Shown piece after piece: positions 1 through 64,000 of a DNA stretch of 64,000 nt (its first letter is position 1; the number at the start of each line of letters is the position of its first letter). The position numbers and the translations under genes were made by a program. The stretch comes from a virus: the IMG/VR virus record IMGVR_UViG_3300044615_000494. One strand, written 5' to 3'. Below the pieces are notes generated by a model. The model worked only from the letters and a program-made list of their open reading frames with translations, was not told the origin of the DNA and did no database searches.

Positions 1-9395: not shown

Positions 9396-10043
9396 ATGGC
9401 TTTGTATCTCAAAGAGCACCTAACGTTCGATAGAGCGAACATGGTTGTCGAATCCGTAAAGGAAGACGGCGATCTGAAGACCCTCTATATGAAGGGTATC
9501 TTCATTCAGGGAGGGGTAAAGAACGCAAATGAGCGTGTTTACCCCATTTCTGAAATTGAGACCGCAGTCGAAACGTTGAACAAGCAAATATCTGAAGGTT
9601 ATTCAGTGTTGGGTGAAGTAGATCACCCAGACGATTTAAAGATTAACCTAGACCGTGTAAGTCATATGATCACAAGTATGTGGATGGATGGCGCAAACGG
9701 TTTCGGTAAATTAAAAATTCTACCAACTCCAATGGGTCAATTAGTAAGAACTATGTTGGAGAGCGGTGTGAAACTAGGCGTTTCAAGTCGTGGATCAGGT
9801 AATGTGAACGACTTAGATGGCAAGGTCAGTGATTTTGAAATCATCACTGTAGATATAGTCGCACAACCAAGCGCACCTAACGCATATCCTAAAGCAATAT
9901 ACGAAAGCCTCATGAATATGAAGCATGGTCATAAAGTTATGGATATCGCTAGAGAAGCAAGGGGCGACAAAAAGGTACAAAGATACTTAGGTGAGGAAGT
10001 TAAACGTCTCATCAAGGATCTTAAATTAAATAATAGGGGATAA
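9396..10043 (+). CDS. gp21: Prohead core protease (T4 gp21 family)
   Basis: GIFIQG...NANERVYP, GEVDHP, GVSSRGSG and DIVAQPSAPNA motifs. Confidence 0.92.
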   Translation: MALYLKEHLTFDRANMVVESVKEDGDLKTLYMKGIFIQGGVKNANERVYPISEIETAVETLNKQISEGYSVLGEVDHPDDLKINLDRVSHMITSMWMDGANGFGKLKILPTPMGQLVRTMLESGVKLGVSSRGSGNVNDLDGKVSDFEIITVDIVAQPSAPNAYPKAIYESLMNMKHGHKVMDIAREARGDKKVQRYLGEEVKRLIKDLKLNNRG

Positions 10044-10047
10044 AAGC

Positions 10048-11160
10048 ATGTTAGATGCTATCAAACCATTACTAGAGAGTGGTCTAATCAATGAAGAAGT
10101 CTCAGGCGAAATTCAAAAGGTCTGGGAGTCAAAGTTGACTGAAGCCCGCGATCAAGTACGTGCAGAACTCCGAGAAGAGTTTGCGCAACGTTACGAGCAT
10201 GATCGTAGCGTGATGGTTGAAGCCCTTGATAAGATGGTAACAGAAAGCCTCTCAACTGAAATTGCAGAATTTCACGATGAGAGAAAGGCTTTAAACGAAG
10301 ACCGCGTAAAGGCTAAGATCAAATTGCAAGAAAATGCATCGAAGTTCAATGAGTTCATGGTTACTAAACTAGCCGAAGAAATCAGAGAACTACGTAATGA
10401 TCGTAAAGTCCAGACAGAGAATCAACAAAAGTTAGAGAAATTCATTGTACATGCTCTTGCAAAAGAGATCAAGGAATTTAATCAAGACAAACAAGCAGTT
10501 GTTGAGGCTCGTGTCAAGTTGGTCGCAGAAGGTCGTGAGAAACTTGAAGCACTCAAGCAAAAATTTGTTGCAGAAAGTGCTAAGAGAGTCAACGCCGCTG
10601 TTACTGGTCATTTGAAGGGTGAACTATCACAACTCAGAGAAGACATCAAAACAGCCCGAGAAAATGCTTTTGGACGCAAGTTGTTTGAAGCGTTTGCAAG
10701 TGAATACTCTGTAACTTATCTAAACGATAAGGCAGAGGCTCGCAAACTTCATTCAGTTATTGCAGAAAAAGAAAGAGCATTGGCTGAGGCTACTTCAAAG
10801 GCTATAGAAGCCCAGAAGTTAGTCGAAACAAAGGATCGTGAAGTCCGAATTATAAAAGAATCAACTCAGCGTGAAAAGGATATGGAAAAACTTCTATCTC
10901 CTCTAAACAAAGAGAAGGCTGATGTAATGAAGGCTTTGCTTGAAAGCGTGCAGACACCAAAATTGAAAGCCGCTTTCGACAAGTATCTACCAGCAGTTCT
11001 TAATACTGGAAGTGAAAAAGCAGGCGCTAAAACTGCCCTCACAGAAAGTGTTGTAAAAGAAGTAACTGGTGATAAAGAAACTGCCAATAAGAAAGTTGAG
11101 CAAGATCCAGAATTGCAAAATAATGTGATCGATCTCAAGCGTCTGGCAGGGCTTAAGTAA
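10048..11160 (+). CDS. gp22: Prohead core scaffold protein (T4 gp22-like)
   Basis: Coiled-coil Glu/Lys-rich protein between the protease and major capsid genes. Confidence 0.8.
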   Translation: MLDAIKPLLESGLINEEVSGEIQKVWESKLTEARDQVRAELREEFAQRYEHDRSVMVEALDKMVTESLSTEIAEFHDERKALNEDRVKAKIKLQENASKFNEFMVTKLAEEIRELRNDRKVQTENQQKLEKFIVHALAKEIKEFNQDKQAVVEARVKLVAEGREKLEALKQKFVAESAKRVNAAVTGHLKGELSQLREDIKTARENAFGRKLFEAFASEYSVTYLNDKAEARKLHSVIAEKERALAEATSKAIEAQKLVETKDREVRIIKESTQREKDMEKLLSPLNKEKADVMKALLESVQTPKLKAAFDKYLPAVLNTGSEKAGAKTALTESVVKEVTGDKETANKKVEQDPELQNNVIDLKRLAGLK

Positions 11161-11184
11161 GACATAGATTAGGAGATAATACAA

Positions 11185-12381
11185 ATGTCAAAAGTACTCT
11201 TAGAAAGCCGTTGGGACGAGACAAAAGAGGCCCTACTAGAAGGCTTGAAGGGAACTCGTCGTTCCACAATGGGTGTTATATTAGAGAACACCAAGAAGCA
11301 GTTGCTCGCAGAATCTACTGCTGGCACAACAACTGCTGGTAATATCGCAACACTAAATCGCGTTATTCTTCCAGTAATTCGTCGTGTTATGCCAACTGTT
11401 ATCGCTAACGAACTAGTCGGCGTTCAGCCAATGACTGGTCCAGTTGGTCAGATCCACACACTACGTGTGCGTTACGCTCAGTCATTGACTGACAACTCAG
11501 CAGCCGCAACAAGCGTAACTGCTGGTGAAGAAGCATTGAGCCCATTCAAAATTGCTCAGGCCTATTCACGTTCACCATCAGGCGCAACTACATCAAATTA
11601 CTACACTGGTAATGATACTGCTGCCCTTGAAGGTAACGGTGGTAAGCAGATCAGCGTACAAATCTTGCGTCAGGCTGTTGAAGCCAAGTCACGTAAGTTG
11701 CAAGCACGTTGGACATTTGAAGCAGCACAGGATGCACAGTCACAGCACGGTATCGACATCGAAGCAGAAATCATGGCAGCACTTGCCCAAGAAATCACTG
11801 CTGAAATCGATCAAGAAATCTTGTTGTCATTGCGTACTCTTGCTTCAACAGAGTTCACATACAACCAAGCAACAGTATCAGGTACTGCAACATACGTCGG
11901 TGACGAACATGCTGCTCTAGCAGTTCTAATCAACCGCGTTGCAAACTTGATTGCACAGCGCACTCGTCGCGGTGCAGGTAACTGGGCAGTTGTATCACCA
12001 GCATCATTGACTGTTCTACAGTCAGCAACAACTTCAGCATTCGCAAGAACAACTGAAGGCACATTCGAAGCCCCAACTAACACTAAGTTCGTTGGTACAT
12101 TGAACGGTGCAATGCGCGTATTCGTTGACTCATACGCCCCAGATACTCAGCCAGTATTGGTTGGTTATAAGGGTTCAAGTGAGACTGACGCAGCCGCGTT
12201 CTACTGCCCATACATCCCATTGATGTCAAGCGGCGTTGTTCTAGATCCATCAACATTCGAACCAGTCGTGTCATTCATGACACGTTATGGCTATATCGAA
12301 TTAACTAACACAGCATCATCATTCGGTAATGCTGCGGACTACGTTGGTGAGATCGCTGTACAGAACTTAACATTCCAATAA
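11185..12381 (+). CDS. gp23: Major capsid protein (T4 gp23 family)
   Basis: VIRRVMP...GVQPMTGPVGQIHTLR, SRKLQARWTFEAAQD, EIDQEI and FYCPYIPL motifs. Confidence 0.97.
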   Translation: MSKVLLESRWDETKEALLEGLKGTRRSTMGVILENTKKQLLAESTAGTTTAGNIATLNRVILPVIRRVMPTVIANELVGVQPMTGPVGQIHTLRVRYAQSLTDNSAAATSVTAGEEALSPFKIAQAYSRSPSGATTSNYYTGNDTAALEGNGGKQISVQILRQAVEAKSRKLQARWTFEAAQDAQSQHGIDIEAEIMAALAQEITAEIDQEILLSLRTLASTEFTYNQATVSGTATYVGDEHAALAVLINRVANLIAQRTRRGAGNWAVVSPASLTVLQSATTSAFARTTEGTFEAPTNTKFVGTLNGAMRVFVDSYAPDTQPVLVGYKGSSETDAAAFYCPYIPLMSSGVVLDPSTFEPVVSFMTRYGYIELTNTASSFGNAADYVGEIAVQNLTFQ

Positions 12382-12407
12382 TAGTTGGATTTGTTGTTCA
12401 AAAGATT

Positions 12408-12432
12408 GGGCGCTTCGGCGCCCTTTCTTTTT
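12408..12432 (+). terminator. Rho-independent terminator after the capsid gene
   Basis: gggcgc-TTCG-gcgccc followed by tttcttttt. Confidence 0.9.
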
Positions 12433-12799
12433 ATGCGATTCTAATATCTGTATCGACAGTCATGTTCATCACTGACTTCTTACCTTTACGAAGACGTTTT
12501 TTATATAGGCTTCCGCAATTTTTACAACATGTTTTAAGATTTCCGGATTTCTTGTTTTTCTTATTACCATCTTTAAAGACTACTTCTAGTTGGCATTTGT
12601 CTACTGCTTTAAATCCGCAAAAATCACAACGATCACCCTTGTTTTGTAGATGCTTGTAGTTGTCATTATACATCATCTTGCTACAATCTACACAATATTT
12701 GTGCCATTTTTTGAATCCTAACTTGCTTATGCCATTAGGTTTCGCCGGTACTAGACCGCAATGACTACATACAGGGCGAGATTTTTGCTTTGTTAACAT
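12431..12799 (-). CDS. Zn-finger protein with degenerate HNH-like motif
   Basis: Four CxxC pairs. LEVVFKDGNKKN...NLKTCCKNC resembles HNH with the catalytic His replaced. Confidence 0.6.
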   Translation of the reverse strand: MLTKQKSRPVCSHCGLVPAKPNGISKLGFKKWHKYCVDCSKMMYNDNYKHLQNKGDRCDFCGFKAVDKCQLEVVFKDGNKKNKKSGNLKTCCKNCGSLYKKRLRKGKKSVMNMTVDTDIRIA

Positions 12800-12893
12800 A
12801 CTGATATTTAGAAAAAAGTTCTAGTTGGTTCTTTTTTTAGTGGTCTACCCAAAAGATATTTGATAAATATAATAATAGAGGACTTGTATAATA

Positions 12894-15872
12894 ATGTCAG
12901 AACCGTTTAACACGCTTGGTGGGTACTCAGTTGGTATCCCGCCGGAGTTAGTAATAGATGCTAATGGTAACGTTGTCAATAACGTCAACGCACCTAACTC
13001 CAACGTCACCGCTAATCGTGTATTTGCTAATGCATATTTTTATGCGAATGGTTCACCACTAAGCATAGGTGCTTCAGGGTCAAACACACAAGTTCAGTAC
13101 AATAACAACGGATTGTTGGGCGCGAGTTCAGCATTCACATTCAACAGTTCTACTAATGTTCTAGCAGTAACTAAACTTCAAGTAGGTAGTAATGCCAACT
13201 TAGGCAACGTATCAAACGTTGTCATCTTAGGTGGTACTAACGGATATTTCTTACAGACTGACGGTGCAGGTAATCTCACATGGGCGCCTGCAGGTAACGG
13301 CGGTAATACAGGAAACGGTGTTCCCGGCGGTGCAAACACACAAGTTCAGTTTAATGATGCAGGTGTATTCGGCGGAGATGCAGGATTCACTTATAACAAG
13401 GTCAGCAATACTCTTTCAGTAGCAAATACTATATCTTCCGGCAATGCTATTACCGGCGTAAATTTATCGGTAACAGATGCTACGATTTATAGCACGTTAT
13501 CAGTAACAAATGTTTTAGCATCAAATATCACATTGTCAGCCAATATAACAAATGCTAACTGGATCAATGCTAGTTATTTTGCAGGTAATGGATATAATTT
13601 ATTTGGTTTAGTTGGAGCCAATGTCAGTGGTCAAGTTGCTTTCGCTAACGTAGCAAATAATGTAGCAGGAGCAAATGTCAGTGGTCAAGTAGGATTTGCT
13701 AACGTAGCGAATAATGTAGCCGGCGCAAATGTATCAGGTCAAGTAGCAAATGCATTAGTCGCAGGCACTGTTTATACATCAGCACAACCAAACATCACAA
13801 GTGTAGGCAATCTAACTAGTTTAACTGTTGTTGGTAACACTACATTAGGAAATCAAGTAGTTTCAAACTATTTCATCGGTAATTTGTTCGGTGTAGCCAA
13901 TCTTGCTAGAAATGTAACGTTAGGAGCACAACCTAACATTACAAGTTTAGGTACGCTCACATCATTGACTGTCAGCGGTAACACAACATTAGGTAATAGT
14001 GTATCTGCAAACTATTTTGTAGGTAATCTATATGGAGTTGCAAACAGCGCGTTAACAGCAAATTCAGCAAATTCAGCAAATTTTGCAACAAATGCTACAA
14101 ATGCAAATTACTCAGCAACAGCATTATTAGCCGGAACAGTATCAGTAAATGCACAACCTAATATCACAAGTCTAGGTACATTAACATCATTAAACGTTAA
14201 TGGTATTTCTAATCTAGGTAGTGTAGGAAATGTAAGAATTGGCGGCGGTACTAATGGTTATGTGTTGACTACTGACGGCACCGGCAATTTGAGTTGGGGC
14301 GTAGGTGGAAACGGTAACGGCACCCCAGGTGGCAGTAACACACAGATTCAATATAATGACAACGGCAGTTTTGCTGGTAGTACCAACTTCATTTGGAATA
14401 ACGCTTTAAATCAGTTGTCGGTATCCGGCAATGTCACGATCACAAATACACTAAACGTTTCAAATATTTCCTCAAATCTAGCCAATGCTAATACATTAGC
14501 AGTCACAGGAAACATTACAGCAGGTAACGTGAATGCTGGTAATCTACTAACAGCGAATTTTATTTCTGGAACATTAACTACAAACTCACAACAGAATATA
14601 AACTATCTAGGAAATGTGGGCTGGTTAAATGTTAATACAAGCGTACCAAATAGTAACGGTAATATAACATTTAATGGTAGTATGAGTGGCATAGGTGTAG
14701 GTAGCAATATTAATATTACTGGCAACTTGAATGCAGGTAATTATGTGCAGGCTAATTTATTAATAGGCACATTGACTACTCCGGCACAACCTAACATCAC
14801 AAGTATAGGTAATCTGTCATCATTGACTGTGGTAGGACAGAGCAATCTAGGAAATATAGCAAACATCACTATATTGGGCGGCAATGCCAACTATGTATTA
14901 AGCACAGACGGAGCAGGTAATCTAAGTTGGGTAGCACAAGCAAATGGTGGCGGAGGCAATGGCATCCCTGGCGGATTAGATACACAGATACAATTTAATG
15001 ATGCCGGCGAATTCGGCGGAGACAATACGTTAACTTGGAATAAAGTAACGAATTATATGTACTTGGGAGGCAATGCCAACGTTGCAGGTACGATGAATGT
15101 GTTGACAACGCTGAATACTGCCAACTTTACTGCTACAGGAACAGCGAACTTAAGTGGTACCATAAGTTTATCAAACACTACGTTGCTAGCAACTAGGACA
15201 TTGACAGTAGCAGGCAATTTAAACACAGATGGATCTGCGAATGTCAATTTAGGAAACGTGGCCAACATACATATCAGTGGCGGTGTTAATGGATATGTAC
15301 TCAGCACAGACGGTTCAGGTAACTTAAGTTGGAAAAATGCAGGCGGCGGCAACGGTGGAGGCACACCGGGCGGTAGTAATACTCAGATTCAATATAATAG
15401 TCAAGGTACATTTGCCGGCAGTCCATTCTTGACATTTAACGAGGTATCTAATAACGTTCAAATCGCCGGTAATTTAACTGCGAATGCTTTAACTATAGGT
15501 TCAGGAATCTATCAGTTTAGTTATAGTAACGTTTATTTTGCTACTACAAGTAGTGTTTCTCCTAATCAAATCTTGTTATCTATCGAAGCAGATGACGGAG
15601 TGAGCGGGGGTAATGTAGCAGGGGTTGATTATACAATTATTTCGACAGACAATAATATACGTAATTTTGTGAAAATCTCATGTGTACGCATAGGATCATC
15701 CTTAAATTATGTAGAATACAGTACGTTACCCGTAAATGGGTATACAGGGGATTTTCAAGTATTATATAATGCAGGAAACGTGATAAGCCCTGCTACTATA
15801 CAACTTGTTATGTCACCACAGAGTGCAAACTTAATGACGCACAAAATGATGGTGACAGCATATTATGACTAG
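12894..15872 (+). CDS. Fibre / virion structural protein 1 (Asn/Gly/Thr-rich repeats)
   Basis: Recurrent GGxNTQIQ(F/Y)N and QPNITS modules. Follows the head genes and has a GATAAATA late motif at 12862. Confidence 0.75.
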   Translation: MSEPFNTLGGYSVGIPPELVIDANGNVVNNVNAPNSNVTANRVFANAYFYANGSPLSIGASGSNTQVQYNNNGLLGASSAFTFNSSTNVLAVTKLQVGSNANLGNVSNVVILGGTNGYFLQTDGAGNLTWAPAGNGGNTGNGVPGGANTQVQFNDAGVFGGDAGFTYNKVSNTLSVANTISSGNAITGVNLSVTDATIYSTLSVTNVLASNITLSANITNANWINASYFAGNGYNLFGLVGANVSGQVAFANVANNVAGANVSGQVGFANVANNVAGANVSGQVANALVAGTVYTSAQPNITSVGNLTSLTVVGNTTLGNQVVSNYFIGNLFGVANLARNVTLGAQPNITSLGTLTSLTVSGNTTLGNSVSANYFVGNLYGVANSALTANSANSANFATNATNANYSATALLAGTVSVNAQPNITSLGTLTSLNVNGISNLGSVGNVRIGGGTNGYVLTTDGTGNLSWGVGGNGNGTPGGSNTQIQYNDNGSFAGSTNFIWNNALNQLSVSGNVTITNTLNVSNISSNLANANTLAVTGNITAGNVNAGNLLTANFISGTLTTNSQQNINYLGNVGWLNVNTSVPNSNGNITFNGSMSGIGVGSNINITGNLNAGNYVQANLLIGTLTTPAQPNITSIGNLSSLTVVGQSNLGNIANITILGGNANYVLSTDGAGNLSWVAQANGGGGNGIPGGLDTQIQFNDAGEFGGDNTLTWNKVTNYMYLGGNANVAGTMNVLTTLNTANFTATGTANLSGTISLSNTTLLATRTLTVAGNLNTDGSANVNLGNVANIHISGGVNGYVLSTDGSGNLSWKNAGGGNGGGTPGGSNTQIQYNSQGTFAGSPFLTFNEVSNNVQIAGNLTANALTIGSGIYQFSYSNVYFATTSSVSPNQILLSIEADDGVSGGNVAGVDYTIISTDNNIRNFVKISCVRIGSSLNYVEYSTLPVNGYTGDFQVLYNAGNVISPATIQLVMSPQSANLMTHKMMVTAYYD
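13614..13754 (+). repeat. 54-nt (18-aa) tandem repeat, about 2.6 copies
   Basis: GANVSGQVAFANVANNVA / GANVSGQVGFANVANNVA / GANVSGQVANA. Confidence 0.85.
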
Positions 15873-15908
15873 TATTGATAAATACTAAAATGATGGAGAT
15901 TATCAAAC

Positions 15909-18900
15909 ATGGCACTTAAACCACTAAATTCAGTAGGCGGCTTCTCAGTAGGAGAAATCCCTGCTAATGTGATACTAGCGAATGCAGATATCACAGCAAA
16001 TAAAGGTACTTTCGTAGGAAACGTTGCGATTAGCAACACTAATCCTGCCTATGGTATACTGACAGATAATTTATACTATAGTAACGGTGTACCTTGGGAC
16101 TTGCAGCAGGCTGCAGGATCCAACACACAGATACAGTTCAACAATAACAATGATTTTGGTGCCAGCGCAAACTTAACGTTTGATTCGGTCACTAACTTAT
16201 TGACTGTAGTGGGTAACGTACAGTTTAACAATGCTAATCTCGGCAATCTTGTCACAAGCAATTTTGCTAACATTGCGTCAAATACTATAACTAGTAATTT
16301 AACTGTCAACCTCGAACTAGCAGGTAACACTGCAAACTTCAGTGGTAACATAAAGACTCTAAACGCTAATCTCGGTAATCTTGTCGTTGCCAATTATGCA
16401 AACTTTACCAATGACTTAGTGGTTCAAGGTAATATTGCTAACGCCAACAACATTAATGTCACCAACACATTAAATGCTGTAACAGGTAATTTTAGTGGCA
16501 ATGTGACTTCATTGAATGCTAATCTCGGTAACCTAGCAACTGCTAACTTTGTCAACGTTGCAAGTAATATTATAAGTAGCAACTTAACTGTAAATCTTGC
16601 ATTATCAGGTAATACTGCAAACTTCAGTGGTAACATCACATCATTAAATGCAAATCTCGGTAACCTAGCAGAAGCCAACTTTGTCAATGCGTCAAGTAAC
16701 GTCAATGTTACTGATACAATGCAAGCAGGCAATGTACGTACCGACAATCTATTGTATGCTAACGGAGTGCCTTGGGACCTACAAGAAGCAGCAGGCTCAA
16801 ATACTGAAATACAGTATAACATGGGCGACAACTTTGCAGCCAGTGCGAATTTAACATACAACGATACTACTCAAGTCTTTACAGTATTAGGTAATAGTCA
16901 GTTTAATAATGCAAATTTAGGCAACGTAGCAAATGCTAACTTTGTCAACGTTGCAAGTAATACTATCACTAACAACTTGCAAGTTAACCTAAATATTGCT
17001 GGTAATACAGCACAGTTTTTAGGTAATGTCCAAGTCAATAACTTTGATGTCAACTTAGAACTTGCAGGTAATACAGCAAATTTCTTAGGCAATGTTCAAG
17101 TCAATAACTTTGATGTCAACTTAGAATTGTCTGGTAATACAGCCAACTTTACCGGTGCTACTATCGCACAAAACGTTACTGCAAATTCAACTGTATTCAC
17201 TGCAAATGCAAACGTCACTGGAACAACAATCACTAATGCATTGACGGTAAACAATGATATAACAGGTAACACTGCGAACTTCAGCGGTAATGTCGTAGTA
17301 CCAAACTTAACAGTAAATCTTGAACTTGCAGGTAACACAGCAAATTTCACAGGCAATGTTGTTGCTCCAAACTTGATCGGAGCATTAGCGAACGGTAACA
17401 GCAACGTTAAAGTTTATAGTAACTCAAACGTTGAGATCAGTATCAATGGCACTGCTAACATTGCAACATTTACTGGTAATTCATTACTAGTAGTAGGCAA
17501 CATAGAATCAACAGCAGGTAATGTTCTTGCTAATGGTAATATATCAGCCAATAGTTTCTTGAACAGCGCGAATGCCAATGTAACAGGTGAAGCAAATGTT
17601 GGTAGTTTACTAACTTCAAACATCACAGCAAATGGTAATCTAATGATTACTGCTTCAGGTTCAAATGTCAACATCAATCTTGTTCCTGGTGGCCCTAATG
17701 GTGTGATCGATGCGTCATTAGCACGTATCATACAAGTTAATGGTCCGATTAATCCAAATGATGCGGCAACAAAAGAATATGTTGATAGCACTTCACAAGG
17801 TTTAACGATTCACACAGCAGTTCGTGTAACAAGCGTAACAAACTTAAATGCTACATATGCTAACGGTGGTAGTGTATTGACTACTATTGCAATCACTGGT
17901 GGTAAAACAATACAGTTTAGTGCCGCTCACGGCCTATCAGTGGGCGATGAACTTGCTTGGGATAACTCATTCAATAATATTATTGGTGATGACCCATACT
18001 TTGTCTACAGCACTCCAGCAGCCGATACTATCACAGTCAAGGCAGGCTATTTCGGTGCTGAAGTCACTACATTAACTAACGGTACTGGCTTATCACAGAC
18101 AGCAAGAGCAAACACTGGTGTTGGCGCAACATTGACTAACAACGGAGCAAATGCGGCACTATCTATCGATAGCGTTGCATTAGCATCAACAAATAGAGTT
18201 CTTGTTCAAGGTCAGACAAATCAGTTTGAGAACGGTGTCTATACTGTAACAACAGTAGGTGACGGTTCAACTGCTTGGGTACTAACAAGAGCGACAGATG
18301 AAGATACATACAGTCCAACAGCAACTACGTCATTGGGCTACGGCGACTATTTCTTTGTGCAACAAGGTCTAAGTTATGCAGGTAGTTCATACGTTGTAAC
18401 TTCACCGGTTGGTGAAATATTGTTTGGATTCACAAACATACAATTCAGTCAGTTTAGTGCATCAGGTTCATATAGTGCAGGTAATGGTATCGCAATCAAT
18501 GGTACTGTTATAAGTGCAAACGTGGACAATGACACTACTGCAATTAGTGCAGGTAATATCGTTGTCAAGACAAGCGCAAATCTTGTAACACCAAATCTCG
18601 GTGACGCAACATTCAGTAGTTTGTCTTGGAATACATTAAGCAACGGTAATGTCACAGCCAATAATTTGAGCATCAGTAACATTGCTAATATTACCGGCAA
18701 CTTGACTGTTGCAGGAAATGTACAAGTAACTTATGATATTGATAGCAATGCTAATATCTATAGCAATAATAGCGATGTATCAAACTTCTTGGTTGTTGGT
18801 GGTAACACAACATCAAACAACATTACATCAAATAATTGGTTGAACACAGCAAGCGCAAACGTTTCTGCTAATCTTGTAACAAGCAATGCTACAGTAAATC

Positions 18901-19712
18901 TAGCATTGGTGGGTAACACAGCAAACTTCAGCGGTAACGTGATCGTACCAAATTTAACTGTAAACTTAGAACTAGCAGGCAATACTGCTAACTTCTCAGG
19001 TAACGTTGTTGCATTAAACACAAATGCAGGTAACTTGTTAACAGCAAATTTTGCAAATATTGCAAGTAATGTCACAACAAGTAATTTAACTGTAAATCTA
19101 GCACTTGCTGGCAATACAGCAAACTTTAGTGGTAATGTAGTAGCAGCCAATGCAAATCTAGGTAATCTAGTTACTGCTAATTTCTTTACTGGTACATTGA
19201 TAAATGGCACAAGTAATGTTGCGATACCAAGTACTAACGGTAACGTAAACATCACAGCAGGTGGTAATACATCATTCGTTGTGACTGATACCGGTGCTAA
19301 TGTAACAGGTAACTTAGGTGTATCAGGTAACTTTAGCGTAGGTAACATTGTAGCAACTAATTTGACTGCAAATACAGCAGTCAATATTGGTAATACTAAG
19401 ATTACTTGGGCTGAAGTCACTACAATAGCAACTACGGCTAACCAGACTATCTCAACTATATCAACAACTGGTATAACAGGTGTTCAATGGTTAGTCAAGG
19501 GTATTGATTCAACTGGTAGCAAGTACACGGTAGCAACAGTGCAGGCCGTAACAGACGGGTCAGTTGTTGATTTCTCAACATTCGGCGGCGTGACATTAGG
19601 AGGTACTACAGGTACATTAGCAGTTAATATCTCAGGCGGTAATATAGCACTACAAGTAACCCCATCAAGTTCTAACTCAACTTTATGGGTAACTCAGTAT
19701 AGAACTATATAA
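15909..19712 (+). CDS. Fibre / virion structural protein 2
   Basis: NLELAGNTANF repeats and a DAATKEYVD...RVLVQGQTNQFENGVY domain typical of phage fibre proteins. Confidence 0.75.
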   Translation: MALKPLNSVGGFSVGEIPANVILANADITANKGTFVGNVAISNTNPAYGILTDNLYYSNGVPWDLQQAAGSNTQIQFNNNNDFGASANLTFDSVTNLLTVVGNVQFNNANLGNLVTSNFANIASNTITSNLTVNLELAGNTANFSGNIKTLNANLGNLVVANYANFTNDLVVQGNIANANNINVTNTLNAVTGNFSGNVTSLNANLGNLATANFVNVASNIISSNLTVNLALSGNTANFSGNITSLNANLGNLAEANFVNASSNVNVTDTMQAGNVRTDNLLYANGVPWDLQEAAGSNTEIQYNMGDNFAASANLTYNDTTQVFTVLGNSQFNNANLGNVANANFVNVASNTITNNLQVNLNIAGNTAQFLGNVQVNNFDVNLELAGNTANFLGNVQVNNFDVNLELSGNTANFTGATIAQNVTANSTVFTANANVTGTTITNALTVNNDITGNTANFSGNVVVPNLTVNLELAGNTANFTGNVVAPNLIGALANGNSNVKVYSNSNVEISINGTANIATFTGNSLLVVGNIESTAGNVLANGNISANSFLNSANANVTGEANVGSLLTSNITANGNLMITASGSNVNINLVPGGPNGVIDASLARIIQVNGPINPNDAATKEYVDSTSQGLTIHTAVRVTSVTNLNATYANGGSVLTTIAITGGKTIQFSAAHGLSVGDELAWDNSFNNIIGDDPYFVYSTPAADTITVKAGYFGAEVTTLTNGTGLSQTARANTGVGATLTNNGANAALSIDSVALASTNRVLVQGQTNQFENGVYTVTTVGDGSTAWVLTRATDEDTYSPTATTSLGYGDYFFVQQGLSYAGSSYVVTSPVGEILFGFTNIQFSQFSASGSYSAGNGIAINGTVISANVDNDTTAISAGNIVVKTSANLVTPNLGDATFSSLSWNTLSNGNVTANNLSISNIANITGNLTVAGNVQVTYDIDSNANIYSNNSDVSNFLVVGGNTTSNNITSNNWLNTASANVSANLVTSNATVNLALVGNTANFSGNVIVPNLTVNLELAGNTANFSGNVVALNTNAGNLLTANFANIASNVTTSNLTVNLALAGNTANFSGNVVAANANLGNLVTANFFTGTLINGTSNVAIPSTNGNVNITAGGNTSFVVTDTGANVTGNLGVSGNFSVGNIVATNLTANTAVNIGNTKITWAEVTTIATTANQTISTISTTGITGVQWLVKGIDSTGSKYTVATVQAVTDGSVVDFSTFGGVTLGGTTGTLAVNISGGNIALQVTPSSSNSTLWVTQYRTI
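17016..17147 (+). repeat. 66-nt (22-aa) tandem duplication
   Basis: FLGNVQVNNFDVNLELAGNTAN twice, near-identical at the DNA level. Confidence 0.85.
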
Positions 19713-19732
19713 TTGTTAGGTAACGAAAGAAG

Positions 19733-20386
19733 ATGGCAGTCAGACCTTTAAATTCCATAGCAGGATTCTCTACAGGAGATCCTGCTGTTACGATAGTACA
19801 GGCTAACGGTGATATCACCACCGTTAATTTTACTGCTAACGGAATTTCAAATCTAGGCGCGAACGGTAACGTTATCATTACTGGTGGTAGTAACAACCAA
19901 GTATTGACAACTAATGGTTCAGGTAATCTAACTTGGACTACTGTATCAGTTACGCAAAGTGCGGCTCCGATGCCTATCGTTATCGATGCAGGTAATACGT
20001 TAACTATTCCTGCTAACTATCAGGGATTATTTGGGACACCTCTAACTGTCAATGGAACATTAGAGATTGATGGTGCATTGATAGATGTGAGTGGTCAAGG
20101 TGCCCCAGGTACAGATACGCAAGTAACTTTTAACGATGGCGGAGAACCTTCAGGAAATAATGGATTTACATTCGATAAGACATCAGGAAATTTATCAGTG
20201 CCTGGCTCTATCAACGGAGGTGCGTTTTTAAAATTAACTACGTATAGCAACACAGCATTAACAGCCGTTGTAGGTAGTATTGGTCAGATAGCCGTAGTAA
20301 CTAACAGCAATCCAGCCGGTATGCTTGCATTTTGGGATGGTACTAACAATCGTTGGTCTTATGTCCACGATAATAGCGCGGTGTAA
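19733..20386 (+). CDS. Short fibre-family protein 3
   Basis: N-terminus MAVRPLNSIAGFSTG is paralogous to those of the two upstream fibres. Confidence 0.7.
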   Translation: MAVRPLNSIAGFSTGDPAVTIVQANGDITTVNFTANGISNLGANGNVIITGGSNNQVLTTNGSGNLTWTTVSVTQSAAPMPIVIDAGNTLTIPANYQGLFGTPLTVNGTLEIDGALIDVSGQGAPGTDTQVTFNDGGEPSGNNGFTFDKTSGNLSVPGSINGGAFLKLTTYSNTALTAVVGSIGQIAVVTNSNPAGMLAFWDGTNNRWSYVHDNSAV

Positions 20387-20427
20387 ATTAAGATAAATAC
20401 AATGAATAGCATTAGCAGAGAACGAAT

Positions 20428-23400
20428 ATGTCAATAATACTTAAAGAAGAATCAGCCAACAGCATACCGACACCGTCTTCAGGTAAGGCCACGCTTTTCA
20501 TAGACGATTATGGTGTAATGTCTGTTAAGGACAGTGATGGAAACGTAAACACTTTCCCCACAATATCTACTGCTAACACACAGGTATTATTTACTGACGG
20601 CACTGCTATTGGTGGTGACAACGATTTTGTATGGGACAAGAACAATAACGTATTAACGATTACTGGTAACGTTGCTGCCACTAGAATCAAGACAGACAAT
20701 CTTCTTTATGCTAACGGTAATCCATGGGACTTACAACTGCCTGGCGGCTCAAATTCACAGATTCAGTTCAATGATTCAGATCAATTTGGTGGCTCCGGAG
20801 CATTCACGTTTGATAAAACAAGTAATGCTGTCATACTTCAAGGTAACTTAACAGCCGCTAACGCTAATCTTGGTAATTTAGTATCAGCAAATTTTGTTAC
20901 TGGTACATTGACTTCTAGTTCACAACCTAACGTCACAAGTGTAGGTACTTTGCAAGGACTAACATTAGTTGCTAACGCACTAGTTACTACAAGCGGTGTA
21001 GACTCTGCTATTAGCGGAGCAAACTTAGTCAGCGCAACTTATTTGACTGGTACACTCACTACTGCCGCGCAGCCAAATATCACTAGTATCGGTTCATTGT
21101 CAACATTATCTGTAACAGGTAATGCAAACGTTGGAAACATAGGTGGCAACAACGCAGTCTTCACTACAGTATCTGGCACATTATCAACCAATGCTCAACC
21201 AAACATCACAAGTCTTGGCACATTGTCAGGTCTAAATGTTAATGGAACTGTAACAGCAGTTGCATTTACTGCTAACACCGGCGTATTTACAGGTAATGGT
21301 AATGGTTTAAGTTCTATCGTTGGTGCTAACGTAACCGGTACGGTAGCAAATGCAACACATGCAAGCACAGCAAACACAGTAGTTGATGCGGCTCAGTCTA
21401 ATATCACTAGTGTTGGTACATTGACTGGCTTGACAATGGCTGCAAACGCAGACATCACATTAAGCGGCGCAACATCAGAAGTAACAGGTGCTAACTTAGT
21501 TAGCGCAACTTATCTAGGCGGCACACTAACAACAGCCGCTCAACCGAATATCACAAGTATCGGCACATTAACAGGCTTGACTATCACAGGTAATGCTAGC
21601 GCAGGTAATGTTAACGCCGGTAATTTATTAACAGCGAACTTTGTAACCGGCACATTAACAACGGCAGCACAACCTAACATCACTAGTGTTGGTACACTAA
21701 CTAGTGCTACAGTTACAGGCAATGTCACTGCTGGTAATGTCTATGCTAACTCAGGCACGATTGGTGCTTCATTATTGACTGGCACATTAACAACTGCCGC
21801 ACAGCCAAATGTCACTAGCGTAGGCACATTGACATCATTAACAGTAACAGGAAACACTACAAGCGGCAACGTTTATGCTAATAGCGGCACCGTTGGCGCA
21901 AGTTTATTAACTGGCACATTAACAACAGCGGCTCAGCCTAACGTCACTAGCGTAGGCACATTGACATCATTGACTGTCACTGGTACAGCGACAGCAGGTA
22001 GCGTGTTTGCTAACTCAGGTACTATAGGCGCAAGTTTATTAACTGGTACGTTAACAACGGCAGCACAGCCTAACATCACTAGTGTTGGTACACTCACATC
22101 TTTGACTGTCAGCGGTAATATCTCAGCAGGTAATATCACTGGTGGTGCATTAGCAAATGGCAACAGTAATGTAAATATTCCAGCCGTAGCCGGCAACGTA
22201 AACATCAGCGTTAACGGAACGGCTAACGTATTAGTTGTAACAGATACTGGTGCGAATGTAACAGGCACATTGAATGCAACAGGTAATGCTAACGTAGGTA
22301 ATTTAGGCACTGCTGGATTGATCACAGCAACGGGCAACGTTACTGGTGGTAATATCACAACTGCTGGTCAATTAGTATCTTCAATAGCGACAGGTACTGC
22401 CCCATTAGTTGTATCATCAACTACTAAAGTAACAAATTTAAATGCTGATTTATTAGATGGTTATAGCACAGACTCAGCCGCAACAGCAAACACAGTAGTC
22501 ATTCGTGACACAAACGGCAGTTTTAGTGCTAACATTGTAACTGCAAACCTAAGCGGTAATGCAACAACAGCAGGCACAGTAATCACGGCAGCACAGCCTA
22601 ACATTACTAGTGTTGGTACATTGACATCATTAACAGTAACAGGAACAGCAACGGCAGGTAACCTATCAACTGGCGGTACATTAAGTGTAACAGGTAATGC
22701 TAACGTTGGTAACTTAGGTACTGCCGGTCTAATCACAGCAACAGGTAACGTATCAGGTGGTAACTTAACTACAGCAGGTGACTTGAGCGTAACCGGCAAT
22801 GCGAATACAGGTAACTTAGGTACAACTACCTTAATCGCAACTACTGGTAACATCACAACTATCAATAGTGGATTGTTACAGAACGGTAATAGCAATATTG
22901 CAATCACTGCTAACGGAAACGTTTCAATTCAAGCAGCCGGTAGTACTGTTGAACTAGTAGTCACAAGCACTGGCGCAAACATATCAGGTACACTAAATGC
23001 AACAGGTAATGCCAATGTAGGTAATTTAGGTACTGCGCAAGTATTAGCAACAGCAAACGTAACTGCTCCTCAATTGATCAGTAACGTATCAACAGGTACT
23101 GCTCCATTAGTAGTAACATCAACAACAAAAGTTGCCAATTTGAATGCTGACTTACTTGATGGCTATAGTACAGCGACAACAGCAACCGGAGATACAGTTG
23201 TAATTCGTGATATTAATGGAAGTTTCAGCGCAAATATCATCACAGCAACACTAAGCGGTGCGGCTACAACAGCAGGTACTGTAACAACTGCGGCTCAACC
23301 AAATATTACATCAGTTGGTACATTAAGTTCACTAACTGTAACCGGAAATGTAAGCGCAGGTAACGTAAGCGGTACATTACTAACAGGTACATTAGCAACT

Positions 23401-26349
23401 GCGGCACAACCAAACGTAACATCAGTTGGTACATTAACTGGATTAGGTGTAAATGGTAACATTACCGCTGCTAATATCACAGCAAATACAGGGGTATTCA
23501 CAGGCAATGGTAGTGGTTTATCACAACTAGCAGGTGGCAACGTAACTGGTCAAGTAGGTAATGCTCTAGTGGCAGGCACAGTTTATACTAATGCTCAGCC
23601 AAATATTACTAGTGTTGGTACACTAAGTTCACTAGCAGTTACAGGAAACGTTGCAGCCGGTAACTTGACAACAACAGGTGTGTTGAGTGTAACTGGTACA
23701 GGTGTCAGCAGTATTGCTGGTAACCTAGACATGACTAGCAACACTATCATCAATCTTGCTACACCAACAAACGCAAGTGATGCGGCAACTAAACAATATG
23801 TTGACGATCTAGCATCAACTGCTCTTGTATATCACGAAGGTGTCACAGCAGCCACAACTGGTACATTGGCTACTGCTACTGGCGGTACGATCACTTACAA
23901 CAACGGTGCAAGTGGAGTAGGTGCAAACCTTGTCACTACTGGCTCATTCAATTTGATTGATACCGCTAACGTTCAAACAGTAGGAACTCGTATACTTGTC
24001 AAGAACGAAGCAAATGCGGCACATAATGGTATCTATACTTGGGCTAACGCAACTACAATCGTTCGTGCTTCTGATGCCGATGAATATGGTGTAGGAGCAG
24101 GAAGTTTAAGCCTCAACGATTACTTCTTTGTTTCAGGCGGTAGTGTCAACAAGGGTAGCGCATATGTTCTAGACGCACCTAGTGGAACAATCACATTTGG
24201 TACTAGCAACATCACATTCGCACAGTTCAGTAGTTCGCAGGTTTATGCGGCAGGAACTGGTCTAACCCTAACTGGTACAACATTTAGTGTAAATGCTTCA
24301 CAGACACAAGTTACAGCATTGGGCACAGTAACAACTGGTACTTGGAATAGTATTGTAGGTTCAAGCGCAACTTTCGCAGCAGGCTTGTCAGGTGCAAATC
24401 TAGCAAGCATCACTGGTGGTAACGTCAGTGGTCAAGTAGCAAATGCTCTAGTTGCTGGCACAGTATATACGGCTGCACAACCAAACATCACTAGTGTTGG
24501 TACACTAACTGGATTAGGCGTAAACGGCACTGTTACTGCGGTAAACATCACAGCAAACACTGGTGTATTTACTGGTAACGGTAGCGGCTTAAGCGCAATC
24601 GCAGGTGCTAACGTAACAGGTACTGTGTCAAGTGCTACAACAGCAGGCACCGTAACAACTGCGGCTCAGCCGAATATCACAAGTGTTGGTACATTATCAT
24701 CATTAGCAGTAACAGGTAATGCTTCAGCAGGTAACTTGAACACTGCGGGCGCAGTCGTAGCAAGCACATTGACTTCAAACGTAGCAACTGGTACTGCCCC
24801 ACTAACAGTGTCAAGCACAACTCGCGTAGCAAACTTGAACGTAGCATACGCTAACGTCACAGATCATATCAATGTAACTACACAATCAAGTGGCAATGCT
24901 TACTTATTATTTGGTAATGCATTGACTGGTAACATTGCAGAAACAGCAAACGCAACATTCGTAGCAAATACAAGCAACGGTGCATTGTATGCAACTACAT
25001 TTGTAGGTGCATTGAGCGGTGCGGCGACAAGTGCTACAACAGCAGGTACTGTAACAACTGCGGCACAACCAAACATCACATCAGTTGGCACATTATCATC
25101 ATTAGGTGTTAATGGTACAGTAACAGCAGTAGCATTTACTGCTAACACTGGTGTATTCACTGGTAATGCTAACGGATTAAGCAGTGTACAGGCCGGTAAC
25201 ATTGTTGGAACAACATTAAGTTCAACAGTTGTAACTTCAAGTTTGACAACAGTTGGAACATTAGGATCATTAGGTGTAAGTGGCAACATCACAGCAGCCA
25301 ACATCACAGCAAATACAGGTATATTTGCAGGTAATGGTAGCGGCTTAACAGCACTAAATGCAAGCAATATTTCAACTGGCACTCTTGCTCAAGCAAGATT
25401 AGCAAATGCTAGCGTGACATTAGGTAGCACTGCATTGACATTAGGTTCAACAGTAACAACTGTTGCTGGTCTATCAAGTGTGACATCAACAACGTTTGTT
25501 GGAACATTGTCAGGTGCCGCTACAACAGCAGGTACTGTAACGACTGCGGCTCAACCTAACATCACTAGCGTAGGTACCCTATCTGGATTGACTGTATCAA
25601 GCACTATCAGTGGTTCAGTAAGTGGATCAGCCGCGACAGTAACAACTGCGGCACAACCCAATATCACTAGTGTTGGTACGTTGACATCATTGACTGTAAG
25701 CGGTGCCGCAAACATACAATCAACTACTGCGGCAACAAGCACTACAACAGGTGCATTGATCGTAGCAGGTGGTATAGGTGCTAATGCAAATAGTTACTTC
25801 AGTAACTTTAGCGTTAAATCAAATATCGCTTACGTATCACCAAACGGTGCAAACACTATCAACAGTCAGATGTTGAATGGTGGTACACTAGCATGGTCAG
25901 GTAACGCAGGTCAGTTATTCAGCATCACTGATAGCATGTCTGGTAACATCTTCAGCGTGAACGATGTTTCTGGCATACCAATGATCACAGTAAGTGATAC
26001 TGGTACTATCAATCTTGCCCCAAGCGGCGGCTTTGTAGCATTTGGTGTAAGCACAGGCATCAGCGCAGCAGGTTCAACACAGGGTACTGCAACTGCATTG
26101 ACTCGTCCAATCAACGTAGTCAGCACAGTAAGTTCAGGTCAAGGTGTTGTCATGCCAACAACTACTGCTGGTATGAGAATAGTCATCATCAATACTAGCG
26201 CAACAGCATTGAATGTGTACCCTGCTACAGGTGGTGCTATTAACGCCGGCGCGACAAACGCAGCCTACTCACTAGCAGCAGGCGGCAGACTTGAATTCGT
26301 AGCAACATCAACAACACAATGGTACACTCTAAGCGCAACATATGCGTAA
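20428..26349 (+). CDS. Very long fibre protein 4 (1973 aa)
   Basis: 17 copies of QPN(I/V)TS(V/I/L)G plus one QSN variant. Shares a DAATKQYVD domain with fibre 2. Confidence 0.8.
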   Translation: MSIILKEESANSIPTPSSGKATLFIDDYGVMSVKDSDGNVNTFPTISTANTQVLFTDGTAIGGDNDFVWDKNNNVLTITGNVAATRIKTDNLLYANGNPWDLQLPGGSNSQIQFNDSDQFGGSGAFTFDKTSNAVILQGNLTAANANLGNLVSANFVTGTLTSSSQPNVTSVGTLQGLTLVANALVTTSGVDSAISGANLVSATYLTGTLTTAAQPNITSIGSLSTLSVTGNANVGNIGGNNAVFTTVSGTLSTNAQPNITSLGTLSGLNVNGTVTAVAFTANTGVFTGNGNGLSSIVGANVTGTVANATHASTANTVVDAAQSNITSVGTLTGLTMAANADITLSGATSEVTGANLVSATYLGGTLTTAAQPNITSIGTLTGLTITGNASAGNVNAGNLLTANFVTGTLTTAAQPNITSVGTLTSATVTGNVTAGNVYANSGTIGASLLTGTLTTAAQPNVTSVGTLTSLTVTGNTTSGNVYANSGTVGASLLTGTLTTAAQPNVTSVGTLTSLTVTGTATAGSVFANSGTIGASLLTGTLTTAAQPNITSVGTLTSLTVSGNISAGNITGGALANGNSNVNIPAVAGNVNISVNGTANVLVVTDTGANVTGTLNATGNANVGNLGTAGLITATGNVTGGNITTAGQLVSSIATGTAPLVVSSTTKVTNLNADLLDGYSTDSAATANTVVIRDTNGSFSANIVTANLSGNATTAGTVITAAQPNITSVGTLTSLTVTGTATAGNLSTGGTLSVTGNANVGNLGTAGLITATGNVSGGNLTTAGDLSVTGNANTGNLGTTTLIATTGNITTINSGLLQNGNSNIAITANGNVSIQAAGSTVELVVTSTGANISGTLNATGNANVGNLGTAQVLATANVTAPQLISNVSTGTAPLVVTSTTKVANLNADLLDGYSTATTATGDTVVIRDINGSFSANIITATLSGAATTAGTVTTAAQPNITSVGTLSSLTVTGNVSAGNVSGTLLTGTLATAAQPNVTSVGTLTGLGVNGNITAANITANTGVFTGNGSGLSQLAGGNVTGQVGNALVAGTVYTNAQPNITSVGTLSSLAVTGNVAAGNLTTTGVLSVTGTGVSSIAGNLDMTSNTIINLATPTNASDAATKQYVDDLASTALVYHEGVTAATTGTLATATGGTITYNNGASGVGANLVTTGSFNLIDTANVQTVGTRILVKNEANAAHNGIYTWANATTIVRASDADEYGVGAGSLSLNDYFFVSGGSVNKGSAYVLDAPSGTITFGTSNITFAQFSSSQVYAAGTGLTLTGTTFSVNASQTQVTALGTVTTGTWNSIVGSSATFAAGLSGANLASITGGNVSGQVANALVAGTVYTAAQPNITSVGTLTGLGVNGTVTAVNITANTGVFTGNGSGLSAIAGANVTGTVSSATTAGTVTTAAQPNITSVGTLSSLAVTGNASAGNLNTAGAVVASTLTSNVATGTAPLTVSSTTRVANLNVAYANVTDHINVTTQSSGNAYLLFGNALTGNIAETANATFVANTSNGALYATTFVGALSGAATSATTAGTVTTAAQPNITSVGTLSSLGVNGTVTAVAFTANTGVFTGNANGLSSVQAGNIVGTTLSSTVVTSSLTTVGTLGSLGVSGNITAANITANTGIFAGNGSGLTALNASNISTGTLAQARLANASVTLGSTALTLGSTVTTVAGLSSVTSTTFVGTLSGAATTAGTVTTAAQPNITSVGTLSGLTVSSTISGSVSGSAATVTTAAQPNITSVGTLTSLTVSGAANIQSTTAATSTTTGALIVAGGIGANANSYFSNFSVKSNIAYVSPNGANTINSQMLNGGTLAWSGNAGQLFSITDSMSGNIFSVNDVSGIPMITVSDTGTINLAPSGGFVAFGVSTGISAAGSTQGTATALTRPINVVSTVSSGQGVVMPTTTAGMRIVIINTSATALNVYPATGGAINAGATNAAYSLAAGGRLEFVATSTTQWYTLSATYA
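21646..22110 (+). repeat. About 132-nt (44-aa) tandem repeats within fibre 4
   Basis: TGTLTTAAQPNVTSVGTLTSLTVTG...ANSGT(I/V)GASLL repeated three times in succession. Boundaries approximate. Confidence 0.8.
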
Positions 26350-26361
26350 AGGAGATACACA

Positions 26362-27045
26362 TTGTCAATTGGTTACAATCCAAGCATAGCGACTACAGGC
26401 TTAGTACTAAATCTGGATGCGGGCAACAAACGCAGTTATCCGGGTTCAGGAACACTATGGAGTGATGCATCAACCACAGGTGGAAACGACGGGACATTAG
26501 TTAATGGCCCAGTGTATAGTAGCACCAATGGAGGCTATCTAGACTTTGACGGCGTTGATGATTATACTTCAAGCACTAGCACTTCTACTACAGATTTGAC
26601 CGGCACTATGACTTGCGAATGCTGGTTCAAGTTAGATGCTACAGCAAGCGATTGGGTTAGAGTGTTTGGCAAGGGTGATAGCACTAACAGAACATATGGA
26701 TTATGGTATAATACAGGATCAAGTATCTTGCTATATCAACGTTACGGAACCAGTAATTTTGGGGTCACGTACTCTGCTACAGTAAACACCGGCGTTTGGT
26801 ATCAGATGGTAGGAGTGAGCAATGGTACCGCACAAGCATTATATCTGAATGGAGTATCAGTAGGGTCTCTGACCAGTGGTTCAGCAACATTTTTTAGTAG
26901 TAGTGAAGGTTATAGAGTGGGCGGTGCAAACTTTCATACATATCATAACGGGCCTATTTCAATAGTGAGATTATATAATGCCGCACTCACCGCAGACCAA
27001 GTATTACAAAACTTCAACGCCACGCGTGGGAGATATAGCATCTAA
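26362..27045 (+). CDS. LamG/ConA-like lectin domain protein (array member 1)
   Basis: GLVLNLDAGN...SYPGSG...FDGVDDY...LYNAALTADQVLQNFNATRGRYSI. TTG start with GGAG SD. Confidence 0.85.
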   Translation: MSIGYNPSIATTGLVLNLDAGNKRSYPGSGTLWSDASTTGGNDGTLVNGPVYSSTNGGYLDFDGVDDYTSSTSTSTTDLTGTMTCECWFKLDATASDWVRVFGKGDSTNRTYGLWYNTGSSILLYQRYGTSNFGVTYSATVNTGVWYQMVGVSNGTAQALYLNGVSVGSLTSGSATFFSSSEGYRVGGANFHTYHNGPISIVRLYNAALTADQVLQNFNATRGRYSI

Positions 27046-27067
27046 ATAGATATAAGGAGACAGAACA

Positions 27068-27340
27068 ATGGTAACAGAAAACAACGGATTGACATATGTG
27101 ATATTCAATGTGTCAGAACTAGATCAGATAGATTTCAATCAGGTATTACAGACATCGGCTGAAACATGCCGTCGTAGCGTAGATGGATTGCAAACACTAG
27201 TCAAGTGGTATTCACACACAGGAGTTCCTTCATGTGTGCAGTCATTGACTACTAAGGGTCCATATATGACACACGATGAGACACTGGAAGTCATGTCAAC
27301 ACCTGCTTGGACAGAACCAGTAGACCCAGAGAATCCATAA
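27068..27340 (+). CDS. Small hypothetical protein within the lectin array
   Basis: 90-aa ORF with strong SD (AAGGAG). Confidence 0.75.
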   Translation: MVTENNGLTYVIFNVSELDQIDFNQVLQTSAETCRRSVDGLQTLVKWYSHTGVPSCVQSLTTKGPYMTHDETLEVMSTPAWTEPVDPENP

Positions 27341-27987
27341 TGGCATTACAACATAATCCATCTATAGTGACATCAGGATTGATAGCATGTTTTGATCCTG
27401 CAAATCCTAGAACTTATTCAGGAAGCGGCACTACAATATACGATGCTAGCGGCAATGGCTATACTGGCACGTTAGTCAACGGAGTCACATATACCACAAG
27501 CAACGGTGGTCTATTCGTACTAGATGGAACAGATGATTATATCGATATACCTATCAATCTATCTACGACAAATTATACAATAATGGGAGTATCAAGATAC
27601 ATAGGCGCAACCGGTAGAAATCGTACATTCTCAGCAAAAAATAACAACTGGCTCATGGGACATTGGAGCGGAACAACGGAGAATCATTATGCTGAAGGTT
27701 GGGTGACAGCGGTAGGGGCAGGCCCCGGTGACAATAACTGGCGTATCTATGCGGCTTCAGGAAATATTTCAGGAGACAGTTATAATTTTTATGTCAACGG
27801 AGTTTTAAATACAGGTCCAAGCACAGGTGGCTCTGCCGGACCAAATGGATTTGCTATAGGATCATATGCAGGTAGTAGCGAGTTTTCAAACGCACAGATA
27901 GGATTCATGCTAGTATACAACACAGTTTTGACGGCTGCACAGATCGCACAAAACTTCAATGCTTATCGCGGGAGATACGGAATCTAA
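27340..27987 (+). CDS. LamG/ConA-like protein (member 2)
   Basis: Starts MALQHNPSIVTSGL (ATG overlaps the upstream TAA). Ends RGRYGI. Confidence 0.85.
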   Translation: MALQHNPSIVTSGLIACFDPANPRTYSGSGTTIYDASGNGYTGTLVNGVTYTTSNGGLFVLDGTDDYIDIPINLSTTNYTIMGVSRYIGATGRNRTFSAKNNNWLMGHWSGTTENHYAEGWVTAVGAGPGDNNWRIYAASGNISGDSYNFYVNGVLNTGPSTGGSAGPNGFAIGSYAGSSEFSNAQIGFMLVYNTVLTAAQIAQNFNAYRGRYGI

Positions 27988-27989
27988 TC

Positions 27990-28643
27990 ATGGCACTAGG
28001 ACACAATCCATCAATAGCGACATCAGGATTATTATTCTGTGTAGATGCGGCCAATCAACGCAGTTATCCAGGTAGCGGTACATCATGGGCACAACTTGTT
28101 GGAAATACTAATACAGGTGTATTAACCAACGGATCAACTTACAGCAGTTCAAATTTAGGATCGATAGTATTTGACGGTGTTGATGATTATGTAGATTTTT
28201 CAGGCAATTTAGGCACTATGGCAAATTATACCATAATGTACTGGGCATATAGAAGTGCAGAAAATAGAATGCCTGTTGCTGGCAGGACAAGTACAGCATT
28301 TTATTGGTATGGAGACAACAGTTGGGCATACACTCACGGCGGTGTATGGGGTGAATACTATTATTCTAAGCCTACAAGCATACCATTAAACACTTGGGGA
28401 TGCTATTGTGTAGTTTATAATGGTAGTAATGTTTCAATATATCGTCAAGGTGTATATCAAGGACAGCAATCAACAACAGGTACAGCAGATTGGAGCCAAG
28501 GTTTGCGAGTAGGTTACTGGTCAGCAGGTGGCGGCTACGCATGGCAAGGTAATATATCAGATGTCATGATGTATAATGTAGCATTAACCGCAGATCAAGT
28601 GACGCAAAATTTTAATGCACTACGCGGAAGATATGGTATATGA
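27990..28643 (+). CDS. LamG/ConA-like protein (member 3)
   Basis: Same N- and C-terminal motifs as other members. Confidence 0.85.
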   Translation: MALGHNPSIATSGLLFCVDAANQRSYPGSGTSWAQLVGNTNTGVLTNGSTYSSSNLGSIVFDGVDDYVDFSGNLGTMANYTIMYWAYRSAENRMPVAGRTSTAFYWYGDNSWAYTHGGVWGEYYYSKPTSIPLNTWGCYCVVYNGSNVSIYRQGVYQGQQSTTGTADWSQGLRVGYWSAGGGYAWQGNISDVMMYNVALTADQVTQNFNALRGRYGI

Positions 28644-29320
28644 GCATAGGCTATAATCCATCAATAGCGACATCAGGATTAATACTCTGTATTGATTCTT
28701 ATAACGCACGATGCTATAATGGTAGTGGCAGCACGGCTATCGATGTAAGCGGTAATAACAACAATATGACTATTGGTGGAAGCCCTACATATTCTGCTAC
28801 ACAAGGGTGGACCTTCACCAATGGCTCTACTGCTAACTATATGATCAAAAATCCTATATCTATGCCTACAACTACATTGAGTTATGAGATATGGTGTAAA
28901 ACTACAGTTGGTGGAACAGGAATAATAAGTTATGCAAGTTCTGCGGCTGACAATGATTTTCTTATGTTTGATCCTAGTAATTTAGGATTATATGTAGGAG
29001 TAACAGCAGTAGCATCAGGTGTAAGTATAAATGATGGCAATTGGAAACAAGTTGTCAGAACAAGCAACAGAACTACTGGGGCCGAAACATTATATGTTAA
29101 TGGTGTAAGTCAGTATACTGGTACTTTAAGTGCTGGTACATTAATCGCTACAGGTGGTGCGTTAGTACTTGCGCAAGAACAAGATAGTATTGGTGGTAGT
29201 TTTGATCCCAACCAAGCATTCGGTGGAAACATTGCTTTATTTCGATTATACAATGCAGTGTTAACAGCAGATCAAGTACTTCAAAATTTTAACGCAACAC
29301 GCGGGAGATATGGTATATGA
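28640..29320 (+). CDS. LamG/pentraxin-like protein (member 4)
   Basis: Same terminal motifs. Core GGALVLAQEQDSIGG is pentraxin-like. Confidence 0.85.
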   Translation: MSIGYNPSIATSGLILCIDSYNARCYNGSGSTAIDVSGNNNNMTIGGSPTYSATQGWTFTNGSTANYMIKNPISMPTTTLSYEIWCKTTVGGTGIISYASSAADNDFLMFDPSNLGLYVGVTAVASGVSINDGNWKQVVRTSNRTTGAETLYVNGVSQYTGTLSAGTLIATGGALVLAQEQDSIGGSFDPNQAFGGNIALFRLYNAVLTADQVLQNFNATRGRYGI

Positions 29321-30000
29321 GCATAGGCTATAATCCATCAATTGTCACATCAGGCTTAGTCCTGTGTGTTGACGCCGGTAACCCTAGAAGTTATTCCGGC
29401 AGTGGAACAGCATGGAATGACGCTACCACTTCGGGATTTAATTATACTCTTACAAATAGTCCAACTTATACAAGTGGTACTAGTGGATTTTTTACTTTTG
29501 ATGGAGTAAATGATTATGCTACTGCAAGTAATAATACAGCACTAGATACACAAACTCCAAGTGTTGAAGTATGGGTTAAGACAAACGCTACTACGCAAAA
29601 TGGTTTTTGGTTTGAGAAGGGTACAGTTAACACGCAATATAGTTTATTCCAAGAAGGTGCAGTAATACAATGGCGTCAATTTTTTAGTTCTGGTCAAGGA
29701 TTAACCAATCTTTCTACAACTACTGCAACGTATATGAATACCAGCAATTGGTACCAAATCGTAGGTACATTCACTTCGGGTAGTAGAATACTTTATATTA
29801 ACGGTGTGCAAGTCAATTCAGACAGTCAAGCCGGAACAATATCAACAAATACCGGTGGTCAATGGATTGGAGTATATGGTGGCGCTGCCGGCTATTTTTA
29901 TAATGGTTCATTATCTATTTGCAGAGTTTATAATCGTGTATTGACTGCCGCGGAAATATTACAAAACTTCAACGCGCAACGCGGGAGATATGGAATCTAA
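29317..30000 (+). CDS. LamG/ConA-like protein (member 5)
   Basis: Same terminal motifs. Confidence 0.85.
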   Translation: MSIGYNPSIVTSGLVLCVDAGNPRSYSGSGTAWNDATTSGFNYTLTNSPTYTSGTSGFFTFDGVNDYATASNNTALDTQTPSVEVWVKTNATTQNGFWFEKGTVNTQYSLFQEGAVIQWRQFFSSGQGLTNLSTTTATYMNTSNWYQIVGTFTSGSRILYINGVQVNSDSQAGTISTNTGGQWIGVYGGAAGYFYNGSLSICRVYNRVLTAAEILQNFNAQRGRYGI

Positions 30001-30002
30001 TC

Positions 30003-30671
30003 ATGGCACTAGGACATAACCCATCAATAGCGACATCAGGGTTAGTACTATGCCTAGACGCAGCCAATCCGCGTAGTTATCCAGGTAGCGGTACTAATTG
30101 GGCTGATGCTATGGGAAGCACAACTAAAGGTACATTGACCAACAGTCCTACGTATAGTGCTACTAATAATGGTGGATTAATATTTGACGGTATTGATGAT
30201 TATGTAGAACTTAATACAACTAATATAGTTACTGGTACTAATCCTTTTACTGTTGAATGTTGGTATAATCTAGTATCAGGAGCATATGGAGAATTGTTTG
30301 GTAATTACGGCACAGGATATACTACAAACTATTTATGGGTAGCAACATTAGGTTTTTATATAAGTGGTAGTTGTTATGTACCTAACTATGCTACTGCTAC
30401 GCAAGGTATACATTGTGTAACTTGTACTAGAGATGGTAGTGGCAATTGTGTCACATATCTTGACGGTGTTTCAGTTGCAACGGCATCACTAGGGGGAAGT
30501 GTTCCTGCAGGCCCAAACTTTAGAATAGGTGCAGATACAAATACCAATGGCGGAGTTGGCCCGGAACAACTTAATGGTAGAATTTACAATCTTAAAGTTT
30601 ATAATGTTGCATTAACTGCCATACAAGTAGCACAAAACTTTAATGCAATGCGCGGGAGATTTGGTATATGA
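30003..30671 (+). CDS. LamG/ConA-like protein (member 6)
   Basis: Same terminal motifs. Confidence 0.85.
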   Translation: MALGHNPSIATSGLVLCLDAANPRSYPGSGTNWADAMGSTTKGTLTNSPTYSATNNGGLIFDGIDDYVELNTTNIVTGTNPFTVECWYNLVSGAYGELFGNYGTGYTTNYLWVATLGFYISGSCYVPNYATATQGIHCVTCTRDGSGNCVTYLDGVSVATASLGGSVPAGPNFRIGADTNTNGGVGPEQLNGRIYNLKVYNVALTAIQVAQNFNAMRGRFGI

Positions 30672-32185
30672 CAATAAATACCGGACCTAAACTTGTAGAA
30701 AACGGTTTGTTGTTTACATATGATATGTACAACAATAGGTCTATGCTCGGCAGTCCTGGTACAAATATACTTCCTAGTCCTGGTACTAATGGTAGATTCA
30801 CTACAAGTAATGATTGGGGTACTTACAATACTAATCAGTATAACGGTGGCAACTTCTTTTCTATAGGTACTATAGCGAGTGTATCAAGTAATATCATCAC
30901 TACTTCAGGTAATCATCCTTTTAGGACATATGACGCAGTTCAACCACAGACATCAGGTGGCGGACTAACTGCTAATACAAATTATTTTGTTAAAAAAATA
31001 AATGATACACAATTCAGTCTACATCAATATAATAGTTCAGAAAACGGTAGTCAAGGTTATATCAATCCTAGCACAGGTAATTTTAAAGTTTATGATAGTA
31101 TCGCATTAGATCAAAGAATATCTGTTAATAGCACCAGTTTTCCTACGATGTGGTGGGGATATCCTCATTTGCCTAACACGTGTCATGTCAAAGAAATAGT
31201 TGAAGGTGGAGGATATGTGCCTGGCACAAACTGTATGCGCATACATGTTACAAGAACAGTAGGTGTAGACGGTGGCATGGCATATGGAGTATACACACCT
31301 GTCACTGCAGGTGATGTTATCGCCGTAAGTTTTTGGTTACGAACTCCTGATAGTAGGGGGTCAGGTGTTTCAATGACATATACGACATATTTCGGGGCCG
31401 CATCTGCTTTTAGTAGTTCAACCACACTAACAACATCGTGGCAAAAAGTTGTATACACATGGACAGCAAGCGCCACTTTTAATTTTTATCAATACTGGTT
31501 TCCACCTGCAGCGGCAACGCCGTATGATGTTGATATGGCCGATCTGCAAGTGCAAGTCAATAGTGGTGGCATAGCAAGCAATTGGATGTTAGGATCAAGA
31601 AGCACAACACAAGTACTAACTGATCTGACAGCAAACAATACTATCACGGCAAACGCATTGACTTATGCTAATGACAATACATTTAGTTTTGATGGGGTCA
31701 ATGATTATATCACAGCAAACTGGAACGGCGTCAACACATCAGGTGGTGGATATAACACAGTAAGCATGTGGATGTATTGGACCGGCGGCGCGGGTGGGTT
31801 CCCTATGGAGTTTGGTAGTGGATACAGATTATGGATGCCTAGTGGTAATCTTGGATTTAATAACGGCAACGGCGATTGTTATGGATTAGATTTTAATAGT
31901 TATGCTAATCAATGGGTTCATGTCGCCGCTGTGTTTTATAACGGAAATTATACTAATCAAAATAAGATTTATATAAACGGTGTATCACAATCATTGACAC
32001 AAAGAGTTGGTAGTGCAACAAGCGGAACAGCATCAGCAAGCGGTACTATAGGTGGATATGCTAGCAGTCCAACCAGTTATCCTTTCCCGGGTAAACTGAG
32101 TTATTTCACTGTACACAATCGTGAACTTACTGCTAATGAAGTATATCAAAATTTCATGGCACAAAGAGGCAAGTACGGGGTATAA
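30668..32185 (+). CDS. LamG protein with a large inserted domain (member 7)
   Basis: Family N-terminus and C-terminal LamG (FDGVNDY...QRGKYGV) flank about 300 aa of extra beta-rich sequence. Confidence 0.8.
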   Translation: MTINTGPKLVENGLLFTYDMYNNRSMLGSPGTNILPSPGTNGRFTTSNDWGTYNTNQYNGGNFFSIGTIASVSSNIITTSGNHPFRTYDAVQPQTSGGGLTANTNYFVKKINDTQFSLHQYNSSENGSQGYINPSTGNFKVYDSIALDQRISVNSTSFPTMWWGYPHLPNTCHVKEIVEGGGYVPGTNCMRIHVTRTVGVDGGMAYGVYTPVTAGDVIAVSFWLRTPDSRGSGVSMTYTTYFGAASAFSSSTTLTTSWQKVVYTWTASATFNFYQYWFPPAAATPYDVDMADLQVQVNSGGIASNWMLGSRSTTQVLTDLTANNTITANALTYANDNTFSFDGVNDYITANWNGVNTSGGGYNTVSMWMYWTGGAGGFPMEFGSGYRLWMPSGNLGFNNGNGDCYGLDFNSYANQWVHVAAVFYNGNYTNQNKIYINGVSQSLTQRVGSATSGTASASGTIGGYASSPTSYPFPGKLSYFTVHNRELTANEVYQNFMAQRGKYGV

Positions 32186-32186
32186 T

Positions 32187-32864
32187 ATGGCACTAGGACA
32201 TAATCCATCAATCATTACTAGTAATCTTTTATACTGCATTGATGCCGGTAATGCTAGGTCGTATCCCGGCACAGGCACAACTGTTTATGATGTGACGACT
32301 AGTGGTTATAACGGAACTCTTACTAACGGTCCTACATATACTAGCGGAACGAACGGATATTTTACTTTTGATAATGTTGATGACTACATCTCATTGCCTT
32401 TCGCACCACCTAGAACTAATCTACCTTTTAGTTTTTTTAGTTGGGTCTATTTAAATTCTACCCCAGGAGCAGGAATAACAAATGGTATATGGGGTCATTA
32501 TGGTGTCAGTGGAGTCAACTGTCATTTTGAAATATATACAACTTACACAAGAATACGATTAGGTGATATAAACAATAGTTCTCTTGCTGTATTTCCCGCA
32601 GGGGCTTGGACATATGCCGGCTTCACCACTACAGGAACAGAACATAAATATTATGTGAATGGTAGTTTGAGTGCTACTTGGAGTGGTGCGCAGGGCGCAG
32701 TATTAGGTAATCCAGGGGGAGACCCTATACAGATGATAGGTCGCTCTGATGCAGGGAGAACATGGAATGGTAGGATCTCTTACGCTACACTCTATCTTGC
32801 TACATTAACTGATAGTCAAATATTAACAAATTATAATGCGTTGCGTGGGAGATATGGCGTATGA
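32187..32864 (+). CDS. LamG/ConA-like protein (member 8)
   Basis: Starts MALGHNPSII at 32187. Ends RGRYGV. Confidence 0.85.
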   Translation: MALGHNPSIITSNLLYCIDAGNARSYPGTGTTVYDVTTSGYNGTLTNGPTYTSGTNGYFTFDNVDDYISLPFAPPRTNLPFSFFSWVYLNSTPGAGITNGIWGHYGVSGVNCHFEIYTTYTRIRLGDINNSSLAVFPAGAWTYAGFTTTGTEHKYYVNGSLSATWSGAQGAVLGNPGGDPIQMIGRSDAGRTWNGRISYATLYLATLTDSQILTNYNALRGRYGV

Positions 32865-33055
32865 CAGAATTAATAACTGATGTACTTGTTTGTCAAGAAG
32901 ATCAGCGCACAGCAAGAATAGCAATTTGTACAACATGCGAGATGTATGTGTATGATGAAACTGCTATGTATGGGCGTTGCACTATGAGCGATAATAAACC
33001 TGTGCCGGTATTAGGTACACTATTAAATGAGGTATGTCCACTTAATAAGTGGTAA
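32861..33055 (+). CDS. Small Cys-rich protein
   Basis: R..ICTTC...RC...CPLNKW pattern. Translationally coupled on both sides. Confidence 0.7.
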   Translation: MTELITDVLVCQEDQRTARIAICTTCEMYVYDETAMYGRCTMSDNKPVPVLGTLLNEVCPLNKW

Positions 33056-33063
33056 ATAATTAT

Positions 33064-33774
33064 ATGAGCATAGGCTATAATCCATCAATCGCAACATCAG
33101 GTATAAGATTTTATTATGATGCTGCCAACCCACGCAGTTATCCTGGATCAGGAACTACGTTAACAGATATAAGCGGTAATGGTTTTAATGGCAGTCTTAC
33201 TAATGGCGTAGGATATAGTAGTAGCAATTTAGGTTCATTAGTTATGGATGGTGTAGACGATATTATATATGCACCATCAGTCAATACTATAGGTGCTATC
33301 CCAAATCAAACATACGAGATATGGGTTAAGAGCCCGGGTTTAGGTTCAGGAAAATACGTAGGTGGATTGATATGTCCTGATTACGGACAAATATCATATA
33401 TAGGGCCTGGTGGATCGATAACATATTATATATATAATACTGATGCATGGCCCTCAGCATCTTATATTGTTAGTTTACAAACTACAGGCGTTAACTGTTT
33501 TGACAATCAATGGCATCATATAGTATGCACTAGAAATAGCACTGATGCATTAATTTATGTAGACAATGTAGTGAGAGCATCTGGTTCCGGCGGCGGATCT
33601 TGGTCTGGGGCAACTATCTGGAGTAGTATGGCAATTTCTATAGGTAATAATCCAAATGATGTTTATTACAATCTGTTAGGAAATATTGCAGTAGCAAAAA
33701 TATACAACACTTATTTTACAGCAGCGAATGTAAGTCAAAACTTTAATGCACTGCGCGGGAGATTTGGTATATGA
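33064..33774 (+). CDS. LamG/ConA-like protein (member 9)
   Basis: Starts MSIGYNPSIATSG at 33064. Confidence 0.85.
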   Translation: MSIGYNPSIATSGIRFYYDAANPRSYPGSGTTLTDISGNGFNGSLTNGVGYSSSNLGSLVMDGVDDIIYAPSVNTIGAIPNQTYEIWVKSPGLGSGKYVGGLICPDYGQISYIGPGGSITYYIYNTDAWPSASYIVSLQTTGVNCFDNQWHHIVCTRNSTDALIYVDNVVRASGSGGGSWSGATIWSSMAISIGNNPNDVYYNLLGNIAVAKIYNTYFTAANVSQNFNALRGRFGI

Positions 33775-35096
33775 GTGTAACAACAGGTCCTAATTTTGCA
33801 AGTACTAGCGGATTAGCATTAATGCTAGATGCTACCAATCCACAATCGATTGTAGGTAATCGTTCAATTATTAATTGGAATAACTGGACTACAGGTTCAG
33901 GCGGTGTTACTGGATATAATCAAAACGGTCAAACAGCAGAAAATGAAAGAGTAGTTGCAAGCAATCCTTGGGGAAACAATGCTGTAGTTTGGGAAGCAAG
34001 ACCATTGGCACAAACAAATGATGACGGTGGCTGGAATACAGACTCATTTAATATTGATAACACACAAATGTATCGTTATTCTGTATGGGTTCGCAGAACA
34101 TCAAGTACATCAGGTGGCACATTTTATTTCGGAATGTATGCTAATGGTGATGGCTCGCGCCGCATGGATAACAGTACAGTAGAAGGAAACGCCTACTGGG
34201 AATGTAGTGGTACAGGTTTACTAACACAGAATCAATGGTATTTGTGGGTAGGACATGTATACCCAGCAAATACAACTTACACAGGAAGAAATCCCAACAC
34301 CGGTTATTATACTACTAACGGTAGAGTAGGAGATATTAACGGTTGTAATATTGGCACCGGCGACTTAAAGTGGAGTTATAATTCTACAACGGGTGTACAT
34401 AGAACCTATTTGTATTATTGCGCAGATAACACCACAAGATTGCAATTCTATCAACCAAGAGTAGACTTATGTGACGGCACTGAACCTAGTATCGAAGAAT
34501 TACTACAGAATGCAGGCAATATTTGGTATGACATAAGTGGTAATAAAAACAACTGTACATTTTTAGATTTACCTTCTGCTAACACAGGTTACTATACATT
34601 TAACGGTACTAGTAATTATGGTAGCATTACAAATAATAGTACATTAAACTTTGCATCAGCACAAACATTACAGATAGTTATGCGTCACACGTATACAGTA
34701 GGTAGACGTAATCCATGGAATCAAGCATATGCCGGTTATGGTACATGGACTCATGAACAAGGCGAAAATATAAGTCAGTATTTCGGTAATGGTGGAGGAG
34801 ATAACACTCCATATATAGGTGTAACTAGTCCTAATACTCCTAGAAGTGTTTGGAATGTAATGTGTGCTACAAGAAGTACGAGCGAATTCAAATGGTTTAT
34901 CAATGGTAGTTTAAGTAGCACTACTGCTAATCCATATGGTACATTAGCAAACACAAGTGCTAATATATTGATAGGCAATGGATACGCAGGTTATTGGCAA
35001 GGTGATATGTCTATGGTTACTGCATATACTAGAGCCTTAACAGACAGTGAAGTAGCACAGAATTTTAATGCTATTCGCGGGAGATTTGGTATATGA
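33771..35096 (+). CDS. LamG protein with inserted domain (member 10)
   Basis: Family termini with a Trp-rich inserted domain of about 230 aa. Confidence 0.8.
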   Translation: MSVTTGPNFASTSGLALMLDATNPQSIVGNRSIINWNNWTTGSGGVTGYNQNGQTAENERVVASNPWGNNAVVWEARPLAQTNDDGGWNTDSFNIDNTQMYRYSVWVRRTSSTSGGTFYFGMYANGDGSRRMDNSTVEGNAYWECSGTGLLTQNQWYLWVGHVYPANTTYTGRNPNTGYYTTNGRVGDINGCNIGTGDLKWSYNSTTGVHRTYLYYCADNTTRLQFYQPRVDLCDGTEPSIEELLQNAGNIWYDISGNKNNCTFLDLPSANTGYYTFNGTSNYGSITNNSTLNFASAQTLQIVMRHTYTVGRRNPWNQAYAGYGTWTHEQGENISQYFGNGGGDNTPYIGVTSPNTPRSVWNVMCATRSTSEFKWFINGSLSSTTANPYGTLANTSANILIGNGYAGYWQGDMSMVTAYTRALTDSEVAQNFNAIRGRFGI

Positions 35097-35836
35097 GTGT
35101 CAATCTAGGACCAGACATTATAGAGACAGGCTTGATACTGTCTTATGATGCTATGAACCCACGAAGTTATCCGGGCTCTGGTTCTACATGGTATGATGTT
35201 AGTGGATTCGATAATCACGGGTCTATAAGCAATGGTGAATATAGCAATGGTTGGTTACAAAATAGTGGCAACGTAAGTAGTTTCTTTTATATTTCTACAG
35301 GTAATAGCAGTTCTTTGAACTCAGCGTTTAGTACAACAACTGGCGGCTGGACTATTGAAGAATCAGTATTGACTTACTCAACTAATTATCCAGAAGCAGA
35401 TGCAGGTACAGTTAGCAGCGGTGACGCATACTCGCCAGGTAATACAGGTTTTGACTGGCAGCATGGATATGGGGTCACACAATTTCAGATGGGTATGAGT
35501 AGCAATTCCGGTGGAGCATATGAAGATACCTGCCTATATACTGTACCAAGTCCTTACAATGCTTTTAATGTTTGGCGACTAAGGACTATGGTGTGGAATA
35601 GAGGTGCGAACACATTCGCGTTTTATATCAATGGTGGATTGGTGGGTTCTTCTAGTACACCTAACACATCAGGCACAAGCGTATATGATGGTGGTGGGGT
35701 GAGTTGGGGAACATTGTATGGTTGGAAGTTTTTTGGTAGACGCAGTACAATCAAAGTTTATAACGTTGCGTTGACCGCTGCACAAGTCAGCACGAATTGG
35801 AGTGCATGGCAAGGTAGATATGGGGTAAATGTATGA
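35093..35836 (+). CDS. LamG/ConA-like protein (member 11, divergent)
   Basis: GLILSYDAMNPRSYPGSG...VYNVALTAAQV...GRYGV. Confidence 0.8.
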   Translation: MSVNLGPDIIETGLILSYDAMNPRSYPGSGSTWYDVSGFDNHGSISNGEYSNGWLQNSGNVSSFFYISTGNSSSLNSAFSTTTGGWTIEESVLTYSTNYPEADAGTVSSGDAYSPGNTGFDWQHGYGVTQFQMGMSSNSGGAYEDTCLYTVPSPYNAFNVWRLRTMVWNRGANTFAFYINGGLVGSSSTPNTSGTSVYDGGGVSWGTLYGWKFFGRRSTIKVYNVALTAAQVSTNWSAWQGRYGVNV

Positions 35837-36585
35837 GTGTTTATGCAGGTCCAGATTATAGAAACTATAAAACGGCCAGTGAACTATTGTCCGCCTTTCC
35901 ACAACTAGCAGGTAGAGACAATTACTATATGTTGTATCCACAAGGCCCTAGCAGTAACGGCGTATTGACCTGGTGTGATATGACCACTGACGGCGGCGGC
36001 TGGATGATGATAGCACGTAGCCATCCTTCTACTATAAATTATGGCAGCACTAACTGGGGCTGGCGTGGTGGCGCGATAGGTGATGTTAAAGATTTTAGTC
36101 AAGCATATCAGTTAGGTTGGTTCACTTATTTTTATAATAATACTACATTCTCAAGTTTTATATTTGGCAACAGAGGAAACTATTACAACAATACTTGGGG
36201 ATATTTTATCTACAAAAGATTTGGATTTACATACAATGATTTGATGAATAGTGACACACAACAAGGGGCTTCAGCATCGACACTACAATCTAATACTAGT
36301 GTTTATGGTGACTCAGGTTTTCCGGGAATGCAAAGTGCTATAGGATTTGCCACTTCAGCCACTAGTAGTAACTTTTATTATATGCGTGATTGTTGCGGAT
36401 TCGCAGGTTACGGAGCCTATCCTACTTCAATGGTCACAACATATTGCGGAGCGAATTTCTATTATGCAGGCCCCTGGTGCGGTGGGTCATCTACAGATGG
36501 AAGCGGAAATTTCTTGGCAAATAGTTACGTGTCTAATGGATTGACATATGGCGGAACTAATCAATATATGATCATGGTGAAATAA
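35833..36585 (+). CDS. Fibrinogen-C/intelectin-like domain protein
   Basis: YYMLYP...TWCDMTTDGGGWMMIAR is the hallmark fibrinogen-related N-subdomain. Confidence 0.7.
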   Translation: MSVYAGPDYRNYKTASELLSAFPQLAGRDNYYMLYPQGPSSNGVLTWCDMTTDGGGWMMIARSHPSTINYGSTNWGWRGGAIGDVKDFSQAYQLGWFTYFYNNTTFSSFIFGNRGNYYNNTWGYFIYKRFGFTYNDLMNSDTQQGASASTLQSNTSVYGDSGFPGMQSAIGFATSATSSNFYYMRDCCGFAGYGAYPTSMVTTYCGANFYYAGPWCGGSSTDGSGNFLANSYVSNGLTYGGTNQYMIMVK

Positions 36586-36586
36586 T

Positions 36587-36847
36587 ATGCAATATAATCT
36601 TTATATAGAAACTACTCAAGGTATGAAGAACGCTATGGTTGATAGTCCCCATGTATTCGCTGGTGCGCCTTTTGGTTATGTTCCTTATCGTAAGTCAGGT
36701 TCATGCGAACTTGATCAGACAATAATCGATGATTTCTGGCGCTGTGTTGATATAGTGCTTGAACAAAATGAATTAACAGCAGATGATTTCATACGAGCAG
36801 TAAGAGCGTTTGGTAATAGCAATATGTACGGTGAGATAAACAATTGA
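36587..36847 (+). CDS. Hypothetical protein
   Basis: 86-aa ORF closing the lectin array. Confidence 0.6.
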   Translation: MQYNLYIETTQGMKNAMVDSPHVFAGAPFGYVPYRKSGSCELDQTIIDDFWRCVDIVLEQNELTADDFIRAVRAFGNSNMYGEINN

Positions 36848-36857
36848 TAAGTACAAT

Positions 36858-37298
36858 GTGACTAACATTTTCTTGTTCGATTACGAACTTAGACTTAAGA
36901 CCTGGGCTGAATTAAGGGATACTATAAAAGACTTGGATGTTGCCCAGCAGTGCATAGAGATAGATAGATTCTGGCAAAGAGCCCCAATCAGTAATTATTA
37001 TTTACATACTGATTATATAAAAGACTGGCCTGACCCGTGGCAACTACTAGCAGATAACAACTTTTGTTATTACGCTAGAGCATTGGGTATGATTTATACC
37101 TTTTTACTCACGGGCACCAAAAATCTTGAACTTGTCCTAGCAAAAGACGATAATAGCAATGAAGTGGTATTAGTCCTTGTCGATGACGCAAAATATGTGT
37201 TGAATTACTGGCCCGAGACAGTAGTAAATAATCACATCAGCGATTTTACGATAATTAAGACATTCGATATATCACCACTGACTGCTAAGATAGGTTAA
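36858..37298 (+). CDS. Hypothetical protein, possibly transglutaminase-like (BTLCP) fold
   Basis: WPDPWQLLADNNFCYYARALGMIYTFL resembles the W.xP.E....GDCEDYA..KY..L pattern. Confidence 0.55.
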   Translation: MTNIFLFDYELRLKTWAELRDTIKDLDVAQQCIEIDRFWQRAPISNYYLHTDYIKDWPDPWQLLADNNFCYYARALGMIYTFLLTGTKNLELVLAKDDNSNEVVLVLVDDAKYVLNYWPETVVNNHISDFTIIKTFDISPLTAKIG

Positions 37299-37300
37299 CA

Positions 37301-39613
37301 ATGAAAATAAATGTAATAAAAAGGTCTGGAAAGACAGAACCACTCGCCGTTGAAAAATGGCAACAACAAGTAGCAAAAGTATGTAATGGAATAGCAGACA
37401 TCTCTCAGTCCATGATTGAGATCAAAGCACAGCCCCACTTTTATGACGGTATAACCACAAGAACTATTGATGAGATCACTCTACGCGCCATAGTAGACCT
37501 TATCGATATCGAACATAATCCAGATGTAGGACATACTAATTATCAATATGTTGCTGGTAAGCAACGTCTTAGCATGTTACGTAAAGATGTCTATGGGCAG
37601 TATAATCCTCCACACTTGTTTCAGATAGTAAAAAAGAACATAGAGTCCGGACTCTATACCAGCGAATTACTTGATTGGTATAGTGAAGATGATTGGAATA
37701 AGATGGAAGAATTCATCGATCATGAGAAAGATGAACAATACAGTTATGCCGCTATTGAACAATTGATTGAGAAATATCTTGTACGCAACCGTGCTACAAA
37801 AGAGATTTATGAGACTCCCCAAGTTCGCTATATGGTCGCTGCCGCGACTGTGATGCACAAAGAAGATAAGAGTCAAAGACTAAAATATGTAAAGGAATAC
37901 TATAATGCTTCTAGTGATGGTTTGTTCACTCTTGCTACTCCTGTACTCGCTGGCCTCGGAACACCGACCAAACAGTTTAGTTCTTGCGTTCTTATCCGTA
38001 GTGATGATGACCTTGACAGCATTTTTGCATCAGGTGAGATGATGGCTAAGTATGCTAGCAAACGCGCTGGCATTGGCCTTGAGATAGGTAGATTGCGCCC
38101 ATTAGGTAGTCCTATACGCGGTGGCGAAGTTATGCACACGGGAATGATACCTTTCTTGAAGAAGTGGTTCGGAGATTTACGCAGTTGTTCACAAGGAGGT
38201 ATTAGAAATGCAAGTGCTACAGTATTTTATCCCATTTGGCATTATCAGTTTGATGATCTTATTGTTCTTAAGAACAATCAAGGAACCGAAGAAACCCGAG
38301 TCCGTCATATGGATTATGGGGTTGTGCTTAGTAGTTTCTTCTGGAGACGATTCAAAAACAGAGAAAACATAACATTTTTTGACCCCAACGAAGTTCCAGA
38401 CTTATACGAAGCATTCTATTCAGATTGCGCGAAGTTTGAAGAACTTTACGTCAAATATGAGAAACGTAAAGATTTACGCAAGAAAACCATGAATGCTGAA
38501 GATGTGTTCAAGGGTGGCATATTAAAAGAAAGAACTGACACGGGACGTATCTATTTGGTATTCATAGATAATGTCATGAACCAAGGGCCGTTCGACCCGG
38601 AATACCATACAATTTATCAAAGTAACCTTTGCTGTGAAATTCTGCTTCCTACTAAATCTTTTAAGCGTCTTGACGATCATAACGGTCGAATTGCACTTTG
38701 CACTCTGGGGTCCATTAACTGGGGCGCATTCAGAAACCCTGAAGATATGCGTAGAGCTTGCCGCGTTCTACAGCGTAGCCTATGCAACATACTGGACTAC
38801 CAAGATTTCTTAAGCATACAAAGTAAACTAAGCAATGATGAGATTCAACCATTAGGCATTGGTGTAACTAATCTAGCATACTGGCATGCCAAACGCGGAA
38901 TGCGATATGGTGAGAAAGATAGTTTGCAAGAAGTTAAGACTTGGATGGAACATCAGGCATTTTATCTCACAGAAGCAACAGTTGAACTTGCTAAAGAGCG
39001 CGGCAAGTGTGTAGATAGTGACAAGACACGTTATGGTCAAGGTAAGTTTCCATGGGAGTTACGTGCTAAAGGCGTGAATGAACTTGCTAATTTCACCCCT
39101 GAACTCGACTGGGAATCGTTGAGAAAGGAAATGAAACAACATGGGGTACGAAACGCAACACTTATGGCCATTGCTCCTGTTGAGTCTAGTTCTGTGGTTA
39201 TTAATAGTACTAATGGTATTGAGATGCCTATGTCACTTATCTCAGTTAAGGAGAGCAAGGCTGGATCTTTTACACAAGTTGTACCCGAATATCAAAAGTT
39301 AAAAAATAAATATGAGTTGATGTGGGAACAGAAAGATTGTTTAGGTTATATCAAGACCTCAGCAGTATTGGCAGCATACGTAGATCAAAGTATATCAACA
39401 AACACATTCTACAATCCCGCACATTTTACAGATCGCAAAGTTCCTACTACGTTGATAGCAAAGAATTTAATGCTGGCTCATCAATATGGATTGAAGACTT
39501 TCTATTACAGCCTCATCAATAAGGCTGGGTCTAGAGTTGTAGAAGAAAGCCATGAAGTTGTTAAACAAGAAGTATTTGAAGAAGATGGCGATTGCGAGTC
39601 TTGCAAACTTTAA
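37301..39613 (+). CDS. nrdA: Class Ia ribonucleotide reductase alpha subunit
   Basis: N-terminal ATP cone, FSSCVL, QSNLCCEI, APVESSS, DQSIS and C-terminal CESCKL. Confidence 0.97.
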   Translation: MKINVIKRSGKTEPLAVEKWQQQVAKVCNGIADISQSMIEIKAQPHFYDGITTRTIDEITLRAIVDLIDIEHNPDVGHTNYQYVAGKQRLSMLRKDVYGQYNPPHLFQIVKKNIESGLYTSELLDWYSEDDWNKMEEFIDHEKDEQYSYAAIEQLIEKYLVRNRATKEIYETPQVRYMVAAATVMHKEDKSQRLKYVKEYYNASSDGLFTLATPVLAGLGTPTKQFSSCVLIRSDDDLDSIFASGEMMAKYASKRAGIGLEIGRLRPLGSPIRGGEVMHTGMIPFLKKWFGDLRSCSQGGIRNASATVFYPIWHYQFDDLIVLKNNQGTEETRVRHMDYGVVLSSFFWRRFKNRENITFFDPNEVPDLYEAFYSDCAKFEELYVKYEKRKDLRKKTMNAEDVFKGGILKERTDTGRIYLVFIDNVMNQGPFDPEYHTIYQSNLCCEILLPTKSFKRLDDHNGRIALCTLGSINWGAFRNPEDMRRACRVLQRSLCNILDYQDFLSIQSKLSNDEIQPLGIGVTNLAYWHAKRGMRYGEKDSLQEVKTWMEHQAFYLTEATVELAKERGKCVDSDKTRYGQGKFPWELRAKGVNELANFTPELDWESLRKEMKQHGVRNATLMAIAPVESSSVVINSTNGIEMPMSLISVKESKAGSFTQVVPEYQKLKNKYELMWEQKDCLGYIKTSAVLAAYVDQSISTNTFYNPAHFTDRKVPTTLIAKNLMLAHQYGLKTFYYSLINKAGSRVVEESHEVVKQEVFEEDGDCESCKL

Positions 39614-39627
39614 GAAAGGATGATATA

Positions 39628-40008
39628 ATGGCTTATAGTTCACAAGTAGTAGATCATTATGAAAACCCAAGAAATGTGGGTAGTTTTGATAAATCCGATA
39701 CTGGTGTTGGTACTGGTATGGTTGGCGCACCTGCTTGCGGTGACGTTATGAAATTACAGATAAAGGTTGACAATGATACAGGTATTATTACAGACGCTAA
39801 ATTTAAAACGTACGGCTGCGGCTCGGCAATCGCGAGTTCCAGTCTTGTTACAGAGTGGGTCAAAGGAAAAACCCTTGACGAAGCCGGAGAAATTAAAAAT
39901 AGCCAAATTGCTGAGGAGTTAGCATTGCCTCCAGTCAAGATACATTGTAGCATTTTAGCCGAAGATGCTATCAAGGCAGCGATAGAAGATTACAAAAAGA
40001 AACACTAA
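39628..40008 (+). CDS. iscU: Fe-S cluster scaffold IscU
   Basis: HYENPRNVG, APACGD, YGCGSAIASSS and LPPVKIHC intact. ATG at 39628 with AAGGA SD. Confidence 0.95.
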   Translation: MAYSSQVVDHYENPRNVGSFDKSDTGVGTGMVGAPACGDVMKLQIKVDNDTGIITDAKFKTYGCGSAIASSSLVTEWVKGKTLDEAGEIKNSQIAEELALPPVKIHCSILAEDAIKAAIEDYKKKH

Positions 40009-40009
40009 T

Positions 40010-41110
40010 ATGAGCAAAGAACAATATAATTTAAAAACAAAAACAGATTATTCTAGTCGTAAAATGTTCTTGGACAAAGAGGGTCCAGTAACAATTCAAC
40101 GTTTTGAAGAAGTCAAGTATCCCAAATTACAAAAACTAGAACAGACGGCTCGTGGTTTCTTTTGGGTACCCGAAGAAGTTAGTTTGACAAAAGATGCCAA
40201 CGATTTCAAAGATGCAACAGATGCCGTCAAACATATCTTCACAAGCAATCTATTACGCCAGACAGCACTTGACAGTTTACAAGGACGTGGGCCCAGTCAG
40301 ATATTCACTCCGGTCGTCAGCCTACCTGAGTTAGAAGCATTGATGTTCAATTGGAGTTTCTTTGAGACAAACATCCATAGCCGCAGTTACAGTCACATCA
40401 TTCGTAACATCTATAATGTGCCCAAGGATGTGTTCAACACAATCCACGACACTAAAGAAATTGTAGACATGGCATCAAGTGTAGGCGACTACTATGAAAA
40501 ATTACACCAATTAAATTGCTTCAAAGAAACAGGCACAGAAGTTGCCGAGAGTCATCACATCAAGGCTATATGGCTAGCACTCAACGCAAGTTATGCATTA
40601 GAAGCATTTAGATTCATGGTTAGTTTTGCTACAAGTTTAGCAATGGTTGAGAATAAAATCTTTATCGGTAACGGGAATATCATCAGTCTCATCTTACAAG
40701 ATGAGATCATGCATAAAGATTGGACTGCATATATGATCAATCAAGTGGTTAAAGAAGATAATAGATTCGCAAGAGCAAAGCAAGAGTGCGAACAAGAAGT
40801 ATATACATTGTATATGGATGTCATTCGCGAAGAGAAAGAATGGGCAGACTACTTGTTCAAGAAAGGCAGCGTTATCGGTCTTAACGCTAACATATTGAAG
40901 GACTTTGTTGACTACACAGCCAACACAGCACTTAAAGAAGTCGGTATCAAATATCAAAGCCCTGCACCTAAAAACACGCCGATACCCTGGTTCAATAAAC
41001 ATAGCGAGACCAGTAAAAAGCAGACGGCATTACAGGAAAATGAGAGTACGAATTACGTGATTGGGGTCATGAGCGACCAATTAAATTACGACGACCTACC
41101 TTCCCTGTAA
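40010..41110 (+). CDS. nrdB: Class Ia ribonucleotide reductase beta subunit
   Basis: FFWVPEE, QTALDS, ETNIHSRSY, LEAFRF and QDEIMH iron/radical motifs. Confidence 0.96.
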   Translation: MSKEQYNLKTKTDYSSRKMFLDKEGPVTIQRFEEVKYPKLQKLEQTARGFFWVPEEVSLTKDANDFKDATDAVKHIFTSNLLRQTALDSLQGRGPSQIFTPVVSLPELEALMFNWSFFETNIHSRSYSHIIRNIYNVPKDVFNTIHDTKEIVDMASSVGDYYEKLHQLNCFKETGTEVAESHHIKAIWLALNASYALEAFRFMVSFATSLAMVENKIFIGNGNIISLILQDEIMHKDWTAYMINQVVKEDNRFARAKQECEQEVYTLYMDVIREEKEWADYLFKKGSVIGLNANILKDFVDYTANTALKEVGIKYQSPAPKNTPIPWFNKHSETSKKQTALQENESTNYVIGVMSDQLNYDDLPSL

Positions 41111-41134
41111 TATATAATACACAAGGAGAAAAAT

Positions 41135-41359
41135 ATGAAGGCTGTAATTTGGAGTAAGGATTACTGCGGTTTTTGTGACCGCGCAAAAAGATTGCTAGAA
41201 CAAAAGGGCATCACTTACGAAGAACGTAAGATTGGTAGCGGATATACTAAAGAACAGTTATTAGAAGCAGTTCCCTCAGCAAGAACAGTTCCGCAGATAT
41301 TCATAGACGATGAATATGTCGGTGGTTTCACTGAACTACAACAGAAATTTGGAGCATAA
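41135..41359 (+). CDS. Glutaredoxin
   Basis: CGFC active site, RTVPQIFI and GGF motifs. Confidence 0.92.
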   Translation: MKAVIWSKDYCGFCDRAKRLLEQKGITYEERKIGSGYTKEQLLEAVPSARTVPQIFIDDEYVGGFTELQQKFGA

Positions 41360-41360
41360 T

Positions 41361-41660
41361 ATGGATATCAACAAAAACGAAACATACACATTTAAGTTAA
41401 ACAGCGGTGAAGAATTAGTCGCTAAAGTGATAGAGGTTAAAGATAATTACGTCATAGTGTCTAGCCCGGTTTCAGTAGCCCCGGGTCCTCAAGGAATGGG
41501 GTTGATGCCCAGTTTGTTCACTAACGACCAGCGTGGAAATGTCAGACTAAATACTAATAGCATTGCTCTAGTTGCGGATACAGAAGAGGCAGTCAAGATG
41601 AAGTACATCGAAGCGACTACCGGAATCAGTGTCCCTTCTAAGAAAATGATATTAGGATGA
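41361..41660 (+). CDS. Hypothetical protein (possible Sm-like fold)
   Basis: FKLNSGEELVAKV pattern. ATG at 41361 with GGAG SD. Confidence 0.65.
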   Translation: MDINKNETYTFKLNSGEELVAKVIEVKDNYVIVSSPVSVAPGPQGMGLMPSLFTNDQRGNVRLNTNSIALVADTEEAVKMKYIEATTGISVPSKKMILG

Positions 41661-41663
41661 TAC

Positions 41664-41942
41664 ATGCCACAATTAAGTCGCAAGGGTGATAAAAATACTA
41701 CAGGAGGAAAGATTGTACGCGGAGCCGAGACGGTATTCTGTAACAATATTGCTGTAGGTCTACATAAGAGCGACATCACCCCGCACGATCCAAAAAAGAA
41801 TAAGAAGCCGCACCAAGCGGCTAAAACCACTGACGGTAGTCCTACAGTATTCGCAGAACACTCTCCTGTGCTTAGAGTTGGCAGCGGAAACGACTGCGGA
41901 CATAAGATAGTTCAGGGTAGCGATAACGTGTATGTCGAGTAA
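41664..41942 (+). CDS. PAAR-repeat spike tip protein (T4 gp5.4-like)
   Basis: LSRKGD...G.ETVFCN...H...H...P.LRVG...CGH.IVQGS.NV pattern. Confidence 0.85.
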   Translation: MPQLSRKGDKNTTGGKIVRGAETVFCNNIAVGLHKSDITPHDPKKNKKPHQAAKTTDGSPTVFAEHSPVLRVGSGNDCGHKIVQGSDNVYVE

Positions 41943-41945
41943 GTC

Positions 41946-43880
41946 ATGGCAGATACCGGTAAACAAAGTCCCTTAGGCGTAAACGTAATAGGATCGATAT
42001 TAGATAATATCGGTTTCTGGATAAACCCTACGGCTGAAAGTTACATGGGCAGTAATAAACTGACATGGACTGAGGTTCCCGGTTCTAATGCTGACTATGC
42101 TAAAACTTCAAATAATTTAACATTCGGTAGGACAGTAGAAGAAACATCACTTAAGTGGATCACATGGTCTATCAATGATGCATTCTTTAGGGGCGCGGCA
42201 AGCAAACTTAATCCACTGTTATCGGTCGGCACTATCACAGCAACGACATATAATAATCTATTATCTATAGGTCAAGATGCGGCTACAGGTGGAAAATTTT
42301 TGCCTGCATTAGGTAATAGCCCACCATATGATAACTGGACTAGGCAGAATGTTAACACATGGGATCCTACGTATACGTGGAAGAATCCACATCCTGAACT
42401 ATACTCGCATGAATTAGCAGGTCCACCTGCATTCTCAGGATATGGATTGTTTAGTTGGACTAATCCTATATATGAAGGTTCATATTCTGTTAGTAGTCCT
42501 TTCGACCCTCCCACTAGAGTTAAGTACGCTTACATCAATGAAGGTCAATTAGCAAGTTGGTGGCCGTTCAAGGCTACAACGTCATCCGGTGTAGTACCTA
42601 ACAGGGGAATCACTCAGTGGGGTTGGTTGAGAGTGATTCCGTTACAAGCATGGAATGAATTTGATTTCAACAACGAGTTAAAAATAAAAGGGTATAATCC
42701 ACAAAGATATTGGATCCAAGAACCTTTGAATACTCCTGAGTACAGAATGTTTGTAGATAGTTTCATGAGTTTCTATGGATTCATGCAATCTACAAATGAA
42801 GCGATATATTCTATAACAAACAGCCGATCTTTCTTGAAGGGAACGTATTCAAATATGGACGATCTCATCACGGCTGACGTAGCAGGAGCATCATTAGCAT
42901 TTAAAGAATTCGGTCAAGATTTATTGAACTTAGGTAAGATAATTGATTGGCAGTATATAAAGTCATTTGGTCTACCATCTACATTACTAAAAACTCTAAA
43001 CAACAATAATGCGATAAATGGCAGTTTGAATTTAGCACTGTTGACTTCTGGTATACCGCAAGCACGAATCACTGATATTGCTACAGGTTCTGAGACTGCC
43101 ACAAAAGAAGAAGAACAAAAAATGTATGGTTCCTTCTTAGTTATTGTTGGACAAGATTTAAAAGAAATATTAACTACTTGCTTTTGTAGTACAGTAGGTA
43201 TAACTACGTTAGGTGATTGTCTCAACATCAAAAAACTATTTCCTAATAGTTATAGCACGTTGACAGTGCCTACATACAATGTATCACAAAGCGCCGTACA
43301 AAGTGCAAAAACTTATTATCCGTTGTTCCAGCCAAATACAGGTAACGTCAACCCGACATTAGATTCTCCGGCTATGCAAGATAAGATAGGCACGTTAGTA
43401 CCACCTGGGGCACCTCCTATCACTCTAGTTCCTCCTATGATAGAAACTAGCGTCAGCGAAAGTAATTTCGGTCTGACTAATAACAGTGTAGATGTATCGG
43501 TGACAGAAAACAAGATGGCTATAGCAGAAGGTGTATTAACATCAGAAACTTTAGCAGCGGTACAGGATGTACCTAACACTCCTAAGTTATTGCAAGAGAA
43601 TGTTGATACTAATCCTACTGTAAACTCTGCAATTATTTCAACGGGAGAGTTCTTAGCACAAGGTTTTGTTAAGGCAACGGCTAGAGAAATTCAAAACGCA
43701 CCTAATATACCTGCACCAACCCCGCAACCTACACCTAACGTGATTTCAGAAAACACACCTAATAAATCAGGTGTAGGAATATCAGGTTCAGGTATAGGAA
43801 CAATATCACCGACGGGTGGAAAAACTAGCCTCGGTGGCGGATTTTTCCAAGATGATATAGGTCAATTGGACGATAAATGA
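41946..43880 (+). CDS. Large hypothetical (probable virion) protein
   Basis: 644-aa ORF coupled to the PAAR gene. No recognised motif. Confidence 0.7.
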   Translation: MADTGKQSPLGVNVIGSILDNIGFWINPTAESYMGSNKLTWTEVPGSNADYAKTSNNLTFGRTVEETSLKWITWSINDAFFRGAASKLNPLLSVGTITATTYNNLLSIGQDAATGGKFLPALGNSPPYDNWTRQNVNTWDPTYTWKNPHPELYSHELAGPPAFSGYGLFSWTNPIYEGSYSVSSPFDPPTRVKYAYINEGQLASWWPFKATTSSGVVPNRGITQWGWLRVIPLQAWNEFDFNNELKIKGYNPQRYWIQEPLNTPEYRMFVDSFMSFYGFMQSTNEAIYSITNSRSFLKGTYSNMDDLITADVAGASLAFKEFGQDLLNLGKIIDWQYIKSFGLPSTLLKTLNNNNAINGSLNLALLTSGIPQARITDIATGSETATKEEEQKMYGSFLVIVGQDLKEILTTCFCSTVGITTLGDCLNIKKLFPNSYSTLTVPTYNVSQSAVQSAKTYYPLFQPNTGNVNPTLDSPAMQDKIGTLVPPGAPPITLVPPMIETSVSESNFGLTNNSVDVSVTENKMAIAEGVLTSETLAAVQDVPNTPKLLQENVDTNPTVNSAIISTGEFLAQGFVKATAREIQNAPNIPAPTPQPTPNVISENTPNKSGVGISGSGIGTISPTGGKTSLGGGFFQDDIGQLDDK

Positions 43881-43881
43881 T

Positions 43882-46152
43882 ATGGCTATGACACCACCAC
43901 CAGAAGGCTTTGATTCATATCTTGATGGCATATTGCCACCTGATCAGGCTATATTAGCCGGCGCCTTTGCGTACACTATGCAACAGGTTAGAAATATAGA
44001 TAAAGTTCCTGCAACTGACTTTGCTAAAGTAGTATACAGCATGGAGAACGCTTCAGTAGGACTACCGCAAATAAACGGTAGCGTTGTTGATAATTTTCAG
44101 ATACCTACAAATAAACCATTAGCCGACAACGGCACTAGAAAAGAAGCGTTGGGCGCGGGCCCGCAAGGCACTTATACCATGAGCAATTTCTTTGGTGCTA
44201 TGAGTGGTCTTCCTTATCCTTGGGTAAGAATGACACAGTTGATCAAAGATACAGAAACATTTAAGTTGAGAAATACATATCAAGAAATGTTTCTAGCAGT
44301 TACATGGCAAGAAGCATCGATGGACATCTTGCAACCAGATTATTATAAAATTGCAAAACCTTATGTGGCTCCTACAGTAACACCTAACAATACTAACCCT
44401 GATTATCAACCTGACGGTACTGTGAAGACCGCAGGATCATTTACAGTAGGTTGGGAGTTCACTATTACTACTGTAGGCACTACTGATTTTACTTTGATAG
44501 GCGCCGCAAGTAATACAGTTGGGGTGACTTTTGTTGCTACCGGCGCCGGCGCAGGTGACGGTACTGCGACCCCGGTCGTTAACTTAAATCAATATGTAAA
44601 TCCTACTACAGGCGCAGAAACAAAAAGCCCTTCATATTATAGTGACGGTGGTGAGCGCGAGTATTATGACTGGTATTATACAGTACAATGTATGCAAATT
44701 GAAGATGGCGGCGGATATGGAAGAGGATCTGCACCTCCGCCTAAAGTACAAGTCGCCATACGTTTTCCAAATGGATCATATGATACTGTTAGAAACATAA
44801 ATGTAGGCACTGTGCCAAATCCGATTTGGACTTCTCCTACTAGAGCCAATGTGACTACAGTACAAGGTACTAATCCACAGGACTGTGCATCGATAGAACG
44901 TAAGTCATATGGTAGAGTGACTGCAAGAATAAACAATGGCGGAGCATACTTGTGGCTACCACTAGACCCGCAACAGAAAGATATATATGGCAGACCTTGG
45001 GAAGATAAGACAGGTCAAGATACAGTGTTGTATGTTGATGGCAACCCGGTCGCTAATCCTCCACCTACACCAGTCTACCCGCCGAGACCAGAACAAGAGA
45101 TAAGAGGTACATCATTGTCGGATCCTGGCATGATGCCTATAGAAACTATAACGATTGAATATCCGCCTATACAGCCTTTACCTGTACAGGCAAACGGCAA
45201 TAAAGCAGTTGATGGTGTTAACACACAAGGAAGGGTCACTTGTAGATTTGGACTTATGCCTAACCCACCTGCTACAGTTTTCTGGACTAGCCCTGGTAAT
45301 AGTGTGACTCAAGGTTATATCAATCAAGCGAACATAGAGATTCAAACGGTTATCGCACCTACAACCCCCTATTATCAAGAATTGTACAACTTGTGGGAAA
45401 TTTTAGGCATTAATATAAAATTAGAGCAACGTTCACGTTATATCGCACTTGCCCCGGTACCCGTGCCTTGGGACACAAGATATGCAGATATACCTGTGTC
45501 ATTGAACGGTTTCGTTGATAGCATACCTGAATTTGCTCAACAAACTGAACCAAACATGGCAGCACAGACTTTAGAAAACATCAGCAATGTCACTACACCA
45601 GGCGGCCAAAGCGTAGTAGCGCAGATGAGACAAGAGAGAAATCAGACTAGACTAGCAGAGATAGGCATAGAGTTAGATAACGGTATGGGCAAAAAACTAC
45701 CACCTAGAGAGCAAACAAGGTGGATGGTCAACGGCACACTACCTACAGCAATAACAGGTATACCTGGCGCTACTGGAGCAGACATAGACACACCGATATA
45801 TGTCATACCATCCTATCCTACTATAACTGTACCTATAACTTATTGGGATTGTGTAGATAATACATTAAAGATCGTCACTAACTTAGCACCAGGAACTATA
45901 AGACCTATACTAGAAGGAGAGGGATGTCCTATAGTGGGCCCAGAAATACCAGTAGGTCCTGGACCCGAATTCCCGCCCCCGGGGAATCCGTTTGATCCAG
46001 GCGGAAATAATGGATCAAATCCGGGAGGTGAAAAACCGCCCGCTAATACTAATAGAAATACTACTAGTACAACACTGCGTCCAAGCACATATTCTGTGCA
46101 AGATGCTATAGATAGGGTAATATCGTGCAACTGCGACTGCTGGATAGAATGA
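43882..46152 (+). CDS. Large Pro/Thr-rich hypothetical (probable virion) protein
   Basis: 756-aa ORF ending in CNCDCW. Confidence 0.7.
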   Translation: MAMTPPPEGFDSYLDGILPPDQAILAGAFAYTMQQVRNIDKVPATDFAKVVYSMENASVGLPQINGSVVDNFQIPTNKPLADNGTRKEALGAGPQGTYTMSNFFGAMSGLPYPWVRMTQLIKDTETFKLRNTYQEMFLAVTWQEASMDILQPDYYKIAKPYVAPTVTPNNTNPDYQPDGTVKTAGSFTVGWEFTITTVGTTDFTLIGAASNTVGVTFVATGAGAGDGTATPVVNLNQYVNPTTGAETKSPSYYSDGGEREYYDWYYTVQCMQIEDGGGYGRGSAPPPKVQVAIRFPNGSYDTVRNINVGTVPNPIWTSPTRANVTTVQGTNPQDCASIERKSYGRVTARINNGGAYLWLPLDPQQKDIYGRPWEDKTGQDTVLYVDGNPVANPPPTPVYPPRPEQEIRGTSLSDPGMMPIETITIEYPPIQPLPVQANGNKAVDGVNTQGRVTCRFGLMPNPPATVFWTSPGNSVTQGYINQANIEIQTVIAPTTPYYQELYNLWEILGINIKLEQRSRYIALAPVPVPWDTRYADIPVSLNGFVDSIPEFAQQTEPNMAAQTLENISNVTTPGGQSVVAQMRQERNQTRLAEIGIELDNGMGKKLPPREQTRWMVNGTLPTAITGIPGATGADIDTPIYVIPSYPTITVPITYWDCVDNTLKIVTNLAPGTIRPILEGEGCPIVGPEIPVGPGPEFPPPGNPFDPGGNNGSNPGGEKPPANTNRNTTSTTLRPSTYSVQDAIDRVISCNCDCWIE

Positions 46153-46248
46153 TGTCCAAAATGTTTGCAGTAATTAAAACAATAAGTTAAGATAGATACT
46201 TATTGTGTCTTATCTAAAGGCAGAGGGCAACCAGCCGAGGAGAAAGAA

Positions 46249-46776
46249 ATGGAAAAATCATTACAGAGTATCAATCTGTTGATCGGACTTTTGTTTGTAG
46301 CATTGCTAACGTTCATGATAAGCAATAACAGGATCAAGATGATCAAAGCAAACACGGCCGCAAAAACAGAAAGCGTTGAGAGCATAGAGAAGAACCTTTC
46401 TTGTCTAGCACTTAACATTTATAGAGAAGCAGGCCATGAGCCTTTCGAGGGAAAGGTCGCTGTAGCACAGGTAACTATAAATCGTACACGCGACCCTAAT
46501 TTCCCTGATACTGTATGCGAAGTAGTGTATCAGAAAAATTCGTTTATGGGTAAAGTTGTATGCCAATTTAGTTGGTATTGTGACAATGCACACAGAATGC
46601 GCCCTATAAACAAACAGGCGTATGAAGAGAGTTACAAAGTAGCCAAGATGGTCTACTTAGAAGACTTCAAGTTGGAAGGACTTAAGGATGCGTTATATTA
46701 TCACGCAGACTATGTAAATCCAAACTGGAGAAAAAAGAAAATAACCAAGATAGGAGCACATATTTTCTATGAATAA
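46249..46776 (+). CDS. Cell-wall hydrolase, SleB/Hydrolase_2 family
   Basis: CLALNIYREAG...AVAQVTINR...QFSW...YYHADYVNP.W...IGAHIFY, with an N-terminal hydrophobic segment. Confidence 0.92.
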   Translation: MEKSLQSINLLIGLLFVALLTFMISNNRIKMIKANTAAKTESVESIEKNLSCLALNIYREAGHEPFEGKVAVAQVTINRTRDPNFPDTVCEVVYQKNSFMGKVVCQFSWYCDNAHRMRPINKQAYEESYKVAKMVYLEDFKLEGLKDALYYHADYVNPNWRKKKITKIGAHIFYE

Positions 46777-47131
46777 TGACCTTAAACTCAACACGGAAAA
46801 CAACTTCATGGATAAAACATATGATTATACCAAGCGTTTTTTCAAACGCATGTGGTTAGAGTTTAGAGCAAGCATTCGCAAAGTCACAATCGATGGTATC
46901 GGTTGGACGGCATTGTTGACATTACACGCAGTCACTATTCCTACATTGATTGGATTGATGACTGGATTGAGCGACAAGACACCACCAATCGATATGGTAT
47001 TGATTTTGTGGATCGGTATGGCATTGTTCTATCTAAAGAGTATTCTTGAAAAGAACGTTGTTAGCATCATCATTATTGGTCTTGGATTTATCGCACAAAG
47101 TGTACTGATGGCTCTTGTTTTCTTTAAATAA
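46769..47131 (+). CDS. Membrane protein
   Basis: Three hydrophobic segments. Confidence 0.7.
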   Translation: MNNDLKLNTENNFMDKTYDYTKRFFKRMWLEFRASIRKVTIDGIGWTALLTLHAVTIPTLIGLMTGLSDKTPPIDMVLILWIGMALFYLKSILEKNVVSIIIIGLGFIAQSVLMALVFFK

Positions 47132-47135
47132 GAGT

Positions 47136-47642
47136 GTGAGCGAAGATCCTAATAAAAACAATTCCGCAAAAGGACGAGAGAGTTTCGATGTAACAGTCGG
47201 AAACTCTCTTGTTTCTTTTTTTAATAGGAATGCGACCAACTATCCTACAGAAGTAGGTGCACCTAAATTTGACCTAGTCCCGGTCACTAAACAAAAAGAC
47301 ATCATGCTCAATGTGGCTAGACTTCATGCTAGCCAAGAATATGATCGTATCATGGAACTTGTTAATGTATTGCAGAAACAAGCACAACAGATACAGCATA
47401 GATTGAAACTCACCGATATGGTACACGGTGCAAAATACAATTTTCAATTGTACCATAATCAATGTTATTGGCTTGCGTTTGATCATAGAAAAAACTATAC
47501 TATACTTACTCCGTTAGGCCCTACAGATTGGTGTACTGGAGCCCCGCATGAGTATGAGTACATCACAAGAGTAAAATGGCTAGGTGACTATACTTGGATA
47601 GAAGTTAACCCTGACGGAACAGACGGACAACAAACATTATGA
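47136..47642 (+). CDS. DUF2452-like hypothetical protein
   Basis: YPTEVGAPKF...QEYDRIMELV.VLQKQA pattern. GTG at 47136 is the likely start. Confidence 0.6.
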   Translation: MSEDPNKNNSAKGRESFDVTVGNSLVSFFNRNATNYPTEVGAPKFDLVPVTKQKDIMLNVARLHASQEYDRIMELVNVLQKQAQQIQHRLKLTDMVHGAKYNFQLYHNQCYWLAFDHRKNYTILTPLGPTDWCTGAPHEYEYITRVKWLGDYTWIEVNPDGTDGQQTL

Positions 47643-48199
47643 CTAAGATTAGCAAGAGCCCACAAAGAAATACTTTTCAAAAAGAAAAGTACATTGAGCG
47701 TTGCCAAAAAGAAGGTATAGAACCTTCACAGGATTATTTAGACATGTGGCTAGAAGATGATAAGCGCCGCATGTCTAAATTCAATGATCCACAAAGCAGA
47801 GTCAATAATATGGAATATGATTTATTGACTACTGATTGGATATTAGAAAAAGTACGTAATGATGAAGCATACGCACAAAATCTATATGCCAGCATGTGTA
47901 ATACTGATTTTGTCAGAAACGATGTATGGCCATTATTGAAGGGTGAAAAGTGGAGTTGTAGTTGGCGCTATGCAGGGGGTATCATTGCTGATATGTGCCA
48001 AGAGGGAGACTACATAGATTGGTACTGTTCAGGTATACGAGGTGATATGTCTGAACCTTTTGATCCTACACCAGAGCAAATCGAACGTATGAAAATAACT
48101 GAGCGGTTTGTAGGTGAAGGTCATGTGACTGATGAGATTCGTAGTGACTTATTAAAGTTAGGATGGGTAGTTATCGATGACGACAGCCAGCCCATATAA
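47639..48199 (+). CDS. Hypothetical protein
   Basis: 186-aa ORF with WSCSWRYAGG..GDYIDWYCSG. Confidence 0.7.
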   Translation: MTKISKSPQRNTFQKEKYIERCQKEGIEPSQDYLDMWLEDDKRRMSKFNDPQSRVNNMEYDLLTTDWILEKVRNDEAYAQNLYASMCNTDFVRNDVWPLLKGEKWSCSWRYAGGIIADMCQEGDYIDWYCSGIRGDMSEPFDPTPEQIERMKITERFVGEGHVTDEIRSDLLKLGWVVIDDDSQPI

Positions 48200-48207
48200 A
48201 TACAGTT

Positions 48208-48354
48208 ATGATCAATTTAAATAACCTTCACGGCGGCATTAAACTCATCAAAGAGATAATGGACAAAAATAATAATAAGAGACAACCTTGGTCTAGAGAC
48301 AAGCAGAAAGAAAAGGTGTCTTCACTTAAAAATTATAAACCTAAATCAAAATGA
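48208..48354 (+). CDS. Small basic hypothetical protein (48 aa)
   Basis: Not in the ORF track. TATAAATA 5 nt upstream of the ATG; stop overlaps the next ATG. Confidence 0.5.
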   Translation: MINLNNLHGGIKLIKEIMDKNNNKRQPWSRDKQKEKVSSLKNYKPKSK

Positions 48355-48509
48355 ATGTTGAATCTCCTTGTATAGGACTATGCAGGCTTGAAAACAAAAT
48401 ATGTATAGGATGCCAGCGCACCGATAAAGAAATTCAACAATGGTACTATGCAGATAATCAGCAGAAGTTAAAAATACTTGAAGCAGTAGAAAAAAGACGC
48501 AAGCGATAG
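48351..48509 (+). CDS. DUF1289 family Cys-rich protein (52 aa)
   Basis: Not in the ORF track. MNVESPCIGLCRLENKICIGCQRTDKEIQQW matches the SPC..C.....C.GC.R...EI..W signature. Confidence 0.8.
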   Translation: MNVESPCIGLCRLENKICIGCQRTDKEIQQWYYADNQQKLKILEAVEKRRKR

Positions 48510-48517
48510 GGGTAGAT

Positions 48518-48829
48518 ATGAGCGGCGACCAAATCAAAGCAAGAGTTAGTAAGCGCAGATTAAAAGATGACAACGCAGTTCGCAAACAAGTCAAGATAGC
48601 AAAAGCGCATGGTCTTACACCAAAAGATAAGCAACTAAAAGAACCGCATAGATATGCAAAACATCATGCTATGGATTGCGGTAATCCCGGCTGCATTTTA
48701 TGTAGCAATCCTAGACACAACAAATTATTTAAAAAAGATAAACTTACTATTCAGGAACGAAAGTTCTTTCAAGATGTGGATAACAAAAAGTATAAACACG
48801 GTAACGGAAGCATCGAAGAAGATAATTAA
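48518..48829 (+). CDS. Basic hypothetical protein with a Cys/His cluster
   Basis: HHAMDCGNPGCILCSNPRH. Confidence 0.65.
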   Translation: MSGDQIKARVSKRRLKDDNAVRKQVKIAKAHGLTPKDKQLKEPHRYAKHHAMDCGNPGCILCSNPRHNKLFKKDKLTIQERKFFQDVDNKKYKHGNGSIEEDN

Positions 48830-48968
48830 TCTATCTTTACTGCTACTATTACTTTTTGGGCTAAGTCTATTGATCATACCCGCTATAGGTATAATGTTCG
48901 GGGCATTACGAAATTTTATGGGCATCTCTTAGGCATATAAGTATTTCACTGACCTATAGGAGATATAT

Positions 48969-49541
48969 ATGAAAACAGTAGGAGATAAATTAAAGCCCTT
49001 CGCCGTAGTTGGCGTTAAGCCAGGCAAGTTGACCCCAGATGATGCTTTTGAAACTATCACAGAAAAGAGTTTTGAAGGCAAGTGGAAAGTAATTGTTTAC
49101 TATCCAAAAGATTTTACTTTTGTCTGCCCAACTGAGATCGTTGCTTATGACAAGTTGAACAAAGATTTCGCTGATCGTGATGCCGTATTACTAATCGGTA
49201 GCACAGACAACGAGTTCTGTAAACTAGCATGGCGCGCAAATCATGAAGATTTGAAGAAGACTAACAGTTGGATGTTTGCCGATGTTAAGCGCGAGACATA
49301 CAATGACGTTGATGGTTATAGTAATGAAGGTTTGATCGATCAACTAGGTGTATTCTACGCACCGGCTGGTGCAGCATTACGCGCCACGTTCATCGTTGAC
49401 CCACAGAATGTTATTCAGCACGTTACTGTAAACAACTTGAATGTTGGTCGTAGCCCAGAAGAAACATTGCGTGTACTAGACGCTTGCCAGACAGGTGAAC
49501 TATGCCCGTGCAATCGTACTATCGGCGGTGAAACACTGTAA
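48969..49541 (+). CDS. ahpC: 2-Cys peroxiredoxin AhpC
   Basis: YPKDFTFVCPTEI and GELCPCN. Confidence 0.95.
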   Translation: MKTVGDKLKPFAVVGVKPGKLTPDDAFETITEKSFEGKWKVIVYYPKDFTFVCPTEIVAYDKLNKDFADRDAVLLIGSTDNEFCKLAWRANHEDLKKTNSWMFADVKRETYNDVDGYSNEGLIDQLGVFYAPAGAALRATFIVDPQNVIQHVTVNNLNVGRSPEETLRVLDACQTGELCPCNRTIGGETL

Positions 49542-50185
49542 TGCTTGAAACTATCTGCGAAACGCTTGTAGAGGCTTATCGTAGAAATTGGATCACAAGT
49601 CGTGATGGCAATGTTAGTATTCGTCATCACGACCGTGATCACTTCTATATAACACCTAGCGGTGTACGTAAGCAAACACTACAGCCTGATCAATTCAAAA
49701 AGATAGGCATAATGCATCAACCTATTGATAGATGGAATTGGACTGATTTGCCTTACACAGATATAAGCAAAAATCTTAGACCAAGCGGCGAGTTACCATT
49801 ACATTTTGGTTTACAAAAGATGATGGGGCAACATAGTAACGATGTTCGTGTCGTGATGCACTTTCATCCTACATATTGTGTAGCAGCCATGCATGCGGGT
49901 ATAGATTTAAGCACAGTCGTAAATGATTTTCCCGAACTAAGCCGTTATACAAAAGTAGCAAAGAATGTACCAGACGTACCTCCTATCAGTCAAGAATTGG
50001 CTGATCGTTGTCTTGAGAATCTAGAATTGACTAACAATGGCACTATATCTTATGATATAGTTGGCATCAAAGGTCACGGAGTAGTAGCAATTGATACAAG
50101 CCCGTGGCGTGCGTTTGAACATATAGAAAGACTAGAACACATTTGTAAGATCGTGCTTTCTAGCAGAAAGGTTCATAGTGCATGA
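49541..50185 (+). CDS. Class II aldolase/adducin family protein
   Basis: DGNVS, TPSG, PSGELPLH, HFH and GHG zinc-binding motifs. Confidence 0.85.
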   Translation: MLETICETLVEAYRRNWITSRDGNVSIRHHDRDHFYITPSGVRKQTLQPDQFKKIGIMHQPIDRWNWTDLPYTDISKNLRPSGELPLHFGLQKMMGQHSNDVRVVMHFHPTYCVAAMHAGIDLSTVVNDFPELSRYTKVAKNVPDVPPISQELADRCLENLELTNNGTISYDIVGIKGHGVVAIDTSPWRAFEHIERLEHICKIVLSSRKVHSA

Positions 50186-50387
50186 GTCTAATAAACGCAG
50201 TTTAGCAAAAGCAGTAAGTTGGCGAATCACCGGTACTGTAGATACATTCATAATAAGTTTTTTTGTGACGGGTGAAGTAGCATTAGCGGGTGCTATTGCA
50301 GTAACAGAAGTAGTGACGAAAATAGTTTTATATTGGTTGCATGAGAGAGTTTGGAATAAAGTGAAGTGGGGTAAGACAGATGCTTGA
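50178..50387 (+). CDS. DUF2061 small membrane protein
   Basis: RSLAKAVSWR...KIVLYWLHERVW. Confidence 0.85.
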   Translation: MHESNKRSLAKAVSWRITGTVDTFIISFFVTGEVALAGAIAVTEVVTKIVLYWLHERVWNKVKWGKTDA

Positions 50388-50775
50388 GTGTTTGATATTA
50401 GGTGATAGCATAGCAGTAGGTACACATCAAGCAAGACCTGAGTGTGCTGTATATGCTAGAGGCGGAATCAACAGTAGAGATTTCGTTAACAGATATATAG
50501 GCAAAGACTTAGTTGCCGACACAGTAGTTATCAGTTTGGGTTCTAATGACCATAAAGGTATTAAGACTAAAAACGAATTGATGGATTTGCGAAGTCAAGT
50601 AGTAGCAAAAAAAGTATATTGGATACTGCCTGCAATCAAACCAGAGATACAGGAAATAGTAGAAGAAGTAGCACACAAGTATGGTGATTGGATGATTAGA
50701 ATTCCTCATCTTTCAAATGACGGTGTGCATCCTACTAGGCAAGGATATAAGAAAATAGGAGATATAACAAAATGA
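50380..50775 (+). CDS. SGNH/GDSL hydrolase-like protein
   Basis: GDSIA, GSND and DGVHP blocks. Confidence 0.85.
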   Translation: MLECLILGDSIAVGTHQARPECAVYARGGINSRDFVNRYIGKDLVADTVVISLGSNDHKGIKTKNELMDLRSQVVAKKVYWILPAIKPEIQEIVEEVAHKYGDWMIRIPHLSNDGVHPTRQGYKKIGDITK

Positions 50776-51308
50776 ATGGATTAAGAAATTGGGTAGAAAT
50801 TATCAAAGATAGCATCCCTGACCATAGTAAAGATATAAGATTAAATCTTGACGCAGTAATTAATCGTAGCCTGTTGAGCAAAGAAGATACACATGCAGTC
50901 GCATTAACAAGCGCACTTGCGGCAGGCAATGGAGAACTAGCGTTTGCGATCATGACTTCAGGAGAGTTGGATGAATTTCCTAAAGAAATGGAAGCCGCAA
51001 AAACAGCAGCGAGCCTAATGGGAATGAATAACGTATGGTATCCATATGTCGAGATGACACAGGATCCCGAACTCAAAGGCTTACCTGCAGGATTGCGTAT
51101 GAATGCATACGCAACACACGGTGGTGTATCAAAGAAGCAGTTTGAGATGTATGCACTAGCCGCTAGCGCAATAGGTAAATGTCATTTTTGTGTTAAGAAC
51201 CACTATGATGTTCTTAAGAAGGAAGGAATGACTACACCAGAACTACATCACGTAGGTAAAATCGCTGCCGTGATTAATGCCATTAGCAAAGTAGCGCCAG
51301 ATTTATAA
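50772..51308 (+). CDS. ahpD: Alkyl hydroperoxide reductase AhpD
   Basis: DIRLNL, MNNVWY and ASAIGKCHFCVKNH (CxxC...H). Confidence 0.9.
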   Translation: MNGLRNWVEIIKDSIPDHSKDIRLNLDAVINRSLLSKEDTHAVALTSALAAGNGELAFAIMTSGELDEFPKEMEAAKTAASLMGMNNVWYPYVEMTQDPELKGLPAGLRMNAYATHGGVSKKQFEMYALAASAIGKCHFCVKNHYDVLKKEGMTTPELHHVGKIAAVINAISKVAPDL

Positions 51309-51866
51309 TCTGCCTATAAGCATCATTCTATTATACTTTAGATGCCCATAGTCAAATACTTTTTCACCTTCGAAAAGTATTTGACCCATGGGAAACTTTG
51401 ATTTAAAGTCTTGCATATCAGGTATAGGATGAGTGATGTTCCATACAGGATCATCATTCACTACATTACTAGACTGTATACAAACTAATTGATATGGATT
51501 GACTTTATGATACCAAGTTGCGTCCATATGCTCACAACTAGTATTGATGATCACATTATTGTATCCTAACTCTTTATGAGATATGGTATCAATATGTTTA
51601 GTGACGTTACGTAGTTTGTGCCCTTCACCTATCATCCAAGCATTATTAATTTTGTCTGCTATCTGAGTAGCACGGTCATCTACATCTACTCCTTGTATCA
51701 TATTATACGTCTCTGATTTCCTAGTCAACATCATAAACCCTAGTAAATTATACCAGGATCCTATGATCATGACTTGTGCAGGATCGGGTAAATGCTGTTC
51801 TAATTCTTCACAAAGCCAAAGTTTGCTTTGTAATTGTCCGTGACTGAATGCGTTGAAGTCTATCAT
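51303..51866 (-). CDS. Class I SAM-dependent methyltransferase-like protein
   Basis: Start MIDFNAFSHGQ at 51866. IIGSWY...GVDVD...INTSCEHM pattern. Confidence 0.6.
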   Translation of the reverse strand: MIDFNAFSHGQLQSKLWLCEELEQHLPDPAQVMIIGSWYNLLGFMMLTRKSETYNMIQGVDVDDRATQIADKINNAWMIGEGHKLRNVTKHIDTISHKELGYNNVIINTSCEHMDATWYHKVNPYQLVCIQSSNVVNDDPVWNITHPIPDMQDFKSKFPMGQILFEGEKVFDYGHLKYNRMMLIGRL

Positions 51867-51952
51867 GCTTATATTTACTAACGTTGGTTGATGTATAAAT
51901 AAAACGATGGACTTGTAGAGTCCTTTTTCTATTATATAATCAGGAGAAAAAT

Positions 51953-52135
51953 ATGAAGAATGTAATCGTTTTGGGTTTAGTAGCACTTGCTCTTGTAGCA
52001 TGCGGCAAGAAGGAAGAAGTTAAGGTCGAGCCAGTAGTTGAGGCTGCACCAGCAGTCGTTGCCCCTGCCCCAGCCGCTGAAGTGGGCAAGCCTGCTGATG
52101 AGAAGGTTGAAGCCACTGCACCAGCAGCCAAGTAA
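51953..52135 (+). CDS. Small lipoprotein
   Basis: Signal peptide with lipobox LVAC, then an Ala/Pro/Glu/Lys-rich tail. AGGAG SD. Confidence 0.85.
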   Translation: MKNVIVLGLVALALVACGKKEEVKVEPVVEAAPAVVAPAPAAEVGKPADEKVEATAPAAK

Positions 52136-52192
52136 TTTAAAAAAATCGCCGTTAAATGCGATAAAAAATTACAAGGAATAAATAAATTCACT

Positions 52193-52312
52193 ATGAATAC
52201 TTTACTACTCATATCTAAACATTGGTGTTCCTTACAGATTAGTAAGATGAATGCCTATGCCTTTGGATACGAGACACCACGCAACCAAAGAGATCATGAG
52301 GTGCCCGGGTGA
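52193..52312 (+). CDS. Candidate attenuator leader peptide (39 aa)
   Basis: Not in the ORF track. MNTLLLISKHWCSLQISKMNAYAFGYETPRNQRDHEVPG*, whose stop abuts the first CCCGGG. Confidence 0.6.
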   Translation: MNTLLLISKHWCSLQISKMNAYAFGYETPRNQRDHEVPG

Positions 52313-52342
52313 TGTAAGTTGTTGATTTATAACGAATTTATG

Positions 52343-52376
52343 TCCCGGGCCTAAAAAACCCGGGATTTTTGTTTTT
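52343..52376 (+). terminator. Rho-independent terminator with an alternative (antiterminator) pairing
   Basis: tcccggg-cctaaaaaa-cccggga followed by ttttt-g-ttttt. Confidence 0.85.
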
Positions 52377-52381
52377 GAGGC

Positions 52382-52410
52382 TTGACATTTGGTTTTAGAG
52401 GGTGCATAAT
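52382..52410 (+). promoter_or_regulatory. Sigma70-type early promoter
   Basis: TTGACA-17 nt-CATAAT. Confidence 0.8.
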
Positions 52411-52466
52411 ACATTCTGTGTTGATAATTTAAGGAGACACAGATTAGTAAAAGTTTTAAACAAGGC

Positions 52467-52495
52467 TTGACACGCACATGAATTTGTGCGATGAT
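52467..52495 (+). promoter_or_regulatory. Possible sigma70 promoter with a palindromic spacer
   Basis: TTGACA-17 nt-GATGAT. Spacer cgcaca-tgaatt-tgtgcg is an inverted repeat. Confidence 0.5.
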
Positions 52496-52649
52496 AGCAG
52501 ACTAGTGTGAAATTGAGGGAACGAGGTCCTCACAGCGCACTTTAAACATGCTGTAAACGGGCGGACAGTATACATGAAAGGGTTGGCGATAACTTCCCGA
52601 GTAAGACTACTGACTAGGGCATGACCCTAGTATAGCAAAGGAAACTTTG

Positions 52650-52737
52650 CTATTCTATAAGCACATTCGTTAATGCCATCAGGCTCTGCAACTCGCTTGG
52701 GTACTCCGTGTTAATTTTGAATGTGCTTATAGAATAG
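52650..52737. repeat. Perfect 19-bp inverted repeat just upstream of the first tRNA
   Basis: ctattctataagcacattc (52650-68) / gaatgtgcttatagaatag (52719-37). Confidence 0.9.
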
Positions 52738-52750
52738 TAAATAGTTCGTT

Positions 52751-52826
52751 GCCCATCTAGCTCAGTTGGTAGAGCACCTGATTAGTAATCAGGATGTCGG
52801 CGGTTCGATCCCGTCGATGGGCACCA
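52751..52826 (+). tRNA. trnT: tRNA-Thr(AGT)
   Basis: Acceptor GCCCATC/GATGGGC, anticodon arm cctga-TTAGTAA-tcagg, encoded CCA. Confidence 0.9.
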
Positions 52827-52839
52827 AAGTAAAGATTAT

Positions 52840-52915
52840 TGGCCTATAGCTCAGTCGGTAGAGCATTTGACTGTTAATCAAAGTGTCCCTGGTTCGAGCC
52901 CAGGTAGGCCAGCCA
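52840..52915 (+). tRNA. trnN: tRNA-Asn(GTT)
   Basis: Cloverleaf, loop CTGTTAA, CCA. Confidence 0.95.
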
Positions 52916-52996
52916 ATATTCTGTAGGTAAGATATGTTGAATAGGACATATCACGGTAGTTCGCGGTGTGTGGGGCGACTATCTCTTTTTAATTTT

Positions 52997-53072
52997 GCTC
53001 GGTTCGTCTAGAGGCCTAGGACGCCGCCCTTTCACGGCAGTAACACGGGTTCGAATCCCGTACCGAGTACCA
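52997..53072 (+). tRNA. trnE: tRNA-Glu(TTC)
   Basis: Loop CTTTCAC. One C-A mismatch in the anticodon stem. CCA. Confidence 0.92.
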
Positions 53073-53076
53073 GTTT

Positions 53077-53153
53077 GGGTCTATCGTATAATGGCATATT
53101 ATATCTGGCTCTTAACCAGAAAGATGCAGGTTCAAGTCCTGCTAGGCCCACCA
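53077..53153 (+). tRNA. trnK: tRNA-Lys(CTT)
   Basis: tctgg-CTCTTAA-ccaga, CCA. Confidence 0.9.
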
Positions 53154-53162
53154 AACCTCGGT

Positions 53163-53236
53163 TGAGGGATCATCCAATGGTAGGATAGCGGACTTTGACT
53201 CCGTTCATCTTGGTTCGAATCCAAGTCCCTCAGCCA
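53163..53236 (+). tRNA. trnQ: tRNA-Gln(TTG) copy 1
   Basis: gcgga-CTTTGAC-tccgt, U1-A72, CCA. Confidence 0.92.
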
Positions 53237-53436
53237 GATTATATCATCCTGTCCTTTGATGTAGTAGGGAATGATTATACGGTAAAACATCAGTACAGAG
53301 TGCGAGGTTGTCTGTTGGTAGCATGAATATACTATGAGGTGAACAGAATAGTCTATGTTGCGCGGGGGCATAGATGAGATCAAACTCTATTGTTGTTTAC
53401 GGTGGAGTTAGCCCGCGCCTTAACTAAATATTCTCT

Positions 53437-54036
53437 ATGAACAATTACTTTTTTAAAATAGCAAAATTTGATATCGATGAAACTCTGTTATACAACGAGT
53501 GGTTCCACGTAGCCAACAAATACGATGCGTTTAACAGGACTAAAAAGTTTATAGAAGATATCAATGGGGTAAAAGGTTACAAGACCTATCATAGGTTGCG
53601 AATCAACTATCCCGATAATATGAGTAGTGATATGGATCCAGTTATGATACAAGGGTATAACACTGAAGTAGAGGCTACTGGATATAGCATCGATAATATC
53701 ATTGATGATTTTAAAGGTTCGTATACTGAAAAGATTGCTAGACAAGTGCATGATTTCTTGCTTGAAAAATATCCGGCATATATCGTCACTAATATCAAGT
53801 ATCATTCGATATCACCCAAATCATCAATGACGTTGCATATTGATGATAGCACTAGACCTAGATTTTTTCTTTCTGCTAGCGTACCCGAAGGTTGTTTCAT
53901 GCAAATAAACAATGAGAAGATTCCTATGCATGAGACCGGCGCATTGTACAGAATGATATGCAAAGTGCTACATAATCCATTAAATGAAAGTGATGGTTAT
54001 CGTGTTTCTATGGTTTTTGATATAGCACATAAGTAA
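53437..54036 (+). CDS. 2OG-Fe(II) oxygenase / Asp-Asn beta-hydroxylase-like protein
   Basis: LHID (HxD), LHNPLN (H) and YRVS (R) motifs. Confidence 0.7.
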   Translation: MNNYFFKIAKFDIDETLLYNEWFHVANKYDAFNRTKKFIEDINGVKGYKTYHRLRINYPDNMSSDMDPVMIQGYNTEVEATGYSIDNIIDDFKGSYTEKIARQVHDFLLEKYPAYIVTNIKYHSISPKSSMTLHIDDSTRPRFFLSASVPEGCFMQINNEKIPMHETGALYRMICKVLHNPLNESDGYRVSMVFDIAHK

Positions 54037-54052
54037 GTGCTAAATAAGTTTT

Positions 54053-54210
54053 GTGAGAGTCCGAAAGCAAAGAGTTTAACCAACTACCTGGCTATCAAGG
54101 ATGTATCCGACCTTTTGTTATATTCGATCCCGGTTATTAGGGTGTGCTGTGGTGGCACTGGAAACAAAAGGGGGCATATCTAGCCCTTAAACGGACGATA
54201 GCACCCTCAC
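54053..54210 (+). ncRNA. Candidate rod-shaped ncRNA (about 160 nt)
   Basis: Nested pairings gtgag/ctcac, gtcc/ggac, gtttaa/ttaaac, ggcta/tagcc and ccttttgtt/aacaaaagg. TAAATA motif at 54041-46. Confidence 0.55.
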
Positions 54211-54221
54211 CCCGAATTAAC

Positions 54222-54297
54222 GGGCCTGTAGCTCAGTTGGGAGAGCGCCAGCTTTGCAAGCTGGATGTCGCAAGTTCGATCCTTGTCAGGTCCACCA
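54222..54297 (+). tRNA. trnA: tRNA-Ala(TGC)
   Basis: Loop TTTGCAA, G3-U70, CCA. Confidence 0.95.
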
Positions 54298-54316
54298 GAT
54301 TTTAAGTGAGTTTAAA

Positions 54317-54751
54317 TTGTTGCATCTTATAAATGATTTCACAGATAAGTTTTTCAGTTTCTTGTTAGAAGATCCTGTGAGACCAAATATTCCTCAAGTT
54401 GACCGTATAGGCAACAACAAGGATATCTTTGTCATGCGTGATGAAGATGATAAGGCACAAGCGATAACCTGTGTGAGTTATCAAAAATCTGTTCCTACTA
54501 GTGAGGCTGATCTTTTTGAAATGTGTGAAGAACCCGAGATCGCGGTTTTTTATACGATTTGGAGTTATAAAGCCGGAGCCGGTAGACAATTGATATTTGA
54601 TGCCGCACAGTATATCAAAGAAAACAGACCTGAGATCAAACGTTTTGTCACATTAAGTCCTAAGACTGAAATGGCTAAAAGGTTTCATCTTAAGAACGGT
54701 GCTTTAGTATTCAGAGAAAATACAGACACCGTTAACTATGAATATCTATAA
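54317..54751 (+). CDS. Hypothetical protein, GNAT-like
   Basis: AVFYTIWSY..GAGRQLI...TLSP....RFHLKNGA resembles acetyl-CoA-binding motifs. Start after the tRNA (TTG at about 54317). Confidence 0.55.
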   Translation: MLHLINDFTDKFFSFLLEDPVRPNIPQVDRIGNNKDIFVMRDEDDKAQAITCVSYQKSVPTSEADLFEMCEEPEIAVFYTIWSYKAGAGRQLIFDAAQYIKENRPEIKRFVTLSPKTEMAKRFHLKNGALVFRENTDTVNYEYL

Positions 54752-54755
54752 ATGT

Positions 54756-54830
54756 CGCAGAGTGGAGAAGGGGTATCTCGTCAGGCTCATAACCTGAAGG
54801 TCGGTGGTTCGATTCCATCCTCTGCAACCA
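54756..54830 (+). tRNA. trnfM: Initiator tRNA-fMet(CAT)
   Basis: C1:A72 mismatch, loop CTCATAA, CCA. Confidence 0.88.
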
Positions 54831-54856
54831 ATAACTGTTGTTAAAATACAACAGGC

Positions 54857-54885
54857 TTGACAACGGGACATTTCGGCACTATAAT
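54857..54885 (+). promoter_or_regulatory. Consensus sigma70 promoter
   Basis: TTGACA-17 nt-TATAAT. Confidence 0.9.
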
Positions 54886-54940
54886 ACATGTATTGATGCT
54901 GAAAAAGCGTCCCGTTCTTTAAAATACACGATTTTTTTAT

Positions 54941-55016
54941 ATACCGGTAGCTCAACTGGCAGAGTAGCGGTCTCCAAAACCGCAGGTTGGGGGTTCGATT
55001 CCCTCCCGGTATGCCA
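54941..55016 (+). tRNA. trnW: tRNA-Trp(CCA)
   Basis: gcggt-CTCCAAA-accgc, CCA end. Confidence 0.95.
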
Positions 55017-55022
55017 AATTAT

Positions 55023-55100
55023 GTGTCGGTGGCAGAGCGGCCCATTGCAACGGATTGCAAATCCGTAAAACCGTCAGTTCAAATCTGACCCGACACTCCA
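55023..55100 (+). tRNA. trnC: tRNA-Cys(GCA)
   Basis: acgga-TTGCAAA-tccgt, U73, CCA. Confidence 0.93.
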
Positions 55101-55104
55101 AGTT

Positions 55105-55625
55105 TCATCGGAAAATGGCTGTGACCACCATAACCAGCCCAGTGCTTTTGTACGGCGCAATTCTAGACAAGCCAGAGAGAGCAAACGATAGCAGGGAGAT
55201 TGCTATCCATAACGATGAGCCCTACGTTCCGGGTGTCTCCGGATAGTGTGACCCACACGATGAGAAGTAGTGTGACAACTACGGGTGGTAGTCTTTAAAC
55301 CAAAAGGCCGCTGGCAGTGCGAGAACGGTCCCTGTCGGGAAGCGGGTGGAAGGAGTGTGTGATGGGTATGATAGCGTCATATCTTGATACTCTATAATTA
55401 CCGCCGGGGGACGCAGAGCATTTTAAAATATATTAAGGGTTACCTGATCCGTTAGGTACTTTAAGAGAGGAGCACAGGGGCCGCCCTACGCAATCTTAGA
55501 GTACAGGAAGCGTATGAGTACATTGTACCGAACGTGACGGGCAGTTAGGCAGTAATGACGAAACTGAAAATATGAGAGACGGTCTCATATAGCAAGTCTA
55601 GTTCCCTTAGTGTATTTTAAAATGC
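55105..55625 (+). ncRNA. Candidate large structured RNA (about 520 nt; about 730 nt if it starts at the 54857 promoter)
   Basis: GC-richer block without a long ORF. Many helices plus a 22-bp inverted repeat 55418-39/55604-25. Confidence 0.6.
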
Positions 55626-55639
55626 TAAATTAAATATGC

Positions 55640-55724
55640 GGAGATGAAGCATCAATGGTGATGCAGTGGACTGTAAATCCGCCGCCTTCGGGCACGACTG
55701 GTTCGATCCCAGTAATCTCCACCA
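55640..55724 (+). tRNA. trnY: tRNA-Tyr(GTA)
   Basis: Loop CTGTAAA, long variable arm, CCA. Atypical A8 and G7:A66. Confidence 0.85.
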
Positions 55725-55731
55725 AATATTA

Positions 55732-55808
55732 GCCTCAATAGCTCAGTTGGTTAGAGCATCGTCTTGATAAGGCGGGGGTCCATAGTTCGAATCTATGTTG
55801 AGGCACCA
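55732..55808 (+). tRNA. trnI: tRNA-Ile(GAT)
   Basis: Loop TTGATAA, CCA. Confidence 0.93.
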
Positions 55809-55811
55809 ATT

Positions 55812-55887
55812 GGCAGTGTAGCATAGCGGTTAATGCGCTTCCTTCATACGGAATAGATCGTGTGTTCGAATCACACCACTGCTACCA
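55812..55887 (+). tRNA. trnM: tRNA-Met(CAT), probably elongator
   Basis: Loop TTCATAC, paired 1-72, CCA. An Ile2 identity is not excluded. Confidence 0.85.
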
Positions 55888-55889
55888 AT

Positions 55890-55966
55890 GGTGGCTGTCG
55901 TCAAGCGGTTAAGACCATGGATTGTGATTCCATTATACGTGGGTTCGATTCCCACCAGTCACCCCA
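55890..55966 (+). tRNA. trnH: tRNA-His(GTG)
   Basis: G-1:C73, loop TTGTGAT, CCA. Confidence 0.93.
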
Positions 55967-55970
55967 AATT

Positions 55971-56046
55971 GCCATAGTAGCTCAGTTGGTAGAGCAACGG
56001 ATTGAAAATCCGTGTGTCGTTGGTTCGATTCCAACCTTTGGCACCA
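55971..56046 (+). tRNA. trnF: tRNA-Phe(GAA)
   Basis: acgga-TTGAAAA-tccgt, CCA. Confidence 0.95.
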
Positions 56047-56051
56047 AAAGG

Positions 56052-56080
56052 TTGACAAATAGATTCTTTGATAGTATAAT
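56052..56080 (+). promoter_or_regulatory. Consensus sigma70 promoter
   Basis: TTGACA-17 nt-TATAAT. Confidence 0.9.
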
Positions 56081-56090
56081 TAAAGCATAA

Positions 56091-56182
56091 GGAGAGGTGC
56101 CCGAGAGGCCGAAGGGAGCGGTTTGCTAAACCGTCGAACGTAGAAATATGTTCCGTGGGTTCGAATCCCACTCTCTCCACCA
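56091..56182 (+). tRNA. trnS: tRNA-Ser(GCT)
   Basis: Loop TTGCTAA, long variable arm, CCA. Confidence 0.93.
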
Positions 56183-56390
56183 GACCCCGGTTTACACTTT
56201 TACGTTATATAAAGTGGGTGATTGTCGCAACCATACAGACACGGTGAGATCATTATCGACCGCAAGGCCTGATTTTACGGGCGACTTGAGACACATGATC
56301 GGGCAGAAGTGAAACTGACCTAGATGCAAATATCAACGGACAGGGTAACAACTCAGTTTGGGGCAGAACAGGGAACTGTAGCCAAACACT
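56183..56390 (+). ncRNA. Candidate structured RNA between tRNA-Ser and tRNA-Asp
   Basis: cacttt/aaagtg, gtcgc/gcgac, aaactga/tcagttt, gtttgg/ccaaac and acag-GGAA-ctgt. Confidence 0.4.
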
Positions 56391-56400
56391 TTAGAATTTT

Positions 56401-56477
56401 GGCCCGTTAGATCAGTTGGTTAGATCGCATGCCTGTCACGCATGAGGCCAGGGGTTCAAGTCCCCTACGGGTCGCCA
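56401..56477 (+). tRNA. trnD: tRNA-Asp(GTC)
   Basis: catgc-CTGTCAC-gcatg, CCA. Confidence 0.95.
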
Positions 56478-56484
56478 TATTTTT

Positions 56485-56561
56485 GCGTCTTTAGTTCAGT
56501 GGATCAGAATGCAACGCTACGAACGTTGAGGTCGGAGGTTCGAGTCCTTCAAGGCGCGCCA
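56485..56561 (+). tRNA. trnR: tRNA-Arg(ACG)
   Basis: caacg-CTACGAA-cgttg, CCA. Confidence 0.93.
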
Positions 56562-58035
56562 GCCAATCATCTATTTGATTTGCTATCTTATGAATCGTGT
56601 TCCTGCTGTATTTTCTCAATGCAGGTAAATCATTTATAGGAGTTCTATTGATAGGGTGTGTGCTATCATCATTATCTTCATCAGGCATGTACATTATAGT
56701 CAGGTTAGGATTATTGATATGTTTCTGCCAAGCATGATATAGATAATCATAACGCACATCCTTCTTGAATACATCTGAGTATTTTGGTAACAGTATCAAC
56801 GCCTTTCGCTGTGTATCTGATAAACGGTTCACGAAATGTGTGATGACGTTATCAAAATATTCTTTAGTGTGATTCTTTTCAAGAGACCAATACATGCTAT
56901 AATCGAAAATAAATTCGATGTACGAAGCGAACACAATGATCTTGGGTAATTTCTCAAAATTATACTGTGAGTGATATAATTTATCAGTGCGAAACAAATC
57001 TTCTAGTGGTATATTGTAATAGATTTGATCCATATATCTGCTATATGCGGCGTATGCAGGTCCTAAACAATGCATCAAGAACGCGATAGATGGTTCTTTA
57101 ACTGAAAGATTTTCTTGACCTCTGATGAAGTTTTCTAAAGAGGAATATTCATGTACGTTGATATAATCGATATCAGCATGATCTATACAATTGCTACCCA
57201 ATAACATTTTGTATTTGGATTTCAACAATTGCATACATCGTTGTTCAATATTCATGTTCATGACTCTGCAACTAAAAACAAAATTAGTTATAGTGGCTGC
57301 GTTTAATAATGAATCACCTTTAGTTTGTATTGAGATATAACCGATCAAACCATAATAACCATACTTGTCCCATGCGAATACAGCATAACTTTTTATGTCG
57401 TTTCTGAGGATATAATCTGATACTGTGTTTTTAGCAAAGCGACTATTGGTATAGTTAAGTTGATTGGATTTATTGACTAGTTCTTCTACTCTTTCTTGAT
57501 ATAACAAACAATCATGATTCTCTGCTATCGCTATATTGATATCAGAATCTTTTAAAAATTCAATATTAGAATCATAAGATTTTCTGATATCTTTCTTTGT
57601 TTCTAATATTCTATATTGTTTTGTTTTAGTATTATTTTGGGGTATGGCAAACTCATCTATGAATTTGTATGGGTCATTGTACGTAACTATGCCTGGACAA
57701 TAATATGTTGCTTCATTGAGGTTTATCATATTATCATCGATGAATACAACATCATCCGAACGTAACTGACAATCAGATATAATTTGATTTATCCTGTTAC
57801 CTTTCGGTAGTAGATTGATGCTTGGGAAAACAAAGAGTTCCCAAATATCTAGACTCTGTAGTTTTTTCTTGATACGATCATGATCGTTTTTAGAACAGAT
57901 AGAATGTATGATACCATTCTTTTCTGTGTTTTTTATAAATTCGATGATGTCTTGATTCGGCGAAGTATCGCCGCCTTCAGTGATACTACCACTCCATAGT
58001 ACACCATCAAGATCCCAGATAACAAGTTTAACCAT
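56491..58035 (-). CDS. FkbH-like HAD-IIIC phosphatase/transferase domain protein
   Basis: VIWDLDGVLW, SICSKND, VFIDDN..N, ELVNKSNQLN, DKYGYYGLIG and FVFSCRV match the FkbH family. Confidence 0.85.
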   Translation of the reverse strand: MVKLVIWDLDGVLWSGSITEGGDTSPNQDIIEFIKNTEKNGIIHSICSKNDHDRIKKKLQSLDIWELFVFPSINLLPKGNRINQIISDCQLRSDDVVFIDDNMINLNEATYYCPGIVTYNDPYKFIDEFAIPQNNTKTKQYRILETKKDIRKSYDSNIEFLKDSDINIAIAENHDCLLYQERVEELVNKSNQLNYTNSRFAKNTVSDYILRNDIKSYAVFAWDKYGYYGLIGYISIQTKGDSLLNAATITNFVFSCRVMNMNIEQRCMQLLKSKYKMLLGSNCIDHADIDYINVHEYSSLENFIRGQENLSVKEPSIAFLMHCLGPAYAAYSRYMDQIYYNIPLEDLFRTDKLYHSQYNFEKLPKIIVFASYIEFIFDYSMYWSLEKNHTKEYFDNVITHFVNRLSDTQRKALILLPKYSDVFKKDVRYDYLYHAWQKHINNPNLTIMYMPDEDNDDSTHPINRTPINDLPALRKYSRNTIHKIANQIDDWLARLEGLEPPTSTFVALHSDPLN

Positions 58036-58051
58036 ACAGATATTTAGTTAA

Positions 58052-58128
58052 GCCCAGGTGATGGAACAGGTATACGTGTCTGACTCAAAATCAGAATTTT
58101 GTGGGTTCGAATCCCACCTTGGGCACCA
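58052..58128 (+). tRNA. trnL: tRNA-Leu(CAA), short variable loop
   Basis: tctga-CTCAAAA-tcaga, 5-nt variable region, A73, CCA. Confidence 0.88.
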
Positions 58129-58132
58129 ATAT

Positions 58133-58207
58133 TGGGGATTCGCCAAGCGGTAAGGCATCGGATTTTGATTCCGACATTCCCAGGTTCGATCCCTGGATCC
58201 CCAGCCA
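58133..58207 (+). tRNA. trnQ: tRNA-Gln(TTG) copy 2
   Basis: tcgga-TTTTGAT-tccga, CCA. Sequence differs from copy 1. Confidence 0.92.
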
Positions 58208-58213
58208 AATAGT

Positions 58214-58242
58214 TTGACAAGTTCCGATGAAACAGTTATAAT
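58214..58242 (+). promoter_or_regulatory. Consensus sigma70 promoter
   Basis: TTGACA-17 nt-TATAAT. Confidence 0.9.
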
Positions 58243-58275
58243 TTTAATAGAATGATTGTACATTTGACAGATTAC

Positions 58276-58351
58276 GGGACGTTAGCTCAGTTGGTAGAGC
58301 AGTAGACTTTTAATCTATTGGTCACAGGTTCAAATCCTGTACGTCCTACCA
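58276..58351 (+). tRNA. trnK: tRNA-Lys(TTT)
   Basis: Loop CTTTTAA, CCA. Confidence 0.95.
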
Positions 58352-58371
58352 TTTTCAGGATAAATAAAAAT

Positions 58372-59136
58372 ATGAGTAAGTTGTTGATCACAAGCGGATG
58401 TAGTTTTAGTGAATGTCTATCGTCAAGTATCGATACTTGGCCTCGACATCTCACACGTAAATTAGAATCGCATGGTTACGATAAGCATATCAGTTGTGCT
58501 ATGGGCAGTCAAGGTAATGGATTGATTAGTCGTGGACCAATGTATGAAGTGACCAAAGCACTGAAGACTCATAAGCCAGAAGACATTCTTGTCGGCATTA
58601 TGTGGAGCCACAGCAATCGATTTGATTATCGTTGTGAAGACCCTACCGTATTGAGTTGGGGTCATGAGAACAAGCATCATTGGATGGTGAATCCACGATC
58701 ATTTGTAGATGGAGCACCCAATAATTGGGTGATCGGTAATCTACATTGGGATAGTATAGAATTCTCAACTCATTTGAAGTATTATCATAGTCATATCGGT
58801 TCATCAATATTGAGCCTTGAGCATATATTGCGCACTCAATATTTTTTGAAGTTGAAGAAAGTTCCATATTTCTTTACAGATTTTATAGACTATAATATAG
58901 TTGAGAAAGCATTCTTACATGAACCAGAATTGACTTATCTCATGGATGAATTAGACAAAGATCAGTATTTACCCGTAACGAGCGAACACGGTTGGTTGAT
59001 AGAAAATAGCATGACTAAGGAAGAATATCTTAAAGAACATAATGGTTGGCAGTGGATTCATCCTAAGACCCATCATCATAAAGAATTCGTAGATAGAGTT
59101 ATCTATCCTTGGTTGCAGGATAAAAAGTATATATGA
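58372..59136 (+). CDS. SGNH-like hypothetical protein
   Basis: TSGCSFSE...WPRHL...GSQGN...HP near the C-terminus. ATG at 58372. Confidence 0.6.
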   Translation: MSKLLITSGCSFSECLSSSIDTWPRHLTRKLESHGYDKHISCAMGSQGNGLISRGPMYEVTKALKTHKPEDILVGIMWSHSNRFDYRCEDPTVLSWGHENKHHWMVNPRSFVDGAPNNWVIGNLHWDSIEFSTHLKYYHSHIGSSILSLEHILRTQYFLKLKKVPYFFTDFIDYNIVEKAFLHEPELTYLMDELDKDQYLPVTSEHGWLIENSMTKEEYLKEHNGWQWIHPKTHHHKEFVDRVIYPWLQDKKYI

Positions 59137-59141
59137 TTTTT

Positions 59142-59217
59142 CTGCCCGTAGTTCAGGGGATAGAACAACAGCCTTCTAAGCTGTGGGTCGCAGGTTCGAA
59201 TCCTGCCGGGCAGGCCA
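59142..59217 (+). tRNA. trnR: tRNA-Arg(TCT)
   Basis: acagc-CTTCTAA-gctgt, CCA. Confidence 0.95.
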
Positions 59218-59231
59218 TAAAGTGAGGACTA

Positions 59232-59855
59232 ATGAGAGTTAAAGTATACAATGACAGCATAATTCATTTGATGTTTCCTAATCAAAAGGAACTCACTATG
59301 ACTTTATCTAGACCTCAAGAATTCTATGAAAGCAATAATTCAAAGTTGCGTAATAGAATTTTCACGTATGAACAATTCATAGATCATCATACACAAAAAG
59401 ACGGGTGTTTTGACTACTTCAGTTTTTGGGGTGGTTTTAATATACCTGGGCATATCTTAGAAGACTTCTTTGACGTTTTTGAATTGACCCAACGTGAAGC
59501 AGCGGTTAGGAAAATTACTAAGAGATACAAGCGAAAGCCTTACTATCTGATCGGTACGTTAGCAAAAGATGATGAGACGATGGTTCACGAACTACTACAT
59601 GCTCATTATTATTTGGATCCTGTGTATAAACAACAGGTAGATGTGCTAGTGAGGTCTATGAGTAAGACTCTAAGAGTAGAACTGACCACTGCGTTAAAAA
59701 CAATGGGTTATGCTAACCATGTGATAACGGACGAAATAAATGCGTACATGGCTAGTAGTAAATATAAGTACTTAAAAGAGGAATTAGAATTAGATGTTAC
59801 GAGGGCTGATATGAAGCCATTCGTAGAGTTGATGAAGACAATAATGCGGCGGTAG
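59232..59855 (+). CDS. Hypothetical protein with an HExxH motif
   Basis: VHELLHAHY...DEINAY (zincin-like). Stop lies inside tRNA-Gly. Confidence 0.65.
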   Translation: MRVKVYNDSIIHLMFPNQKELTMTLSRPQEFYESNNSKLRNRIFTYEQFIDHHTQKDGCFDYFSFWGGFNIPGHILEDFFDVFELTQREAAVRKITKRYKRKPYYLIGTLAKDDETMVHELLHAHYYLDPVYKQQVDVLVRSMSKTLRVELTTALKTMGYANHVITDEINAYMASSKYKYLKEELELDVTRADMKPFVELMKTIMRR

Positions 59856-59919
59856 TTTAATGGTAGAATGAGAGCCTTCCAAGCTCACGACAAGGGTTCG
59901 ATTCCCTTTCGCCGCTCCA
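59846..59919 (+). tRNA. trnG: tRNA-Gly(TCC)
   Basis: Loop CTTCCAA, U73, CCA. Confidence 0.92.
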
Positions 59920-59935
59920 AACAAAGGTGAATTTT

Positions 59936-60175
59936 ATGATGGATAGCAAACAAATGGCACTACAATATCTCATGGATTCGTGTGATGATATGGCTAGTGC
60001 TTGCGAGAAGAATTTAAAGTCGCTCGACAAGAAAAAGACCTTAAGAGATTTAGAACGAAATTTTGGTAACTTGCTAGCAAGTATTAAAGAAGTAGTCGAA
60101 GCATATAAGTTAGATGAGAACAAAGTTTTTTCCGAAGTAGAGAACTCTATACAAAAACGCAAAGAATCAATCTGA
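59936..60175 (+). CDS. Hypothetical protein
   Basis: ATG at 59936 after AAAGGTG. About 79 aa. Confidence 0.55.
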   Translation: MMDSKQMALQYLMDSCDDMASACEKNLKSLDKKKTLRDLERNFGNLLASIKEVVEAYKLDENKVFSEVENSIQKRKESI

Positions 60176-60181
60176 CTTGGT

Positions 60182-61315
60182 ATGAAGATTCTGCGTAAGA
60201 TAGTCAACATGGATAGTATGCTTTATGATGAGCATAGCCATGACATTTTTGAGAAACATGATCATTTCTTTCAACTAGATGATCGCTGGGAATATGTCGA
60301 TAATATAGAAGACGCAGACATAGTTCCTATATTACCAGCCGGAAAACCTAAACTTGATAAATGCTCACTTAGATTGAGAGACGATCAAGTACTATGTATG
60401 TTGATGTACTATTTGATAGATGATCACCATGATATATCATTTTTTGAAAATGTGCTAGAATACGCGGGGCATATAGCCAAAAATGTATTGATAGTGCATA
60501 AAAATAGTTTATTTAAAAATCATGTTCACGATAACATCGTGCATTATGATTCTATGTTTAGTATCACTAAGATGTGTTTTACCGAATATGAAAACTATGA
60601 TTTTACAGACCGTATTTGGAATCTATATTCACATAATGATACATATCGTTTACCGGATATAAAAAAGAATCTAACTAAAAAATTTATGTGTCCTACGTAT
60701 GTCTATCAACCATATACACATGCTAGGATGATCTATAGAGCAAAAGTTAGAGAAATCATAGAACCATATAAAGAATATGGTTATGTGAGTACAGATAAAG
60801 TCAAATTGATGCCTAATAGTCCGGTGACTGACCTCATGCTGAATAATATGATGAATAGTACTACTATACAATGGTATCCGGTCAGCGATGAATTATATAA
60901 CTCATCCTGTATCTCAGTTGTATGCGAGACTATAACGGGTTTATGCAATGAGGATAAAAAATATAATAAAGTTCAATGTGTCACAGAGAAAACACTAGAA
61001 CCATTGGCAAAAGGTAATTTCATATTACCATTTGGATATCCCGGATTGATACAAGATGTATTAGCATATGGGTTCAAATTACCAGAATGGATAGATTATT
61101 CATATGACGATTTACATGACATAGATAAACGATTTAACAAGTTCAAAACGATATTAGATAATTTATTAGGTAACATCTCTGTAGACAGATTACAAAAGTT
61201 TTGTGAAAGAGATATAGATATATTAGAACACAATAAACGGGTATTTTACTCTAGACCTTATGATAATTTATATGATATAATCTTGAGTAAATACAAAGAA
61301 TTATTGCCCAGGTGA
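60182..61315 (+). CDS. Hypothetical protein, possibly glycosyltransferase-related (exostosin/GT10-like C-terminus)
   Basis: ISVVCET...VTEKT...P.AKG.FILPFG...GFKL...IDYSYD pattern. Stop lies inside tRNA-Leu. Confidence 0.5.
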   Translation: MKILRKIVNMDSMLYDEHSHDIFEKHDHFFQLDDRWEYVDNIEDADIVPILPAGKPKLDKCSLRLRDDQVLCMLMYYLIDDHHDISFFENVLEYAGHIAKNVLIVHKNSLFKNHVHDNIVHYDSMFSITKMCFTEYENYDFTDRIWNLYSHNDTYRLPDIKKNLTKKFMCPTYVYQPYTHARMIYRAKVREIIEPYKEYGYVSTDKVKLMPNSPVTDLMLNNMMNSTTIQWYPVSDELYNSSCISVVCETITGLCNEDKKYNKVQCVTEKTLEPLAKGNFILPFGYPGLIQDVLAYGFKLPEWIDYSYDDLHDIDKRFNKFKTILDNLLGNISVDRLQKFCERDIDILEHNKRVFYSRPYDNLYDIILSKYKELLPR

Positions 61316-61382
61316 TGGAATTGGTATACGTGTTGGTCTTAGAAGCCAAATTTTGTGGGTTCGAGTCCCACCCTGGGCACCA
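61306..61382 (+). tRNA. trnL: tRNA-Leu(TAG), short variable loop
   Basis: ttggt-CTTAGAA-gccaa, 5-nt variable region, A73, CCA. Confidence 0.88.
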
Positions 61383-61394
61383 TTATAAGAGAGC

Positions 61395-62792
61395 ATGATG
61401 ATAATCACTAGAGATATAATCAATCGTGATATAAAATATTTCGACCGCACACAATTAAATTTGCATAAGGATTTTGATTTTGCCGGCTTGTCTAGCATGG
61501 TCGATGCATATAAAAATCTATTCATGTCTAAGGGCGCTAGTAAAGGCAAAAGCGTAGTCATAGGCAATCCTGCTAATACGTCACAGATAGCATTAGTATT
61601 AGCATGTGCAGAATTAGGACTCACGATTATGATCGTAGGCAATCCGTTATTGCCGGGCACTAAACCAGAAGACTATATTCGCATGAGAGGTAATATAGAT
61701 TCTAAACTAAAAAAATTGTTACCGATAGATTACTTTATATTAGATAATCAGCAAAGCACAAATAAGTTTGAGGTGTTTAGTGATGTTTGCAGATACACTA
61801 TTCTTATAGAAAATGAGAAATTAGATTACACCCCTAACAACACGATATATGCAGACGATACTACTTTATTGATAAAATGTACTAGTAGCGGTACTACTGG
61901 CGAACCTAAAGTACTATCACATACTCATGCATTCATGTATGAATTAGTACATAGAAATAGCAAGCAATTTTATGGTAATATGGGAATGCTCAGTAATCTT
62001 GCGCACGGTAGCAGTATCGCTGTGTATTTTTTACCGGGACTAGTATCTAAAGATGTAAAAAGTTATTACAACTTACCTAATATTGATCTAGCGACTATAT
62101 CAAAGATACTACACAATCAAAATGCATCATTAGATCATTTGCTTATTCCTTATACAGTGTTCATCGATGATTTTTTTACAACAGATCATAAATTATCAGG
62201 TTGTGTGCTACATACTTTAGGTATGATACGCAAGTCTTGGGTGAAAGAATTGTATAGCGGCAGGATCAAAGACATAGTTAGTATATTTGGAACTAATGAA
62301 ACTTCAGGTCCCTTCTTATTGAATAAAGCGTCTGATCCTGAATTCGCTGAAGATACATATTTTGAGATAGATGATTTTTATAAATTAAATCTATCAGGTA
62401 ATTATGGATTAGAAGTCATAATGCCTATATATGAAACCAGTGTGAGGACACATGATACTTTCTACAAGCAAGGGAATAAATTTGTGCATGTGGGTAGAAG
62501 TAACTTATATCGGATAAATGATTTAGAAATCGATGTCAACAAGTATCAAATAGAAGTTGATAGATTGATAAAAGGTGAAATAATAGTAGACACAAAGAAA
62601 GATAACATCTATCTTGTGATTTGGGAAGATATAGTAGATTTATCTAAAATCGACTACATCAATGCCCGTATGAAGAGTGATAGTAATGGATTGCATTTCA
62701 TATCCAAATATGCAAAGTTAAATTATTCAGATTATCTCAATGGCGTCAAGATCGATAGAGAGACGTTGAGGGAATACTTCCGAAATCTTTAA
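61395..62792 (+). CDS. Adenylate-forming (ANL/AMP-binding) enzyme-like protein
   Basis: P-loop CTSSGTTGEPK, FGTNETSG, D.F...G and GR..L..IN motifs. Confidence 0.75.
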   Translation: MMIITRDIINRDIKYFDRTQLNLHKDFDFAGLSSMVDAYKNLFMSKGASKGKSVVIGNPANTSQIALVLACAELGLTIMIVGNPLLPGTKPEDYIRMRGNIDSKLKKLLPIDYFILDNQQSTNKFEVFSDVCRYTILIENEKLDYTPNNTIYADDTTLLIKCTSSGTTGEPKVLSHTHAFMYELVHRNSKQFYGNMGMLSNLAHGSSIAVYFLPGLVSKDVKSYYNLPNIDLATISKILHNQNASLDHLLIPYTVFIDDFFTTDHKLSGCVLHTLGMIRKSWVKELYSGRIKDIVSIFGTNETSGPFLLNKASDPEFAEDTYFEIDDFYKLNLSGNYGLEVIMPIYETSVRTHDTFYKQGNKFVHVGRSNLYRINDLEIDVNKYQIEVDRLIKGEIIVDTKKDNIYLVIWEDIVDLSKIDYINARMKSDSNGLHFISKYAKLNYSDYLNGVKIDRETLREYFRNL

Positions 62793-62854
62793 CCAATTCA
62801 CTATACATTCTTGTCCGGGCTAGTTATAATATACACAGTTAATCGGAGAATGTT

Positions 62855-63019
62855 ATGAAAACGGTTACATTTGAAAACATCTTCAATAAAGAGAGGTTCG
62901 AAGTTTTTGGTAAAAAAGATACCAAATTCATCGATGGTATTGAATACTGGAAAGTATTTAAGCAAGGTACCAAGCGTGAAGTATTAGTACGCAAGGATTA
63001 CTTGAAAAAGGTTAAATAA
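62855..63019 (+). CDS. Small hypothetical protein (54 aa)
   Basis: Not in the ORF track. MKTVTFENIFNKERFEV..., GGAG SD. Confidence 0.6.
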   Translation: MKTVTFENIFNKERFEVFGKKDTKFIDGIEYWKVFKQGTKREVLVRKDYLKKVK

Positions 63020-63036
63020 GAAAGACAGAGGACGAT

Positions 63037-63594
63037 ATGGCAGTTTTAGCACTTGATATCTCAGGAACTCCGCGTCAATGGATCACCAATGATGACGCGA
63101 TCACTTACCATGCCAAGAGAGCAGTTGCCTGGACATTGGGCAACATCGTAGCAAAATATCGCGGTGGAGTTCAAAACGATGGTACAGAGTCATATTTGGA
63201 AACACCTAGTATTATCGCTATCAAGGGCCATGGATTCAACCCCGCAAGGCATGGGCGTGTCGCATTGACTAACCGCACACTGTTCGGTCGTGATCGTCAT
63301 GTTTGTGCATACTGCGGTGGTCATTTCCCTAACGGTAATCACCTTAGCCGGGATCATATCTTACCTAAGAGTCGCGGTGGTGTTGATGACTGGATGAACG
63401 TAGTAACAGCATGTAAGAAATGTAACACTCATAAAGGTAGCAAGACTCTAAAAGAAGCAAAACTTGAATTGATCTATGTGCCATATGCACCTAATCACTT
63501 TGAGAATCTAATCTTACAGAATAGGAACATCCTAGCAGACCAGATGGAATATCTACTGTCAGGGGTACCTAAACATAGTAGGATTATCAATTGA
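63037..63594 (+). CDS. HNH endonuclease (McrA-like)
   Basis: RDRHVCAYCG...DHILPKSRGG...NVVTACKKCNTHKG. GAGGA SD. Confidence 0.9.
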   Translation: MAVLALDISGTPRQWITNDDAITYHAKRAVAWTLGNIVAKYRGGVQNDGTESYLETPSIIAIKGHGFNPARHGRVALTNRTLFGRDRHVCAYCGGHFPNGNHLSRDHILPKSRGGVDDWMNVVTACKKCNTHKGSKTLKEAKLELIYVPYAPNHFENLILQNRNILADQMEYLLSGVPKHSRIIN

Positions 63595-64000
63595 GTTTAT
63601 TGTACTCCATATATGGTTATTTTGGACATCTATGCGAAGTCCCGAAAGATGTCCTTGATAACCTGCATGAGAATTACGAATATGTGACGCAAAACGTTCA
63701 TACAAACATGAGGAACACTACTTACAAGCAGTGGTTCCTGCAAGATACAAAGACAGAAGATGTATTTACATATAATGATGCAGATTGGACTGTATGGAAT
63801 GATCAAGACAGGCTTAGACGTACTAAAGATTTTTTCAATCAGTACGTGTCAGAGATATTTCGATTTAGATTTTCGTTCTTAGAAAAAAATAACAGCGTTG
63901 ATTTTCATTCGAAGCACATGTTGCCCAGAATTCATATACCATTGAATGATAACGATTCCTATTTTGAAGTCATAGATGAGAAAGGAAATACGCATTCGTA
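63591..64000 (+). CDS. Asp/Asn beta-hydroxylase-like (2OG-Fe(II)) protein, partial
   Basis: TTG overlaps the HNH stop. Frame is open to the window end; FHSKHMLPRIHIPL resembles the H...R.HIPL core. Confidence 0.55.
   Translation, partial: MSLLYSIYGYFGHLCEVPKDVLDNLHENYEYVTQNVHTNMRNTTYKQWFLQDTKTEDVFTYNDADWTVWNDQDRLRRTKDFFNQYVSEIFRFRFSFLEKNNSVDFHSKHMLPRIHIPLNDNDSYFEVIDEKGNTHS

What the first reader, a model, noticed from the sequence alone, without database searches (positions are those of the whole stretch)
52179..52376. All-20-amino-acid leader peptide coupled to an attenuator upstream of the 23-tRNA array: candidate translation-capacity sensor
Seen: a 39-codon ORF (52193-52312) encodes MNTLLLISKHWCSLQISKMNAYAFGYETPRNQRDHEVPG, containing every one of the 20 amino acids and 33 different codons (both Lys, Gln, Tyr and Asn codons, three Leu and three Ser codons, ATA, AGA, ACT). 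My inclusion-exclusion estimate for all 20 in 39 draws is about 3% with uniform frequencies and lower with real ones. Its last codons CCC GGG TGA are segment 1 of three self-complementary CCCGGG copies (52304, 52344, 52359). Segment 1 plus atgtaagtt (52312-20) pairs with aatttatgt plus segment 2 (52335-49) in a long helix; alternatively 2:3 forms a terminator followed by T5-G-T5. The two structures are mutually exclusive. A TAAATA late motif lies at 52179-84. Established: this is the logic of amino-acid attenuators, which normally sense one amino acid through a codon run. Inference: a ribosome reaching the stop masks segment 1, so 2:3 terminates; a stall at any codon (starvation or anticodon-nuclease cleavage of any host tRNA) frees 1:2 and allows read-through into the phage tRNA array. 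This would be a pan-tRNA sensor. Caveat: sigma70 promoters just downstream bypass it early, so it would matter mainly late in infection.
Basis: partly seen in the sequence, partly recalled or inferred. Interest (0 to 1): 0.9.

Follow-up and report, generated by a model that had tools for sequence, protein, structure and literature searches.

The report
All-amino-acid leader attenuator before phage tRNAs
Just ahead of its 23 tRNA genes this uncultured lake-water phage carries a 39-codon test gene that evolution keeps stocked with all 20 amino acids and that overlaps a stop/go RNA switch, so it probably lets transcription run on into the tRNA genes whenever ribosomes decode slowly.

Summary
ORF 52193-52312 has 39 codons, all 20 amino acids and 33 different codons. 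Three CCCGGG copies and an intrinsic terminator (52342-52376) follow it.

I found 31 homologous leaders in uncultured phage contigs, forming 18 clusters below 55% peptide identity. All lie upstream of tRNA arrays.
- **ORF:** it is open in every one.
- **Completeness:** taking the least diverse member per cluster, 11 of 18 hold all 20 amino acids. Four null models, one of them tree-based, expect 0.4-0.8.
- **Switch:** a segment in the last codons pairs with the terminator's 5' arm in every lineage and covaries (combined p about 1e-19).
- **Folding with a masked ribosome:** the antiterminator forms unless the ribosome has reached the last 6-10 codons.
- **Layout:** several lineages run promoter, leaderless ORF, terminator, tRNAs, with no other promoter.

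My first reading, a non-coding small RNA, was wrong. Nothing is shown by experiment.

In this window two strong sigma70 promoters follow the terminator, so the switch can only add to tRNA transcription here.

I found no published description. Earlier AI notes of this scan report the same kind of element on other DNA.

The parts
52145..52162 (+). Hairpin after the upstream lipoprotein-like gene. No T run follows it on the + strand, so upstream transcripts can enter the leader.
   Evidence: The stem covaries among relatives, and the loop motif CCGTTAAA recurs in the 5' UTR of L045 and L051. It is terminator-like only on the - strand.
52177..52184 (+). AATAAATA motif, resembling the T4-type late promoter box TATAAATA, 8 nt before the AUG.
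   Evidence: Conserved as NATAAATA in nearly all lineages. In lineages with their own sigma70 promoter it lies in the promoter spacer. In the window the same motif precedes large structural genes at 2519, 12862, 15877 and 20392, but its total count is not above chance.
52182..52201 (+). 5' strand of helix 1, including the AUG. It pairs with 52321-52341.
   Evidence: RNAalifold consensus, 18 pairs. It covaries between lineages A to E. It is not universal: combined p is only 0.02.
52193..52312 (+). Leader ORF: 39 codons plus TGA, all 20 amino acids, no Shine-Dalgarno sequence.
52228..52249 (+). Hairpin inside the ORF (helix 3, 8 pairs). Possibly an RNA polymerase pause or folding element.
   Evidence: 6 of 8 pairs show changes on both sides within 14 close relatives. 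Other lineages keep a hairpin of different sequence at the same place.
52275..52286 (+). Segment 0, the upstream partner of the segment 1 region (52299-52311) in the terminator state.
   Evidence: Helices 4 and 5 of the consensus fold. Little variation, so little covariation evidence.
52303..52320 (+). Segment 1 (GCCCGGG, the last codons) plus its extension across and beyond the stop codon. This is the antiterminator 5' strand.
   Evidence: Duplex with segment 2 is -13.4 kcal/mol, against -13.8 for the terminator. The equivalent segments covary in 18 clusters.
52321..52341 (+). Invariant 3' block. It is the 3' strand of helix 1 and also part of the extended antiterminator.
   Evidence: 100% identical in 14 close relatives, while flanking genes are 71-80% identical.
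52338..52349 (+). Segment 2: the terminator 5' arm (52342-52349) plus 4 nt upstream.
   Evidence: In L012 a change here is compensated in segment 3.
52359..52376 (+). Segment 3, the terminator 3' arm (52359-52366), and the T5-G-T5 tract (52366-52376).
52382..52495 (+). Two sigma70-type promoters (52382-52410 and 52467-52495) that bypass the switch in this lineage.
   Evidence: Conserved in relatives. Lineages that have a promoter in front of the leader lack them.
52496..52750 (+). Conserved structured RNA of unknown family between the switch and the first tRNA.
   Evidence: Conserved in all lineages. No Rfam match at E up to 1.
52751..61382 (+). tRNA array: 23 tRNA genes interspersed with small ORFs. 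It continues beyond the window.

Best explanation
This is a ribosome-mediated transcription attenuator at the head of the phage tRNA operon. Its leader ORF is selected to contain every amino acid.

Proposed mechanism. RNA polymerase transcribes the leader while a ribosome translates it. In relatives the transcript is leaderless. Segment 1 lies in the last codons. If it is free when segment 2 emerges, the two pair; that antiterminator blocks the 2:3 terminator, and transcription runs on into the structured RNA and the tRNA genes. If the ribosome has already reached the last 6-10 codons or the stop, it covers segment 1, the terminator forms and transcription ends. The ribosome must decode at least one codon of every amino acid to arrive in time. 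A shortage of any charged tRNA, or a general slowing of translation, therefore raises read-through and with it phage tRNA output.

Shown by comparison:
- the ORF is conserved;
- completeness is selected;
- the three-segment complementarity is conserved;
- the geometry is conserved;
- relatives have the layout promoter, leader, terminator, genes.

Inferred: translation of the ORF, conditional termination, and what the switch senses.

In this window's lineage the switch has lost its own sigma70 promoter and two promoters follow it. Here it can only modulate read-through of upstream or late transcripts.
For: 1. ORF kept open. It is open from the conserved AUG in every lineage, at 28-55 codons. 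P(open) is 0.04-0.13 per lineage, and the other two frames hold 1-6 stops. Within clade A the stop codon switches between TGA and TAA, and the one indel is 3 nt long.

2. No constraint on the peptide sequence. Variable columns by codon position are 15/16/16, against 52/38/156 and 115/86/158 in neighbouring genes. Representative peptides are at most 53% identical to each other. This is what a leader whose translation matters, rather than its product, should look like.

3. Completeness is selected. With the least diverse member taken for each of 18 clusters, 11 have all 20 amino acids.
- Random-base null and pooled-composition null: 0.39 expected, Fisher p about 4e-9.
- Column permutation: 0.78 +- 0.85, at most 6 in 5000 trials.
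- Neutral simulation on a tree from an all-20 root: 0.60 +- 0.80, at most 4 in 1500 trials.
- The other reading frames give 12-20 distinct amino acids. The ORF2 proteins of the same phages give 14-17 in 49-55 residues.

4. Switch conserved by covariation. The segment 1:2 duplex is -9 to -22 kcal/mol, about equal to each terminator and far better than anywhere else in the ORF. The paired sequences differ between lineages. Fisher p is 1.4e-19 (earlier test).

5. Geometry. Segment 1 ends between 19 nt before and 11 nt after the stop codon. The stop codon lies 23-36 nt before the terminator arm.

6. Ribosome-mask folding. In the transcript cut before segment 3, P(1:2) is 0.56-0.97 in 13 of 15 lineages without a ribosome, and stays high for every ribosome position except the last 6-10 codons. 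In the full-length RNA without a ribosome the terminator state is favoured in most lineages.

7. Operon layout. L065, L131, L190, L111, L137 and L152 have the sigma70 -35 box exactly 36 nt before the AUG, and L107 at 35 nt. That places the transcription start at or next to the AUG. L065, L131, L107, L172, L170 and L144 have no promoter between the terminator and the first tRNA.
Against: - No expression, ribosome or termination data could be obtained.
- In this window strong promoters immediately follow the terminator, and the leader has no sigma70 promoter of its own.
- In 8 of 14 close relatives segment 1 carries a central mismatch. In clade B the 1:2 duplex is only about -9 kcal/mol. In L033 and L027 the modelled antiterminator is weak.
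- 7 of the 18 cluster representatives lack one to four amino acids.
- L017 lacks Val in the leader but has tRNA-Val.
- There is no Shine-Dalgarno sequence, although only about 45% of this phage's genes have one.
- The folding models are equilibrium approximations with an assumed ribosome footprint.
Confidence: 0.6

Rival explanations
1. The translation-coupled switch is real, but it reads only whether the leader is being translated at all, for example ribosome availability or leaderless initiation. It does not read the supply of each tRNA. Amino-acid completeness would then serve some other end, such as an average, host-independent transit time.
For: The full-length equilibrium model shows sensitivity mainly when the ribosome sits on the first 10 or so codons or just before segment 1. 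Relatives have leaderless geometry. Missing amino acids do not track missing tRNAs.
Against: Selection for completeness has no obvious use for an on/off sensor. The truncated-transcript model makes every codon count.
Confidence: 0.15
2. The ORF encodes a functional small peptide with its own terminator. The complementarity of segment 1 to segment 2 only stabilises or regulates that mRNA.
For: The ORF is conserved. A few residues recur, including a central Trp and an Ile-Asn/Arg ... Asp stretch. It sits next to another small conserved protein, ORF2, in relatives.
Against: There is no third-position bias. Only three alignment columns reach 50% conservation across clusters. Single-copy residues such as Cys move position between lineages. 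There is no Pfam match. All 20 amino acids in 39-55 residues is not a property of small proteins: ORF2 proteins have 14-17.
Confidence: 0.1
3. It is a constitutive terminator that insulates the tRNA promoters from upstream transcription. The ORF and segment 1 are relics of an ancestral attenuator and no longer act in this lineage.
For: Strong promoters stand directly after the terminator and the leader has no sigma70 promoter of its own. Segment 1 is mismatched in 8 of 14 close relatives.
Against: The element is more conserved than the flanking genes in clade A; its 3' block is invariant while neighbouring genes are 71-80% identical. The ORF is still open in all 17 copies. The window's own copy keeps a perfect segment 1 and all 20 amino acids.
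Confidence: 0.1
4. It is a non-coding structured small RNA of about 185 nt ending in a terminator, and the ORF is incidental. This was my own first reading.
For: The internal hairpin covaries. Variation is flat across codon positions. Nucleotide conservation is high. The fold z-score is -3.2.
Against: The ORF stays open in 18 divergent clusters, at P of 0.04-0.13 each. Amino-acid completeness is visible only in the ORF frame. There is no Rfam family.
Confidence: 0.05

Closest known systems
Leader-peptide transcription attenuators of enterobacterial amino-acid operons (trpL, hisL, pheL, leuL, thrL, and the multivalent ilvGMEDA and ilvBN leaders)
   Same: A short ORF is followed by an intrinsic terminator. 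An antiterminator uses a segment at the end of the ORF. A ribosome at the stop codon favours the terminator and a lagging ribosome favours read-through. In relatives the order is promoter, leader, terminator, genes.
   Different: There is no run of codons for one or a few amino acids; each of the 20 is present, mostly once or twice. The controlled genes are tRNAs (plus a small protein and a structured RNA in relatives), not biosynthetic enzymes. The element is phage-borne. Relatives use leaderless initiation. By the folding model, absence of translation may give read-through rather than termination.
pyrBI and pyrE attenuators (sensors of the coupling between transcription and translation)
   Same: The signal is the relative progress of ribosome and RNA polymerase, not a specific regulatory codon.
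   Different: In those systems a closely following ribosome physically prevents the terminator hairpin, so tight coupling gives read-through. Here the stop codon lies 23-36 nt before the terminator arm, the ribosome cannot reach it, and the polarity is the opposite.
T-box riboswitches
   Same: They adjust gene expression to the charging state of tRNA by switching between a terminator and an antiterminator.
   Different: A T-box binds one specific uncharged tRNA directly, without translation. No T-box or other Rfam family matches here.
Ribosome-stalling leaders of resistance genes (ermC, cat, bmrCD)
   Same: A ribosome delayed on a short leader ORF remodels the downstream RNA structure.
   Different: Those respond to a drug and to a specific nascent peptide. 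Here the peptide sequence is not conserved.
Earlier AI notes of this scan on other genomes (e1-5391745, e1-5727550, e1-5365171 and others)
   Same: They describe leader ORFs with switchable terminators in front of phage tRNA arrays, two of them with all 20 amino acids.
   Different: They are unpublished and unchecked notes on other DNA. Some describe several leaders that divide the amino acids among tRNA blocks, whereas here a single leader carries all 20.

Membership tests
Ribosome-mediated leader-peptide transcription attenuator | A short ORF lies immediately upstream of an intrinsic terminator. | tested here: met
   ORF 52193-52312 and terminator 52342-52376. The same arrangement is found in 31 homologues, with the stop codon 23-36 nt before the terminator arm.
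Ribosome-mediated leader-peptide transcription attenuator | An antiterminator excludes the terminator and uses a segment that a terminating ribosome would cover. | tested here: met
   The segment 1:2 duplex is about as stable as the terminator in most lineages and covaries (Fisher p 1.4e-19). It lies at the end of the ORF in all lineages. It is weak in clade B, and mismatched in 8 of 14 clade A copies.
Ribosome-mediated leader-peptide transcription attenuator | The leader is enriched in codons of the amino acid(s) that regulate the operon. | tested here: not met
   There is no codon run: 33 different codons in 39. Completeness for all 20 amino acids is selected instead.
Ribosome-mediated leader-peptide transcription attenuator | The promoter is upstream and the regulated genes are downstream, with no promoter in between. 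| tested here: not met
   In the window two sigma70-type promoters follow the terminator and none precedes the leader. The feature is met in relatives L065, L131, L107, L172, L170 and L144.
Ribosome-mediated leader-peptide transcription attenuator | The leader is translated, and termination responds to translation. | not testable with these tools
Only ORF conservation and folding models bear on this.
Curated RNA families (Rfam: riboswitches, T-box, known small RNAs) | A match to a covariance model. | tested here: not met
   Nothing in 52179-52376 apart from a chance-level match on the terminator (E 0.74).
Protein-coding small gene under purifying selection | Variation is concentrated at third codon positions, and the peptide sequence is conserved. 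| tested here: not met
   Variable columns are 15/16/16 by codon position, against 52/38/156 in a neighbouring gene. Peptide clusters share less than 55% identity, with three columns at 50% or more conservation. No Pfam match.
T4-type late promoter (TATAAATA) | The box lies 6-8 nt before the transcription start, and the phage encodes a gp55-type late sigma factor. | tested here: inconclusive
   AATAAATA ends 8 nt before the AUG. Many relatives have the exact TATAAATA box. The motif precedes large structural genes, but its count in the window is not above chance. No late sigma gene was sought.

The most novel reading that the evidence does not exclude
The leader is a race track for a ribosome on a leaderless mRNA. 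It has to draw on all 20 aminoacyl-tRNA pools within the second or so that RNA polymerase needs to reach the terminator. On this reading it is a single-molecule sensor of the whole tRNA supply. It would let these phages switch on their own tRNA array, and in relatives the small ORF2 protein, when host tRNAs are depleted. Depletion could come from host shut-off or from tRNA-cleaving defence nucleases. That would make it a counter-defence trigger and the first known regulator of viral tRNA genes.
Probability: 0.35. Interest if true: 0.92.

Novelty: new variant of a known kind. Interest (0 to 1): 0.85.

Why it matters
Large phages often carry tRNA arrays. These are thought to compensate for codon-usage mismatch, for degradation of host tRNA, or for tRNA-cleaving defences. 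How the arrays are regulated is essentially unknown.

A leader ORF that evolution keeps complete for all 20 amino acids, wired to a terminator/antiterminator switch, would be a general sensor of translation capacity. That extends the classical attenuation logic in two ways: from one amino acid to all of them, and from biosynthetic operons to the translation machinery itself.

It makes a clear idea testable with ordinary reporter fusions: phages may make tRNAs on demand.

It also offers a compact natural part, of about 190 nt, for reporting global decoding speed.

The comparative signal is unusual in its own right. Selection appears to act on the presence of each residue type rather than on any position.

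Tried and rejected
**Non-coding small RNA (my first reading).** Rejected after divergent homologues showed a conserved ORF and completeness specific to the ORF frame.

**Rfam search of 51800-53000 at E up to 1.** Only tRNAs and chance matches.

**Cultured relatives.**
- Searches of 50,697 phage records with the window and with two relatives found only tRNA matches.
- The one protein hit, to Ralstonia phage RsoM2USA, has no tRNAs or leader nearby.

**Searches that could not run or found nothing.**
- The search for related loci with the 232-residue neighbour alone found nothing.

**Loose downstream-RNA pattern scan.** A blastn filter found homologues of the downstream RNA in 17 loci: three are identical copies and one is cut off. 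That left 14 distinct usable ones, all of which I analysed.

**Helix 1 (5' end with the 3' block).** Supported in lineages A to E, but not universal (combined p 0.02). I do not treat it as a defining part.

**Amino acids missing from a leader reflect tRNAs missing from the array.** Contradicted by L017. The arrays on most contigs are incomplete, so this test is weak.

**13-nt identity between the 3' block and the start of the gene at 58372.** About 0.4 such matches are expected by chance, and the two are same-sense, so they cannot pair.

**Type I toxin mRNA with 5'-3' fold-back.** The peptide is not hydrophobic and its sequence is not conserved.

**Other copies in the window.** A scan for further elements of this architecture found none.

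Full report
**What is in the window**

ORF 52193-52312 (+) has 39 codons, contains all 20 amino acids and uses 33 different codons. CCCGGG occurs at 52304, 52344 and 52359. Copies 2 and 3 form a hairpin of -13.8 kcal/mol, followed by T5-G-T5 at 52366-52376.

Two sigma70-type promoters follow directly, at 52382-52410 and 52467-52495. After them come about 250 nt of conserved structured RNA and then the tRNA array: 22 genes by ARAGORN and 23 by Rfam. AATAAATA ends 8 nt before the AUG, and there is no Shine-Dalgarno sequence.

All 20 amino acids in 39 residues has P about 0.0009 with this phage's protein composition. For an open frame of random bases with the element's composition, P is about 0.007. 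It is the only such ORF among 171 ATG ORFs of 30-60 codons in the window.

**First reading, later abandoned**

No cultured phage resembles the region. Exact-pattern scans found 17 close copies, 14 of them distinct, in viral and lake metagenome contigs. Four features made me read the element as a structured small RNA:
- The element is more conserved than the flanking genes. The block between the stop codon and the terminator is invariant, while neighbouring genes are 71-80% identical.
- Variable columns fall evenly on the three codon positions: 15/16/16, against 52/38/156 and 115/86/158 in neighbouring genes.
- A hairpin inside the ORF shows double changes in 6 of 8 pairs.

**Divergent relatives change the picture**

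I found relatives by two routes. One was an alignment of the neighbouring AhpD-like gene. The other was a pattern from the downstream structured RNA, filtered with blastn. Every usable locus from the second route was analysed, so the set was not picked by outcome.

Together these gave 31 leaders in 18 clusters below 55% peptide identity. All lie upstream of tRNA arrays. In every one an ORF of 28-55 codons runs from the conserved AUG. P(open) is 0.04-0.13 per lineage, and the other frames hold 1-6 stops. The stop codon lies 23-36 nt before the 5' arm of an intrinsic terminator.

**Amino-acid completeness is selected**

Taking the least diverse member of each cluster, 11 of 18 contain all 20 amino acids, and the mean is 19.2 distinct residues.

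| Null model | Clusters expected with all 20 |
|---|---|
| Random bases of the same composition | 0.39 |
| Independent draws from the family's pooled composition | 0.39 |
| Column permutation of the peptide alignment (keeps conserved columns) | 0.78 +- 0.85, at most 6 in 5000 trials |
| Neutral evolution along a neighbour-joining tree from an all-20 root | 0.60 +- 0.80, at most 4 in 1500 trials |

Fisher's combined p for the first two nulls is about 4e-9 to 8e-9. Two further controls agree. The other two reading frames of the same RNAs give 12-20 distinct residues. The small ORF2 proteins of the same phages give 14-17 in 49-55 residues. Single-copy residues such as Cys sit at different positions in different lineages. 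Selection therefore seems to act on presence, not position.

**The switch is conserved by covariation**

In every lineage the best complement to the terminator's 5' arm (taken with 4 nt upstream) lies in the last codons of the ORF. Duplex energies are -9 to -22 kcal/mol. That is about equal to each terminator and far better than anywhere else in the ORF. The paired sequences differ between lineages. The combined shuffle test gives p = 1.4e-19 (a narrower test is). Segment 1 ends between 19 nt before and 11 nt after the stop codon, so a terminating ribosome would cover it.

**Folding with a ribosome mask**

In the full-length RNA without a ribosome the terminator state is favoured in most lineages. 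In a transcript cut just before segment 3, segment 2 pairs with segment 1 with P 0.56-0.97 in 13 of 15 lineages when no ribosome is present. It stays paired for every ribosome position except the last 6-10 codons and the stop.

Termination therefore requires that the ribosome has finished the ORF in time, so a delay at any codon should favour read-through. These are equilibrium approximations with an assumed footprint. L033 and L027 do not behave this way.

**Operon layout**

Six lineages have a sigma70 -35 box exactly 36 nt before the AUG, and one has it at 35 nt. This places the transcription start at or beside the AUG, so the mRNA is leaderless. That also explains the missing Shine-Dalgarno sequence.

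Six lineages (L065, L131, L107, L172, L170 and L144) have no promoter between the terminator and the first tRNA. This is the classical order of promoter, leader, terminator, genes.

Most of these lineages carry a conserved small protein of 49-55 residues, ORF2, directly after the terminator. It has no Pfam family.

The window's lineage, together with clade B, L100 and L079, shows the opposite pattern. It has no sigma70 promoter before the leader and a strong one right after the terminator. Here the switch can act only on transcripts that arrive from upstream or from the late-type box.

**Verdict**

What remains inferred is translation of the ORF, conditional termination, and the nature of the signal.

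Four points count against a strict per-tRNA sensor:
- 7 of the 18 cluster representatives lack one to four amino acids.
- L017 lacks Val in the leader yet encodes tRNA-Val.
- Segment 1 is weakened in many close relatives.
- Promoters bypass the switch in this window.

Four literature searches found no description of such an element. Earlier AI notes of this scan describe the same kind of element on other genomes. I treat them as agreement, not as evidence.

Noticed in passing
window 52496-52750; also L033 about 6040-6270, L045 about 6105-6375, L078 about 5735-5990: A structured RNA of about 250 nt lies between the switch and the first tRNA in every lineage. It carries conserved AACGAG and GGGCGG motifs and, in the window, a long stem just before tRNA-Thr. 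It has no Rfam match. It may be a processing element or a stable RNA of the tRNA precursor.
   Followed up: partly
L131:9650-9811, L065:9434-9595, L144:258-419 and seven more (alignment A5): ORF2 is a conserved protein of 49-55 residues with a Shine-Dalgarno sequence. It follows the attenuator terminator directly in most lineages and is absent from the window. It carries a motif of the form LT-EQL--LI--K-ERA and matches no Pfam family. It would be the first product controlled by the switch.
   Followed up: partly
window 52751-52826: The first tRNA of the array is tRNA-Thr with anticodon AGT (A34). The same tRNA heads or sits early in the arrays of several divergent relatives (L022, L057, L045, L078, L079).
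   Followed up: no
window 55640-55721: Rfam calls a 23rd tRNA here (82 nt, 36 bits) that ARAGORN does not report.
   Followed up: no
window 2519, 12862, 15877, 20392, 48195, 51894, 58359: NATAAATA boxes stand just upstream of large structural genes and of several small ORFs. They look like T4-type late promoters, although the total count is not above chance for this AT-rich DNA.
   Followed up: partly
window 52314-52326 and 58376-58388: A 13-nt same-sense identity links the invariant 3' block of the leader to codons 2-6 of the gene starting at 58372. About 0.4 such matches are expected by chance.
   Followed up: partly
window 26362-36585: A run of about ten tandem paralogous genes of about 220-250 codons, several of them preceded by nearly identical junction sequences.
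   Followed up: no
window 52145-52162: A hairpin after the lipoprotein-like gene has a covarying stem. Its loop motif CCGTTAAA recurs in the 5' UTR of distant relatives (L045, L051). On the - strand it has the form of an intrinsic terminator.
   Followed up: partly
L024, L025, L026, L062 (for example L025:1909): Another small ORF of 45-49 codons is conserved in relatives and is preceded by the same NATAAATA box. It has 16 distinct residues, so it looks like an ordinary small protein.
   Followed up: no
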